Assembly: GCA_964538875.1 (NCBI GenBank) | Contig: CAZIHO010000051.1 | Span: forward strand, 1-22,883 | From: an uncultured Chromatiaceae bacterium | GTDB lineage: Bacteria; Pseudomonadota; Gammaproteobacteria; Chromatiales; Chromatiaceae | Length of the DNA: 22,883 nucleotides | Direction of reading: 5' to 3' | Part shown: in pieces, positions 1 through 22,883 of the stretch | How the letters are laid out: each line of letters begins with the position of its first letter | How positions within the stretch are numbered: position 1 is the stretch's first letter | Program-made: the position numbers and the translations under genes | Notes under the pieces: generated by a model | Seen by the model: only the letters and a program-made list of their open reading frames with translations | Database searches by the model: none | What the model was told of the DNA's origin: nothing

Positions 1-5
1 ACCGG

Positions 6-1793
6 TCAAAAAGCCTGATCCCAACGCATCGACAAGCGGATCGCCGAGTTGACTAGCCCCACCATGCTGTAGGTCTGGACAAAGTTGCCCCACTGCTCAC
101 CGGTTTCCGGATCAATATGCTCGGCCAGCAACCCATGGTGATTGCGGTAAGCCAGCAGGCGCTCGAACAGAGCCCGCGCCTCGACCCGGCGGCCTACGGC
201 TGCAAGGGCATTGATGTACCAGAAAGTGCAGATGATGAAGGCATTCGCCGGAACACCAAAATCGTCCGCTGCCACATAGCGGAAGACAAAATCCCCACGG
301 CGGAGGTCTTGCTCCACGGCGTGGATGGTACCGAGAAACCGGGGATCGGTAGCCTCCAGGAAGCCGATCTCCGCCAAGAGCAGGAGACTGGCATCCAGGC
401 TGTCACCCTCAAAGCTGGCGACGAAGGAGTTGCGCCCCGGATGCCAGGCGCGCTGCTCGATGACCCGCTGCATGGCATCCGCTTGTCCGCGCCAATAGTC
501 GGTACGTCCGCCTAGTCCTAGGTGGGTGGCGATGCGAGCCAGCCGGTCGCAGGCCACCCAGCACATAACTGCTGAGAAGGTATGCACTTGCGCACTGCCG
601 CGCAACTCCCATAGGCCAGCATCCGGCTGATCGAACAGTATCCGGGCCTGCTCGCCCAAGGGTTCTAAGCGCCGAAATAAGGCGGCATCACCCCGCCGGG
701 CCAACCGCTGGTCGTAAAAGATGTGGGCGACCGCCAGGATCACGGCACCGTAAACATCATGCTGGCGCTGCTCCCAGGCCTGGTTGCCGACCCGTACCGG
801 CCCCATGCCCCGATAGCCGGTAAGAGCCGCCACTTCCCGTTCCGGGAGTTCTGCGCGGCCGTCGATGCCATACACCGGATGCAGGACGCCATCTGGGGTC
901 TCGGCGGCGACGTTGAGAATGAAGCCGAGATAGCGCTCCATGGTTTGGGTCGCCCCCAGCCGGTTGAGGGCATTGATGACGAAATAGCTATCCCGCAGCC
1001 AGCAGTAACGGTAATCCCAGGTGCGGGGGGTATGGGCCGCCTCGGGAATCGAGGTGGTAACGGCGGCGATGATGGCGCCCGTATCATCGTAGGCGTTCAG
1101 CTTTAGGCTAATGGCCGCACGGATCACCGCATCCTGCCATTCAAAGGGAATGCCCAGAAAGCGGACCCATTCCTGCCAATATCGGATCGTCTCCTCCAGG
1201 AACCGGCGGCCAACCTCGTCCACCGCCCCGCTCAGGCTCTCATCTGGCCCCAGCACCAGCGTCAGACGGTCTTCCAGATAAAAATAGCTCTCGTTCTGGA
1301 TGGCCGTGATAGACGCATCCGTCGTGATACGCACCACTAGGTCCGGCATCAGATAGCGGAGATGATGGCTGCCGCAGGTTTTTGCGGGCCGCCCGGTGCC
1401 GTAGCCATACAGGGGGCGGATTCGCAACCGTATCCGCGGGCTCCCGGCCAGACGGCGCAGCCGCCGCACCAGGTTCATAGGCCGGAACATCCGTCCATAT
1501 TGCGCAAAACGCGGGGCAAAGTCGGTCACCTCAACGCTACCGCCGTGGCGGTCGGTCAAGCGCGTGACCAGGACGGCAGTATTTTCGAGGTAATACTGTT
1601 CAGACTGCTCGCAATCCAGCAGGTCGATGGCCCAATAGCCGCCATCATCCGGACCCCGCTCGCCTTGAAGTAAGGAACAAAACATGGGATCCGCATCGAA
1701 GCGAGGAAAGCAGGCCCACACCAGTTCCGCGTGGCGGTCGATGAGGGCGCCAATGGTACAGTTGCCAATCAGGGCGAGATCCAGATTTTTCAT
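6..1793 (-). CDS. Glycoside hydrolase family 15 (glucoamylase / trehalase-like) protein, 595 aa, complete.
   Basis: Translation contains the GH15 catalytic-domain motifs 'AAVTTSIPE' and 'WDYRYCWLRDSYFVINAL' (the WxRD region of glucoamylase-type (alpha/alpha)6 barrels). Length is typical of bacterial GH15 proteins. Its ATG overlaps the otsB stop (ATGA), so it is the last gene of the ots operon. Confidence 0.75.
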   Translation of the reverse strand: MKNLDLALIGNCTIGALIDRHAELVWACFPRFDADPMFCSLLQGERGPDDGGYWAIDLLDCEQSEQYYLENTAVLVTRLTDRHGGSVEVTDFAPRFAQYGRMFRPMNLVRRLRRLAGSPRIRLRIRPLYGYGTGRPAKTCGSHHLRYLMPDLVVRITTDASITAIQNESYFYLEDRLTLVLGPDESLSGAVDEVGRRFLEETIRYWQEWVRFLGIPFEWQDAVIRAAISLKLNAYDDTGAIIAAVTTSIPEAAHTPRTWDYRYCWLRDSYFVINALNRLGATQTMERYLGFILNVAAETPDGVLHPVYGIDGRAELPEREVAALTGYRGMGPVRVGNQAWEQRQHDVYGAVILAVAHIFYDQRLARRGDAALFRRLEPLGEQARILFDQPDAGLWELRGSAQVHTFSAVMCWVACDRLARIATHLGLGGRTDYWRGQADAMQRVIEQRAWHPGRNSFVASFEGDSLDASLLLLAEIGFLEATDPRFLGTIHAVEQDLRRGDFVFRYVAADDFGVPANAFIICTFWYINALAAVGRRVEARALFERLLAYRNHHGLLAEHIDPETGEQWGNFVQTYSMVGLVNSAIRLSMRWDQAF

Positions 1794-2533
1794 ATAGTCT
1801 CCATCACCAGCCTGGTGAGCCAGCCACGTACCTGGACTATGTCCGGTAGCCGGTACTGGGCAATGGTCGGTTCGGGTCCGACTTTGATCGCGACGCCCCC
1901 CATACGACTGACTGCGGCGAAGGCAGGTTCATCGTTATCGTCGTCGCCGATGAACAGGGGCCGGCGCCCAGCGAATGGCGGTTCGCCCAGGTAAGAGGTG
2001 ATGGCAGTGCCCTTGTCGATCCCCGCCGGCTTGAGTTCGACGACCCGCTTGCCCGCTTGCAACTCGTAACCTGGACCCGCCTGCGCCATTATTTTGGCCA
2101 TAGACTCCTGGACATAGGCCGCTAAGTGGGGCTGACCGCGGTAGTGCAGGGCTAGGGTCAAGCCCTTATCTTCCAATAGCAGGCCAGGTTGCTGCGCCTG
2201 GACCTGTTGCAAGCGGGCCTGGAGTCGCGGCCAGACCGCCGGCCTGGCGGGGCTCCACACCCGCCCTTGGGAGTCACGGCGCTCCAGCCCATGCTGTCCC
2301 GCCATGGGAATGGCCAGGGTTCCCAGCCGGCTATCTAAATCTGCCAGGGAGCGGCCGCTGATCAACGCCAGCGCTCCTCCGGCCACCTGTTTCAGCCGCC
2401 CTAGCAAATCCAGCAGCGGCGCGTCGATTCGCACGGCGTCCGGCCTAGCGGCGATCTCGATCAGGGTGCCATCTAGGTCAAGGAAATAGGCCCAGTTCGA
2501 TTTGGGCGTGGGTGGAACGTTGGTGGGCGACAT
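1790..2533 (-). CDS. otsB: Trehalose-6-phosphate phosphatase (HAD family).
   Basis: HAD motif I 'FLDLDGTL', motif III lysine in 'KPAGIDKG' and motif IV 'LFIGDDDNDE' align with E. coli OtsB (FDLDGTL ... FIGDDLTDE). It lies 22 nt downstream of the otsA stop on the same strand. Confidence 0.9.
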   Translation of the reverse strand: MSPTNVPPTPKSNWAYFLDLDGTLIEIAARPDAVRIDAPLLDLLGRLKQVAGGALALISGRSLADLDSRLGTLAIPMAGQHGLERRDSQGRVWSPARPAVWPRLQARLQQVQAQQPGLLLEDKGLTLALHYRGQPHLAAYVQESMAKIMAQAGPGYELQAGKRVVELKPAGIDKGTAITSYLGEPPFAGRRPLFIGDDDNDEPAFAAVSRMGGVAIKVGPEPTIAQYRLPDIVQVRGWLTRLVMETI

Positions 2534-2555
2534 GGATAGTTGGTACCCCTGACCT

Positions 2556-4790
2556 TCATTTGGCCGGCGCCGCCGGTGTTAGCAACCGTCCCCGGCGACG
2601 CATCAGGGCCGCATCCAGCAGCATACGCCCGGCCCAGCGGTACACGTTGAATTCCATAACCAACGCTCGCATCAACTTCATCCGGTCCCGCTGCTCGGCC
2701 ACGGGCATGGTCATTGCCAGGTGCAAGGCGGCGGCGCATTGGTCCGCATCGTAGGGATTGACGATCAGGGCCTCCGGCAACTCCCTGGCAGCGCCAGTAA
2801 ACTGCGACAGGATCAGCACCCCCAATTCGTCATCATGGGCGGCCACATACTCCTTGGCGACCAGGTTCATGCCATCGTGGAGGCTGCTGACGAAACAGAA
2901 ATCCGCTGCCCGGTAGTATTCATACACCTGAACCGGCTGATGTTGCTCGGCTTTCAGGATGATGGGCGGCATACCGCCTTGGGCGAAGCGTGCGTTGATC
3001 TGTTGGGCCAGGGCCTCGACCCGGGCTTGATGATCTTGGTATTCACCGATCCGGGAGCGCGTCGGAGCGGCGATTTGGATGAAGCTAAAGCGGCCAATCC
3101 ACTCCGGGCGCAGCTCCAGCAGGCGCTCGATGGCCCGGAACCGTTCCACGATACCCTTGGTGTAATCGAGCCGATCCACGCCCACCCCTAGAAGGCAATC
3201 CGCGGGCAGTCCGTTTTGTGTGCGCAACAGCGGGCGGCAGGTCTCCAACGGCCTGGCCAAGCTGGCGTGTAGCGGCGGCCACTCGATGGAAATGGGATAA
3301 CGGCGCACTGCGGTCAGCTTGCCACCAAAGGAGACGGTGTGGGACTCACGATCCACCCGTGCTTCCAGACAGCGATCCACGGTATCCACAAAGTTGTTGC
3401 AATGGAACATGGTGTGGAACCCCAAGATGCTGCTGCCTAGCAAACCGTCCATGATCTCTGGGCCCCAGGGGCAAATGGCGAAGGACTCAGGATTGGGCCA
3501 GGGAATATGCCAGAAGGTGATAATGGTCGCCTCCGGCAGCCGCTCCCGGATCATGCGGGGCGCCAAGGCAAAATGGTAATCCTGAATCAGCACGATGGGA
3601 TCCGGGGTCTTGGCGGTGGCCACCACCGCGTCGGCGAAAATGCGGTTTACCTCGACGTAATAGGCCCAATCCTCTGACCGGAAGGTGGGCCGCACATGGG
3701 CAATGTGGCAGAGGGGCCACAACCCTTCATTTGAGAAACCATAATAATAACCAGTTTCCTGCTCCGGCGTCAGCCAGATTCGCCGCAGGCAATAGACCGG
3801 GTCATCCGGCGGAACCGCGACTTGGTCCCGTGCGTCCACGGTCTCCCGGTCAGCACTGCCGCTGCCGTGGGCGATCCAAACGCCGGAACACGCCCGCATT
3901 ACCGGCTCCATGGCTGTCACCAGGCCGCTGGCCGGACGGTGCACCTCGACCTGACCCTCCCGGCGCAGGTGAATATAGGGTTCCCGGTTAGACACCAAGA
4001 TAACGTCGTCGCCCCGCAATTCTCCCCGGAGAATGGCCCGCAAGGCCTCTGGGGTCCAGGTAATCTGGCTTTCATCCCGGGACCGGTAGCTCGATTCCAA
4101 TTCCCTCAACAACCGCTGCAGATCCCGGGCGATGGGCTGGAATTCGGGGGCGGGAGGAACCGCAGCGAGGCTGGCCTGGGGACGCCGGACCAGCCCCTCG
4201 CCACGAAGAATGGCGCGCATACCCGCAACCCAGCCGCGCCAAGACAACTGGGCGATCACCACGGTAATGAGTGACACCAGCAGGGTGACACCAAGAAACA
4301 CGTAAAACACATATTGCCGCGTCTCGGCGCTGCGCCGTCCGACGAAGCTCATGTCATGGACGATGACCAGTTGTGCCGCAGGTGCCGATGCCGTGGCCAT
4401 GGATTTAACGGCCAGGTGCAATAGGCCATGGGTATTCTCGAGGATTGGACGGCTTTGTTCACGCCAGCGCGACAGGTCGTTACAGTGAATCTCAGACGGC
4501 AATGACGCGGTCGCGATCATAGGGCCTTCGGGTCCAGCGCAATAAGCGAGGGCGAATAAGCGTTCATCCAGGGTGATATTGCTTAGAAACGCCGTGACCT
4601 TGGCCGGCGCCTGCGAGGCTAGCCACAAGGTGAGGGGTTCCCTGATCGCGTTGCTGATCAGATCAGCACGAATATCCAGATCGCGCTCGAACCAGTGCAA
4701 AGTCAACCGGTCTATCAGCGGTACCAGTCCGTACGCGACAAGGCCTAAGGCAAGGATCAAAGGCACAATGAATCGTAACGATATTCGCAT
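2556..4790 (-). CDS. otsA: Trehalose-6-phosphate synthase (GT20), 744 aa, with a ~255-aa N-terminal extension carrying two predicted TM helices.
   Basis: The C-terminal ~480 aa align with E. coli OtsA from '[11 protein letters not shown]' (E. coli 'RLVVVSNRIAPP') through '[15 protein letters not shown]' (E. coli '[17 protein letters not shown]'). The N-terminus has hydrophobic stretches '[20 protein letters not shown]' (aa 7-26) and '[23 protein letters not shown]' (aa ~160-183). A GGGAGGAGG-like RBS (ggaggagggg on the coding strand) lies just upstream of the ATG at 4790. Confidence 0.85.
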
Positions 4791-5000
4791 AGTGGTCCCC
4801 TCCTCCTTTTATTCACATCGTCAGCCGCGCACGATTCCGAAGAAAAACTTGTTGACGGCAACCTAACAGAGGGTAAAGCCTTACCCGCCTTCCGCTTCGG
4901 ACCCTCCAGATTCCGGTGGCGGTTTTTTCGCATACCCTAGGGTAGTAAAGAAAAAAATAGTGCATTGAAATCCCGTTATAGCCCCTTCTGCCTGAGTTGG
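4791..5000 (-). promoter_or_regulatory. Probable promoter / 5'-UTR region of the otsA-otsB-GH15 operon.
   Basis: Non-coding, locally AT-richer sequence ('agtaaagaaaaaaatagtgcattgaaatc') immediately upstream of the otsA start. No -35/-10 boxes could be assigned with confidence. Confidence 0.3.
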
Positions 5001-5690
5001 ACCGCACGGACACAGACCTGTTCTGTCACTGGACCCGGCAAGAGCCGGCGTCCAACAAACACCTGCCCCCGCCAGCCACTGGTGCTGGTAGACGCCCAGC
5101 TAGGGACGAACCAATCTGGCCGTCTGCAAAGGGCGTCGACTAGGCGGACCGCTAACTGGTTGTCATAGGCTATTTTCCTTGGTGCTCTGGGACATTTGGC
5201 TGGACCTGCAACCGGTCGAGCCGTTGGAATATTCCCGGCCGGAGCGCTGGTCGGGGACTGGAGCGGTAAGGCGATTATTCAGCGCTACCCACTTGGTTTT
5301 CATAAAAATTTCTAAAGGCCGCAAACCAGCCAGAACTGGCACCTATAGCCGCCAATACCGATGAACGGTGCCGGGAATCCCGCATATCCCTTTCTCAGGC
5401 GGGGATCCTTGGGCAAACCAAGAGCACTCACTTCCGCCGCAGCTCCCTGACGCTGGCAATAGGAAGTTATGGTCGGTTGACTATCCGGGGACCGGGAATG
5501 ATCTGGGCTTAGTCAGGATCATTCGGTGTTGGCAGCAGGCTGGTTTCCGGTGGATTGCGAATCGGTTCCAGTTCATGCCACAGACGCCGGTGTTGGGCAA
5601 GACTGGTGGCCGCGGACCTGGGCAGCATCCGGACTTCAGGCGCAGCCGCGCCGGTTGCGAGCAATCAATCACTTATGTCACGAGCGGCGC

Positions 5691-6091
5691 ATGGACTTGC
5701 TCAGTTCGGCCGCCTGGGACCTATCCGCCCTGCCGGAACCGGCCCGGACCCTGGTGGCGGAGTTAGTGGCGCATCCGGCGGCTGGGGACCGGGCCTCCTG
5801 TAGCCTGAATTCCCAGGCCGGTCGCTTCGATTTTCGGGCGGAACGCCTGCAGAATCGCCGGGGCTCCGGCGGCCGGATCCTGGTCAACATCAGTCACGCG
5901 GAACCCAGGGATCTGAGTGTGGCCCGGCGCTTGGCGGATTGGTCCCTGGCACCCCAGGAGAAGCGGAGGCGTTGGGCGTGAAGGTGGGAACCCTGAAGAT
6001 GTACATCAACCAGCTCAAGGCCAAGTTGGAAATCGAGTCACGAGAGGCGTTCATCGGCCAACTGTTGGCGGAACCCCCGTCCGATCCTTGA
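5691..6091 (+). pseudogene. Degraded small HTH regulator (LuxR / sigma-70 region-4-like helix-turn-helix) interrupted by a frame change near 5960.
   Basis: Frame ending at stop 6089-6091 reads 'EAEALGVKVGTLKMYINQLKAKLEIESREAFIGQLL'. This resembles the recognition-helix segment of LuxR/sigma70_r4 HTH domains ('IAE.LGIS.GTVK..L..A..KL'). The upstream part ('MDLLSSAAWDLS...ISHAEPRDLSVARRLADWSLAPQE') is in a different frame. No intact ORF joins them. Confidence 0.25.
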
Positions 6092-6445
6092 GGCGCGGCG
6101 CGGACGGGTTGGGTTCCCGGTCGAGGCGTCCTGAATGGTCCGGTGCACCCCATCCCTACCGCGCCCAGCCAGCACGGCCAGCGTCCACAGCCCGCCCGGG
6201 GGGAAAGCGCGCCATCGCCAGGCAACTCACTAGCCGGGGTGCGCCGATACCCCGCGCCGCTCATTTGGGCAATAACCACCCCATCAGCCTTATCCATGGT
6301 TTGTAATGGGCTGCCTATCCGTTATCCGGTGGATTTTTTGCTGGCCAAATGGTCATTGACACATTTTCAATGGGCCATTCCGTGAAAATATTTCTTTAGT
6401 GTTCATGTGCATCATTTACGGTTTTGCTACCCATGGGTCACCCGC

Positions 6446-6464
6446 TTGGGGCACAGTATGTGCG
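6446..6464 (+). promoter_or_regulatory. Possible sigma-54 (-24/-12) promoter-like motif upstream of the MVP-like operon.
   Basis: 'tgGGGCACagtatGTGCg' has GG-N10-GC spacing resembling the TGGCAC-N5-TTGCW consensus, with one mismatch in each element. It lies ~165 nt upstream of the MVP start. It could be chance in GC-rich DNA. Confidence 0.15.
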
Positions 6465-6630
6465 GGACCTGTGCAACGCCCGGCAGGCATGTCCCCAGGG
6501 TTGGCCGGTCAAGCATCCATTTGGTTGCAACCCAATGGGCTGGGGATCCGGCAGCAGCCTCTGGCGGTGACGGGCTTCGACCCCGGACCTGGCCGACCTT
6601 TTACGTCAAAGAGTTTGAAGGGGATTCAAG

Positions 6631-9165
6631 ATGCCAAGAGAAGACGATCGTCCGATGCGCGAAACGGAACTGGTGCTGCCCCCCGGCGTCTTTGCCTTCG
6701 TACTAGATAGCACTAAGGGTAATATAAATACCTATTGCGGCCCCATCAAGCAAAGCCTGAGTAATACCGACCAATTGGTCGTCTATAACGCCGATAGCCG
6801 CCGCTTCCAACCGGCGGCCAATTTCAGCCAGGCGATTCAGACCCATATCACCGCCGCTAAGGGGCACTACGTCATCCTGCAAAACCCGTCCCGGGATGGG
6901 CATCATCCCGAACCGGGCAAAGCGGAGATGTTGCCCCCGAATTTCCTCAAGACCGGGGAAACCGAGAACCTGCCTGGCCCCCAATCCTTTCCCCTCTGGC
7001 CCACCCAGACCGCTGAGGTGGTGTTGGGCCACCAATTGCGTTCTAACCAGTATCTATTGGTGCGGGTTTATGACGAGGAAGGCGCCCGGACCAATTGGAA
7101 CCAGGGCGTCATCAAGCTGGCGGAAACCGCCGGCGTCGGCAATGCGCCCGCCACCTCGGTGCTGGGCATCGATCCCACCGGCCTGTTCACCGGCCAATTG
7201 CTCATCATCATGGGGAATAAGGTCAGTTTCTATATTCCCCCGAGCGGCATCGAGGTCTTACCGGAGAGCGGCGGCACCGAGCCCCGCTATGTGAGGGACG
7301 CGGTGACCCTGGAGCGGCTGGAGTATTGCATCCTGTTGGATGAAAGCGGCCTCAAGCGTTACTTGATCGGCCCGGAAGTGGTCTTTCCCAAACCCACCGA
7401 GCAGTTCGTGATCCGGGACGGCAAGCGCAAATACCGGGCCTATGAATTGACCGACATCAGCGGCCTGCACATCAAGGTCATCGCCGACTACCAAGAACCG
7501 GACGGCGCCTGGCATAAGGCCGGGGACGAACTCTTCATCACCGGCGCCAGCCAGTCGATTTATTATCCCCGGTCGGAACACGCCATCATCAGCTATGGCG
7601 ACCGGGAACTCTATTACGCCATTGCCATTCCCTCCGGGGAAGCCCGCTACCTGATGAACCGTCGCACCGGCGACATTCGCTTGGTGCGGGGTCCGGCGGT
7701 CTATCTGCCCAATCCCATCGATGAGGTGGTGGTCAAGCGCATCCTGAGCGATAGCGAATGCGGCATGTATTTTCCCGGCAATGGCGCGGTGCTGGACTAC
7801 AACCGGTCCCTGCGGACCCGAGGTGCGGGTGGGGCGGCGCCCCTGGAAATGCCACCGGACGGCCCCCGCCCGCCCCCACTCCCGGCGGCGCCAGCCGTCG
7901 CCCTCCGGGAACTCGCTGGCCCTGGTGCCTTCGGCGACACCCTGCAACGGGTAGCGACCTACACTCCCCCACGCACCATCACGCTGGACACCAAGTTCGA
8001 GGGGGCGGTGACCATCGATGTCTGGTCCGGGTACGCGGTGCAGGTGGTGAATCGCCAAGGGGAACGCCGGGTGGTGACCGGCCCCCAAACGGTCTTGCTG
8101 GCCTATGACGAGATCCTGGAACCCCTGGCCCTGAGCATGGGCACTCCCAAGGACCCGGCCCGCACCCTCAAGACCGTCTATCTCCGGGTCCGCTCCAATG
8201 CGGTCAGCGACCGGGTCAGCGTCAAAACCCGGGACCTGGTCCCCCTCACCGTGCAGTTGAAGTACCTGGTGCGGTTCGACGGTGATCAAGCGAGCTGGTT
8301 CAACATCGACAACTACATCCAATACCTTTGCGACCATTTGCGCTCCCTGATCGGCAATCAGGTGCGGGCGATCGGGGTGCTGGAGTTCTATTTTTCCGCC
8401 GCCACCCTGCTGCGGGACCTGGTGTTGGGCGCCAAGGCCCAGGACGGCAGCCGGCCGTTGCGGCATTTTGCGGAAAACGGCATGACAGTCTATGACCTGG
8501 AGGTGATTAGCATCTCCATCGACGATGACCGCATCGACCAACTGCTGCACCAATCCCAGCAAGAGAATCTGCTCAACACCATCGAGTTGGAACGGCAACA
8601 GCGCCTGCATCTGCTCACTGCCGGCCAGGAACAGGCCAAGCGCCAGATCGAGCAGGAGCGGGCCACTACCCAGGCCCTCACTCAACAGCTGTTGCTGGAC
8701 ATTAGCGAAGGTCAGGACCGGCTGGCCATGGCGGAAATTCAATCCCAGACGAGCCGGGAACAGCAACGGGCCAACGGGACCCTGGAAGTACAGGCGATCG
8801 ACAGCCGCATCGCCGCAATGCGGCTGGCGGAGCGCCAGGCGCAGTTGGAAAGCGAGGCCCATTTTGCCCACCTGGCCCTGGAACAGCGCCTGCGGGAGAG
8901 CGATGCCCAGGCCCGCCACCTCACCGAGCAAATGGCGGCCATCCAACCTGCCCTGGTAGAGGCGCTGACCGCCATCGCCGCCACCGGCACCCTGCAATCC
9001 CTAGCGGAACATCTGGCGCCCCTGAGCCTGGTAAGGGACCAAAGTCTGGCGGCCACCCTGGAGCAGATGTTCCGGGGCACCCCCCTGGCGGGGCTGTTGG
9101 ACAACCTGCGTCAACTGGGCCAGGGACGGCTGTTGCAAGGAGAGGACCCGGCCGATGCCAGCTAG
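6631..9165 (+). CDS. Major vault protein (MVP)-like protein, 844 aa.
   Basis: The N-terminus 'ELVLPPGVFAFVLDSTKGNINTYCGPIKQSL...VVYNADSRRFQPA...KGHYVILQNPSRDG...GPQSFPLWPTQTAEVV' parallels human MVP '[32 protein letters not shown]...VLFAPMRMVTVPP...PRHYCTVANPVSRDAQG...AQDPFPLYPGEV'. Repeated ~55-aa MVP-repeat-like segments follow, and the Gln/Glu/Arg-rich C-terminal helical region resembles the MVP cap-helix. An AAGGGG RBS lies 8 nt upstream of the ATG. Confidence 0.85.
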   Translation: MPREDDRPMRETELVLPPGVFAFVLDSTKGNINTYCGPIKQSLSNTDQLVVYNADSRRFQPAANFSQAIQTHITAAKGHYVILQNPSRDGHHPEPGKAEMLPPNFLKTGETENLPGPQSFPLWPTQTAEVVLGHQLRSNQYLLVRVYDEEGARTNWNQGVIKLAETAGVGNAPATSVLGIDPTGLFTGQLLIIMGNKVSFYIPPSGIEVLPESGGTEPRYVRDAVTLERLEYCILLDESGLKRYLIGPEVVFPKPTEQFVIRDGKRKYRAYELTDISGLHIKVIADYQEPDGAWHKAGDELFITGASQSIYYPRSEHAIISYGDRELYYAIAIPSGEARYLMNRRTGDIRLVRGPAVYLPNPIDEVVVKRILSDSECGMYFPGNGAVLDYNRSLRTRGAGGAAPLEMPPDGPRPPPLPAAPAVALRELAGPGAFGDTLQRVATYTPPRTITLDTKFEGAVTIDVWSGYAVQVVNRQGERRVVTGPQTVLLAYDEILEPLALSMGTPKDPARTLKTVYLRVRSNAVSDRVSVKTRDLVPLTVQLKYLVRFDGDQASWFNIDNYIQYLCDHLRSLIGNQVRAIGVLEFYFSAATLLRDLVLGAKAQDGSRPLRHFAENGMTVYDLEVISISIDDDRIDQLLHQSQQENLLNTIELERQQRLHLLTAGQEQAKRQIEQERATTQALTQQLLLDISEGQDRLAMAEIQSQTSREQQRANGTLEVQAIDSRIAAMRLAERQAQLESEAHFAHLALEQRLRESDAQARHLTEQMAAIQPALVEALTAIAATGTLQSLAEHLAPLSLVRDQSLAATLEQMFRGTPLAGLLDNLRQLGQGRLLQGEDPADAS

Positions 9166-11782
9166 CCTTAGCACCCAGCCCTTCACGCTGATCCTGGCGG
9201 ACAGCCTCACCAACGACTTCATGGGCGGCGGGGCGTTCGAGCAAACCGGAGTACATATCGGCCAGCGGGACGTGGAGCGGCTGATGGGGGCCGGCAGCGC
9301 GGCCGGCAACGGCCCCCTGCCCACTTTCTTGAGTCAGGCGGTGGCAGCCCGCCGCCAAGGCCGGCCCATCGGCCTGATCCTGGTGCGGGATTGCCACGAC
9401 CCCAAAGACCCGGACCAACTGCCGGAACTGCTCCGCTATGGCCGTCATAACGTCCGGGGCGAACAAGGCGCCGCCTTTTTGCCCTTCCTCAAGCCCCTGC
9501 TAAGTGCGGCCGCCATCCTGGAAACCCGCTCCCTGTCCCTGCCCCTCAAATCTCTGCGGCGGGTGACGCGACGCCTGTTAGGACAGGATCTACTGACCCT
9601 GAACGGGGAACAGCGGCGGCTGCTACGCTGGGTGCTGGTGGGGTGCCACACGGACAAGCGGATCCTGGGCACCGCCAATCTGTTGCGCAACGTGTTGGAA
9701 TTTCCCAATGTCGCGGTCTGCCCCCATCTGGTGGGGAGCAGTAACCACGAGGCCCACCTGGCCAGCTTGCAGGTGGCTCTGCCGGATGCCTTGGTGCAGG
9801 TGTTTCCCGATCTCCGCGCCCTGCTGGGGTTCGCCGGCCTGGCGAAAAAGCCGTTCCGCCAGTTCGACTGCCGGGGCGCGGCGCTGGGGCCACCCGGCGT
9901 GATCCAGTCCTTGAACGCGGACCAGAGGCACATCCTGGAGCTGGCTTTTCTCCGTTGCTCCCAGGTGACCCTGCAACCTTTGAGCGGCGGATTTAGCGGC
10001 AGTCTGCTGTGGCTGGCGCGGCGCCAGATCGACGGCGTGGCGGGGGCGCCGGTGGTGGTCAAGATCGACCGGCATGGGGCTATGCAAAAGGAATTGGAAG
10101 GCTACGACCGGGTCAAGGCCATCTTTGGTAGTCAGGTGCCCAGCTTCGGTACGCCCATCTCGTCCGGCGGTCATACCGGCATCCTCATGGAACTGGCCTC
10201 CCGTTCCGGCACGCCCCACACCCTGCAATGGCTGTTTGAGCAGGCGGTGGAACAGCGCGACCCGGACCAATTCCTAGCCCCGCTCCGGGCCAGCCTGGAA
10301 TTGCTGCACCAGCGCCTGTACCGGCCCACCTTGCGCCGGTGCCGCTTCTCGCCCTGGCAGCGGCTCGGGCTGTCCGCGCCCCAGCAATGGGAGTGGCTCA
10401 GGGAGAATATCGGCCACATCACCAACGACGGCTGGCAAGGCGGCCCGATCCGGCTGACGCCGGATCTGGTGTTGGAGGACTTCACCGCCCTGTTCCAGCA
10501 ACTGGCCGCCGACTCCCATTGGCTGCCCGGCGCCCATTGCCTTGGCCATGGAGATCTGAACCTGGCCAACATCATCCTGGATGACCTGGCCAATGTCTGG
10601 TTCATCGACTGGACCCACGCCGGGTTGCTGCCCGTGGAATTGGATCTGGCCAAGCTGGAAAACGACATCAAGCTGGTGGTCAGCAAGGGGCTGGCCCACC
10701 AGGACCTGGGGGACCTCCTGATCCTGGAGCGTCTGCTGCTGGAACAGCGGCTACCCCTGCCCCTGGAGGAAGCGGCCAAGCGGTTGCCGGGGTTGGCCAG
10801 CGACCCGCACCTGGCCTTGGTTTACCAATCCGTGGCCGCCATCCGCCAGCGATACGCGGACCTGCATCCAGAGCAGGATGACACCCTGTATCAAATCGCC
10901 TTGCTGCGTTATGCCACCCATACCCTCAGTTTCGATGCCCGGCGCGGGCGGGGCGAGTGCAGCTTGGAGCAACTGCGACACGCCCTGGGCACCGTGCATC
11001 TGCTGGTGCAACAACTGGCTAGGGGCGATTTTCACCGGCTGACCCCCGCCGTGCGGCCCGACTCCTACCCGGACCGGCAACGGCTACCCCGGGAACTGGC
11101 ACCCTGGCCAGTGCCCTGTCCGGACTATCAGCCCCCCTTCCATGAGGACCCCATCCTGTCCCACAGCGACTGGGCTGATCCCCTGGACATGGACTGGGCG
11201 CCGCCGGATGACGCCGACCCTTGGCGGGACCCCCTGGGCCGTCCCCTCAATCCACGGGGCCGCACCGGCTTGGCGGGACGGGGGCTGCTGGGCCGCTGGG
11301 GCGCCAACCGGGCGGTGGATCCGGTTATCACCCGGATCAATCCCGGTAACGGCCGGCTGGAACTGCTGCTGGGCCGCCGTTGGGACACCGGCGAAAGCTC
11401 CCTGCCAGGCTGTATGCGGCTGGCGGGGGAAAGCGAGGCCCAGGCCCTGGTCCGCTGCCTGCGGCTCAAGGCCGGGATTTCCCTGCCCATGAAAGCGGGC
11501 AGCCGGGTCTACCGGGGGCCGGTGGACGATTTCCGGGACACGGACCACGCCTGGATCGAAAGCAGCACCTGGAGTTGGCATTTGACCGGCAAGGCGGCCC
11601 GGCGCCTGTACTTCCGGGGCGGCGGCGGTCTCGGCGAACTGGGCTGGACGGGCATCAGCCCCGAACTGCTGCGGAGCCTGTTCGCGGGCCACGCGGACCT
11701 GGTACGGTGCGCCCTGCGCTGGCGGGCCGCCCGCCGCGAGCCCGGCGCCGATCAGATGGAACAGCTTTTACGGGAGAGTTGA
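9155..11782 (+). CDS. Three-domain protein, 875 aa: N-terminal isochorismatase/cysteine-hydrolase-like domain, central APH/protein-kinase-like phosphotransferase domain, C-terminal NUDT9-type Nudix (ADP-ribose-binding/pyrophosphatase-like) domain.
   Basis: N-terminal domain: '[11 protein letters not shown]...[13 protein letters not shown]...[13 protein letters not shown]...[18 protein letters not shown]' follows the isochorismatase/PncA pattern (VIDxQNDF ... HCVxGTxGAxF ... VVGIATDxCV). Middle domain: '[30 protein letters not shown]' is the HGD catalytic loop plus the DFG-equivalent of APH/choline-kinase-fold enzymes. C-terminal domain: '[29 protein letters not shown]' and '[25 protein letters not shown]' closely match human NUDT9 ('[29 protein letters not shown]', '[25 protein letters not shown]'). 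The start overlaps the MVP stop by 11 nt, with an AGGAGA RBS upstream. Confidence 0.8.
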   Translation: [875 protein letters not shown]

Positions 11783-11789
11783 CCTGACC

Positions 11790-12353
11790 TTGGAACGAAC
11801 CTCCACCACCCACCCCATCCGCATCGACTGGGTGTCCCTGGGCGGCCGGGGCCGCATCGGCATGACCTTCTGTCCCGGCAAGGTCCAGGACGACGCCTGG
11901 ACCGGCCGCTGGCGCCGGGATCTAGGCACCGATCTGCTGGCCATCCGCCGCTGGGGGTGCCGCCTGCTGCTGTCCCTGATCGAGGAACCGGAATACCTGG
12001 AATTAGGCGTTCCAAATCTGGGAGCAGAGGCCCAGCGCTACGGCTTGGCCTGGCAGCCGCTGCCCATCCGGGATCGATGCGCCCCGGACCAGCGTTTCGA
12101 GGCGGCCTGGCCCCAGCTATGGCCACAGGTGCAAGAGGTATTAGAGCAGCGGGGAGACCTGGTGCTGCACTGCAAAGGCGGACTGGGACGCACCGGAACC
12201 CTGGCCGCCTGCCTGCTGGTCAGTTTCGGCGAGTCACCGGCCAGCGCCCTGGGCCGGGTGCGTCTGGCCCGTCCGGGAACGGTGGAAACCCCGGCCCAGG
12301 AAGCCTATGTGCGGGCTTGGCCCGCCAGGTGGGCAAGTCTGGGCCAAAAATAA
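11790..12353 (+). CDS. CDKN3/KAP-like dual-specificity protein phosphatase (CX5R active site), 187 aa, TTG start.
   Basis: Active-site loop 'LHCKGGLGRTGTLAACLLVS' matches the CX5R signature (HCxxGxGR[ST]G). It is especially close to human CDKN3 'IHCYGGLGRSCLVAACLLLY'. A GGGAGAG RBS lies 11 nt upstream of the TTG, and the gene begins 7 nt after the previous stop. Confidence 0.7.
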   Translation: MERTSTTHPIRIDWVSLGGRGRIGMTFCPGKVQDDAWTGRWRRDLGTDLLAIRRWGCRLLLSLIEEPEYLELGVPNLGAEAQRYGLAWQPLPIRDRCAPDQRFEAAWPQLWPQVQEVLEQRGDLVLHCKGGLGRTGTLAACLLVSFGESPASALGRVRLARPGTVETPAQEAYVRAWPARWASLGQK

Positions 12354-12388
12354 GTCAGGCCCATCCTGGATGCGCCGGGATCAGACCA

Positions 12389-12690
12389 GATCCACCCGGC
12401 TGCCGTTCCATTGGACCGCCCCGGTCCCGGCCCTCGTACACCCGGGAGCCTGGCGCACGGCTGCCAATCAGTACCCATGTCCCAGCGGTTGGGATAGGGT
12501 TTCCAGGCGCCTTCGATGCCGCTGGTGGTGGCGCAACCCCCCAGGCCAGACCTGCTCACCATCTCCAAACTGCCCGGCGATGCTGTTACCCGCATCATCA
12601 GCCGGCACTATGCCCACCTGTGCCACAACACCCTGAAAGCTGCCGTCACCAATCGGCCCAGCTTGGGGCATCAGGCCGAAACCAAAAGGA
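12389..12690 (-). pseudogene. katG: Catalase-peroxidase (katG) gene fragment, internally deleted and frameshifted.
   Basis: DNA is ~88% identical to two separate parts of the intact katG in this window. Segment 12389-12480 matches katG 17925-18025 (C-terminal lobe, 'DMGTDWQP...'). Segment 12472-12560 matches katG 19018-19095 (N-terminal lobe, '[11 protein letters not shown]...WDMG'). The two are joined at a shared 'cccatgtcc' (DMG) junction. An 8-nt indel ('tgccccgg') and further indels break the frame. Confidence 0.65.
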
Positions 12691-12788
12691 AGCCAGACCC
12701 ACGGTCTGCACGTGCAAGCGCAGACGTGCCCTGCAAGGGGATGGGCGCGGAGCGGGAACGCGCTGGCGGGAGTGGCATCCGACGACGG

Positions 12789-13070
12789 ATAGGAAATCCA
12801 ACCGGCCCAGGAAACCATCCCTTTTTGTTGTTTATGATCAGATAGTTAGCGAGCACCCGGATGTAGGTTTAGTAGGCTGGAGGCACCTGCCAAAGCCTCC
12901 GGTAAGAATCTGGCGGCAGGTTTTTAGCGGTTGGGAAGCAGACGGGGAACCGCTTGCGGAATCTAACGCAAGCTCAATCCAGCTTCGCACCAGGTGGCCT
13001 CACAGAACTCTCGGTTAGTATGCCGGTGCCTCGGCTGCGGAACCGCTTACCAACTGCCGGTCTGGTCGAA
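12789..13070. repeat. 282-bp repeat element, copy 1 (no terminal inverted repeats; probable non-autonomous mobile element).
   Basis: Direct sequence comparison shows ~93% identity to 14198-14480 over the full length, in the same orientation. Contains conserved hairpins ('ctggaggc-acctgccaaa-gcctccgg', 'gcttgcg-gaatctaa-cgcaagc'). Confidence 0.85.
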
Positions 13071-13121
13071 TTGGCCGACGACTCGGCCGAGGCCGTGTTT
13101 GCCAGGATCAAGGGGCGGTGA
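13071..13121 (+). pseudogene. 3'-terminal remnant (~16 codons) of an antitoxin gene (TIGR02574-like 'addiction module component'), truncated by the upstream repeat.
   Basis: Frame reads '...LVELADDSAEAVFARIKGR*', with TGA overlapping the GTG start of the downstream ParE-like gene (GTGA). The '...IPAEEVFARLRAR'-type C-terminus is typical of antitoxins paired with the RFPY-type RelE/ParE toxins. The match to the repeat consensus ends at exactly 13070. Confidence 0.35.
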
Positions 13122-13412
13122 GGATTCGCGTCCTCTCCCGCGCCGAGGAAGAATTTGTTGAAGCGGTCAAGATACAACAATGAGCGTCCCAGACTTGGCC
13201 ACGAGTACATTGAGGAGGTGCAGGCCGTCTTCGACCGCATTCATGCCTTCCCCGACCCATGCCCGATCTTTTCCGTCCGTGCGCGTCGCTGCCTCGTCAG
13301 GCGTTTCCCGTATCCTATCCTCTACCAAGTCCGCGCCGACCGCATCCTCGTTCTCGCCATCATGCACCTCAAGCGTGACCCCAATGCCTGGCGCCAACGG
13401 GCAACCAACTGA
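13118..13412 (+). pseudogene. RelE/ParE-family toxin gene (~98 codons) with a +1 frameshift near 13171.
   Basis: N-terminal frame: 'VRIRVLSRAEEEFVEAVK', then premature stop at 13181. The rest is in the -2 frame: 'YNNERPRLGHEYIEEVQAVFDRIHAFPDP...VRRFPYPILYQVRADRILVLAIMHLKRDPNAWRQR'. Together they match the ~97-aa RelE/ParE toxins ('YRIRVLPRAE..L.EI..YY......LG..FL.EV......I...P........VRRAPVRRFPYGVFYRV.GD.VVVLAVYHTRRDP..W'). A single extra 'a' in 'aag A tac aac' creates the shift. Confidence 0.6.
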
Positions 13413-13631
13413 GCCGTCTCGTATCGCAGCACCGATAACTTCGGTTGATCGTTCCCGCACGGGAAGCGACTCTTGGGATTGGAGCTTATGGATACTGCTC
13501 CGCCCGCTTCACCCGCTTGTAGAGATCCTTCTCACGGGGTTCCAAGGGCGTAGCCGGGCAGGGGTTGAGGACCTCCACCCTGCGGTTGGCGTTGTACTGG
13601 ACTGGACCACCACCCGCGGGGCGGGTCTACC

Positions 13632-14108
13632 CTATGGCTTCTTCAGCGGATCGTTGGCGACCTTGGGGTCCAGGTAATCGATCAGCGCCACGAGGCCGCC
13701 CTTCAAGGCGTAGACGTTACTGAAGCCGATGTCCCGCAGGGCCACGGCGATCAGGGTGCAGCGCAGTCCCTGCTGGCAAACTACCAGGACCTTCTTGTCG
13801 GTGGGGATCCGCGCGAGATTGTCCGGTTGAAACACCTCGTTCATCTGCATGGACAAGGTATCCGGGTTACCGATACCGAGCACGCGGCGTTCCGCTGGCG
13901 TACGCACATCCAGTATCACCACGGACTCGCCGGCCTTGATCCAGTTGACCAGCGTTTCCGGGGGTATCCTGGCCAGGGCCTTGGGGGTATTGGCATCGGC
14001 GAAGGGGGCGAACAGCCCCTCGTACTGTTTGGCCTTGGTCGCGTCATAGGCACCGGCCGTGCCCATGAGCAGCATCAGCAGGGGCAGCATGAACAGGCGC
14101 CATTTCAT
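13632..14108 (-). CDS. Periplasmic single-domain rhodanese (sulfurtransferase), 158 aa, with signal peptide.
   Basis: N-terminal signal peptide 'MKWRLFMLPLLMLLMGTAGA'. Rhodanese active-site loop 'VVCQQGLRCTLIAVALRDIGFSNVYALKGG' (Cys in the CxxGxR loop). A GAGGAG RBS lies 7 nt upstream. Confidence 0.8.
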   Translation of the reverse strand: MKWRLFMLPLLMLLMGTAGAYDATKAKQYEGLFAPFADANTPKALARIPPETLVNWIKAGESVVILDVRTPAERRVLGIGNPDTLSMQMNEVFQPDNLARIPTDKKVLVVCQQGLRCTLIAVALRDIGFSNVYALKGGLVALIDYLDPKVANDPLKKP

Positions 14109-14197
14109 CTCGTTTCTCCTCAGTGAGCGGAATCAATCATCCGTAATTTTTGGCTATACCCGCCGGGGCAGGCACTTGCCATGATTTTTCGCAACAA

Positions 14198-14480
14198 ATA
14201 GGAAATCCAACCGGCCCAGGAAACCATCCCTTATGTTTCGTTTATGATCAGATACTTAGCGAGCACCCGGATGTAGGTTTAGTAGGCTGGAGGCACCTAC
14301 CAAAGCCTCTGGCAAGAATCTGGCGGCAGGCTTTTAGCGGTTGGGAGGCAGACGGGGAACCGCTTGCGGAATCTAACGCAAGCTCAATCCAGCTTCGCAC
14401 CAGGTGGCCTCACAGAGCTCTCGGTTAGTATGCCGGTGCCTCGGCTGAGGGACCGCTTACCAACTGACGGTCTGGTCAAA
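14198..14480. repeat. 282-bp repeat element, copy 2.
   Basis: ~93% identical to 12789-13070 in the same orientation. It lies immediately 3' of the IS91-family transposase C-terminal remnant on the minus strand. Confidence 0.85.
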
Positions 14481-14639
14481 CGGGAAGTCATGCTGCACTT
14501 CCCTGTGCAGCACCCTTCGGGCGGCCTAGGGCCGTGCAAACCGGCTTTCCTGCCGGTTGTTCAGGTTCAGGCTGGGCCAGGGGATCAAATGACGGCAAGG
14601 CTTGCGCGCCTGTCGCTGGTTGTCCCTCGCTTTCCTCCC

Positions 14640-14886
14640 ACCAAATAGGTGGCCCCCTGACCGGGGAGACCTTATGCGGATCGGTGGGCTGGCCGATGTG
14701 CTTCAGGATGCGGAGGACCGTTGAACCCTGGGGAACGAAGGCGATAATCCGCAGGTCAGCCGAGCAGTTCGGACAGGTGAGCGGCACCGACTCGTACAGA
14801 CGGGCCAAGAGAACGGCCCAGAGATACCGGGCCGGAGAGCGCCAGCACCCTCGTCGGCTAAGGAACTTAACTGCCCCGCTGACCAA
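14640..14886 (-). mobile_element. IS91-family (HUH rolling-circle) transposase, C-terminal remnant only.
   Basis: 'YLWAVLLARLYESVPLTCPNCSADLRIIAFVPQGSTVLRILKHIGQPTDPHKVSPVRGPP' matches the conserved C-terminus of IS91/IS801-type transposases ('LLARVFE.DVL.CP.CGG.MRIIAFIED..VI.KIL.HLGL......PP'). There is no upstream catalytic HUH/Y2 part. The ORF abuts the low-GC island. Confidence 0.55.
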
Positions 14887-15004
14887 ATGGGCGACTCGGC
14901 TCCCATGAGCGTCTGGCTGTCCAAAAAGTCCTGCGCCAGATCGCTGCTTATGGCGGTGACATCCCGAAGGAATTGATCGTCTAATTGCAAGTAGAAAGTC
15001 AATA

Positions 15005-15035
15005 GCGCGGACAAATGTCCGCGCCGTTTTTCTTA
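15005..15035. terminator. Stem-loop terminator-like hairpin immediately after the GT2 gene stop, possibly bidirectional.
   Basis: 'GCGCGGACA-aat-TGTCCGCGC' is followed on the + strand by 'CGTTTTTCTT' and on the - strand by 'TATTGACTTTCT'. It starts directly after the TGA of the 15036-16517 gene. Confidence 0.5.
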
Positions 15036-16517
15036 TCAGGGAAGTCGTGGAGTTATGGTAATGGAGGAAACAGGCACTCCAAGCAATCTTTTATCTTTAG
15101 GGACAAGCCAGGGCTCGCAAGTTAATGCAAAACGGGTTGGTGCATCTTCGTTTACCTGAAACGAAATCCTTCGCGGAGCGCGTTCCTGCAAAACTGGCAT
15201 TGGCTTCTCGTTGATATAAAATTTTAAATTCTCTATAGGCCGAATAGCCATTAACCAGTCAATCTCCAGATCATAATTACCCGGCACCAGGGAAATTTCT
15301 ATCATTGCAACGGGTTCGCTCCACCTAAATCTTTTGCCCTGCCATTCTTCAGAAGCATAAAAGCCCCCAAAAGGGTAAGAGCGCGCTTCATCCGCAGTCC
15401 ATCGTAGGGATGAAGTGGCTGCTGAAGGCTTTTCCTCAATATCGAAAGCGAAGCGAACTCTTTCAAGCTTAACCGTCGCATCGATCAGCTGCAAAAATTG
15501 TGTGTGTAGATAAGATTTTCCGAACCGCAAATTGAGCAAAAGGGTTAAGAGCCATCGTTTAACTTGAAATCGAAGCCAGGCATGGGTCAGGGATGTTCTC
15601 TTTAATGTTTCAAATGGAAAACTTAATCTAAGTAACATCAAGCCGCGTGCAAATATCTCACGAGGGCTCAAACATCTTCGGAAAGACTTCGAATGCGAAT
15701 TGGATGACAGCCTAAATGCCCTGTCATATAATCTCGAATTCCATCGATAGAAATTCAGCCACTCGAGCGGGTCTGGAAAATAAGAGCGGCTTTCATCATC
15801 TTTATATTTTGAAAGGTATGTCATTTCCCCACGGGCAAAATCTTCCGAAAATTTAATTAACTCTTTTATTTCTCCGATATAATAATGATGCACTTGGGCT
15901 TCTGGTACATACCCGATTTGATATCCATTTTGGTGCATTCGGGCAGCTAAATGCCATTCAGCAAAGTGACCAAGTTCGGGGTTAAATCCGCCTGCCTTAT
16001 GGTAATTTCCTGCACGCACTACAAAACATTGATCTAATATTCTCCTCCAAGGACATTCATTCATACCATAAAGGAGATCGGCTTCATACATATCGGCTTC
16101 GATCACAGACAGGCGATTGTGCGTTATACGAATAGATTGGCAGGAAAACCCTGCCCAGTCCGGATGTTCATCAATCGCTTTATCTGCTACGGACAAAATA
16201 TTTCGATCTGGCAAAACATGAGATTCGGTGAAAAACAATATTTCACCTTGGGCTTGTCGGGCGCCAAATGCACATAAAGCCATGTCGTGAGGCTCATCAA
16301 AGAGCAACAATCGATCATATTCACTCAATAGGGTCTTGAAATATGCAATTGTCTTTAAATCTAATGAGAATCGGCACCCAACAGCAACGACTTCAAATTG
16401 TTCGCGCAGGTAATCTTGCTCTTTAACCCAACGGCGTAGACATTCTTCACTTTGCCCACGATGGAACTCTAATGGAATAATGATCGAAAAACGAAAGGAC
16501 GGTTTTTTTTCAGCCAT
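15036..16517 (-). CDS. Family-2-like (GT-A fold) glycosyltransferase with a ~250-aa C-terminal domain of unknown function, 493 aa, low GC.
   Basis: N-terminus 'FSIIIPLE' and 'AQGEILFFTESHVLPD' match the GT2 start and DxD region. '...VRAGNYHKAGGFNPELGHFAEWHLAARMHQNGYQIGYVPEAQVHH' matches the GT2 'GGF.E......ED.DL..R....G..I.Y.P.A.V.H' region. Local GC (~45%) is far below the flanking DNA. It is 33 nt downstream of the sulfotransferase gene on the same strand. Confidence 0.65.
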   Translation of the reverse strand: MAEKKPSFRFSIIIPLEFHRGQSEECLRRWVKEQDYLREQFEVVAVGCRFSLDLKTIAYFKTLLSEYDRLLLFDEPHDMALCAFGARQAQGEILFFTESHVLPDRNILSVADKAIDEHPDWAGFSCQSIRITHNRLSVIEADMYEADLLYGMNECPWRRILDQCFVVRAGNYHKAGGFNPELGHFAEWHLAARMHQNGYQIGYVPEAQVHHYYIGEIKELIKFSEDFARGEMTYLSKYKDDESRSYFPDPLEWLNFYRWNSRLYDRAFRLSSNSHSKSFRRCLSPREIFARGLMLLRLSFPFETLKRTSLTHAWLRFQVKRWLLTLLLNLRFGKSYLHTQFLQLIDATVKLERVRFAFDIEEKPSAATSSLRWTADEARSYPFGGFYASEEWQGKRFRWSEPVAMIEISLVPGNYDLEIDWLMAIRPIENLKFYINEKPMPVLQERAPRRISFQVNEDAPTRFALTCEPWLVPKDKRLLGVPVSSITITPRLP

Positions 16518-16550
16518 AATAAAATTCTATTGCTGTTTGAGCGCAATGCT

Positions 16551-17579
16551 CTATACAGACTCCACTATCTGCATATTACGGACGCCCAAAATAAGCGGAC
16601 GGGTATCGCCATTGGGCAGCACAGGGATGGTGGCCTGCTCCACTGCTTCAAGGATAAGTTCATTCTCGCCAACAGAGACCGGCACACTTACTGCTACAGC
16701 ACCCGGCTGGACAGCGAGTATAACGCTCCAATTTCCTGATGTTACACGAAGATGCCGTTCAACATGCGCATCGAAACTGGGGCCTGGGATGGCATCAAAC
16801 ATCAAACGGATTTCCCCATTAAATGCCGTATAAACATCTAAGTGAGTTGCGGCTCCGCCGATCCAAAAAAAAGGTAAGTTATCTAATGTTTCCAATCCGT
16901 TTGGGTTGATAACGGATAGCACCTGTAATGGCAGATTGGTCTCGGCGGTCCCATCGGCATACCCGGCTGGCAATGAATATCCAAATTCTTCACAAAAATC
17001 AACCAATGAACGGCGCAAACGGGCTGGGAACGTGTTCAGGTATTTAAAAAGTACCGGGTTCTTTTTCCATTTTTCGATCGAGTCTGAAAATATCCGAATT
17101 CCTGCTCGGTTTTCACTAAAAGTATGAGCGACGGCAAGGTCGAAGTGTTTTGACAATTGTGTCTGAACAACATCTGGTTTGGCGATCAATTCTTCATACT
17201 TCAAAATAAACACTTTCGGGTTCGGCTGTTTCTTGCGCAGGGTATGCCAGGCATCATATTCCATCATCCAACGATCGAACGTAATATGAAATCTGCGCAA
17301 ATGCTTAGTTAACGGATGTGTACTGGTCAAGACATCAAACGGATGACGCACGCAATAGATTAGCCCTATATCATCGGGTAGAGACGCAAGGGTTCGCCAA
17401 CATTCGCCGGTTCGTTTGATGACAACATTACTTTCAGGGCAGAAAATTTTGGAAAAGCTTGAAAAAGGGGCTTCACCATATGCGCCTTCCGTGTATACAT
17501 AGGTATCTTCAAAACACCCCATTAGATCCCGGATCAAAGTCGTTCCGCTTCTTCCGCAACCAGCAATAAAACTCTTCAT
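16551..17579 (-). CDS. Sulfotransferase-family protein (Sulfotransfer_3-like) with an extra C-terminal domain, 342 aa, low GC.
   Basis: PAPS 5'-phosphosulfate-binding loop 'IAGCGRSGTTLIRDLM' (consensus GxxRSGTT). 3'-phosphate-binding region 'IYCVRHPFDVLTS' (RDPRD-type). AT-rich upstream region. Co-oriented with the GT2 gene. Confidence 0.7.
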   Translation of the reverse strand: MKSFIAGCGRSGTTLIRDLMGCFEDTYVYTEGAYGEAPFSSFSKIFCPESNVVIKRTGECWRTLASLPDDIGLIYCVRHPFDVLTSTHPLTKHLRRFHITFDRWMMEYDAWHTLRKKQPNPKVFILKYEELIAKPDVVQTQLSKHFDLAVAHTFSENRAGIRIFSDSIEKWKKNPVLFKYLNTFPARLRRSLVDFCEEFGYSLPAGYADGTAETNLPLQVLSVINPNGLETLDNLPFFWIGGAATHLDVYTAFNGEIRLMFDAIPGPSFDAHVERHLRVTSGNWSVILAVQPGAVAVSVPVSVGENELILEAVEQATIPVLPNGDTRPLILGVRNMQIVESV

Positions 17580-17747
17580 GGACCCTTCCAGGCGGAAATT
17601 TATATCTTATCATCAACAGCGAGTATATCAGGTTGTATAAGGATAAAGCGATCATGCCACCTTATCTATTGAAAATAGCCAACGAATTTCTGAGAGCATT
17701 CATAGTATCAGATACTTTTCAACCTGCTAATACCATTTGAATGAGAA

Positions 17748-17772
17748 GCGGGCCGGCACCTGCCGGCCCGCT
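17748..17772 (-). terminator. Rho-independent terminator of katG.
   Basis: The perfect hairpin 'GCGGGCCGGCA-ggt-GCCGGCCCGC' begins 12 nt after the katG stop (minus-strand sense). It is followed by 'TTCTCATTCAAAT'. Confidence 0.6.
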
Positions 17773-17783
17773 AAACGCCTCGA

Positions 17784-20063
<2,280 letters not shown>

Positions 20064-20112
20064 TTATTCGCTAATTTCTGGGGGAATCGAAGCGACACCC
20101 GGCTGGCTGGGA

Positions 20113-22878
20113 TTAGGACGCCGCTAGATTCCAGCCCCGGCGCTGGGCCAGCTCAATGAGCAGCGTGCGGGCGCGGGCGAAGTCCATGTTGGCGACCGCA
20201 GCCCCGGCAAGGGCCAGCTCCGCCTCCACCTCGGTACCCCGGACCAGGGTTTGCAGGTCCCGGAACCGGGCCACGGCGTTGAATCTCTGTTGTTCCAGCA
20301 GGGGCAGGGACTCCCGGAGCAGTGCCTCGACCCGCGCCACATCCAGGGTCCGGGGCGCCGCGACGGGTTCCCGCCGCTGCTGGGCGGTGCGTTCCGGCAG
20401 CCAATGGGCCAATAGCTCGCGCAATGCCGCCCACACCACCGGCTTGGCCAGCACGCCATCCATGCCCACGTCCAGGGCCCGTTGGCGGCTGTCGTCAAAC
20501 ACATCCGCCGTCAGGGCGATGATGGGGAGGCGTGGGCGCTGGTGGGCCTGTTCCCAGCGGCGGATTTGCTGGACCGCCCCATAGCCGTCCATGGCCGGCA
20601 TGCGCAGGTCCATGAGCACCAGATCCACCGGCTCGCCGCGGCGGATGATGTCCAGGCCCTGTTGCCCATCCTCGGCCTCGATGACCGATAAATCCAGCTT
20701 GGTCAGCATGGTGCGGATCACCTCGCGATTCGAGGCCGAGTCATCCACCGCCAGCACCCGGCCCACCAGCCGGGCAAACTCCTCTGAACCCGCAGCCTCG
20801 GCATTCCATTCGGGCTGGCGCTGATCTTCACCCGCGCCCACCGGTTCCAGGCGCACCCGGAACCAAAACCGGGACCCGTCGTTCACCCGGCTCTCCAACC
20901 CAACCTCGCCGCCCATTAGTTCCGCCAGGCTGCGGACGATGGACAGCCCCAGACCCGTGCCGCCGAAGCGCTGCGTCATGGCACCGCTCGCCTGGGCGAA
21001 GGGCCGGAACAGGCTCGCTTGTTTGTCTTGCGGCACCCCCACGCCGGAATCCGCCACCGAGAACTCCAGCAGGGCCGCCTCCCCCGCCCGGCTGAGTTCC
21101 CGTCCCTCGACCCGGATCTCGCCGTCGCTGGAAAACTTGATGGCGTTATTGACCAGATTGGACAGCATTTGCCGCAGCCGGTGGGGATCGCCCCGGTAGC
21201 GTTGCGCTGGCGGCCCGGACCAGGTCGAACACAACCCCAGCTCCTTGATCTGGACCACCGGCAAGAACAGGCGGGTCACCTGTTGCAGCAGTTGGCTGGG
21301 ATCGAAATCCGTGTATTCCAGGGTCATCCGGCCCGCTTCCACCTTGGACAAATCCAGGATGTCGTTGAGCAGGGTGAGCAGGGTCTCGCCGGCGTGCAGG
21401 ATCATCTGGGCGTGGTCCAGGCGTTCCTGTTTGCTGACTTGCCGCCCCAGCAGCAACTGGGCCATGCCCAGGATGGCGTTCATGGGCGTGCGGATCTCAT
21501 GGCTCATGGTGGCCAGAAAGCTGCTTTTAGCCCGGTTGGCGGCCTCGGCCTGATCCTTGGCCTCCGCCAGTTCCGCCTCGTAGCGCCTGCGCTCGGTGAT
21601 GTCCACATGGGTGCCCAGGGCACGCAGGGGACGGCCTGCGGCGTCCCGCTGCACCGTCCGCCCCCGGCCCAGGATCCAGCGGTAGCCGCCGTCCTTGGCC
21701 CTCAGCCGGTATTCCGCCTCGAAGGGACCGGGTCCAGCCAACGCCTGACCGACCCGCGCCACCGTGGACTCCCGGTCATCGGGATGCAGCAGGTCGAGCC
21801 ACAGGCTATCCGGGTCCGGACCTAACTCGCCGGACTGGTAGCCCAGCATTTGGAAGTAGGCCGGATTACAGTAGGCCTGGTCGCTATCCATGCGCCAGTC
21901 CCATAGACCGTCCTGGGAGGCCTCCATGGCCAGGCGAAAGCGCTCCTCGCTGGCCGCCAAGGCTTCTTCCAGGCGCCGGCGTTCCGAGATGTCTTCAATC
22001 AAGACCAGGTGACGGGGACTCTCACCCCGCTCCGCCGTCACCGGCGCGATGGTTATACGGATCCAGACCGCCGTGCCGTCCGGGTGCAGATACTGCTTGT
22101 CCATCTGGAAACTAGCGATTTCTCCGGCGTCCAGGCGCGCCATCTGGTCCAGTTCGTCTTGCGCGCCGTCGGGATGGGTGAGTGGCATCCAGTCGATGCG
22201 GGTCATCTCGGCGCGGGAGCGGCCGGCGATGGCGGCAAAGCGATCATTGACCTCCTGGATCCGGCCAGTCAGGGAATCGATGAGGGCGATTCCTAGGGGC
22301 GCCTGTTCAAACATGGTGCGGAACCGGGCCTCGGAACGCGCCACCCGCTCCAGCAGTTCCCGCAATTCGGCCTGGGCCGCCACCAATTCCTGGGTCCGGT
22401 CCGCCACCTTACGCTCCAGGTTGGCGTTGAGGTCCCGGATCGCCTCCTCCATGGCCTGGCGCTCGGAGATGTCGACCAAGATGCAGTGGGTGCGCAGGAA
22501 GCGGCCCTGGTCGTCGCGCTGGACGCGCCCGGCGAACAGAACCGTCAGTGGCGTGCCGTCACGGCGGCACAGCGTGACCTCCCCGTTCAGGCCGAGGTTG
22601 GCCTTGAAGCGCTCGAAATTGGCGTCAAACCGGTCCCGGAGCGAAATGTCCCAGTAATCCGCGAACGATAGGCCCAACAAGTCCCCGGGCTTGGCGAAGC
22701 CGAGCAGGTCGGCCATCTTTTGGTTGGCGTCTAGCCAGCGGCCCTGCCCGTCAATGGACTGATAGGCAATGGGCAGGTGCTCGAACAGTTCCCGGAAGCG
22801 GCGTTCGCTGTCACGCAGGTTGTGTTCGGCCTGCTTGCGCCCGGTGATGTCCTGCATCAAACCTTCCACGCCGGTCAC
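20113..22878 (-). CDS. Hybrid sensor histidine kinase (multi-PAS - HisKA - HATPase_c - REC - Hpt), N-terminus probably outside the window.
   Basis: At least three PAS-like segments are present. H-box 'FLATMSHEIRTPMNAILGMAQLL'. G-boxes 'DSGVGVP...GGTGLGLSIVRSL'. Receiver 'RVLAVDDSASNREVIRTML...LVLMDLRMPAMDGY'. A C-terminal ~100 aa has Hpt-like character. The ORF is open to the window edge. Confidence 0.9.
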   Translation of the reverse strand: MTGVEGLMQDITGRKQAEHNLRDSERRFRELFEHLPIAYQSIDGQGRWLDANQKMADLLGFAKPGDLLGLSFADYWDISLRDRFDANFERFKANLGLNGEVTLCRRDGTPLTVLFAGRVQRDDQGRFLRTHCILVDISERQAMEEAIRDLNANLERKVADRTQELVAAQAELRELLERVARSEARFRTMFEQAPLGIALIDSLTGRIQEVNDRFAAIAGRSRAEMTRIDWMPLTHPDGAQDELDQMARLDAGEIASFQMDKQYLHPDGTAVWIRITIAPVTAERGESPRHLVLIEDISERRRLEEALAASEERFRLAMEASQDGLWDWRMDSDQAYCNPAYFQMLGYQSGELGPDPDSLWLDLLHPDDRESTVARVGQALAGPGPFEAEYRLRAKDGGYRWILGRGRTVQRDAAGRPLRALGTHVDITERRRYEAELAEAKDQAEAANRAKSSFLATMSHEIRTPMNAILGMAQLLLGRQVSKQERLDHAQMILHAGETLLTLLNDILDLSKVEAGRMTLEYTDFDPSQLLQQVTRLFLPVVQIKELGLCSTWSGPPAQRYRGDPHRLRQMLSNLVNNAIKFSSDGEIRVEGRELSRAGEAALLEFSVADSGVGVPQDKQASLFRPFAQASGAMTQRFGGTGLGLSIVRSLAELMGGEVGLESRVNDGSRFWFRVRLEPVGAGEDQRQPEWNAEAAGSEEFARLVGRVLAVDDSASNREVIRTMLTKLDLSVIEAEDGQQGLDIIRRGEPVDLVLMDLRMPAMDGYGAVQQIRRWEQAHQRPRLPIIALTADVFDDSRQRALDVGMDGVLAKPVVWAALRELLAHWLPERTAQQRREPVAAPRTLDVARVEALLRESLPLLEQQRFNAVARFRDLQTLVRGTEVEAELALAGAAVANMDFARARTLLIELAQRRGWNLAAS

Positions 22879-22883
22879 TTGGC

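Follow-up and report, generated by a model that had tools for sequence, protein, structure and literature searches.

A trehalose-6-phosphate synthase with a predicted two-helix, sensor-like membrane module

The otsA gene at positions 2556 to 4790 of the window (by which is meant the whole 22,883-nt stretch of DNA analysed here) encodes a 744-residue protein in which a trehalose-6-phosphate synthase domain of the GT20 family is preceded by an N-terminal module predicted to contain two transmembrane (TM) helices, an extracytoplasmic domain with a sensor-type fold and a HAMP-like linker. On balance, and with only a slight leaning, we regard the protein as a one-component transmembrane receptor whose output is trehalose-6-phosphate synthase activity; the broader proposition, that it represents a widespread and undescribed class of receptor whose extracytoplasmic PDC-type sensor gates OtsA directly, seems to us evenly poised. 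The features concerned are as follows.

2556..4790, minus strand: whole gene for the predicted membrane-anchored OtsA (N-terminal module plus GT20), 744 aa (open reading frame list, Pfam, NCBIfam)
4797..4807, minus strand: Shine-Dalgarno-like AGGAGGAGGGG, 7–17 nt upstream of the ATG at 4790 (read from the sequence)
4710..4778, minus strand: TM1, aa ~5–27, after a short positive N-terminal tail (R2, R6) (Kyte-Doolittle peak 2.48)
4314..4709, minus strand: predicted extracytoplasmic PDC/Cache-like (PAS-like) domain, aa 28–159
4242..4313, minus strand: TM2, aa ~160–183 (Kyte-Doolittle peak 2.69)
4083..4241, minus strand: HAMP-like helix-coil-helix linker, comprising an AS1-like helix, aa 184–199 (SWRGW...GEG), a variable connector, aa 200–214, and an AS2-like helix, aa 215–236 (AF2 secondary structure, hhalign)
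4005..4082, minus strand: loop with invariant W245, then a short helix, aa 247–256, leading into the first GT20 strand (AF2)
2556..4004, minus strand: predicted cytoplasmic GT20 domain, aa 263–744, with intact OtsA active site (Pfam, active-site alignment)
1790..2533, minus strand: otsB, trehalose-6-phosphate phosphatase, 22 nt downstream of otsA (Pfam Trehalose_PPase, NCBIfam)
6..1793, minus strand: GH15 glycoside hydrolase, trehalase-like (Pfam Glyco_hydro_15 and TREH_N)

Start codon, conservation and distribution

The ATG at 4790 is the earliest start codon past the upstream stop and is preceded by a strong AGGAGG ribosome-binding site; translation of the polypeptide from this codon is strongly supported in silico. 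An earlier note on this DNA had picked out positions 4020–4790, which correspond to aa 1–257 of the 744-aa open reading frame, and had put the excess over a standard OtsA at some 255 residues; this was close to the mark, the figure being about 260, with E. coli OtsA (474 aa) aligning from aa ~262. Full-length homologues are 740–763 aa long in 120/120 cases among the matches listed. The extension is found in at least 529 species genomes, with identities of 46–60% among homologues, or 47–60% in an alignment of 105 matches, and with its invariant residues persisting down to 27% identity. Since it is conserved in frame across so many genomes, and all genuine examples inspected have it joined to GT20, the 262-aa extension is real and not a start-codon artefact; the comparison with orthologues that had been proposed as a check comes out in favour of the original observation.

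Searched as a profile, the extension is recovered far beyond chance: it matches 1207 cluster representatives with E ≤ 0.001, and for 246 of these E is 1e-30 or lower. Among the best 150 of these 1207, no kinase, GGDEF or MCP output was seen in combination with the module, and the case for regarding it as a sensor therefore rests on its fold and architecture. Two seeming exceptions among the representatives were set aside as bad gene calls, namely P0226 (887 aa, no Pfam match), a frame-shifted translation of a high-GC contig that contains in-frame islands of the module, and P0192 (LytB plus receiver plus module), which has a duplicated stretch typical of chimeric assembly. The main taxa of the family are Betaproteobacteria, Acidobacteriota and Gemmatimonadota; carriers include Accumulibacter, Sulfuritalea, Rhodoferax, Gallionella, Geothrix and Gemmatimonadota MAGs, and among them are the cultured Sulfurisoma sediminicola, Denitratisoma oestradiolicum and Geothrix fuzhouensis. 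NCBI names the cultured homologues alpha,alpha-trehalose-phosphate synthase, while the database label is simply “trehalose-6-phosphate synthase”, one third of the protein being without a model. No Rfam families were found in the window, and promoter-like and terminator-like sites upstream of otsA show no excess over shuffled expectation.

Predicted architecture

Using Kyte-Doolittle hydropathy in 19-residue averages with a threshold of 1.6, just two segments of the protein stand out, aa 1–31 (peak 2.48) and aa 157–189 (peak 2.69), in good agreement with the two TM helices proposed in the earlier note; across 106 family members the corresponding median peaks are 2.43 and 2.68. The segment of about 130 residues that had been described between them is equally apparent, hydropathy in this loop staying low (family median 1.0). 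Residues R6, F7, P10 and L11 of TM1 are invariant or near-invariant in the family, further strongly conserved positions in this region being L15, A19 and P24, while TM2 (mean top-residue frequency 0.77) carries invariant small or polar residues, T176, A180 and S183, that share one helical face. The count of Lys and Arg on the 15-residue flanks (5 vs 7) does not by itself discriminate the orientation, which is instead assigned using the short positively charged N-terminal tail together with an argument from substrates: the GT20 domain must be cytoplasmic because it uses nucleotide-glucose and glucose-6-phosphate, and the loop is accordingly placed in the periplasm, a location to which its two invariant cysteines also point. 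We infer from this that aa 28–159 are periplasmic and that the topology is N-in/C-in.

That this loop adopts a PDC/Cache (PAS-like) fold is strongly supported in silico by structure prediction. In the model a long N-terminal helix, continuous with TM1, is accompanied by a central five-stranded antiparallel sheet with flanking helices, and the C-terminal helix runs into TM2. Domains of PDC/Cache fold serve as the extracytoplasmic sensors of histidine kinases and chemoreceptors. Within the domain, C84 and C103 are invariant and probably form a disulfide, and there is a conserved polar set made up of D37, R41, D75, E76, R77, H145, D146 and R153; the least conserved part is the region of the would-be PDC ligand pocket (aa ~85–121), and for that reason a single common small-molecule ligand is disfavoured. 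The window protein has no match to Pfam Cache, CHASE or PAS, a CHASE4 match at E 0.15 being obtained for one of 33 members scanned singly; the extension is not covered by any Pfam or NCBIfam model, and a PDB sequence-profile search with it gave nothing at E ≤ 10. A match to Adeno_E3B (29 of the 33 members, E ~1e-3, below cut-off) involves TM2 only and was rejected as a hydrophobic-segment artefact.

Directly after the last TM helix comes an amphipathic helix-connector-helix of about 50 residues, which is the layout of a HAMP domain. In the AF2 model the TM2 helix extends to aa 195 and is followed by coil (aa 196–214) and a further helix (aa 215–236), and hydrophobic residues recur at a spacing of 3–4 in both halves (W184, W187, M191 and L194; I220, L224, L227 and L231). 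The charged helical linker of 22 residues quoted in the earlier note turns out to be aa 221–242, lying mostly inside the second of these helices. Conservation is 0.84 in the AS1-like helix, 0.44 in the connector, which is the most variable segment, and 0.74 in the AS2-like helix. Neither the window protein nor any of 33 members matched Pfam HAMP (PF00672) at E ≤ 10, in a set-up where seven reference HAMP domains match at 27–56 bits. Comparison by hhalign with seven Pfam-verified HAMP domains gave a weak match (score 19.2, P 0.005, probability 6.9%), the score being one that none of 200 column-shuffled templates reached (mean 10.2, maximum 17.1); the alignment pairs GEGL...PEFxPIARDL with aeGnL...DEIgxLa and leaves out AS1 and the usual HAMP proline. 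The NCBIfam DgcN/YfiN TM2+HAMP model also matches the linker weakly (E 0.05). That the post-TM2 linker is HAMP-like in position and length is strongly supported in silico, and it may, weakly, be so in sequence too. When the whole monomer is modelled, pLDDT falls below 50 over aa 190–237, too low to place the linker against GT20, and is about 75–77 for the W245 loop and the helix at aa 247–256. The likeness to membrane sensor proteins that had been suggested earlier on the basis of topology is supported by the analysis.

The GT20 core follows the extension just as had been claimed, with Pfam PF00982 matching aa 263–724 (profile positions 3–468 of 473) at 386.8 bits against a cut-off of 32.5 (E 1.9e-115). 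All 11 OtsA active-site residues that were compared are kept (R269, G289, Y349, W358, D404, H428, R540, K545, R578, D639 and E647), as they also are in 12 sampled family members; in E. coli OtsA (1GZ5/1UQU) we take the acceptor, donor and catalytic residues to be R9, G22, Y76, W85, D130, H154, R262, K267, R300, D361 and E369. That the GT20 domain retains the whole OtsA active site is accordingly strongly supported in silico. The closest solved relative is the OtsA of Mycolicibacterium thermoresistibile (5jij, E 1.3e-77). Since TIGR02400 (396 bits) and NF011071 (457 bits) both score under their equivalog cut-offs, respectively 564.85 and 634, the protein is, in terms of its sequence, OtsA-like and a member of a divergent subfamily; the glucosylglycerol-phosphate synthase model scores lower (281 bits).

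Proposed mechanism and competing readings

If the protein is indeed a receptor, its working unit would probably be a dimer or higher oligomer, and its input would come from the membrane or the periplasmic domain, as a change of ligand, of ionic or osmotic state, of envelope state or of redox. The signal might then be relayed from TM2 via the HAMP-like bundle and on to the GT-B N-lobe, altering trehalose-6-phosphate synthesis without new transcription. Arg269, which binds glucose-6-phosphate, lies only ~7–12 residues past the linker helix, so a signal arriving there could switch acceptor binding or lobe closure. Control by dimerisation is not known for GT20 enzymes. In bacteria the synthesis of trehalose is understood to be regulated mainly by transcription, as where otsBA of E. 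coli is induced osmotically and through RpoS, or else allosterically within the cytoplasm, as for mycobacterial OtsA. The proposed mechanism, if true, would provide a direct physical link from the cell exterior or membrane to compatible-solute synthesis, allowing transcription-independent control of trehalose within seconds in Betaproteobacteria, Acidobacteriota, Gemmatimonadota and others, with an osmotic, envelope, redox or chemical cue as the trigger; it would also mean that a GT-B glycosyltransferase can act as a receptor output via a HAMP-like linker. Hundreds of species of environmental importance carry a member of the family, and the existence of cultured carriers makes the hypothesis directly testable.

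It could be, though we consider it rather unlikely, that the module serves just to hold OtsA at the inner membrane, or to oligomerise it there, and passes no signal, for instance so that trehalose is made where membranes need protection or beside a transporter, in which case the periplasmic domain would be structural. Such a role would fit with the absence of ligand-pocket conservation, with the finding of the module only with GT20 in everything inspected, with the unproven status of HAMP membership and with the fact that OtsA enzymes, such as that of E. coli, are active as soluble proteins. However, a folded periplasmic domain of some 130 residues would be superfluous to an anchor, yet its invariant Cys pair and polar set are kept down to 27% identity, and its fold, as modelled, is that of receptor sensor domains. 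No transporter or other partner gene is conserved nearby, and upstream the commonest ORF family is present in only 8 of 54 loci. Anchoring helices, moreover, are usually weakly conserved, whereas in this family conservation is highest in TM1, in TM2 and in the helix that follows TM2 (0.77–0.84); that the TM helices and linker outrank the periplasmic domain in conservation disfavours a purely passive anchor.

Receptor-like behaviour would survive, with a single-pass transmission path, if TM1 were instead a cleaved Sec signal peptide, leaving a free periplasmic N-terminus, TM2 as the sole helix and GT20 in the cytoplasm. The N-terminus has something of the necessary n-region/h-region layout (MRISLR plus a hydrophobic stretch) and a possible cleavage motif at aa 17–20 (L-V-A, with the cut before Y), but this type I topology is improbable: about 20 hydrophobic residues is long for a signal-peptide h-region, the strong conservation of the TM1 sequence would be unusual for a signal peptide, and AF2 gives one unbroken helix, aa 5–58, spanning both TM1 and the first PDC helix, as in two-TM sensor kinases. 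We attach scarcely any credence to a quite different reading, that the annotation is at fault and that the real product is an ordinary soluble OtsA started at an internal codon, with the upstream 260 codons untranslated. There are in-frame TTG or GTG codons at L250, L258, L265 and V266, and for the phosphomannomutase AlgC a short form from an internal start has been considered possible alongside the long form (bioRxiv 10.1101/589796). However, no convincing ribosome-binding site was found before any of these TTG/GTG candidates, in contrast to the ATG at 4790; the true start near aa 255 that the earlier note had allowed for is not borne out either, since Met is absent from aa 190 to aa 293 and the family consensus (105 aligned matches) shows no start codon conserved where GT20 begins. 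The conservation of the extension as protein, in frame with GT20, contradicts the artefact; a minor short form may nevertheless co-exist with the long one.

Related systems and operon context

No account of a membrane-anchored bacterial OtsA came up in a literature search; the Geobacter genome paper says of GSU2337 only that it includes a domain similar to OtsA. Soluble OtsA enzymes (E. coli 1GZ5/1UQU; M. thermoresistibile 5JIJ) share with the window protein the GT20 GT-B domain, the active site and the linkage to otsB, but are about 455–490 aa long and lack TM helices, whereas the window protein adds 262 N-terminal residues comprising TM1, the PDC-like domain, TM2 and the HAMP-like linker. 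Other GT20 synthases are also extended at the N-terminus, by a region that modulates the enzyme or redirects it: plant class I TPS1 has an auto-inhibitory extension, while Ralstonia RipTPS has a type III secretion signal. These extensions are, however, soluble, do not span the membrane as a receptor module would, and have no sequence relationship to that described here.

The closest precedent is the membrane-bound AlgC, with its N-terminal dCache domain, for which environmental control of enzyme activity was proposed but not proven (Qian, Fei and Galperin, bioRxiv 10.1101/589796). In AlgC, as is predicted for the window protein, a cytoplasmic sugar-phosphate enzyme follows two TM helices placed around a periplasmic domain of the Cache superfamily, and in both the membrane or sensor part was overlooked in annotation. 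AlgC, in contrast, is a phosphohexomutase rather than a GT20 enzyme, its double Cache domain (~200 aa) is recognised by profiles whereas the single PDC-like domain (~130 aa) has no Pfam match, the HAMP-like linker that follows the module sets the window protein apart from it, and its taxa are Gammaproteobacteria rather than mainly Betaproteobacteria, Acidobacteriota and Gemmatimonadota. Relative to two-TM kinases with PDC sensors (WalK, CitA, DcuS, PhoQ, PhoR and CpxA) and to HAMP receptors, the output here is a metabolic glycosyltransferase rather than a DHp/CA kinase, GGDEF or MCP domain, and there is neither a phosphorelay partner nor membership of Pfam Cache, CHASE or HAMP. Should the receptor interpretation hold, a metabolic glycosyltransferase would become one of the few non-classical outputs of transmembrane sensors.

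The usual setting of the extended otsA is an otsA-otsB-GH15 (trehalase-like) operon. With synthase, phosphatase and putative trehalase together in one operon, regulation acting on the protein would decide which way net flux runs. In the window otsB scores 152 bits with TIGR00685 (cut-off 68), and otsB lies downstream of otsA in most of 80 related loci. The GH15 gene, which shares its first 4 nt with the end of otsB, is likewise the conserved third gene in most related loci. With an E of 2e-91, but under the equivalog cut-off, its product matches the NCBIfam model for the archaeal GH15 trehalase TreH1.

The extended OtsA and its start codon

The membrane-anchored OtsA is encoded on the minus strand by an ORF of 744 codons (2556..4790), and 4020-4790 corresponds to its first ~257 codons. 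When it is aligned with the 474-aa E. coli OtsA, whose N-terminus (MSRLVVVSNR) falls at aa ~262-269 of the window protein, ~260 N-terminal residues are seen to be additional. Along the entire protein, 19-residue Kyte-Doolittle means rise above 1.6 at just two sites: aa 1-31 (peak 2.48) and aa 157-189 (peak 2.69). An earlier note had described just such an extension, with two TM helices and a charged helical linker (here aa 221-242), and its observation is confirmed in all details.

That note had also allowed that the start codon might be wrong, the true start lying at an internal Met. The ATG at 4790 is the earliest possible start past the upstream stop, and AGGAGGAGGGG lies upstream of it, with its 3' end 7-8 nt away. 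Since the extension is conserved and in frame with GT20, Met is absent between aa 190 and 293, and the family (homologues sharing the extension) has no conserved start at the extension/GT20 boundary, a mis-called start is contradicted and can be regarded as essentially excluded. Twelve metagenome contigs from several sequencing runs carry the identical protein, with its neighbours unchanged.

With aa 1-261 as sole query, 366 proteins share 46-60% identity; they derive from Rhodocyclaceae, Gallionella, Burkholderiales, Gemmatimonadota, Acidobacteriota (Vicinamibacterales), Phycisphaerae and Limnocylindrales MAGs, and those bearing a name are annotated as trehalose-6-phosphate synthase or hypothetical protein. 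A profile built on the extension matches 1207 representatives of 50% identity clusters (E<=0.001) among 1.84 billion proteins, as well as at least 529 species-representative genomes. Sulfurisoma sediminicola, Geothrix fuzhouensis and Denitratisoma oestradiolicum are among its carriers in culture. Of the 80 fetched loci, all whose contig is long enough have GT20 following in frame, and lengths of 740-763 aa are seen in every one of the 120 listed full-length homologues (68-76% identity, plus one identical sequence). Even at 27-43% extension identity R6, W33, D37, R41, L44, R77, C84, C103, D146, R153 and W245 are invariant. Judged on its sequences, the extension is evidently real, translated and ancient. 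Two metagenome gene calls that gave the appearance of the module in another architecture are artefacts, P0226 being a frame-shifted high-GC translation and P0192 a chimera (a duplicated LytB fragment with a receiver domain).

Beyond the extension, Pfam finds a complete GT20 (aa 263-724, E 1.9e-115), while the top NCBIfam matches, from aa 263 onward, are the OtsA and TPS/TPP equivalogs, both under their strict cut-offs. All 11 of the E. coli OtsA active-site residues checked are kept in both the window protein and the relatives sampled, and among solved structures M. thermoresistibile OtsA is nearest in sequence; the catalytic part reads as a divergent but clear OtsA.

Predicted fold of the loop and the HAMP-like linker

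An AlphaFold2 model of aa 1-262, built from a 106-sequence alignment, has a mean pLDDT of 84, with blocks of ~87-96 over aa 21-190.

Secondary structure of the extension in the AlphaFold2 model
aa 5-58: helix, TM1 running on into the periplasmic domain
aa 62-76: helix
aa 78-84 and 91-93: strands
aa 103-111: helix
aa 116-119, 122-130 and 140-146: strands
aa 148-195: helix, into and through TM2
aa 196-214: coil, low confidence
aa 215-236: helix
aa 247-256: helix

The top Foldseek match in the PDB is a full-length WalK model comprising TM, PDC, TM and HAMP (E 2e-5, 271 columns), followed by CitA, KinD, erWalK, Mlp24, PctA and similar domains (probabilities up to 0.99). From the model and these matches we predict that the loop forms one PAS-like PDC module; sequence models in Pfam, NCBIfam and the PDB fail to recognise it. 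In 105/106 members the loop contains exactly two cysteines, both invariant, which fits an oxidising, periplasmic location, and a C84-C103 disulfide probably forms.

In position, length and helix-connector-helix layout the segment following TM2 is like a HAMP domain, and hydrophobic residues read from its sequence recur at 3-4 spacing in both helices; Pfam HAMP gives no match to it. Aligning the family by hhalign with seven HAMP domains, each confirmed above the Pfam HAMP cut-off, places GEGL...PEFxPIARDLxxL on the 'G-x-L ... DE-I-G-x-L-A' motifs with a score of 19.2 (P 0.005) and a probability of only 6.9%. None of 200 column-shuffled templates reaches that score (mean 10.2, sd 2.1, max 17.1), and the reversed-template control scores 8.4. 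A weak NCBIfam match (E 0.05) to DgcN/YfiN, in its TM2+HAMP part, points in the same direction. We describe the linker as HAMP-like rather than as a HAMP domain.

Signal transmission or passive anchoring

The in silico evidence shows a PDC-fold loop between two TM helices, followed by a conserved HAMP-like linker and an intact GT20, in a conserved operon; a membrane-anchored architecture with a periplasmic domain is very probable. The topology would be N-in/C-in, since the substrates of GT20 are cytoplasmic; a cleaved signal peptide, giving type I topology, is possible but disfavoured, and we consider it improbable. What the anchored architecture is for can be approached through segment-wise conservation.

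Mean top-residue frequency by segment (AS1-like and AS2-like helices precede and follow the linker's connector)
AS1-like helix: 0.84
TM1: 0.78
TM2: 0.77
Outer juxtamembrane segment: 0.76
AS2-like helix: 0.74
Periplasmic sheet and helix 3: 0.47-0.57
Connector: 0.44

In TM2 the conserved small or polar residues T176, A180 and S183 lie on a single face. The main rival to regulation is that the extension is a passive anchor or scaffold, but because the TM and linker helices are the best conserved parts, which would be unexpected for a mere anchor, the pattern appears to be the signature of a transmission module; we regard the passive role as rather unlikely, and lean somewhat towards genuine signal-dependent regulation of OtsA. 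In such regulation an external or membrane cue would switch trehalose-6-phosphate synthesis, through oligomeric signalling that reaches the GT-B N-lobe by way of TM2 and the linker. Shortly past the linker helix stands Arg269, a glucose-6-phosphate-binding residue. As the would-be PDC ligand pocket region is variable across the family, a cue other than a ligand (ionic, osmotic, membrane or redox) seems just as likely.

In its working the extension would be comparable to the sensor-plus-transmitter half of a two-TM sensor kinase; at sequence level it belongs to none of the Cache, CHASE and HAMP families. Among published proteins the closest analogue is AlgC, a phosphomannomutase that is membrane-bound and dCache-fused, for which signal regulation is likewise prediction only (bioRxiv 10.1101/589796). 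Full-text literature searches turned up no account of a bacterial OtsA that is membrane-anchored or sensor-fused. The sequence family is not new, since its proteins are already public as plain 'trehalose-6-phosphate synthase', but the architecture and its implication appear to be undescribed.

Trehalose operon and flanking genes

The otsB gene, 22 nt downstream of otsA and above the T6PP equivalog cut-off, is followed by the third operon gene:
6-1793 (-): GH15 hydrolase with a trehalase-type N-domain

Its best NCBIfam matches are the archaeal GH15 trehalases TreH1 and TreH2 (E 2e-91 and 8e-71, both under the equivalog cut-offs), and no PDB sequence is related to it at E<=1e-5. In most of the 80 loci, otsB and this GH15 gene come next after otsA; upstream of otsA there is no conserved partner gene across related loci. 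Trehalose synthesis and probable hydrolysis are thus encoded together, covering both making and breakdown if the GH15 protein is a trehalase, which makes protein-level control of trehalose flux plausible, judging from operon content.

Other features of the window are as follows.
4791-6630: 1.8 kb between the otsA start and the divergent MVP-like gene, without a convincing gene
5694-5981 (+): single 96-aa gene call within that interval
6631-9165 (+): 844-aa protein with Pfam Major Vault Protein domains (MVP_shoulder E 6e-20, Vault_3 E 5e-11)
9155-11782 (+): 875-aa protein with TCAD9 (ternary complex associated domain 9; E 3.5e-29)
15036-16517 (-): 493-aa ORF without a Pfam match
16551-17579 (-): 342-aa sulfotransferase-like ORF
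17784-19970 (-): 728-aa haem peroxidase (Pfam peroxidase family, two matched stretches)
20113-22878 (-): large hybrid sensor kinase (three PAS, HisKA, HATPase, receiver)

The 96-aa call has no Pfam or NCBIfam match, and 4791-6630 contains no Rfam family and promoter-like sites no more often than chance. The MVP-like gene, whose stop overlaps the start of the TCAD9 gene, also adjoins otsA on independent metagenome contigs. Neither protein has an NCBIfam model, and a bacterial vault-protein homologue beside a conflict-system-type domain is an unusual pairing. The 493-aa and sulfotransferase-like ORFs lie in a low-GC island (~15000-17800; GC 0.42-0.48 vs 0.60-0.70 around) that looks horizontally acquired. 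The haem peroxidase is catalase-peroxidase-like by size, and adjoins the hybrid sensor kinase, whose ORF as listed reaches within five bases of the window end.

What the first reader, a model, noticed from the sequence alone, without database searches (positions are those of the whole stretch)
6631..12353. Bacterial major-vault-protein homologue in an operon with an ADP-ribose-domain kinase-like fusion protein and a CDKN3-like phosphatase.
The operon has three overlapping or near-overlapping genes:
- MVP-like gene (844 aa), overlapping the next gene by 11 nt.
- 875-aa isochorismatase-like / APH-kinase-like / NUDT9-like protein, followed 7 nt later by the next gene.
- CDKN3/KAP-like CX5R phosphatase.

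MVP is the shell protein of eukaryotic vault particles. Bacterial homologues are rare and, to my knowledge, functionally uncharacterised.

Eukaryotic vaults carry vPARP, an ADP-ribose polymer synthase, and bind PTEN, a CX5R phosphatase. Here the bacterial MVP is transcriptionally coupled to a NUDT9-type ADP-ribose-recognising domain, a kinase-fold domain and a CX5R phosphatase.

This looks like a self-contained NAD+/ADP-ribose-linked signalling or compartment module. It could be a bacterial vault-like nanocompartment with its own client or regulator proteins. The functional link is inference, not established.
Basis: partly seen in the sequence, partly recalled or inferred. Interest (0 to 1): 0.9.

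Follow-up and report, generated by a model that had tools for sequence, protein, structure and literature searches.

The report
Bacterial vault-protein gene beside ADP-ribose-sensor kinase
A real bacterial copy of the vault shell protein sits in one tight gene cluster with a kinase flanked by two "dead-enzyme" domains that probably sense NAD breakdown products, plus a matching phosphatase; the kinase and phosphatase are a conserved pair, but their link to the vault protein was found only in this one lineage and remains unproven.

Summary
Three tightly packed same-strand genes encode:
- a full-length MVP homologue;
- an 875-aa protein with isochorismatase-like, APH/TCAD9 kinase and NUDT9-like domains;
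- a CX5R dual-specificity phosphatase.

All three folds of the middle protein were confirmed by sequence and structure. Its kinase residues are invariant or nearly so across 94 relatives. The Nudix box and the isochorismatase nucleophile are lost, so the flanking domains are probably ligand sensors rather than enzymes.

The kinase–phosphatase link is well supported. Several proteins elsewhere fuse an ORF3-like phosphatase to the same kinase core, and most relatives have a different phosphatase (IMPase family) directly downstream.

The MVP link is not conserved. None of 163 MVP loci from reference genomes and viral contigs has an ORF2- or ORF3-like neighbour. None of 80 ORF2-family loci has an MVP. 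Bacterial MVPs have no conserved neighbours at all. The three-gene arrangement recurs only in ~99%-identical strains.

MVP homologues are also not rare, and the nearest relatives with readable context (52–54% identity) lie on jumbo-phage-like contigs.

Verdict: a real, probably co-transcribed but lineage-specific cluster. It is an interesting lead given recent evidence that vaults bind ADP-ribose, but it is not an established system.

The parts
6631..9165 (+). Major vault protein (MVP) homologue, 844 aa: N-terminal beta-rich repeat region, SPFH-like shoulder (residues ~520-631), long cap helix (residues 633-770) and a C-terminal helical region.
   Evidence: Pfam MVP_shoulder 6.4e-20 and Vault_3 4.7e-11. 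phmmer to rat MVP 9e-19, colinear over residues 225-370 and 466-793. AF2 shoulder and 138-residue helix at pLDDT 75-89. Foldseek top 12 hits all MVP, E 5e-19 to 5e-16. 45-64% identical full-length relatives. Synonymous changes dominate between strains.
9137..9165 (+). MVP/ORF2 junction: Shine-Dalgarno AAGGAGAGG (9137-9145) inside the MVP 3' end, ORF2 ATG at 9155, MVP stop TAG at 9163-9165 (11-nt overlap). Suggests translational coupling.
   Evidence: Direct reading of the sequence; ORF coordinates.
9155..9859 (+). ORF2 residues ~1-235: isochorismatase/nicotinamidase-fold domain. It lacks the catalytic Cys (Arg169 at that position), so it is a predicted pseudo-enzyme that binds a ligand.
9881..11023 (+). 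ORF2 residues ~243-623: APH/choline-kinase-like kinase domain (Pfam TCAD9) with a complete catalytic set. It is the predicted active enzyme of the protein.
11051..11782 (+). ORF2 residues 633-875: NUDT9-like domain (NUDT9_N cap plus Nudix fold) with a degenerate Nudix box (RCLRLK in place of REFGEE). Predicted to bind ADP-ribose-type ligands without hydrolysing them, as in the human TRPM2 NUDT9-H domain.
11773..11789 (+). ORF2/ORF3 junction: Shine-Dalgarno GGGAGAG (11773-11779), ORF2 stop TGA (11780-11782), 7-nt spacer, ORF3 TTG start at 11790.
   Evidence: Direct reading of the sequence.
11790..12353 (+). CDKN3/KAP-like dual-specificity (PTP-fold) phosphatase, 187 aa, with an intact HCX5R(T) P-loop. 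Predicted partner that reverses the ORF2 kinase.
   Evidence: Pfam PTP-SAK 6.6e-12, Tc-R-P 1.6e-10, CDKN3 1.5e-8. Motif HCKGGLGRT. 37% identity (E 2e-27) over residues 10-179 to the C-terminal domain of the fusion protein P0109.

Best explanation
The region holds two separable things that are joined only in this lineage.

(1) A genuine, full-length bacterial MVP. By homology it is presumably a self-assembling shell or scaffold protein. It belongs to a sub-clade that is sister to MVPs on jumbo-phage-like contigs.

(2) A kinase/phosphatase signalling pair from a conserved but uncharacterised family. In ORF2, an active APH/choline-kinase-like (TCAD9) kinase sits between two pseudo-enzyme domains. 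One is a nicotinamidase-fold domain without its Cys nucleophile. The other is a NUDT9-fold domain without its catalytic Nudix glutamates.

The most likely mechanism is inferred, not shown. The dead domains act as sensors for NAD+-derived ligands: ADP-ribose or a derivative at the NUDT9-like domain, and a nicotinamide-like compound at the other. Ligand binding switches the central kinase. The CX5R phosphatase ORF3 removes the phosphate that the kinase adds. The substrate is unknown. A small sugar- or nucleotide-type hydroxyl is favoured by the kinase fold and by the IMPase-family phosphatase that replaces ORF3 in most relatives. A protein substrate is not excluded.

The three genes are very probably co-transcribed here (11-nt overlap, 7-nt gap, internal ribosome-binding sites). 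Outside this species-level population, both modules always occur apart. MVP is therefore not an obligatory partner. Whether it is a target, a scaffold or only a co-expressed gene is open.
For: Shown:
- Gene structure and junctions.
- Coding signature and synonymous-dominated differences between strains in all three genes.
- MVP identity.
- All three ORF2 folds.
- Kinase catalytic residues 93-94/94; Nudix 'RE' Glu 0/94; isochorismatase Cys position is Arg in 85/94; NUDT9 ligand-side motifs retained.
- ORF3 P-loop.

ORF2-ORF3 coupling:
- Five fusion proteins (P0108, P0109, P0403, P0429, P0431) carry an ORF3-like PTP domain where the NUDT9 domain normally sits.
- An IMPase-family gene (Pfam 7.6e-25) lies directly downstream in 36 of 52 family loci, mostly within -8 to +11 nt.

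Autonomy of the two modules:
- 0 of 163 MVP loci have ORF2/ORF3 relatives and 0 of 80 ORF2-family loci have an MVP.
- MVPs have no conserved neighbours.
- The nearest MVP and the nearest ORF2 relatives stand alone.
- The arrangement recurs only in ~99%-identical contigs.

Signalling context of the family: SpoIIE-HATPase_c_2 sensor proteins plus STAS upstream in several loci, and an HATPase_c_2 fusion P0302.
Against: - No ligand, substrate or activity was tested; the sensor role rests on motif loss and on analogy with the human TRPM2 NUDT9-H domain.
- About half of the family keeps the last Nudix-box Glu, so weak hydrolysis in some members cannot be excluded.
- Overlapping genes in one operon are usually functionally related, which argues that the MVP link may be real in this organism.
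- The thematic match with eukaryotic vaults is striking: TEP1 is an NADase, PARP4 uses NAD+, and ADP-ribose binds the MVP shoulder (PMC12280208; bioRxiv 10.64898/2026.05.01.722283).
- The surveys covered only the best 80 of at least 355 (GTDB), the best 80 of at least 268 (IMG/VR) and the best 80 of at least 199 (metagenome) loci. They looked only at +/-10 kb, so genome-level co-occurrence was not tested.
Confidence: 0.6

Rival explanations
1. First reader's model. The three genes form a dedicated bacterial vault-like nanocompartment system. MVP builds the shell, and the ADP-ribose-sensing kinase and the phosphatase are its clients or regulators, for example by phosphorylating MVP to control assembly, opening or cargo in response to NAD+ breakdown.
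For: - 11-nt overlap with an internal Shine-Dalgarno and a 7-nt gap imply co-translation and co-expression.
- The arrangement is stable across several strains and all three genes show synonymous-dominated differences.
- Eukaryotic vaults bind NAD+/ADP-ribose in the MVP shoulder and house an NADase and a PARP.
- The ORF2 NUDT9-like domain keeps its ligand-side motifs.
Against: - No co-occurrence in 163 MVP loci or 80 ORF2-family loci.
- Both modules function elsewhere without each other.
- ORF2 has no extra domain or lineage-specific insert that could serve as an MVP-targeting element. All 875 residues are accounted for by three domains shared with relatives that are not linked to an MVP.
- The basic NAD+-pocket residues of human MVP are mostly replaced; only K506 is kept as K507, while R504->T, R507->D, H509->A, W545->V, P565->D and K573->D.
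Confidence: 0.17
2. Pure juxtaposition. MVP (possibly acquired from, or exchanged with, jumbo phages) landed next to an unrelated kinase-phosphatase pair. The shared transcript has no functional meaning.
For: - The linkage is unique to one species-level population.
- The window MVP and L161 are sister to a clade on jumbo-phage-like contigs.
- The cluster is flanked by 1.3-1.8 kb without convincing genes and by a repeat element downstream.
- Between-strain divergence is higher in MVP-ORF2-ORF3 than in the GH15 and GT20 flanks.
Against: - A start codon embedded 11 nt inside the upstream gene, with its own strong ribosome-binding site, is typical of established operons.
- GC3 is similar in all three genes and in the neighbours, so there is no sign of a very recent insertion.
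Confidence: 0.18
3. ORF2 is a metabolic NAD-salvage enzyme (an active nicotinamidase plus ADP-ribose pyrophosphatase plus kinase) rather than a sensor, and the cluster is a catabolic or salvage operon.
For: - JGI annotations name relatives 'ADP-ribose pyrophosphatase' or 'nicotinamidase-related amidase'.
- The window protein and a few relatives retain a nicotinamidase-like RDxHDP...H.V.G..GA segment.
- An IMPase-family partner would suit small-molecule metabolism.
Against: - The catalytic Cys position is Arg/Gln/His in 94/94 members.
- The Nudix 'RE' Glu is absent in 94/94, and the window copy keeps none of the three Nudix glutamates.
- Neighbours of the family are signalling proteins (PAS-SpoIIE-HATPase_c_2, STAS, cNMP-binding channels, hybrid kinases), not salvage enzymes.
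Confidence: 0.05

Closest known systems
Eukaryotic major vault protein (rat 4V60/4HL8, human 9BW5/9MXJ)
   Same: Colinear full-length similarity. It shares the shoulder (SPFH-like) domain, Vault_3 repeat, long cap helix and overall length (844 against 861-893 aa).
   Different: Only about 18-21% identity in structure-based alignments. Most repeat units fall below Pfam thresholds. No vPARP, TEP1 or vault RNA is present in the window. The NAD+/ADP-ribose pocket residues are mostly not conserved. Particle formation is untested.
MVP homologues on jumbo/huge-phage contigs and in other bacteria (P0115, P0126; LR756500.1, LR756501.1; Myxococcota, Cytophagales, Sericytochromatia and others)
   Same: 45-64% identity over the full length and the same Pfam signature. 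The window MVP and L161 are sister to the phage-like clade.
   Different: None of these has ORF2- or ORF3-like neighbours. The window is a bacterial chromosomal context, with trehalose genes, a KatG-type peroxidase and a PAS histidine kinase.
NUDT9 and the NUDT9-H domain of TRPM2
   Same: The NUDT9_N cap plus Nudix fold, with 30% identity to human NUDT9 and conserved ligand-side motifs. As in human TRPM2, the Nudix box is degenerate: RCLRLK here, REFGEE in NUDT9 and RILRQE in human TRPM2 in the phmmer alignments. This suggests a binding role rather than catalysis.
   Different: It is fused to a kinase rather than an ion channel, and it is bacterial. The ligand is unknown.
Isochorismatase/nicotinamidase (PncA) family
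   Different: The catalytic Cys is replaced by Arg169 and the catalytic Lys is not conserved. Most family members have deleted the metal-site segment.
TCAD9 / APH-choline-kinase-like kinases of vWA-MoxR-VMAP 'ternary' conflict systems (Kaur et al. 2020, PMC7159879)
   Same: Pfam TCAD9 match well above the cut-off, with a complete kinase motif set.
   Different: No vWA, MoxR or VMAP genes are in the window or in the family loci examined. The usual context is instead a phosphatase (IMPase or PTP) with or without a partner-switching module.
CDKN3/KAP and PTP-SAK-type dual-specificity phosphatases
   Same: Pfam matches above the cut-offs and an intact HCX5R(T) P-loop.
   Different: A minimal single-domain bacterial protein. 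Its closest relatives found here are C-terminal domains of isochorismatase-TCAD9 fusion proteins. The substrate is unknown.

Membership tests
Major vault protein (MVP) | Shoulder (SPFH-like) domain | tested here: met
   Pfam MVP_shoulder 71.8 bits against a cut-off of 25, residues 523-631. AF2 pLDDT 76-89 there.
Major vault protein (MVP) | Array of N-terminal MVP repeat domains (nine in eukaryotes) | tested here: inconclusive
   Vault_3 43.1 bits is above its cut-off of 28.8, but Vault scores 17 against a cut-off of 27. phmmer aligns residues 225-370 to rat repeats. Foldseek aligns more than 740 columns to MVP chains and matches R1-R7 at 1e-4. However, the AF2 model is low-confidence in residues 1-520, so the repeats could not be counted.
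Major vault protein (MVP) | Long cap helix after the shoulder | tested here: met
   A single helix spans residues 633-770 at pLDDT 73-89. It aligns with rat residues ~648-812.
Major vault protein (MVP) | NAD+/ADP-ribose pocket residues of the human shoulder (R504, K506, R507, H509, R511, W545, P565, K573) | tested here: not met
   In the phmmer alignment only K506 (K507), P505 and P508 are kept. The replacements are R504->T, R507->D, H509->A, W545->V, P565->D and K573->D. The alignment is at low identity, so confidence is moderate.
Major vault protein (MVP) | Assembly into a closed 39-fold half-vault cage | not testable with these tools
   Needs expression and electron microscopy.
Vault particle (system) | Minor components vPARP, TEP1 and vault RNA encoded or associated | tested here: not met
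   No PARP, TROVE, NACHT or DUF4062 hit among the window ORFs scanned. No Rfam family reached its threshold anywhere in the window.
NUDT9-type ADP-ribose pyrophosphatase | NUDT9_N cap plus Nudix fold | tested here: met
NUDT9-type ADP-ribose pyrophosphatase | Catalytic Nudix box GX5EX7REUXEEXGU | tested here: not met
   The window has RCLRLK in place of REFGEE. The 'RE' Glu is absent in 94/94 members, the next Glu is present in 7/94 and the last in 47/94.
Isochorismatase / nicotinamidase | Isochorismatase fold | tested here: met
Isochorismatase / nicotinamidase | Catalytic Cys nucleophile (Asp-Lys-Cys triad) | tested here: not met
   The position equivalent to the Cys in the G-x-x-T-D-x-C motif is Arg169: R 85, Q 8, H 1 of 94. 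The mapping rests on motif alignment from general knowledge of the family.
TCAD9 / APH-like kinase | Pfam TCAD9 above the gathering score, with kinase catalytic residues | tested here: met
vWA-MoxR-VMAP ternary conflict system | Adjacent vWA, MoxR AAA+ and VMAP genes | tested here: not met
   None among the window ORFs scanned with Pfam.
Dual-specificity / CDKN3-like PTP | HCX5R(S/T) P-loop and a family profile above the cut-off | tested here: met
   HCKGGLGRT. PTP-SAK 46.2 bits against 27 and CDKN3 35 bits against 20.7.
Known anti-phage defence systems (PADLOC) | Match of any of the three proteins to a PADLOC model | tested here: not met
   No hit at E <= 0.1 for the three proteins or for two downstream ORFs.

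The most novel reading that the evidence does not exclude
In this lineage, MVP forms a vault-like shell whose assembly, opening or contents are controlled by an ADP-ribose/NAD+-metabolite-sensing kinase and its phosphatase. This would be a prokaryotic, genetically compact precedent for the newly recognised link between vaults and NAD+/ADP-ribose. It would offer a minimal three-gene system in which vault function could be dissected.
Probability: 0.15. Interest if true: 0.85.

Novelty: new variant of a known kind. Interest (0 to 1): 0.5.

Why it matters
Vault function is a long-standing puzzle. Work from 2025-2026 shows that the eukaryotic MVP shoulder binds NAD+/ADP-ribose and that TEP1 is an NADase. 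A bacterial operon that couples MVP to an ADP-ribose-type sensor kinase and a phosphatase would be a simple, testable model, if the coupling is functional.

Independently of MVP, the ORF2 family is of interest in its own right. It combines a pseudo-nicotinamidase domain, an active kinase and a pseudo-NUDT9 domain, and it is paired with an IMPase or a PTP phosphatase. It has about 110 clusters at 90% identity across many phyla. No description of this architecture turned up in the literature I could search. It looks like a bacterial counterpart of the logic by which NUDT9-H gates TRPM2, and it could be a new route of NAD+-metabolite signalling.

The survey also shows that bacterial MVPs are stand-alone genes, and that a sizeable share of the MVP homologues found lie on contigs classed as viral, several of them jumbo-phage-like. 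That changes where one should look for the function of prokaryotic vault proteins.

Tried and rejected
- **PADLOC and NCBIfam** gave nothing informative for the three proteins.
- **Rfam and tRNA scans** of the window were empty.
- **Promoter and terminator scan** gave no more sites than shuffled controls. No promoter was found upstream of MVP and no terminator after ORF3.
- **Origin of 'TCAD9'.** The term is absent from the text and the held supplement of Kaur et al. 2020. Only a figure legend elsewhere ties it to vWA-MoxR-VMAP systems.
- **Literature searches** for a nicotinamidase-kinase-NUDT9 fusion found nothing relevant.
- **AF2 model of MVP** was poor overall (pLDDT 58, pTM 0.26). Only the shoulder and cap helix were used, and the repeat count was abandoned.
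- **Exact look-up of the window ORF2** found no gene record. The source population was reached through the GT20 protein instead.
- **A called gene 163 nt downstream of ORF3** was rejected as a real gene. It has poor coding composition and frameshift differences between 99%-identical strains.
- **First tree attempt** timed out. In the second tree, four long branches (L006, L045, L047, L059) are artefacts of crude ORF extraction and were ignored.
- **A defence-island reading** was considered and not adopted. There are no PADLOC hits and the flanks are metabolic genes.
- **Neighbours of other MVPs** were inspected by eye rather than by Pfam.
- **The source organism** was not identified; the last large homology search was left unused.


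Full report

Yes. The ORF listing gives 6631-9165 (+, 844 aa), 9155-11782 (+, 875 aa) and 11790-12353 (+, 187 aa, TTG start). The ORF2 ATG at 9155 lies 11 nt inside the MVP gene, whose stop TAG is at 9163-9165. It is preceded by AAGGAGAGG at 9137-9145. The ORF3 TTG follows the ORF2 stop after 7 nt and is preceded by GGGAGAG.

All three ORFs have the composition of real genes in this GC-rich genome: GC3 0.78-0.82 and GC2 0.43-0.55. Overlapping and flanking alternative ORFs do not. Against a strain about 99% identical (L171), synonymous codon differences outnumber non-synonymous ones: 17 to 6 in MVP, 35 to 10 in ORF2 and 6 to 3 in ORF3. This is the pattern expected under purifying selection.

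**2. What the three proteins are**

*MVP.*
- Pfam MVP_shoulder 6.4e-20 and Vault_3 4.7e-11 are both above their cut-offs. The generic Vault repeat is below its cut-off.
- phmmer against PDB sequences finds only MVP chains (rat 9e-19). The match is colinear, with repeats at residues 225-370 and R9/shoulder/cap helix at 466-793.
- The AlphaFold2 model is poor overall (pLDDT 58). It is confident for the shoulder and for a single helix spanning residues 633-770, which fits the cap helix.
- Foldseek puts twelve MVP chains first (E 5e-19 to 5e-16, more than 740 aligned columns), followed by SPFH proteins.

*ORF2.*
- Pfam sees only TCAD9 (3.5e-29), plus a weak APH hit on a sub-fragment.
- The C-terminal 240 residues match human NUDT9 (2.2e-23) and the NUDT9-H domains of TRPM2 channels.
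- The AlphaFold2 model built from 21 homologues is good (pLDDT 83.5, pTM 0.78).

A census over 94 full-length relatives shows three things:
- The kinase is intact. The GG(F/Y)(S/T)GS loop, K303, E313, H465, G466, D467, N472, I484, D485 and W486 are in 94/94, and N469 is in 93/94.
- The Nudix box is degenerate. The Glu of 'RE' is absent in 94/94. The window copy has RCLRLK where NUDT9 has REFGEE. The ligand-side signatures GRTGxxGRG...WGxN and DxRxTDHAW are nearly invariant.
- The position of the isochorismatase Cys nucleophile is Arg169 (85/94).

ORF2 is therefore an active kinase flanked by two pseudo-enzyme domains. The degenerate Nudix box parallels human TRPM2, which shows RILRQE at this position in the phmmer alignment. 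From general knowledge, that TRPM2 domain binds ADP-ribose but does not hydrolyse it.

*ORF3.* PTP-SAK, Tc-R-P and CDKN3 profiles all score above their cut-offs, and the HCKGGLGRT P-loop is intact.

**3. Are the genes functionally linked?**

*ORF2 with ORF3: yes, very probably.*
- The homology search with ORF2 found about 110 clusters with the same three-domain architecture in many phyla. It also found two proteins (P0108, P0109) in which a CDKN3/PTP-SAK domain follows the isochorismatase-TCAD9 core.
- ORF3 is 37% identical (E 2e-27) over its whole length to residues 607-771 of P0109. Residues 1-576 of P0109 align with ORF2 residues 1-594 (E 6e-35).
- An exhaustive profile search added three further fusion clusters of this kind: P0403, P0429 and P0431.
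- In 80 metagenomic loci of the ORF2 family, the commonest neighbour is an inositol-monophosphatase-family gene (Pfam 7.6e-25). It lies directly downstream on the same strand in 36 of 52 loci with enough sequence, mostly within -8 to +11 nt. P0309 may be a fusion with such a phosphatase, although the Pfam hit is weak and below its cut-off.

A kinase followed by a phosphatase is thus the conserved unit. In this window the phosphatase is of the PTP type rather than the IMPase type.

Several loci also carry a sensor-SpoIIE(PP2C)-HATPase_c_2 gene and a STAS gene upstream, and P0302 fuses an HATPase_c_2 domain to the family core. This places the family in signalling contexts rather than metabolic ones.

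*MVP with ORF2/ORF3: not conserved.*
- A scan of one genome per GTDB species found at least 355 species with an MVP. None of the 80 best loci has an ORF2- or ORF3-like gene within 10 kb.
- Clustering all neighbours of those 80 loci gave no conserved partner at all. Same-strand close neighbours are heterogeneous.
- At least 268 IMG/VR contigs encode an MVP. None of the 80 best has ORF2/ORF3 relatives.
- Conversely, none of the 80 ORF2-family loci has an MVP. Twenty of them have at least 2.6 kb upstream, which is enough to hold one.
- Profile-HMM searches of six-frame translations confirmed all of this. The only exception was one weak PTP-like hit (E 5e-4) about 4 kb from an MVP.
- The closest MVP (P0112, 64% identity) has no ORF2-like start in the 564 nt downstream. 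The closest ORF2 homologue (P0002, 43% identity) stands alone next to a histidine-kinase gene.
- The three-gene arrangement recurs only in contigs 99.0-99.4% identical to the window, from several metagenome runs. It is a stable feature of one population, not independent evidence.

**4. The vault/ADP-ribose analogy**

Recent papers show NAD+, ADP and ADP-ribose bound in the human MVP shoulder (PMC12280208). They also show that TEP1 is a TIR-like NADase inside the vault (bioRxiv 10.64898/2026.05.01.722283).

However, in the phmmer alignment to rat MVP only K506 of the listed pocket residues is kept, as K507, which is invariant among bacterial MVPs. R504, R507, H509, W545, P565 and K573 are replaced, three of them by Asp. 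At this level the pocket is not conserved. The identity is low, so I treat this as moderate evidence only.

ORF2 also has no domain or insert that is absent from relatives not linked to an MVP and that could target it to a shell.

**5. Context and origin**

The window is a 22.9-kb NCBI contig with chromosomal genes: GH15, trehalose-phosphate phosphatase and synthase, rhodanese, a KatG-type peroxidase and a PAS hybrid kinase.

After P0112/L161, the window MVP's nearest relatives (52-54% identity) lie on contigs that look like jumbo phages. L259 and L260 (the latter from a 400-kb contig) carry dozens of small ORFans, a T4 gp5-like hub, HNH and GIY-YIG nucleases and R2K genes. In a neighbour-joining tree, the window and L161 are sister to that clade. 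GenBank huge phages LR756500.1 (462 kb) and LR756501.1 (735 kb) also encode full-length MVPs at 38% identity. ORF2 has no match in GenBank phage records.

Similar GC3 in the three genes and their neighbours gives no sign of a very recent insertion. The cluster is flanked by 1.8 kb and 1.3 kb without convincing genes, and downstream by a repeat at which other assemblies break.

**6. Most likely mechanism**

*Shown:* gene arrangement, folds, motif status, fusion and neighbourhood statistics.

*Inferred:*
- ORF2 is a ligand-regulated kinase whose two dead-enzyme domains sense NAD+-derived molecules. The NUDT9-like domain would bind ADP-ribose or a derivative, and the nicotinamidase-like domain a nicotinamide-like compound.
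- ORF3 reverses the kinase's product.
- The substrate is more likely a small sugar- or nucleotide-type hydroxyl than a protein. The kinase has the APH/choline-kinase fold, and IMPase-family partners typically act on small phosphomonoesters (general knowledge of the family). A protein substrate, including MVP or a STAS protein, is not excluded.
- Co-transcription with MVP is probable. A functional tie to MVP is possible; my estimate is 15-35%, depending on how strong a tie is meant.

**7. Novelty and verdict**

Bacterial MVPs are already described (PMC3762200; bioRxiv 10.1101/872010; viral MVPs in bioRxiv 10.1101/2023.11.10.566534). The searches of these papers that I ran found no neighbourhood analysis. 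The ORF2 architecture is catalogued only through its Pfam kinase domain, and my searches found no paper describing it. The MVP-ORF2-PTP operon is new, but it is a singleton.

I rate it a new variant of known kinds, with interest 0.5. It is a sound lead for experiments, and its ORF2/ORF3 half is well supported. The headline claim of a bacterial vault/ADP-ribose module is not supported by comparative evidence.

Noticed in passing
window 12789-12967 and 14198-14377: A near-identical direct repeat brackets the rhodanese gene (13632-14108, minus strand). It is about 100 nt at 91-100% identity, extending to about 180 nt at 90%. Independent assemblies of the same population break at ~12967, so it is probably a multi-copy element in the genome.
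   Followed up: partly
window ~15000-17600: A low-GC island (42-46% against ~62-66% elsewhere). It carries a sulfotransferase-family gene (16551-17579, minus strand) and a 493-aa ORF (15036-16517, minus strand) with no Pfam hit and non-native codon composition. It is probably horizontally acquired.
   Followed up: no
L259 (24-kb contig), L260 (400-kb contig), L179-L258; GenBank LR756500.1, LR756501.1, LR756503.1: MVP homologues are common on viral contigs: at least 268 IMG/VR contigs and three GenBank huge-phage records of 462-735 kb. In two phage-like loci the MVP lies between a Methyltransf_21 gene and an RF-1-domain gene. A vault-shell protein in jumbo phages suggests a phage-built compartment or scaffold and deserves its own study.
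   Followed up: partly
L081-L154 (ORF2-family loci), e.g. L096 341-3958 and L110 6628-9552: The isochorismatase-TCAD9-NUDT9 family usually has an IMPase-family gene directly downstream. It often has a sensor-SpoIIE(PP2C)-HATPase_c_2 gene plus a STAS gene (a partner-switching module) upstream. Na/Pi cotransporter, Na/H exchanger and cNMP-binding channel genes are also nearby. Variants carry PTP (P0403, P0429, P0431), HATPase_c_2 (P0302) or no C-terminal domain.
   Followed up: partly
window 6631-12353 compared with 6-4790 (against L169 and L171): Between strains ~99% identical, codon differences are several-fold denser in MVP, ORF2 and ORF3 than in the adjacent GH15 and GT20 genes. For example, ORF2 has 45 differing codons against L171, while GT20 has 2. 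The trehalose-phosphatase gene is also elevated. This may reflect recombination or a locally deeper coalescence.
   Followed up: no
window 4791-6630 and 12354-13630: The cluster is flanked by 1.8 kb and 1.3 kb with no ORF showing the genome's coding signature. Gene callers place a 96-aa ORF at 5691-5981 (no Pfam hit, nearly identical between strains). They also call a downstream ORF from 12516 that differs by frameshift between strains and is probably not a gene.
   Followed up: partly
L175-L178 (IMG/VR giant-virus MAG contigs): Stand-alone NUDT9-like domains (25-33% identity to the ORF2 C-terminus) occur on contigs labelled as giant-virus MAGs.
   Followed up: no

Follow-up and report, generated by a model that had tools for sequence, protein, structure and literature searches.

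A predicted inactive NUDT9 homologue joined to a TCAD9 kinase in a family of uncultured bacteria

ADP-ribose-sensing Nudix domains and the 875-aa protein

Two settings are known in which a Nudix domain has lost catalysis and senses ADP-ribose instead: the vertebrate TRPM2 channels and the bacterial NrtR repressors. Active NUDT9 and nicotinamidase each remove one half of NAD+ (ADP-ribose and nicotinamide, respectively), and some atypical Nudix enzymes cleave with non-canonical residues. In human TRPM2 (6PUS/6PUO), the NUDT9-H domain is a NUDT9 homologue, consisting of Cap and Core, that is covalently joined to a signalling protein, the TRPM cation channel. NrtR (3GZ8, with ADP-ribose) likewise uses a bacterial Nudix fold as a non-catalytic ADP-ribose sensor controlling an attached effector, but it belongs to another Nudix subfamily without the NUDT9 Cap and acts through a winged-helix DNA-binding domain.

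The window analyzed here is the whole 22,883-nt forward-strand stretch of contig CAZIHO010000051.1 (GCA_964538875.1) from an uncultured Chromatiaceae bacterium. It encodes an 875-aa protein (Table 1; GC1/2/3 of the ORF, 0.72/0.47/0.82) that would be a three-domain signalling enzyme, with a TCAD9 kinase at its centre, a nicotinamidase-like N-terminal arm and a NUDT9-like C-terminal arm. As in TRPM2, a NUDT9 homologue with Cap and Core is thus part of a larger protein, but here it is joined to a nicotinamidase-like domain and a soluble kinase rather than to a channel, and Pfam searches revealed no HTH domain of the NrtR kind. The protein has 109 homologues, ~95 of which share the same three-domain architecture (36–43% identity). 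These relatives come only from metagenome-assembled genomes, assigned to Gemmatimonadota, Acidobacteriota, Proteobacteria, Bacteroidota, Planctomycetota, Myxococcota and others. The central domain lies above the Pfam threshold for TCAD9 (PF19974, "ternary complex associated domain 9"); we found no description of a TCAD9 member flanked by nicotinamidase-like and NUDT9-like domains and, in the literature, no published description of the three-domain family. A dead NUDT9 domain fused to a kinase would be a third setting for such sensors, with an independent origin.

Table 1. Features of the 875-aa protein and its flanking genes, in window coordinates
Feature	Position (nt)	Strand	Basis
Major-vault-protein (MVP) homologue, 844 aa, upstream	6631..9165	+	Pfam MVP_shoulder 71.8, Vault_3 43.1 bits
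875-aa gene (nicotinamidase-like, TCAD9 kinase, NUDT9-like)	9155..11782	+	ORF
Nicotinamidase (PncA)/isochorismatase-fold domain, aa ~8-235, predicted dead	9176..9859	+	AlphaFold, Foldseek
PncA-type metal-site-like motif, aa 78-102	9386..9460	+	aligned to B. subtilis PncA DSHDADD-DFHPETRLFPPHNINGTEG
Arg169 at PncA nucleophilic Cys position	9659..9661	+	profile alignment
TCAD9/APH-choline-kinase-like kinase, aa ~262-625, predicted active	9938..11029	+	Pfam, invariant residues
Kinase catalytic loop HGDLNLAN (aa 465-472) and Mg-binding FIDWTH (aa 483-488)	10547..10618	+	invariant columns
Complete NUDT9-type domain, Cap and Nudix Core, aa 632-875	11048..11779	+	phmmer, profile, AlphaFold, Foldseek
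Trp673 of WADP motif (adenine-stacking Trp, srTRPM2 W1264)	11171..11173	+	alignment
Vestigial Nudix box, aa 752-774	11408..11476	+	alignment to NUDT9 box
Arg794 of DDFRDTD (NUDT9 Arg273/hTRPM2 Arg1433 equivalent)	11534..11536	+	alignment
Gly824-Gly825 at NUDT9 Asp304-Asp305 position (srTRPM2 catalytic base D1460)	11624..11629	+	alignment
DSP/PTP-type phosphatase (PTP-SAK family), active-site loop HCKGGLGRTG	11790..12353	+	Pfam

The NUDT9-like domain and its catalytic and ligand-contacting residues

The homology of aa ~632–875 to NUDT9 is far above chance. Human mitochondrial NUDT9 (1Q33/1QVJ) was both the best sequence match (phmmer against the PDB, 1q33, E = 2.5e-24, with chain residues 13–279 covered) and the best whole-chain structural match (1qvj, TMq 0.78), and the family profile matched 1q33 with an E-value of 1.7e-36. 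The TRPM2 NUDT9-H domains were matched with E-values of 1e-13 to 3e-16 in sequence and 3e-13 to 5e-10 by Foldseek, for which we used an AlphaFold model of the domain (pLDDT 90.5); the same search returned 8sre (E = 1.8e-18) and, at rank 25, NrtR 3gz8 (E = 1.8e-8, 18% identity). A precomputed Pfam NUDT9_N match is present on a relative 99% identical to the 875-aa protein (P0001). The domain also carries counterparts of the NUDT9-specific loops (GRTG..GRG..G.WG.N and DDxRNTDNAW); it shares Cap, Core, the GRTG loop and a DDxRxTDxAW loop with NUDT9 and with the free-standing bacterial homologues (P0112–P0125). The initial annotation had already recognized a NUDT9-type domain and two long motifs shared with NUDT9, which we located at aa 699–727 (nt 11249–11335) and aa 786–802 (nt 11510–11560). 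Its domain start, nt 11245, has to be revised: it is one base out of frame with respect to the ORF, and the homology begins ~200 nt upstream (~nt 11048, aa 632), because the Cap subdomain of NUDT9 is present as well.

Where the Nudix box of NUDT9 reads REFGEE, the HMMER alignment places RCLRLK (nt 11453–11470), with all three Glu of REUXEE replaced, and the vestigial box coincides with a helix of the AlphaFold model (residues 137–149, i.e., aa 761–773). The replacement of the REx2EE glutamates proposed earlier therefore stands, and it extends to the whole family; the box sequence quoted at the time is present too, but at aa 751–775 (nt 11405–11479) instead of nt 11407–11480. An intact REx2EE elsewhere in the domain can be set aside, since no E..EE, RE..E or E.EE string occurs anywhere in aa 621–875. 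In addition, the putative catalytic-base loop has changed from GDD to GGG (G823-G824-G825), the Asp pair of NUDT9 being absent. In srTRPM2, the corresponding residues are the Mg2 ligand (E1386) and the base (D1460) (PMC11479946). Sequencing error does not explain the degenerate box: P0001, which comprises 17 member sequences from other assemblies, has an identical one, and in P0110, a 73% identical relative, RCLQLK occurs together with the same GGGG loop. Changing the NUDT9 box to RILGEE or to REFGKK abolishes activity (PMC6461439), and these mutants as well as human NUDT9-H (RILRQE), itself inactive, retain ADPR binding (PMC6461439, PMC4974056); both kinds of inactivating change are combined in the 875-aa protein. 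With all four catalytic acidic positions gone, the NUDT9-like domain is predicted to be catalytically dead.

Among 91 relatives, which span many phyla, Val or Ile mostly stands at the first Glu position of REUXEE (69/91; Val 51, Ile 18, Ala 6, etc.), and Glu is not among its six commonest residues. The next residue is Leu in 65 relatives, the second Glu is kept in only 7 and the third in 46, and an acidic residue is found at the base-loop position in 39. The resulting consensus, R-[VI]-L-x-x-E, parallels human RILRQE, which agrees with the likeness to TRPM2 NUDT9-H that had been suggested: the Mg-coordinating first Glu is gone from both human TRPM2 and the 875-aa protein, although the former keeps the third Glu and the latter has lost it. 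Other parts of the box persist, namely the Glu of GX5E (87/91), the Arg (86/91) and the Gly of xGU (81/91). The alignments indicate that the Glu loss is ancient and selected rather than decay, since the first Glu is gone across phyla while these remnants and the ligand loops remain. NUDT9 and the free-standing bacterial homologues (41–44% identical to the NUDT9-like domain), which are known or expected hydrolases, differ in having a canonical RE[FL]xEE (RELxEE in the bacterial proteins) and in lacking the two extra domains, so it would be the fused lineage specifically that gave up catalysis. Since the invertebrate TRPM2 versions are canonical as well, the bacterial loss is probably independent of that in TRPM2. 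In a widespread family of uncultured bacteria, a true NUDT9 homologue would have lost the same Mg-binding Glu as human TRPM2 and become attached to a kinase.

The ligand-contacting residues have been conserved to different degrees. The adenine-stacking Trp is present in 79/91 relatives, and Phe occupies the position of srTRPM2 F1372 in 74/91; the family keeps the adenine-stacking pair of Trp and Phe that belongs to the ancestral srTRPM2-type site and that human NUDT9-H has lost (PMC11479946). The equivalent of NUDT9 Arg273 (hTRPM2 Arg1433), which contacts the phosphate/terminal ribose (PMC5473349), is invariant (91/91), and the equivalents of D271, T275, D276 and W279 are found in 90–91 of the 91. 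Like TRPM2, the 875-aa protein retains the counterparts of Arg1433 and His1488 (R794 and H846); D722 and H846 correspond to the NUDT9 ribose contacts D172 and H324, and the W110 equivalent is also present. Most relatives differ at the terminal-ribose contacts (D172 mostly Ala, H324 mostly Gln, Y321 mostly Pro), whereas the subgroup of the 875-aa protein retains D172 and H324. Because of these changes, the ligand may not be plain ADP-ribose or may vary by subgroup.

The kinase, the nicotinamidase-like domain and neighbouring genes

The central domain scored 102.7–106.6 bits against Pfam TCAD9 (cut-off 40) and 29 bits against APH, and its residues K303, E313, D467, N472 and D485 are invariant in 88/88 relatives; relatives also match the Choline_kinase and APH models. 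The sole sequence matches in the PDB, all of them weak, were to choline kinases, macrolide phosphotransferase, ACAD11 and RIO2. The kinase is predicted to be intact and active, and of the small-molecule (APH/choline-kinase) type.

The N-terminal domain (AlphaFold pLDDT 94.9) adopts the fold of PncA, its top Foldseek matches in the PDB being the nicotinamidases 3s2s, 5zn8 (B. subtilis) and 3o91 (S. pneumoniae), with E ~1e-8, probability 1.0 and TMt 0.73–0.77; the Pfam Isochorismatase score (11.6 bits) falls below the cut-off of 27. A PncA-like metal-site segment (D-x-H ... H-N-x-x-G) is kept in the 875-aa protein and in its relatives P0002, 3, 4, 6, 15 and 32 but is deleted in most of the family. 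Unlike PncA, the domain lacks the nucleophilic Cys of the Asp-Lys-Cys triad: the profile alignment sets TDiCVLhTA of PncA opposite TDkRVLsTA of the family, and the position is Arg in 80/88 relatives and Gln in 7/88. We predict from this Cys-to-Arg change that the domain is a second dead enzyme, nicotinamidase-like in origin. It had been overlooked in the initial annotation.

Analysis of the flanking genes revealed that the linkage between kinase and phosphatase genes is conserved. Characterized members of the IMPase superfamily are small-molecule phosphomonoesterases, and an IMPase-family gene is the most conserved neighbour, lying beside 41 of 57 relatives; its products score under all NCBIfam cut-offs and match the HisN, CysQ and NADP-phosphatase/NAD-kinase models weakly. 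In the window, the adjacent phosphatase is instead of the DSP/PTP type (PTP-SAK 46.2, Tc-R-P 41.9 and CDKN3 35 bits), with a further, weak match to PTP-NADK, "phosphatase fused to NAD+ kinase". Next to the relative in locus L005 there is likewise a PTP-SAK-type domain, and L003, P0108 and P0109 carry one joined to a paralogous Iso-TCAD9 module; the replacement of the IMPase here and in L005 looks like non-orthologous displacement. A gene for a cNMP-binding K+ channel lies upstream in 21/62 relatives and is absent from the window, STAS/RsbW/SpoIIE partner-switching genes are often nearby, and a TrkA-N protein is also found among the neighbours. Taken with the predictions above, the arrangement would be that of a kinase set between two dead enzymes for the halves of NAD+, with a dedicated phosphatase and often an ion-channel gene.

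The start of the 875-aa gene overlaps the stop of the upstream MVP gene by 11 nt, but the MVP homologue (>6000 homologues) occurs at 0/84 of the relatives' loci. The 25 commonest Pfam families in each of the two neighbour sets include no vWA/MoxR-type "ternary system" partners, and PADLOC models of anti-phage defence gave zero matches for the MVP-like, kinase and PTP proteins.

Candidate roles of the NUDT9-like domain

We favour, at a probability of roughly 45%, the reading that the dead NUDT9 homologue has been kept to bind ADP-ribose, or another, closely related adenine nucleotide derived from NAD, and is coupled to the kinase. Non-catalytic Nudix domains that sense ADPR in TRPM2 and NrtR provide the precedent; ligand binding, an ADP-ribose-like ligand and regulation of the kinase by binding are inferred. 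The NUDT9-like cleft would take up its ligand without hydrolysis, and its occupancy would alter the activity of the adjoining kinase, to whose control the nicotinamidase-like pocket may contribute likewise; the phosphatase (PTP-SAK here, IMPase-family in most relatives) would reverse the kinase reaction. The family could serve as a testable entry into NAD+/ADP-ribose-dependent signalling in bacteria.

Since the kinase is of the small-molecule type and is partnered by an IMPase or DSP/PTP enzyme, substrate holding is an equally mechanistic alternative to an allosteric switch; such a pairing suggests a cycle of small-molecule phosphorylation, with which either role would be compatible. Here, the APH-like kinase would itself phosphorylate an NAD-derived nucleotide (ADP-ribose, NAD+, NaAD or similar) docked by one or both dead arms, the NUDT9-like arm gripping the ADP-ribose end and the nicotinamidase-like arm the pyridine end; the NUDT9-like domain would confer specificity rather than allosteric switching, and the phosphatase would remove the phosphate. 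We consider this doubtful. The APH and Choline_kinase matches, the prevalence of the IMPase-family neighbour, the DSP/PTP enzyme with its PTP-NADK resemblance in the IMPase role, and the origin of both arms in enzymes acting on one or the other half of NAD+ all point to it, whereas DSP/PTP enzymes may also be protein phosphatases, and the STAS/RsbW/SpoIIE neighbours suggest signalling at the protein level.

It is unlikely that the NUDT9-like domain binds no ligand at all and has become a surface for dimerization or for docking a protein such as the channel, STAS, MVP or phosphatase. The replacement of D172, H324 and Y321 in most relatives is consistent with such a scaffold, as are the Iso-TCAD9 modules that lack the NUDT9 domain or have a PTP instead and the incorporation of vertebrate TRPM2 NUDT9-H into the structure of the gating apparatus (PMC11479946). 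However, a pure docking module would have no need of cleft residues, and the cleft-lining equivalents of R273, D271, T275 and D276, the WADP Trp, the GRTG loop and the GX5E Glu are kept at 90–100% (79/91 for the Trp) across phyla, with D172 and H324 also kept in the subgroup of the 875-aa protein.

Quite improbable is the further idea that the 875-aa protein writes an NAD-derived messenger, with the arms clamping an NAD-type dinucleotide or ADP-ribose at its two ends (the nicotinamidase-like arm at the pyridine end, the NUDT9-like arm at the ADP-ribose end), the kinase phosphorylating it, the phosphatase erasing the mark and the cNMP-binding K+ channel, TrkA-N and STAS/RsbW proteins reading it. 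The product of such a reaction might be ADPR-phosphate or an NADP-like or NAADP-like compound. If true, such signalling would be the prokaryotic equivalent of ADPR/NAADP-gated cation-channel signalling such as that of TRPM2, and the two might share an evolutionary origin.

Weak or altered catalysis could persist, since the GX5E Glu and the box Arg remain, as does the third Glu in roughly every second relative. Still, it is very improbable that the domain is a working hydrolase, acting on ADP-ribose or some other Nudix substrate through non-canonical residues: these remnants, the acidic base-loop residues of some relatives, the activity of nvTRPM2 despite its AEFGEE box (PMC6461439) and the names given to relatives would allow it, but the absence of Glu from the six commonest residues at the Mg-coordinating position in the 91 relatives, a position whose change alone impairs or abolishes catalysis (RILGEE in NUDT9, AILGEE in nvNUDT9-H; PMC6461439), the further loss from the 875-aa protein of the other two Glu and of the base Asp, the lack of an alternative E..EE-type motif and the existence of canonical stand-alone paralogues in bacteria argue against it. 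Sources annotate the relatives as "ADP-ribose pyrophosphatase" (a JGI automatic name) or "NUDIX domain-containing protein"; the former name is almost certainly a systematic mis-annotation of a family without that activity.

C-terminal NUDT9-type domain of the 875-codon ORF

The NUDT9-type Nudix domain proposed in the initial annotation lies in the final fifth of an ORF of 875 codons on the (+) strand (9155–11782), which behaves as a real gene by its codon-position GC (0.72/0.47/0.82 at positions 1/2/3) and by its homologues, comprising P0001, with 99% identity and 17 member sequences, and ~100 more distant ones. The start assigned to the domain, 11245, is one base off the reading frame of this ORF, and all of the motifs quoted for it are present in the correct frame (see table). 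Searched by sequence against all PDB chains, the query protein matched human NUDT9 best (1q33, E = 2.5e-24), with the remaining matches consisting only of TRPM2 NUDT9-H domains (E = 3e-16 to 7e-13). Since the HMMER alignment spans NUDT9 chain residues 13–279, the homology includes the N-terminal "Cap" subdomain and starts near aa 632 (nt 11048); the NUDT9 type was upheld, while the true start lies ~200 nt upstream of the one proposed. An AlphaFold2 model of aa 625–875 (mean pLDDT, 90.5) gave as best Foldseek matches the S. rosetta TRPM2 chanzyme (E = 1.8e-18), NUDT9 (1qvj; TMq, 0.78) and human TRPM2. The NUDT9 identity rests on the PDB search, the structure prediction and precomputed Pfam tags; our local Pfam scan matched neither NUDT9_N nor NUDIX in the query, and the isolated C-terminal piece had no Pfam match even at E ≤ 10.

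In a library of 1.84 billion proteins, 2024 match the query's NUDT9-like domain at E ≤ 0.001, some of them 2000–4000 residues long, and bacteria also encode free-standing NUDT9-like proteins with canonical Nudix boxes (P0112–P0125 and P0144). NUDT9-type domains are far more widespread than the eukaryote-centred literature suggests.

Features of the window and examples of downstream neighbours in relatives' loci (L numbers)
Feature	Position	Strand	Remarks
Trehalose operon, divergent, otsA-like	2556–4790	−	Across a 1.8-kb stretch from the MVP gene
Major-vault-protein (MVP) homologue	6631–9165	+	Full length, 844 aa; MVP_shoulder + Vault_3
Quoted motif, 29 residues	aa 699–727	+	
Quoted motif, 25 residues	aa 751–775; nt 11405–11479	+	
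Quoted motif, 17 residues	aa 786–802	+	
DSP/PTP phosphatase, PTP-SAK family	11790–12353	+	Starts eight nucleotides past the kinase-gene stop
ORF, 493 aa	15036–16517	−	No Pfam match; in low-GC island
Sulfotransferase-family gene	16551–17579	−	In low-GC island
IMPase-family neighbour	L004:10545–11453		
IMPase-family neighbour	L015:4799–5704		
IMPase-family neighbour	L007:12593–13492		

Catalytic positions and the nucleotide pocket

HMMER and MAFFT agree in aligning the 23-residue Nudix box of NUDT9 with 23 residues of the query, confirming the earlier proposal that the canonical catalytic glutamates are replaced: REFGEE has become RCLRLK. GX5E retains its Gly and Glu, and the Arg and the xGU Gly also persist. 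This vestigial box falls on a predicted helix (model residues 137–149, i.e., aa 761–773), and no E..EE-type motif exists anywhere in aa 621–875. Neither the NUDT9 mutants carrying RILGEE or REFGKK nor human NUDT9-H, with RILRQE, are active (PMC6461439), and the query combines both types of change found in these mutants. The catalytic base of srTRPM2, D1460, is placed in a loop past the Nudix helix in PMC11479946; by alignment, its position corresponds to the G303-D304-D305 loop of NUDT9 and to G823-G824-G825 of the query. Taken together, the RCLRLK box and the GGG loop indicate that all four acidic catalytic positions are absent. P0110, which is 73% identical to the query, has an RCLQLK box and the same GGGG loop, so the catalytically degenerate state is stable and is neither a recent lesion nor a sequencing error.

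The full three-domain architecture was present in ~95 of 109 homologues (36–43% identity). Among 91 aligned C-terminal domains of relatives, the first Glu position of REUXEE was most commonly occupied by Val (51/91) or Ile (18/91), followed by Ala, Thr, Met and Leu; Glu persisted at the second position in 7/91 and at the third in 46/91, where 12/91, including the query's subgroup, have Lys. The GX5E Glu (87/91), the box Arg (86/91) and the xGU Gly (81/91) are largely kept. The consensus of the family, R-[VI]-L-x-x-E-T-G-W, bears a striking resemblance to the RILRQE of vertebrate TRPM2. The free-standing bacterial NUDT9-like proteins (240–300 residues; 41–44% identity to the query's domain; some annotated as Sungiibacteriota or Pacebacteria), on the other hand, keep GMVDxGE...RELxEE, and judging from these alignments catalysis is abandoned specifically in the fused lineage. 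In a crude distance tree of the Nudix cores, built by neighbour joining, the query's subgroup lay closer to the canonical stand-alone proteins than the main fused clade.

The pocket is better preserved. Equivalents of NUDT9 D271, R273, T275 and D276 are invariant (91/91), that of W279 is found in 90/91, and the loop consisting of an 11-residue motif followed by GRG..G.WG.N is nearly invariant in the family. In NUDT9, ribose-5-phosphate is contacted by R273 (hTRPM2 R1433), H324 (H1488), Y321 and D172 (PMC5473349); the query retains R794, H846 and D722 at the R273, H324 and D172 positions, and in most relatives D172, H324 and Y321 are replaced by Ala, Gln and Pro, respectively. With respect to the terminal-ribose contacts, the query's subgroup looks NUDT9-like whereas the main clade does not, and the ligand may differ between the two. 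The adenine-stacking pair of srTRPM2, given as W1264 and F1372 in PMC11479946, has as its counterparts the Trp of WADP (W673 in the query; conserved in 79/91) and the residue that follows the first Gly of the box, which is Phe in 74/91 and Met in both the query and NUDT9. Loss of catalytic residues together with retention of pocket residues is the pattern that would be expected of a binding module.

Kinase, neighbouring phosphatases and likely function

In Pfam, the middle domain matches TCAD9 (102.7 bits; cut-off, 40) and APH. Its beta3 Lys (K303), alphaC Glu (E313), HGDLNxxN (D467 and N472) and IDW (D485) are invariant (88/88), and phosphotransferase activity is expected; PDB sequence matches of this domain are weak and limited to choline kinases, a macrolide phosphotransferase, ACAD11 and RIO2. 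The model of the N-terminal 240 residues (pLDDT, 94.9) best matches nicotinamidases/pyrazinamidases (3s2s, 5zn8 and 3o91; E ~1e-8, probability 1.0), and a profile of seven N-terminal domains matches B. subtilis PncA (E = 0.0011). In the profile alignment, the PncA nucleophile motif TDiCVL lies opposite the family's TDkRVL, with the Cys replaced by Arg169 in the query and by Arg (80/88) or Gln (7/88) in relatives, and the PncA-like metal-site segment RDxHDP...RYGxHNxxG is present in the query and six relatives and deleted in most of the family. Thus, the kinase is predicted to be active and flanked by dead homologues of nicotinamide- and ADP-ribose-acting enzymes. Nicotinamide and ADP-ribose are the two products of NAD+ cleavage.

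We scanned representative genomes and obtained 80 loci, all from metagenome-assembled genomes, including Gemmatimonadota, Acidobacteriota, Gamma-, Alpha- and Deltaproteobacteria, Bacteroidota, Planctomycetota, Myxococcota, Acidimicrobiia, Leptospiraceae and Peregrinibacteria; neighbours were counted from Pfam scans of flanking same-strand ORFs and from jackhmmer positional counts. An IMPase-family gene is directly downstream in 41/57 loci; it represents an unassigned subfamily, with weak similarity to HisN, CysQ and NADP phosphatase/NAD kinase and scores far below all NCBIfam cut-offs (including HisN, CysQ, SuhB and NADP phosphatase/NAD kinase). Peregrinibacteria versions (L068 and L070; ORF calls of ~630–640 aa) are without the NUDT9 domain, and the IMPase-family gene comes directly after them. 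PTP-SAK adjoins the family gene in L005 and, in L003 (10615–12924), P0108 and P0109, is fused to a paralogous Iso-TCAD9 module, replacing the NUDT9-like domain; in L003 the fused protein is encoded directly after the NUDT9-bearing one. Plain tblastn with the window's PTP found L003 only, the L005 gene being detected through Pfam alone, and the PTP linkage may thus be under-counted. The robust functional link is that of the kinase with a phosphatase, a role taken by two unrelated types of enzyme.

Upstream, we found STAS (30/62 loci), RsbW-like HATPase_c_2 (27/62) and Band_7 (8/62) proteins; of the 103 ORFs scanned on this side, 13 carried SpoIIE phosphatase domains. A TrkA_N protein is a frequent second downstream gene (14 ORFs). 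A K+ channel-like protein of ~457 aa, with Ion_trans/Ion_trans_2 and a C-terminal cNMP_binding domain, is encoded directly upstream in 21/62 relatives (e.g., L015:802–2178 and L033:8604–9977). A NUDT9-H-like protein beside a cation channel echoes TRPM2, although here the genes are separate and the window has no channel. The link to partner-switching proteins and to K+ channels or transport regulators is frequent, not universal. In the Leptospiraceae locus L007, two tandem HisG (ATP phosphoribosyltransferase) paralogues (8599–9965) precede the family gene and a HisN-like IMPase-family gene follows it, an association with phosphoribosyl chemistry.

The evidence best supports binding of ADP-ribose or a closely related molecule by the NUDT9-like domain, without cleavage and with coupling to the kinase. 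Allosteric gating, the version proposed in the initial annotation, is the most likely form of this coupling (probability roughly 0.45): by analogy with TRPM2 and NrtR, an ADP-ribose-like ligand held uncleaved would cause an allosteric change in the kinase. In a serious, if less probable, rival, the domain would dock a nucleotide that the kinase uses as its substrate, as suggested by the small-molecule (APH/choline-kinase) type of the kinase and by the membership of its conserved antagonist in a small-molecule phosphomonoesterase superfamily. A ligand-free scaffold is unlikely, and residual hydrolase activity is highly improbable, both ranking below gating and docking.

Although the query's domain probably works like TRPM2 NUDT9-H and NrtR, it belongs to neither family and is attached to neither a TRPM channel nor a DNA-binding domain; compared with NUDT9 enzymes, it lacks their defining catalytic features. 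Relatives are labelled "ADP-ribose pyrophosphatase," "NUDIX domain-containing protein" or "phosphotransferase" in databases. Dead Nudix domains serving as nucleotide-sensing modules, as this one may, are already known; notable here are the apparent convergence of the loss with vertebrate TRPM2, the second predicted dead NAD-salvage domain in the same protein and the frequent link of the family to an ion-channel gene. A known defence system was considered and rejected, with no match in PADLOC and only far sub-threshold ones in NCBIfam; in PHROGs, the PTP was the sole match, under a dubious label. We found no description of the three-domain architecture or operon in the literature, of which our coverage was incomplete, so that this absence is not proof. 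Kaur et al. 2020 (PMC7159879), consulted for a source description of TCAD9, does not use "TCAD" in its main text, and a survey of NAD-ADPr in viruses (PMC9503650) makes no mention of NUDT9, PTP or TRPM.

The MVP gene and the rest of the window

The stop of the MVP gene overlaps the start of the kinase gene. A conserved MVP-kinase system was rejected as a general feature, with no MVP detected in 84 relatives' loci by tblastn or jackhmmer, and the linkage may be specific to the query's lineage. MVP has more than 6000 homologues; two of the three closest examined (L087–L089; 53–54% identity) lie on phage-like contigs with many small ORFs and a Gp5 baseplate domain, one of them 400 kb long, and none of the three loci has a TCAD9, NUDT9 or PTP neighbour. 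NAD+ and ADP binding sites were reported in the human vault cage in 2025 (PMC12280208), a possible thematic link.

Upstream of the MVP gene, positions 4791–6630 (1.8 kb) contain no convincing ORF, and Rfam, scanned from 4700, matched nothing up to 15100. A 50-aa ORF in this stretch (5939–6091) resembles by eye the C-terminal helix-turn-helix of a LuxR/GerE regulator, which Pfam did not confirm. Beyond the phosphatase gene, a 252-nt direct repeat (12819–13070 and 14229–14480; 94% identity; no Rfam match) brackets a ParE-toxin ORF (13155–13412; Pfam ParE_toxin, 29 bits) and a rhodanese gene on the (−) strand (13632–14108), and the bracketed segment may be a mobile or recombination-prone cassette. 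The low-GC island at ~15000–18000 (GC, 0.44–0.49 versus 0.60–0.70 elsewhere in the window) was probably acquired horizontally.

Follow-up and report, generated by a model that had tools for sequence, protein, structure and literature searches.

KatG, the catalase-peroxidase, has a two-lobe, two-domain architecture (PMC3523812). In the window analysed here, which is the whole of a 22,883-bp contig from an NCBI metagenome-assembled genome, a short stretch of DNA resembling the N-terminal lobe of katG runs directly into DNA resembling the C-terminal lobe. What is this stretch, and how did two separate parts of one gene come to be joined? The sequence-only reading had placed the feature at 12389-12690 and explained it as the dead remnant of an old second katG, the two lobes of which had been fused by recombination between two ancient internal repeats of the gene.

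The surroundings of the feature are as follows. Trehalose genes (GH15, otsB, otsA) occupy 6-4790 on the minus strand. On the plus strand, genes for an MVP-like protein (6631-9165; Vault_3 and MVP_shoulder, 844 aa), a TCAD9/NUDT9_N protein (9155-11782; 875 aa) and a dual-specificity phosphatase (11790-12353; 187 aa) form an operon (6631-12353) of the 'ternary complex' conflict-system type. Homologues of the phosphatase at 80 metagenome loci are at most 57% identical to it. Beyond the operon and the feature under study, a 285-bp direct repeat, here called R, is present in two 94% identical copies (12789-13070 and 14198-14480). These flank a 1.1-kb segment that carries a rhodanese gene (13632-14108, minus) and a 165-aa ORF (13180-13677, plus). 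R contains several hairpins and has no Rfam match; several Logan contigs terminate within it, at the position equivalent to 12967/12968 of the window. At 14488-14566 (plus) Rfam gives a weak hit to anti-hemB (Burkholderia RNA 7), with 21.5 bits where the gathering score is 49.5 (E 0.045); this hit is probably due to chance. The G+C content of the window is 62-68% except in a block on the minus strand (15036-17579), where the G+C fraction is 0.42-0.46 as opposed to 0.62-0.68 elsewhere. This block holds genes for a 493-aa protein with no Pfam match (15036-16517, minus) and a sulfotransferase (16551-17579, minus), is probably foreign DNA, and adjoins the katG 3' end in all three haplotypes (3/3) described below. 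The intact resident katG follows (17784-19970, minus; 728 aa, matching the Pfam peroxidase family PF00141 in two stretches). Its best named relatives, at about 80% identity, come from Rhodocyclaceae, Propionivibrio and Burkholderiales MAGs, which allows no more than a guess at a betaproteobacterial host. Upstream of katG lies a PAS histidine kinase gene (20113-22878, minus) truncated at the contig end; in a related contig (L089, 5179-9858) the full gene for this PAS/histidine-kinase/receiver protein encodes 1559 aa.

The katG-derived DNA was found to span 168 bp (12385-12552) on the minus strand, the same strand as the intact gene, and to consist of two blocks. The N-lobe block (12470-12552, read from 12552 to 12470) corresponds to KatG codons 292-320. 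It matches positions 19013-19096 of the intact gene (read from 19096 to 19013) at 75 of 84 positions (89%; blastn of 12200-12900 against the katG region, E 9e-23), and 22 of its 26 encoded residues are identical to KatG 293-318 (tblastn). The C-lobe block (12385-12491, read from 12491 to 12385) corresponds to codons 646-685 and matches 17917-18033 (read from 18033 to 17917) at 99 of 118 positions (blastn, E 3e-26), which is 84% counting gaps and 93% of the aligned bases; the alignment has 12 gap columns at three gapped sites. Both blocks are collinear with the katG lobes, and the local alignment score of 72 is far above that of shuffled sequences (13.2 +/- 1.7; none of 200 shuffles reached 72). 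Read as protein, KatG 293-318 is fused to DMGTDWQP...VDLV, equivalent to KatG 650-685 (tblastn E 5e-13).

The fragment is clearly dead as a katG gene. A codon-level alignment revealed a 2-nt and an 8-nt deletion in the C-lobe block, each shifting the frame, and a TGA immediately after ...VDLV. In place of a complete two-lobe ORF of about 720-750 aa with an N-lobe haem pocket, just codons 292-320 and 646-685 are left, and these do not form an uninterrupted reading frame; a further 1-nt deletion is found in a second allele (see below). The 8-nt gap, already pointed out in the sequence-only reading, is real and reflects a tandem 8-mer, GCCCCGGT GCCCCGGT, that has shrunk by one unit; the tandem stands at 17950-17965 (minus) in the intact katG, and the relic retains a single unit at 12418-12425. 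The reading also located the feature at the boundary of the MVP operon, and the relic does start 32 bp past the stop codon of the operon.

At its other end the feature had been drawn too long. We found no katG similarity on either side of the relic, and from 12553 to 12790, which takes in the supposed katG DNA at 12553-12690, the score against katG (13) was reached by 55 of 200 shuffles. A 29-nt match to katG at 12640-12668 (72% identical) was rejected as an extension of the relic, being chance-level and 42 nt out of line. Instead, 12549-12696 on the plus strand (DLLTISKLPGDAVTRIISRHYAHLCHNTLKAAVTNRPSLGHQAETK) is a 3' relic of a tyrosine-recombinase gene of the phage-integrase family, comprising the last ~48 codons. 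The peptide encoded by 12552-12700 had no match in Pfam or in a PDB sequence search, and a word-indexed protein search gave no candidates; the relic was identified only by an exhaustive HMMER search. A phmmer search of 1.84 billion proteins (representatives) gave 18 hits at E <= 1e-3 (e.g., P0123 at 5.7e-10). Full-length hits (P0134, P0135 and P0136; 270-439 aa) match at their extreme C-termini, all scanned hits carry Pfam PF00589 (Phage_integrase), and the motif ...DLLTISKLLGHADTRITSRHYAHL... is visible in the hit sequences. What remains is homologous to the C-terminal catalytic-tyrosine segment; a complete tyrosine-recombinase catalytic domain is absent and Pfam is empty for the ORF itself. 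The integrase relic adjoins the katG relic on the opposite strand, and the four bases GACC (12549-12552) are common to both. This join is readily explained, because a single deletion across two divergently oriented neighbours would produce it.

The junction between the lobes was analysed base by base. The intact gene carries a 10-bp direct repeat, GGACATGGGC, on the minus strand: one copy is at 19017-19026 in the N lobe (codons D316-M317-G318) and the other, 1002 nt away, at 18015-18024 in the C lobe (codons D650-M651-G652). Relative to the intact gene, the relic has lost, in frame, 1002 nt or 334 codons between these two sites. One copy of the repeat is left, with 9 of 10 bases preserved: the junction CCCATGTCC at 12474-12482 on the minus strand (reverse complement GGACATGGG, Asp-Met-Gly), placed by a three-way alignment and exact-pattern positions. 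With the resident gene as proxy for the lost copy, an exact repeat is thus present at both end points and a single copy in the product. The two lobes are indeed joined directly at Asp-Met-Gly codons present in both, just as the sequence-only reading had it.

That reading had ascribed the join to the ancient duplication of the lobes. Unequal homologous recombination, in register, between the two lobes would yield a single chimeric lobe, and such an origin would suit an in-frame deletion with its junction in a tripeptide found in both lobes, in a protein whose lobes are homologous overall (hhalign probability 97%; two-domain KatG, PMC3523812). However, the two sites have only 10 bp in common. 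The 30-60 nt flanking them are 20-35% identical, which is background and leaves homologous recombination without a substrate; extended DNA similarity between the lobe repeats was not found at the junction, as is expected of a microhomology scar. Direct repeats of at least 10 bp are no more numerous in the intact katG than expected by chance (8, compared to 7.6 +/- 3.0 in codon-shuffled versions). Nor is DMG a motif shared by the lobes, as had been proposed, since it is unconserved at either site among KatG relatives: the N lobe has DMG or DNG, and in the C lobe DM is followed by G, R, S, N, A or K.

The two DMG sites are also out of register. To align the lobes, pea ascorbate peroxidase (APX), a single-lobe enzyme, was used as a bridge (sequence identical to PDB 1APX_A). 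Its segment IFDNSYFTELLT pairs with an 11-residue segment of the N lobe and a 12-residue segment of the C lobe. Through this bridge N-lobe D316MG318 corresponds to DNS of APX and to T641PD643 of the C lobe, while C-lobe D650 corresponds to F324 of the N lobe. The sites are therefore 8-9 residues apart in the lobe register, according to a bridge whose C-lobe segment is weak alone (conditional E 0.12) but collinear with neighbours at 1.5e-05 and 0.011. By the same bridge the junction does not connect structurally equivalent positions of the lobes, and an in-register event would have removed about 325-326 codons, not 334. Other approaches to the register were less informative. hhalign pairs the C-lobe DMG with E282MG284 of the N lobe rather than with D316MG318, in a shallow alignment of low confidence in the relevant segment; the Smith-Waterman score of the two lobe segments was reached by 69 of 500 shuffles; Pfam profile coordinates are too coarse; and an AlphaFold2 model was poor (pLDDT 44.7). 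On this evidence we consider recombination between the lobes very unlikely. Because of the short match, the background flanks, the chance-level repeats, the unconserved tripeptide and the shifted register, the junction is, judged from its sequence, a microhomology scar of the RecA-independent slippage or template-switching type between short nearby direct repeats. RecA-independent deletion between such repeats is an established process (PMC7145654).

Where did the copy come from, and when? The C-lobe block is 84-85% identical to the resident katG alleles and at most 70% identical to katG at 80 GTDB loci and in the nearest relatives (the proteins of which are 84% identical), so that the resident gene is the closest relative of the relic among all katG DNA examined. 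This argues that the copy arose within the lineage of the resident gene. The exact resident KatG is not on record, and its nearest relatives (84% aa identity) are encoded by single-copy genes in unrelated contexts. There is no conserved synteny across the 80 GTDB katG loci, and no katG lies near the phosphatase homologues at the 80 metagenome loci. Neither these loci, nor the nearest relatives, nor any haplotype or assembly searched contains a longer or intact second katG copy.

The same fragment was recovered from independent assemblies, which fall into three haplotypes (A, B and C). An assembly artefact was ruled out: the junction recurs in Logan and JGI assemblies made independently of each other from over a dozen runs. 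Haplotype A is that of the window, and its Logan contigs (L001-L003, L006-L008) carry an identical relic. Haplotype B comprises a JGI contig (L091) and Logan contigs (L004, L176-L181) with a B-type relic allele; one of them, L176, spans the entire region at 98-99% identity, with one copy of R and without the rhodanese segment. The A and B relics agree in the fusion junction and in both the 2-nt and the 8-nt deletion. B has, in addition, substitutions of its own and a 1-nt deletion at the junction that alters the downstream frame (L004, L176-L180). Since the fusion junction and the indels are common to both alleles, the relic predates the split of A and B, and the fusion is older than the separation of at least two strain lineages. 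The alleles differ by about 7-8% in the relic, compared to 1-2% in the flanking genes, as expected in the absence of constraint. Several Logan contigs (L003, L004, L178-L180) end within about one base of 12529-12530, inside the relic. At this point 25 nt of the relic are exactly the same as in the resident katG (GCGCCTTCGATGCCGCTGGTGGTGG), and for this reason it may break short-read assemblies there.

Haplotype C (ENA contigs L089 and L090) is 98.5% identical over katG and its neighbours and lacks the katG relic, the integrase relic, the MVP-like operon and also the 3' end of the phosphatase gene. Its order is R, then the 12-bp repeat CCGGCCCAGGAA, a 110-bp piece of the phosphatase gene, a gene for a 72-aa protein and a type I restriction-modification methylase (hsdM) gene. 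A blastn comparison of L089/L090 with the window, combined with pattern positions, showed that haplotype C departs from the window at the left copy of this repeat (12291-12302); other copies are located at 12802-12813 and 14211-14222. The absence of the relic is consistent with its loss by deletion between copies of the 12-bp repeat, which would be a second microhomology deletion at the locus. As in haplotype B, one copy of R is present and the 1.1-kb rhodanese segment is absent. At 15750-17683 of L089 only the 110-bp phosphatase relic is left, with the 72-aa gene and hsdM in place of the operon, a replacement that suggests defence-island turnover.

Two relic alleles and three resident alleles were used to polarise the fixed substitutions. 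The fixed differences amount to ~9 substitutions in ~178 nt (5%) plus two shared indels. The nine substitutions are distributed 4:2:3 over the codon positions (6 non-synonymous, 3 synonymous); they look neutral and give no sign of a long functional life, although with n = 9 this is weak evidence alone. The sequence-only reading had considered the relic an old second copy. It is old relative to the strain splits, but it is not an ancient paralog, as it is nested within the resident katG lineage.

The record of haplotypes also bears on whether there ever was a full second gene. The fragment could be filler DNA, copied in two short stretches from the resident katG at a distance of 5.4 kb by serial microhomology-mediated template switches during the repair of a break or stalled fork, with a switch at the 10-bp repeat. 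Every junction seen has microhomology of 4, 10 or 12 bp, the source gene lies close by and has the same orientation, and no assembly contains a longer version of the copy. Yet a full copy shortened by simple deletion would give the identical end product with fewer unusual steps; the ~5% fixed divergence and the shared indels make the event old, so that missing intermediates say little; and one deletion over two complete neighbours explains naturally why katG and integrase stand divergently. Filler DNA is accordingly an unlikely, though not a negligible, origin. If true, the fragment would document break-induced or fork-switching repair in nature, as a footprint at population level in an uncultured bacterium, and with the neighbouring 4-bp and 12-bp junctions the locus would be a hotspot of such events.

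The integrase raises the question of site-specific integration. Relic and intact katG form direct repeats around 12553-17783, a region with the integrase relic and the low-GC block (0.42-0.46), and the relic might be the host's own 3' part of katG, displaced to the far end when an island with an integrase inserted site-specifically into katG and brought a replacement 3' part. We regard this attachment-site duplication as quite improbable. The relic stops at codon 685 of 728 and so lacks the last 43 codons expected of such a duplication; it is not the kind of direct repeat that contains the target gene's 3' end and delimits an island. The duplicated part would have to start upstream of codon 292 (>1.3 kb), far above the usual length of an attachment site, and the integrase adjoins the fragment rather than the restored gene. 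The resident KatG shows no mosaic structure beyond a generally lower conservation of the C lobe, and the low-GC block remains beside katG in 3/3 haplotypes.

Might the relic have been kept for a function? An ATG-initiated ORF of 97 codons crosses it on the minus strand (from 12598 to 12305), and the relic persists in two lineages; it could in principle encode a small protein, or serve as a regulatory or antisense RNA or as a terminator for the phosphatase operon. Against this, the junction frameshift in the B allele means that the ORF product is not conserved, and no reading frame is shared between the relic alleles. No other stretch of the region diverges as fast as the relic, and a third lineage is wholly without it. 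No promoter-like site was detected in 12200-13200, terminator-like sites do not exceed their frequency in shuffled sequence, and scans for Rfam families and tRNAs, run on the window and on 12350-14600, gave no relevant RNA and no Rfam match for the relic. Retention for a function is thus extremely improbable, and the relic appears to be functionless. Gene callers in other assemblies place ORFs across the relics (12305-12845, both strands), for example two proteins in the frame of the integrase relic, P0121 (109 aa) and P0122 (105 aa), and a minus-strand ORF of 57 aa over the katG relic. Such ORFs are very likely to be spurious, which is of use for the annotation of the several assemblies that carry them.

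Taken as a whole, the fragment is likely to be the relic of a second katG copy of the resident-katG lineage that was trimmed by microhomology deletions in a decaying, integrase-associated and fast-changing island. We infer a former full-length second copy, the order of events and the enzymology of the deletions. The copy would have been produced by duplication in this genome or brought in by a mobile element whose source was a very close relative. It would have occupied the minus strand, with the phosphatase gene on one side and a tyrosine-recombinase gene of divergent orientation on the other. Trimming would have proceeded by RecA-independent template switching or slippage between very short direct repeats. 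The first step would be the in-frame internal deletion of 1002 nt between the 10-bp repeats, which by chance are Asp-Met-Gly codons in both lobes. Through a second deletion katG would have lost codons 1-291 and the integrase gene most of its length, together with the intergenic DNA, leaving the two genes joined at GACC. Codons 686-728 would then have been lost at the border with the phosphatase gene, followed by one unit of the tandem 8-mer and by 2 nt elsewhere. Afterwards the relic would have drifted neutrally, and it presumably does nothing today.

In itself the relic is of little importance, but it is a clean example of the erosion of a gene copy via deletions between chance repeats of 4-12 bp. 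The shortening of the katG and integrase relics by short chance repeats is ordinary bacterial genome decay. It also calls for caution, as an in-frame junction at a motif common to two homologous domains need not stem from their homology. The three haplotypes can serve as strain markers for a variable island with either the MVP-like/TCAD9/phosphatase conflict system or a type I restriction-modification system.

How does the locus compare with known systems? Catalase-peroxidase HPI is a class I member of the peroxidase-catalase superfamily with PF00141 twice. Of such a gene the relic retains 26 codons from the haem-bearing N-terminal lobe and ~36 from the C-terminal lobe, which is cofactor-free, in DNA 84-89% identical to the resident gene. 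Unlike a katG gene, it covers only ~8% of the length, lacks codons 1-291 (with all catalytic and haem-binding residues), 319-649 and 686-728, and is frameshifted twice and stop-terminated, making it a pseudogene fragment. Integrase relics (PF00589) are known from the edges of decayed islands. Here ~48 codons are left and neither an attachment site nor island boundaries can be defined; as in those cases, 12549-12696 keeps the C-terminal ...LLTISKL.G......RHYAHL... with the catalytic-tyrosine motif region and sits amid strain-to-strain gene turnover. Unequal crossing-over between internal gene repeats gives a similar product, the first repeat unit joined in frame to the second, but differs in that the relic has no extended DNA homology and a junction 8-9 residues out of register. 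A further parallel is RecA-independent deletion between short direct repeats (replication slippage, or template switching in post-replication gaps). In this case the process is deduced from scars only, and the progenitor repeats are read in the paralogous resident gene. The likeness lies in the one repeat copy kept, the intervening DNA gone, the non-homologous flanks and the repeats ~1 kb apart, and it extends to the tandem 8-mer reduced to one unit and to the 12-bp repeat junction in the neighbouring strain.

Follow-up and report, generated by a model that had tools for sequence, protein, structure and literature searches.

Two direct copies of a repeat of about 282 bp lie in the window, the whole 22,883-nucleotide stretch of DNA from an uncultured Chromatiaceae bacterium that we analyzed. 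We conclude that both copies are very probably the oriIS-bearing 3′ end of a decayed IS91-family element of the ISPps1/ISCR8-like kind, that is, ordinary mobile-element debris. The identities of the parts and their order are established; the origin of the second end we infer.

Extent and anatomy of the repeat pair

Global alignment of positions 12789-13070 with positions 14198-14480 gave 268 identical positions of 283 (94.7%) in direct orientation, slightly above the ~93% estimated in an earlier note made from the sequence alone; 14 substitutions and a single gap make up the rest. A repeat search of the window paired 12819-13070 with 14229-14480 (252 nt, 94%) and 12789-12823 with 14198-14232 (35 nt, 100%), the latter offset from the 252-nt match by one indel. 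At either end of the alignment, homology was lost abruptly. As the earlier note had stated, there are no terminal inverted repeats: when the first 40 nt were compared with the last 40 nt in reverse complement, the score was no higher than for shuffled sequences. No target-site duplication was common to the flanks of both copies, which is a weak test because both elements are truncated. The features are as follows.

12789..13070, minus strand: copy 1, the equivalent of the 3′ end in copy 2, truncated 7 codons ahead of the tnpA stop; terminus to 12789, flank CCGT
12789..12803, minus strand: predicted oriIS terminus of copy 1, GGTTGGATTTCCTAT; flank CCGT
13070->13047, minus strand: tnpA codons of copy 1, FDQTGSW*
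13071..14197, no strand assigned: inter-repeat segment, 1127 bp, with Pfam matches and reading frames
13071-13121, plus strand: 3′ end of a truncated antitoxin gene, abutting copy 1
13118-13412, plus strand: frameshifted ParE gene, forming with the antitoxin remnant a dead parDE locus
13632-14108, minus strand: rhodanese gene with a signal-peptide-like start (Pfam match)
14198..14480, minus strand: copy 2, the 7 last tnpA codons and stop, 259 nt of noncoding DNA, and the predicted oriIS terminus to 14198
14198..14212, minus strand: predicted oriIS terminus of copy 2, GGTTGGATTTCCTAT; flank TTGT, where CC.. is usual
14480->14457, minus strand: tnpA codons of copy 2, FDQTVSW*
14490..14562, minus strand: hairpin-rich insertion of ~73 nt, splitting the tnpA remnant after ...QPEP(E) and before DFPFDQTVSW*
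14560..14832, minus strand: IS91-family (ISPps1-like) transposase remnant, ISPps1 residues 420-509 of 518

Read on the minus strand, both copies contain TT(C/T) GAC CAG ACC G(G/T)C AGT TGG TAA, which encodes FDQT(G/V)SW*; these are the final seven codons and the stop of an IS91-family transposase gene. The TAA is followed in each copy by ~259 nt of noncoding DNA ending in GGTTGGATTTCCTAT. FDQT(G/V)SW* is the canonical C terminus of a transposase clade that ends in ...FDQRxSW* (P0003-P0017) or ...VDQRVNW* (ISPps1), and the tnpA product of L041 ends in ...FEFDQTVSW*, with the same codon DNA as in copy 2. In a tblastn search with ISPps1 TnpA as the query, the remnant adjoining copy 2 matched residues 420-509 with 47% identity (E value, 2e-21), confirming that copy 2 lies directly 3′ of an IS91-family tnpA remnant. 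With a homologous C-terminal peptide as the query, tblastn matches fell in 80 plasmid records, on annotated IS91 family transposases that include ISPps1. The derivation of the repeat from an IS91-family end, which the earlier note had proposed, thereby stands, with the outer terminus at 12789 in copy 1 and at 14198 in copy 2. The note had also considered that the repeat might be the 3′ end of a protein-coding gene; this holds for the last seven tnpA codons and their stop and fails for the ~259 of 282 nt that are noncoding.

The tnpA gene beside copy 2 retains ~100 terminal codons, with ~80% missing, and neither an HUH Y2 catalytic domain nor a transposase gene was found in the window. No present function of the repeat is demonstrated; it is non-autonomous at best and would need a transposase in trans. 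The 73-nt insertion at 14490..14562 had no second copy in any of the other DNA examined, and against Rfam it gave only a sub-threshold anti-hemB match. A plus-strand reading frame in the repeat is open in copies 1 and 2; of the 10 substitutions in it, 8 change the encoded residue, in agreement with the earlier judgment that it is not a gene. A protein search with this frame for further copies gave no candidates, and in a full HMMER scan it retrieved only the same-locus open reading frame P0022 and chance matches to leucine-rich-repeat proteins.

The earlier note had also described a covarying hairpin and suggested a structured RNA. The hairpin CUGGAGGC...GCCUCCGG is indeed present, with GCCUCUGG in copy 2 creating a G-U wobble; the change is single and one-sided, however, and is not covariation. 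In the same stem of the relative L004, one pair is broken (U-G to A-G), and a mismatch lies just outside. We consider it very improbable that the repeat encodes a structured noncoding RNA (a small RNA or cis-regulatory element) kept for its fold. The repeat does contain GC-rich hairpins, and the six variants seen all preserve an 8-bp stem (12877-12884/12895-12902) fully or almost fully, while differing in its loop and surroundings. However, Rfam gave nothing for the whole window at the gathering score and nothing in the repeat when 12600-14700 was searched at an E value of ≤10. Folding z-scores relative to shuffled sequences were -0.49 (plus strand) and -0.03 (minus strand), indicating no excess stability, and RNAalifold on four variants found compensatory changes at 0 of 73 pairs (plus) and 1 of 63 pairs (minus), with a covariation term of about -0.5 kcal/mol. 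Moreover, substitutions in L015 break two pairs of a second predicted hairpin, the promoter scan found no sigma-70-like promoter, and the unit starts within coding sequence. A scan for tRNA and tmRNA genes was negative. On the Rfam, folding, and compensatory-pair results, the structured-RNA suggestion is not borne out.

The terminal motif in related elements

The motif GGTTGRATTTCCTAT followed by CC is found 184 to 227 nt past the tnpA stop in L006, L008, L009/10, L011 (ISPps1), L012, L025-27, L028, L029-38, and L047/48, and a variant of the GGTTGRATTTCCTAT terminus lies 256 nt past the tnpA stop in L041. The set of termini covers ~14 other IS91-family elements, including the annotated ISPps1 and some with full-length tnpA. 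Both copies in the window have the terminus 259 nt past the tnpA stop, and the motif has no other occurrence in the window (0.21 chance matches expected). The ori termini of L006/L007 and L012 are duplicated too, in direct orientation. IS91-like elements have a conserved 17-bp oriIS 167 bp downstream of the coding sequence, and one-ended transposition requires only oriIS (PMC5737581). Because the GGTTGRATTTCCTAT terminus is found 184 to 256 nt after the tnpA stop in the ~14 other elements, we infer that it sits where the literature places the conserved oriIS end (PMC5737581), and from its conservation and position we predict that it is oriIS. Distinct oriIS and terIS ends and the absence of target duplication have also been described (PMC13181058).

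The outer flank of copy 1, CCGT, is the commonest one, whereas that of copy 2 is TTGT; all other putative termini except L003 have CC at +1/+2. The outer junction of copy 2 may be secondary, because it has TTGT where the other termini, L003 aside, have CC. In L003 the terminus match falls within a gene for an AMP-binding enzyme and probably arose by chance. For environmental genomes, GGTTGRATTTCCTAT followed by CC, 185 to 260 nt after ...FDQxxSW*, offers a usable motif for delimiting ISPps1/ISCR8-like elements.

The bracketed DNA, origin of the second end, and possible mobility

Seven codons short of the tnpA stop, copy 1 gives way to the antitoxin gene, of which only the 3′ end remains. The earlier description of copy 1 as solo and adjoining a truncated toxin-antitoxin locus is accordingly upheld, since the truncated antitoxin gene abuts it. 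Elsewhere, homologues of the rhodanese gene lie within sulfide-dehydrogenase operons; the gene in the window is outside this usual context. A promoter scan found no outward promoter directed towards it.

Two direct copies at a spacing of 1409 bp, with a possible integrase C-terminal fragment at ~12560-12700, might suggest a simple tandem segmental duplication or the attL and attR of a small integrated island, either of them unrelated to transposition. However, the spacer is single and the flanks of copies 1 and 2 are unlike, tnpA codons and an IS91-family terminus lie within the repeat, 282 bp with 5% divergence is unlike att core repeats, and Pfam did not recognize the integrase-like fragment. 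We regard such an origin as extremely improbable.

We favor derivation of both ends from an IS91-family, ISPps1/ISCR8-like parent that would have moved by rolling-circle transposition with an HUH Y2 transposase. The intact element would have had the order terIS, tnpA, ~185 to 260 nt of noncoding DNA, and the putative oriIS terminus GGTTGRATTTCCTAT. On this reading, copy 2 is the end left by an element that decayed where it lay, with a 73-nt insertion in its tnpA remnant; copy 1 is a second end in the same orientation, fused to the antitoxin 3′ end. The two bracket 1127 bp of displaced DNA carrying the rhodanese gene and the dead parDE locus. This second end could have come by either of two routes, which we rank about equally. 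In route (a), a second element would have captured DNA on its terIS side by one-ended rolling-circle transposition, as in the ISCR “sandwich,” and the captured DNA would then have been inserted or recombined at the resident oriIS end. In route (b), two elements would have inserted independently close by, and a deletion would then have extended from within tnpA into parD. An intact parent with a matching 260-nt 3′ region was not found, the nearest transposases being 47 to 59% identical to the remnant, and no terIS was recognized at the inner boundary of either copy.

A palindrome plus cleavage site like GGCCCGAAC...GGTTCGGGCC of ISPps1 was recognized at none of 13040-13075, 14450-14565, and 14150-14197, and no intact close relative was found from which to define the terIS of this lineage. 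The plasmid copies of ISPps1 are 5′-truncated at varying points, and a candidate palindrome with a LexA-like box is present in L011 only. In the collections searched, which are incomplete in that JGI contig L015 is absent from them, the repeat was found only at this locus and its orthologues. A blastn search of the repeat against plasmids gave no match. A scan of a genome collection with the terminal 20-mer gave 3 matches, with only ~20 to 24 nt in common; L001 and L002 look like solo termini with a CC flank, and the third is the probable chance match in L003. A metagenome scan with an internal 22-mer gave 0 matches in a collection evidently without short contigs such as L015. The earlier reading of the repeat as an independent, MITE-like element is not borne out, since no copy outside the locus was found in these collections and no terIS-like end was recognized.

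Counted from the ori terminus of copy 1 up to that of copy 2 (12789-14197), the locus forms a unit of 1409 bp. It is unlikely that this unit, or the 282-bp repeat, is a currently mobile non-autonomous rolling-circle element, in which an IS91-family transposase acting in trans would produce circles or tandem copies by nicking at one oriIS and stopping at the following one. The 1409-bp unit has an exact ori terminus at each of its boundaries, and a consensus CCGT flank on copy 1 and not on copy 2 is what would result had the spacer plus copy 1 been inserted where a resident terminus meets its flank. The ISCR28 “sandwich” (PMC12772301) provides a precedent. In addition, Logan contigs L013 and L014 span exactly one period plus a 30-nt terminal overlap. 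However, their cut points coincide with the edges of a 69-nt block without differences between the two copies, bubble popping in the assembly graph of a linear two-copy genome can yield such contigs, and L016-L018, from other samples, break at the repeats as a linear locus predicts. Nor was a copy found in another genomic context, and the window has no transposase gene and no recognized terIS.

L013 and L014 were considered as excised circles and downgraded to a probable assembly-graph effect.

We think it improbable that the 1409-bp unit (copy 1, the parDE remnant, and the rhodanese gene) is a live “ori-to-ori” translocatable unit, excised or tandem-amplified by an IS91-family transposase in trans. 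If it were live, the patchy hypervariability of the IS-derived DNA would reflect repeated recombination with its intermediates or with unseen diverged copies. Strain-to-strain variation is clustered in patches within the IS-derived DNA, a small curiosity.

Comparison with known systems

The elements in the window share with ISPps1/ISCR8-like elements the transposase C terminus CPxCxxxMRIIAF...ARGPPxW...FDQxxSW*, a noncoding tail of ~185 to 260 nt, a terminal GGTTGRATTTCCTAT(CC), and the lack of inverted repeats. They differ in that the remnant is only 47 to 59% identical to its nearest relatives, the internal 240 nt of the tail have no detectable similarity to any of them, and the element is dead, with ~80% of tnpA gone and no terIS seen. 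IS91 itself has CTTG/GTTC beside oriIS, whereas the flank here is CC(G/T/C)(T/C). The one-ended products of IS91 (Mendiola et al. 1994) start at oriIS, end variably, and lack target duplication (PMC5737581, PMC13181058). Likewise, the units in the window begin at the predicted oriIS, end at a variable point, and show no target duplication; in contrast, the termination site of the putative event in the window is not recognizable.

Like MITEs and other non-autonomous IS derivatives, the repeat is short, repeated, derived from an IS end, and noncoding except for 7 terminal tnpA codons. Unlike MITEs, it has only one of the two required ends and is present as only two copies, which share one locus, without insertions at independent sites. 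For annotation, the region is best labeled as two IS91-family oriIS-end remnants; neither candidate RNA gene nor new repeat family would be an appropriate label.

In ISCR28, a captured gene is described as sandwiched by two sequential oriIS (cited in PMC12772301). The arrangement in the window resembles the ISCR “sandwich” and complex class 1 integrons in having a direct pair of predicted oriIS ends around foreign DNA, and, relative to the downstream end, its cargo is on the terIS side, the position that one-ended transposition would give. In contrast to the ISCR “sandwich,” both elements in the window are truncated, current mobility is not evidenced, and a rhodanese gene with a dead toxin-antitoxin pair takes the place of a resistance gene as cargo. 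The locus also documents an ISCR-style pair of sequential, predicted oriIS ends around captured DNA outside the antibiotic-resistance setting.

A transposase ending inside the repeat

We aligned the two copies of the repeat, 12789-13070 (copy 1) and 14198-14480 (copy 2), globally; 268 of 283 columns were identical (94.7%), and the copies differ by 14 substitutions, including 9 transitions, and a single 1-nt indel. This confirms the two direct copies that the earlier note, made from the sequence alone, had put at ~93% identity. A repeat search of the window returned 12819-13070 with 14229-14480 (252 nt; 94%) and, off by 1 base in register, 12789-12823 with 14198-14232 (35 nt; 100%). The copies lie 1409 bp apart from start to start, and their homology stops sharply at either edge. 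The two ends of the repeat are not inverted repeats of one another, in agreement with the claim that terminal inverted repeats are absent.

The minus strand beside copy 2 encodes ...SPARYLWAVLLARLYESVPLTCPNCSADLRIIAFVPQGSTVLRILKHIGQPTDPHKVSPVRGPPIWWEE...DPLAQPEPE. A protein search with this product returned only short C-terminal fragments of like type (e.g., MLLARLFESLPLTCPNCGADMRIIAFVTDAAPVERILNHIGEPPRPPPIAPARGPPAWEE...QPEPDFEFDQRxSW), and a tblastn search with such a peptide matched 80 plasmid records, with annotations including "IS91 family transposase" and "IS91 family transposase ISPps1." TnpA of ISPps1 (518 aa) had a single tblastn match in the window, residues 420-509 at 14832->14560 (47% identity; E 2e-21); therefore, the earlier note was correct in placing an IS91-family transposase remnant beside copy 2. 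The transposases of this clade end in ...FDQxxSW*, and this ending falls within the repeat: copy 2 reads GAC TTC CCG TTT GAC CAG ACC GTC AGT TGG TAA (14489->14457; DFPFDQTVSW*), and copy 1 reads TTC GAC CAG ACC GGC AGT TGG TAA (13070->13047; FDQTGSW*). The full-length tnpA element on L041 ends in ...PEFEFDQTVSW*, with the last seven codons identical in DNA. An insertion of ~73 nt (14490-14562, minus strand), with three GC-rich hairpins, separates ...QPEP(E) from DFPFDQTVSW* in the remnant and shifts the tnpA frame, which explains a false stop at 14488 in the ORF list. Its Rfam match, to anti-hemB, was weak and sub-threshold (21.5 bits; gathering score, 49.5). The insertion is 97-99% identical in the related Logan contigs L004 and L005, and no other copy was found among all DNA fetched.

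Putative oriIS termini and the RNA reading

The noncoding DNA after the tnpA stop runs for 259 nt in copy 2 and 258 nt in copy 1, and both tails terminate in GGGCCGGTTGGATTTCCTAT, at 14198 and 12789. For all related tnpA genes that could be fetched, we compared the sequence beyond the stop; the motif GGTTG(G/A)ATTTCCTAT followed by CC was present 184-227 nt past the tnpA stop in the relatives listed here.

Relatives with the terminal motif and CC 184-227 nt past the tnpA stop
ISPps1 (L011); a second IS in three plasmids (L025-27)
Aeromonas plasmid element (L028); Thiodictyon plasmid (L012)
ENA/NCBI metagenome contigs L006, L008, and L009/10
JGI contigs L029-L038 and L047/48; L036 also has a full-length tnpA

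L041 carries the variant ATTGAAATTCCTATCC, 256 nt past the stop. For an IS found in more than one context, homology stops directly past the motif plus four bases; the tails of different elements are not alignable from the stop to the last ~20-50 nt. Within the window, the motif occurs at the copy ends only (n = 2; chance expectation, 0.21 matches). Published accounts describe distinct oriIS and terIS ends without inverted repeats in IS91-family elements (PMC13181058), and a conserved 17-bp oriIS 167 bp downstream of the coding sequence in IS91-like elements (PMC5737581, citing Schleinitz 2010). Since the motif lies 184-256 nt past the tnpA stop in relatives and fits these descriptions, we assigned 12789 and 14198 as putative oriIS termini; what the motif does is inferred. 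The IS91 link proposed earlier was right: both copies hold tnpA codons and the shared terminal motif.

The ori terminus is duplicated in direct orientation in L006/L007 (5595-5607 and 5931-5943, 336 nt apart) and likewise in L012 (3494-3540), the second terminus being a ~40-nt copy that lies a little way beyond the first. Such duplication seems to be recurrent among IS91-family elements of this group.

No copy of the 282-bp unit was found beyond this locus: a genome scan returned only ~20-24-nt termini, metagenome scans found no copy of the repeat tail, and the plasmid collection had no match to the repeat. These collections are incomplete, so the absence of further copies from them is only weakly informative, but a dispersed MITE family has no support, and neither has the MITE-like reading of the earlier note.

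The repeat matched no Rfam family, and its minimum free energy was ordinary for its composition (z = -0.49 and -0.03). RNAalifold on four variants (copy 1, copy 2, L004, and L005; 85-94% pairwise identity) found compensatory changes at 0 of 73 pairs on the plus strand and at 1 of 63, a doubtful one, on the minus strand. The G-U wobble cited as covariation is present; it is a single one-sided change, not covariation. In L004, the same stem has one broken pair and a mismatch immediately outside it, and substitutions in contig L015 disrupt two pairs of the adjacent predicted hairpin. Thus, neither a covarying hairpin nor a structured RNA is supported. The plus-strand ORF had been judged noncoding, and this judgment stands: the copies differ mostly nonsynonymously, and it has no homologues besides ORF calls at the same locus.

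Layout of the locus and variation among strains

Features of the locus
14832->14560 (-), tnpA remnant, then the 73-nt insertion
ending at 14198 (-), copy 2: last 10 tnpA codons (outermost 3 beyond the repeat), tail, and ori; flank TTGT
14108->13632 (-), rhodanese gene, 90 nt from the copy 2 terminus; signal-peptide-like N terminus
within 13071-13412 (+), ParE-family toxin gene, frameshifted near 13175 (VRIRVLSRAEEEFVEAVK / YNNERPRLGHEY...)
within 13071-13412 (+), antitoxin 3' end, last ~17 codons only (...LADDSAEAVFARIKGR*), abutting copy 1
ending at 12789 (-), copy 1: last 7 tnpA codons, tail, and ori; flank CCGT, then debris
~12560-12700 (+), possible integrase fragment; peptide ...LLTISKLPGDAVTRIISRHYAHLCHNTLKAAV resembles a tyrosine recombinase C terminus; no Pfam match
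12385-12552 (-), katG (catalase-peroxidase) fragment: nonadjacent pieces, 80-93% identical to intact katG at 17784-19970
6631-12353 (+), three genes, in order: MVP-like protein (844 aa; Vault, MVP_shoulder), TCAD9 protein (875 aa), and DSP-type protein phosphatase (187 aa), the last beside IS debris

Copy 1 meets the antitoxin gene at a point internal to both sequences. This junction is the scar of a deletion or recombination and does not mark an insertion; reading of translated frames found no antitoxin 5' half in frame upstream of 12789. The toxin-antitoxin locus, rightly described as truncated beside copy 1, is doubly dead, since the antitoxin is truncated and ParE is frameshifted; a dead toxin is what loss of its antitoxin would lead one to expect. 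In L053-L055, flavocytochrome-c sulfide dehydrogenase-type genes immediately precede homologues of the rhodanese gene (64-72% identical). In the window, copy 2 replaces that usual upstream context, and hence the rhodanese gene is displaced DNA. Taken together, the three genes at 6631-12353 resemble a conflict system of the "ternary complex" kind adjoining IS debris. A conserved 493-aa ORF without a Pfam domain (15036-16517, minus strand) adjoins a sulfotransferase gene; it is 99% identical in L004/L005, with dN/dS well below 1.

L004 and L005 are collinear with the window over 17841->14211, with 98-100% identity across flanking genes and 97.1-97.4% when the entire alignment is counted; each has only one copy of the repeat. 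They lack 12303-14210 and with it the rhodanese gene, what is left of the toxin-antitoxin locus, and copy 1; position 14211 of the repeat is joined to 12302 via a 12-nt microhomology, TTCCTGGGCCGG, which occurs both near the ori end of the repeat and at the 3' end of the phosphatase gene (window 14211-14222 and 12291-12302; L004 2847-2858; L005 3626-3637). Because this junction truncates the phosphatase gene, it is a secondary deletion. The two-copy arrangement is present in at least 10 distinct short contigs from other samples, 98.7-100% identical to the window. Logan contigs L013 (1,440 nt) and L014 (1,439 nt) hold exactly one 1409/1410-nt period of repeat and spacer with a 30-nt terminal overlap, and so appear circular. 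Their cut points are the edges of a 69-nt block identical between the copies; we therefore regard them as probable assembly-graph products and give them less weight as evidence for an excised circle.

Differences between near-identical strains are concentrated in IS-derived DNA (12635-12937 and 14198-14832; L004, L005, L015, and L021), with the spacer and neighboring genes 99-100% identical. L015 has 9 differences from the window, all transitions within 53 nt (12885-12937), and 0 in the spacer; 21 of 22 differences in L021 fall within 12635-12871, one patch being an allele also found in L005. In L004/L005, the tnpA remnant is 93% and the repeat 85-87% identical to the window; the 493-aa gene has a dS of 0.02-0.03, noncoding 14833-15035 is 99% identical, and the 73-nt insertion is 97% identical. 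This patchiness resembles gene conversion with diverged copies as donors; no donor was found in the DNA searched.

Origin of the second end

We conclude that the repeat pair is two decayed ends, putatively oriIS, that flank captured DNA and derive from an IS91-family element like ISPps1/ISCR8. Remnants of IS91-family ends are a known kind of object; the element itself is undescribed.

Two routes to the second end carry roughly equal weight. Two independent insertions followed by a single deletion from tnpA into parD would need no more steps than capture of the spacer with copy 1 at a resident oriIS end. In favor of capture, copy 1 has the spacer on its terIS side, from which one-ended rolling-circle transposition picks up DNA (PMC5737581, PMC13181058). 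The flank beyond the terminus is CCGT, the consensus, at copy 1 and TTGT at copy 2; CC flanks all other putative termini, the sole exception, L003, being a probable chance match. This pattern would be expected had [spacer + copy 1] entered between a resident terminus and the flank that it first had. It also resembles a known case, the sandwich of "two sequential oriIS" reported for ISCR28 (PMC12772301); ori termini duplicated in direct orientation recur in L006/L007 and L012.

Follow-up and report, generated by a model that had tools for sequence, protein, structure and literature searches.

The locus at positions 13071–13412 of the window, which is the complete 22,883-bp NCBI contig analysed here, is the wreck of an ordinary ParE-type toxin-antitoxin (TA) pair beside a broken IS91-family element, and not a new kind of system. 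In the model that we favour, to which we give a probability of roughly 70%, one deletion running from the transposase gene (tnpA) into the antitoxin gene would have left behind a silenced or already dead toxin. The toxin has also lost 2 bp, and both changes were fixed before the sampled strains diverged. Judged by sequence, none of the three components (toxin, antitoxin tail and IS end) is a functional member of its family, each falling short of an intact gene. The decay of TA pairs beside IS debris is already well known, as are the families involved. What this analysis contributes is the case for a deletion rather than an insertion, a toxin lesion of −2 rather than +1, the exclusion of a sequencing error and the finding that the order of the two lesions is not recorded.

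A truncated antitoxin and a frameshifted toxin

The antitoxin remnant (13071–13121, plus strand) consists of the last 16 codons, LADDSAEAVFARIKGR, plus the stop. It is located directly upstream of the toxin, in the expected position, and its stop overlaps the toxin start in a GTGA (13118–13121) that is also conserved in the homologous loci, an arrangement like that of parDE modules. An earlier sequence-only reading had recognised the roughly 16 surviving codons and the overlap, and both were recovered here: the tail shares 10 of its 16 residues with the C-terminus of each of two intact partner antitoxins, LTDDAAEAMFDRINRR in L001 and LSDDSADAMFARVNRR in L005, each ending at the stop. In a tblastn search with permissive settings, the tail was also the top antitoxin match of the window (E 0.024).

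The closest intact toxins in a collection of 5.8 billion proteins, P0002 and P0003, are 98 aa long and 70–71% identical to the window toxin. Each of their contigs carries a 74-codon (74-aa) antitoxin gene upstream, with a stop that overlaps the toxin start by 4 nt. These intact partners lie above threshold for both PF09720 and TIGR02574 (42.7–44.2 bits, against a cut-off of 31.9). The 55-aa ORF that holds the window tail, in contrast, gave zero HMM matches and reached neither the TIGR02574 nor the PF09720 threshold; it keeps 16 of the 74 codons, the part forming the Pfam domain is gone, and no trace of the remaining 58 codons was found anywhere in the window. From the alignment of its last 16 residues with the C-termini of the intact partners, from its place directly upstream of the toxin with the GTGA overlap, and from the conserved C-terminal toxin-binding tail, the remnant derives from an antitoxin of the TIGR02574/PF09720 (Unstab_antitox) family, the "putative addiction module component".

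The toxin itself is divided between two frames. Its 5' segment (13118–13183, plus strand) starts at the GTG of the GTGA overlap and reads VRIRVLSRAEEEFVEAVK, followed by an out-of-frame IQQ and a stop. The 3' segment (13173–13412, plus strand), in the shifted frame, begins with YNNERPRLG, continues through RRFPYPILYQV and ends in HLKRDPNAWRQRATN, with its stop at 13412; gene callers render it as an 85-aa ORF (P0001) with a TTG start at 13155. Once the frame is repaired, the toxin obtains 32.4 bits on PF05016 ParE_toxin (cut-off 23 bits) over profile positions 2–88 of 89, equalling intact homologues at 32.8 and 29.9 bits, and it keeps the conserved PxLG, RRFPY and HxxRxPxxW motifs of ParE toxins.

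The family is large, with 1,668 representatives at E ≤ 1e-10 in an exhaustive search, and its relatives on plasmids bear the annotation type II RelE/ParE family toxin; no NCBIfam model matches the toxin or its homologues. A search of solved structures with the single toxin sequence gave no match, and a profile was needed. The profile of 61 family members matched the solved ParE toxins 8c26 ("Toxin ParE2", E 3.7e-11), 5cw7 ("Plasmid stabilization protein ParE", E 0.0012) and 3kxe ("parE-1"), with RelE matches much weaker (E 0.28 or worse; RelE 4v7k at E 0.28). This test of ParE against RelE applies to the homologue profile rather than to the window remnant. The earlier description of an RFPY-type RelE/ParE toxin holds as regards the superfamily, PF05016 and the retained RRFPY motif; within it, the ParE structures score well ahead of RelE.

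Taken together, the window toxin is best described as a predicted pseudogene of the ParE branch of PF05016 rather than a functional member. ParE/RelE toxins are encoded by an uninterrupted ORF of about 95–100 codons, which the window toxin lacks; unlike theirs, its ORF is interrupted after codon 18, where 2 bp are deleted, and it carries non-conservative changes at the conserved positions G25, W48 and G66. Of 31 conserved columns, the window copy deviates from the consensus in 5 (G25R, W48C and G66P among them), compared with 0–2 in its closest relatives and a family mean of 5.0. At the family mean, the 5 deviations say little about decay of the toxin beyond the frameshift. Other strains have an additional R-to-C replacement within RRFPY and, in the toxin tail, an I-to-F replacement.

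The frame breaks at 13172, within the string AAG-A-TAC (13169–13175, plus strand), and the original frame ends at codon 21 with a premature stop at 13181–13183. Intact loci read GAT CGC TAC or GAT CAC TAC at this site, and aligning the DNA with them leaves a 2-nt gap in the window (GTCAA--GATAC against GTAGATCGCTAC). At the protein level, 99% of 147 family members have a residue in the column between window residues K18 and Y19. What the toxin suffered is therefore a net 2-bp deletion and not a 1-bp insertion. The sequence-only reading had the two frames and the site right, but its single-base insertion gives way to a toxin that is one residue short in the alignments; −2 and +1 lesions are equivalent in their effect on the reading frame.

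That the frameshift is an error of sequencing or assembly, with an intact toxin behind it, had been raised earlier in the form of a homopolymer error at 13168–13173. We give this practically no weight. Beyond the general possibility, nothing speaks for it, the site is not a homopolymer run, and the same 25-nt string, GAAGCGGTCAAGATACAACAATGAG, is present in 8 other contigs, at least six of them independently assembled. The junction between the repeat and the antitoxin is likewise identical in at least six other contigs. The contigs with either feature come from several SRA runs and one JGI metagenome sample; SRR34317595, SRR30303861, SRR32054269 and JGI 3300045389 are among the samples that contain the lineage. 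Five of these contigs show 100% identity to the window from end to end, while L011, L012, L016 and L017 differ from it elsewhere and are thus clearly separate assemblies. The contigs that share the frameshift and the junction are short and end in repeats, as short-read assemblies would, and the most divergent strain is ~1% from the window in unique DNA.

A remnant that is not inert seems to us very improbable. It would require either that the 85-codon ORF gives an N-terminally truncated ParE or that a +1 ribosomal shift, for which a rare ATA codon in the toxin could be a candidate site, gives the full-length protein. The TTG at 13155 is preceded, 5 nt upstream, by the Shine-Dalgarno-like sequence GAGGA. 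If the remnant were active in this way, the lineage would be keeping an orphan ParE fragment without its cognate antitoxin. In annotation, P0001, the 85-aa "ParE", is best marked as a pseudogene.

The identity of the locus across strains is uninformative on selection, with a divergence of only about 1%. We considered an unusual conservation of the TA remnant and rejected it: L011 differs from the window at 2/337 positions in the remnant, 6/477 in the rhodanese gene and 2/219 in intergenic DNA, with no meaningful contrast among these rates.

The IS91/ISCR-type repeat and its junction with the antitoxin

The tail adjoins a direct repeat, which the sequence-only reading had correctly reported as 282 bp long; its two copies, A (12789–13070) and B (14198–14480), are 94% identical. 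With its full IS-derived sequence, copy A (12785–13075, minus strand) is a 5'-truncated IS91/ISCR-family element comprising the oriIS end and the 3' tip of tnpA. Its oriIS motif, GGTTGGATTTCCTAT plus CCGT, lies at 12785–12803 and its tnpA stop, TAA, at 13047–13049 (both minus strand), with the last 8–9 tnpA codons kept (QFDQTGSW and stop). Copy B (14194–14480, minus strand) holds the same oriIS region, with the tnpA stop at 14457–14459 and the last codons FDQTVSW.

Copy B lies directly 3' of an IS91-family transposase C-terminal remnant (14488–14886, minus strand) from which the catalytic part is absent. This ORF is 49% identical to residues 419–510 of a 519-aa IS91-family TnpA. Its relatives, among them named IS91-family transposases in Thiohalocapsa and Thiorhodovibrio, carry the PF04986 catalytic domain, for which the window remnant gave no match. 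Members of the TnpA family end in AQPEPDFxFDQxxxW, and the ending FDQT(V/G)SW with its TAA is encoded within the repeat; in strain L104 the tnpA frame continues into it without a break. At its outer end, the repeat reads GCCGGTTGGATTTCCTAT and then CCGT on the minus strand, 258 nt after the tnpA stop, and the region between the two is non-coding. Of 79 relatives taken from genomes, 60 have the same oriIS motif after their tnpA stop, mostly at a distance of about 200–250 nt, and it is also found on a Thiodictyon plasmid. With TnpA ending inside the repeat and an oriIS motif at its outer end, the repeat can be assigned as the oriIS-bearing 3' end, and so a remnant, of an IS91/ISCR-family rolling-circle element.

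The comparison with described elements is consistent with this assignment. Elements of the IS91 family have terIS upstream of tnpA and oriIS downstream of it, and make no target duplication (PMC13181058); the window element shares with them the lack of inverted repeats. Its terminal ...GGTTGGATTTCCTAT resembles the oriIS of ISCR27, GCGGTTGAACTTCCTATACC, found 236 bp after the stop (PMC8894482), and that of ISCR1, GTGGTTTATACTTCCTATACCC (PMC13023784). As in IS91, IS801, IS1294, ISCR1 and ISCR27, a Y2/HUH TnpA C-terminus is followed by a non-coding region, here of ~260 nt. Unlike full elements, both window copies are remnants without terIS or a catalytic domain: copy A keeps only about 9 tnpA codons, and copy B ~130 residues plus an insertion of 82 nt. 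The closest full-length IS relatives, from Chromatiaceae and other proteobacterial MAGs, are ~50–66% identical.

The repeat is not a known RNA gene: across the whole window, neither an Rfam scan at gathering thresholds nor a tRNA scan gave a match. Compared with plasmids by blastn, the repeat had no match, and exact 22-mers from its core gave zero matches in genome contigs (species representatives without the source lineage) and in metagenome contigs. The 282-bp repeat is best annotated as the oriIS end of an IS91-family element, and the motif GGTTGGATTTCCTATCC(G/T)T could help delimit a poorly catalogued IS91 subgroup in Chromatiaceae and related MAGs. As a separate observation, some IS91-family copies in L036 and L053 (Thiohalocapsa sp. 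PB-PSB1 chromosome) carry 2–3 tandem oriIS motifs, GGCTTGGATTTCCTATCCGT, downstream of tnpA, spaced about 40–80 nt apart.

The inner limit of the repeat is affected by the 82-nt insertion, which occupies the 3' end of the tnpA remnant beside copy B (14481–14562, minus strand). It folds into three hairpins (−39.3 kcal/mol in RNAfold); L023 and L024 have it and L104 does not. No second copy exists in the window, and the insertion may be a small REP- or MITE-like element. It is because of this insertion that the homology between the copies appears to stop at 13070/14480. Compared with the L104 tnpA allele, with which the junction sequence of copy A agrees, IS homology in copy A extends to 13075; the limits 12785–13075 rest on this allele and on the terminal CCGT. 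The tnpA remnant of L104 (2104–2333) is only 79% identical to that of the window (14561–14796), against 97% in the flanks, which suggests replacement or gene conversion by another IS copy.

The orientation of copy A is what indicates how the antitoxin was lost. The antitoxin tail is fused to the inner, truncated side of the copy, within the last 9–10 tnpA codons. Given the minus-strand orientation of the IS, tnpA would be expected to run rightwards from 13075, and the antitoxin tail is found there instead; the outer (oriIS) flank of the copy is occupied by a katG fragment and not by the 5' part of the antitoxin. With the tail on the IS interior and katG on the outer side, the antitoxin was not split by an insertion, and the earlier claim that the inserted repeat truncated it does not survive, the other 58 codons being absent from the window. 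A complete MITE-like unit inserted in the antitoxin was also considered, and rejected: the inner end of the repeat lies within tnpA coding sequence, and the 5' part of the antitoxin is not opposite. The sequence lost from tnpA, on the minus strand, and that lost from the antitoxin, on the plus strand, both belong to one interval, between tnpA codon −9 and antitoxin codon 58. A second deletion at this locus, in L023 and L024 (described below), is an event of comparable kind and speaks for the same reading. The microhomology at the junction amounts to 0–5 nt: the first 5 nt of the tail (TTGGC) can also be read as IS sequence, the value of 5 nt depending on an IS allele seen solely in another strain, L104.

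In the favoured model, an IS91/ISCR element on the minus strand would have adjoined the upstream side of a parDE-like operon in head-to-head orientation, and its oriIS end would have lain beside a katG paralogue. Of the two genes of the operon, linked by the GTGA overlap, one would have encoded a TIGR02574/PF09720 antitoxin (74 codons) and the other a ParE-family toxin (98 codons). One illegitimate deletion, at 0–5 nt of microhomology, would have extended from the last 9–10 tnpA codons to antitoxin codon 58, taking with it nearly all of tnpA, terIS, the upstream region of the operon and 58 antitoxin codons. What is left is an oriIS end without the rest of its element, joined to the last 16 antitoxin codons and the toxin. 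After codon 18 the toxin has also lost 2 bp, so that its original frame ends at codon 21, and both lesions became fixed before the sampled strains diverged by ~1%.

That a single deletion made the junction is argued from parsimony rather than observation, since the ancestral arrangement of an intact IS beside an intact TA pair was not found in any collection searched. An exact 21-mer from the antitoxin tail gave one match in metagenome contigs, an unrelated chance match, and no pre-deletion allele. In more general terms, a repeat at the broken edge of a gene is not necessarily an insertion, and the orientation of an IS91-family end can reveal the joint loss of transposase and antitoxin.

Order of the two lesions

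Both lesions are present in every sampled strain and are fixed in several assemblies, and no intermediate allele was found in any collection searched. The order of antitoxin loss and toxin frameshift is not recorded in the sequence. The proposal that two lesions disabled the pair stands in so far as both are real, one of them at the border of a mobile-element repeat, but its antitoxin-first order is unsupported: "antitoxin lost, toxin then inactivated" cannot be read from one end-state sequence.

TA operons of this kind carry their promoter upstream of the antitoxin gene, and a cell left with an active toxin but no antitoxin is arrested or dies too soon to acquire a second mutation. All that lay upstream of antitoxin codon 59, including the presumed promoter region, also went in the deletion, together with the translational coupling to the toxin. 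A crude consensus scan of 12300–14600, in G+C-rich DNA, predicted no sigma-70-type promoter. The toxin was probably silenced in the same step as the antitoxin deletion. Because its normal expression route was lost with the antitoxin, the frameshift need not be compensatory, contrary to the sequence-only reading, in which it was the expected compensatory lesion. We infer that the toxin was either already inactive, or silenced by the deletion with the frameshift as later neutral decay. With few independent signs of decay, as seen in a Pfam score equal to that of intact homologues and in deviations typical of the family, the frameshift could also be recent or selected.

Two orders of events can be weighed against the same observations. 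If a mobile-element event had removed the antitoxin from a still active toxin and the frameshift had then been selected as a rescue, both lesions would be accounted for, and a toxin nearly intact save for the frameshift, scoring as intact homologues do, would fit a quickly selected knockout. We consider this improbable: once the upstream region of the operon and the coupling were gone, new toxin synthesis should have stopped, an active toxin without its antitoxin would arrest or kill the cell first, as established TA biology holds, and the intermediate state is seen in no strain. The reverse order, with the toxin inactivated by the 2-bp deletion or by an earlier missense change (G25R, W48C or G66P) and a then dispensable antitoxin removed by the IS-adjacent deletion, is a tentative possibility that we take seriously, at somewhat less than even odds. 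By the same established biology, only this order avoids a lethal state at every step, and it is consistent with the excess of consensus departures over the closest relatives and with the R-to-C change in the RRFPY motif of other strains. Five departures, however, are the family average, and an intermediate allele is missing for this order too.

Neighbourhood and related strains

Just outside the oriIS end of copy A lies the katG pseudogene fragment (12384–12550, minus strand), an internal-deletion chimera. With the intact katG of the window (17784–19970) as reference, it joins KatG residues 293–318 (85% identical) to about 650–685, and the join was apparently made at the DMG motif, which is homologous between the two peroxidase domains. 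On the other side, an intact rhodanese-domain gene (13632–14108, minus strand) separates the TA remnant from IS copy B. Strain L105 has an orthologue of this gene, 87% identical, in an unrelated context, with homology limited to 13537–14194. The rhodanese gene (13632–14197 region, minus strand) is placed just outside oriIS-B and in the orientation of tnpA, a position at which ISCR1 drives genes from outward promoters (PMC6218425).

Strains L023 and L024 lack ~1.9 kb relative to the window (roughly 12303–14211 to 12304–14223, according to where the repeat is placed). The loss occurred between 12-nt direct repeats, TTCCTGGGCCGG, one in the oriIS-B region and one in a phosphatase gene; the repeat is found at 3626–3637 in L023 and 2847–2858 in L024, compared with 12292–12303 and 14212–14223 in the window. 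It takes the 3' end of the phosphatase gene, the katG fragment, copy A, the TA remnant, the rhodanese gene and the oriIS tip of copy B. The segment is thus evidently dispensable and deletion-prone. Since the oriIS tip and part of the phosphatase gene are gone as well, L023 and L024 are deletion derivatives and not empty sites.

The flanking of the TA remnant and rhodanese gene by direct repeats of the oriIS region leads to another possible origin, in which the junction formed elsewhere and a circular molecule with oriIS, the TA remnant and the rhodanese gene entered, by recombination, the oriIS region of an IS remnant already in place. Such circle recombination has been proposed for the ISCR1 complex integrons (PMC13023784). 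The 6% divergence between the repeat copies, against ~1% between strains, and the L105 rhodanese gene, with its unrelated context and its homology confined to 13537–14194, are both compatible with this idea. Neither a circular form nor a donor locus was seen, however, and the strains without the segment do not represent empty sites. A deletion from tnpA to the antitoxin would still be required to make the junction, and we regard the circle as an unlikely origin.

Directly to the left of the decayed region, at 6631–12353 (plus strand), lies a cluster of three genes. It is preceded by 1.8 kb (4790–6631), between trehalose-synthesis genes and the first gene of the cluster, that contains only short overlapping ORFs. 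Its products are an 844-aa Major Vault Protein (MVP)-like protein with shoulder and repeat domains, an 875-aa TCAD9 protein (ternary-complex-associated domain) and a PTP-SAK phosphatase of 187 aa. The cluster resembles a bacterial conflict system and is probably of greater interest than the TA wreck.
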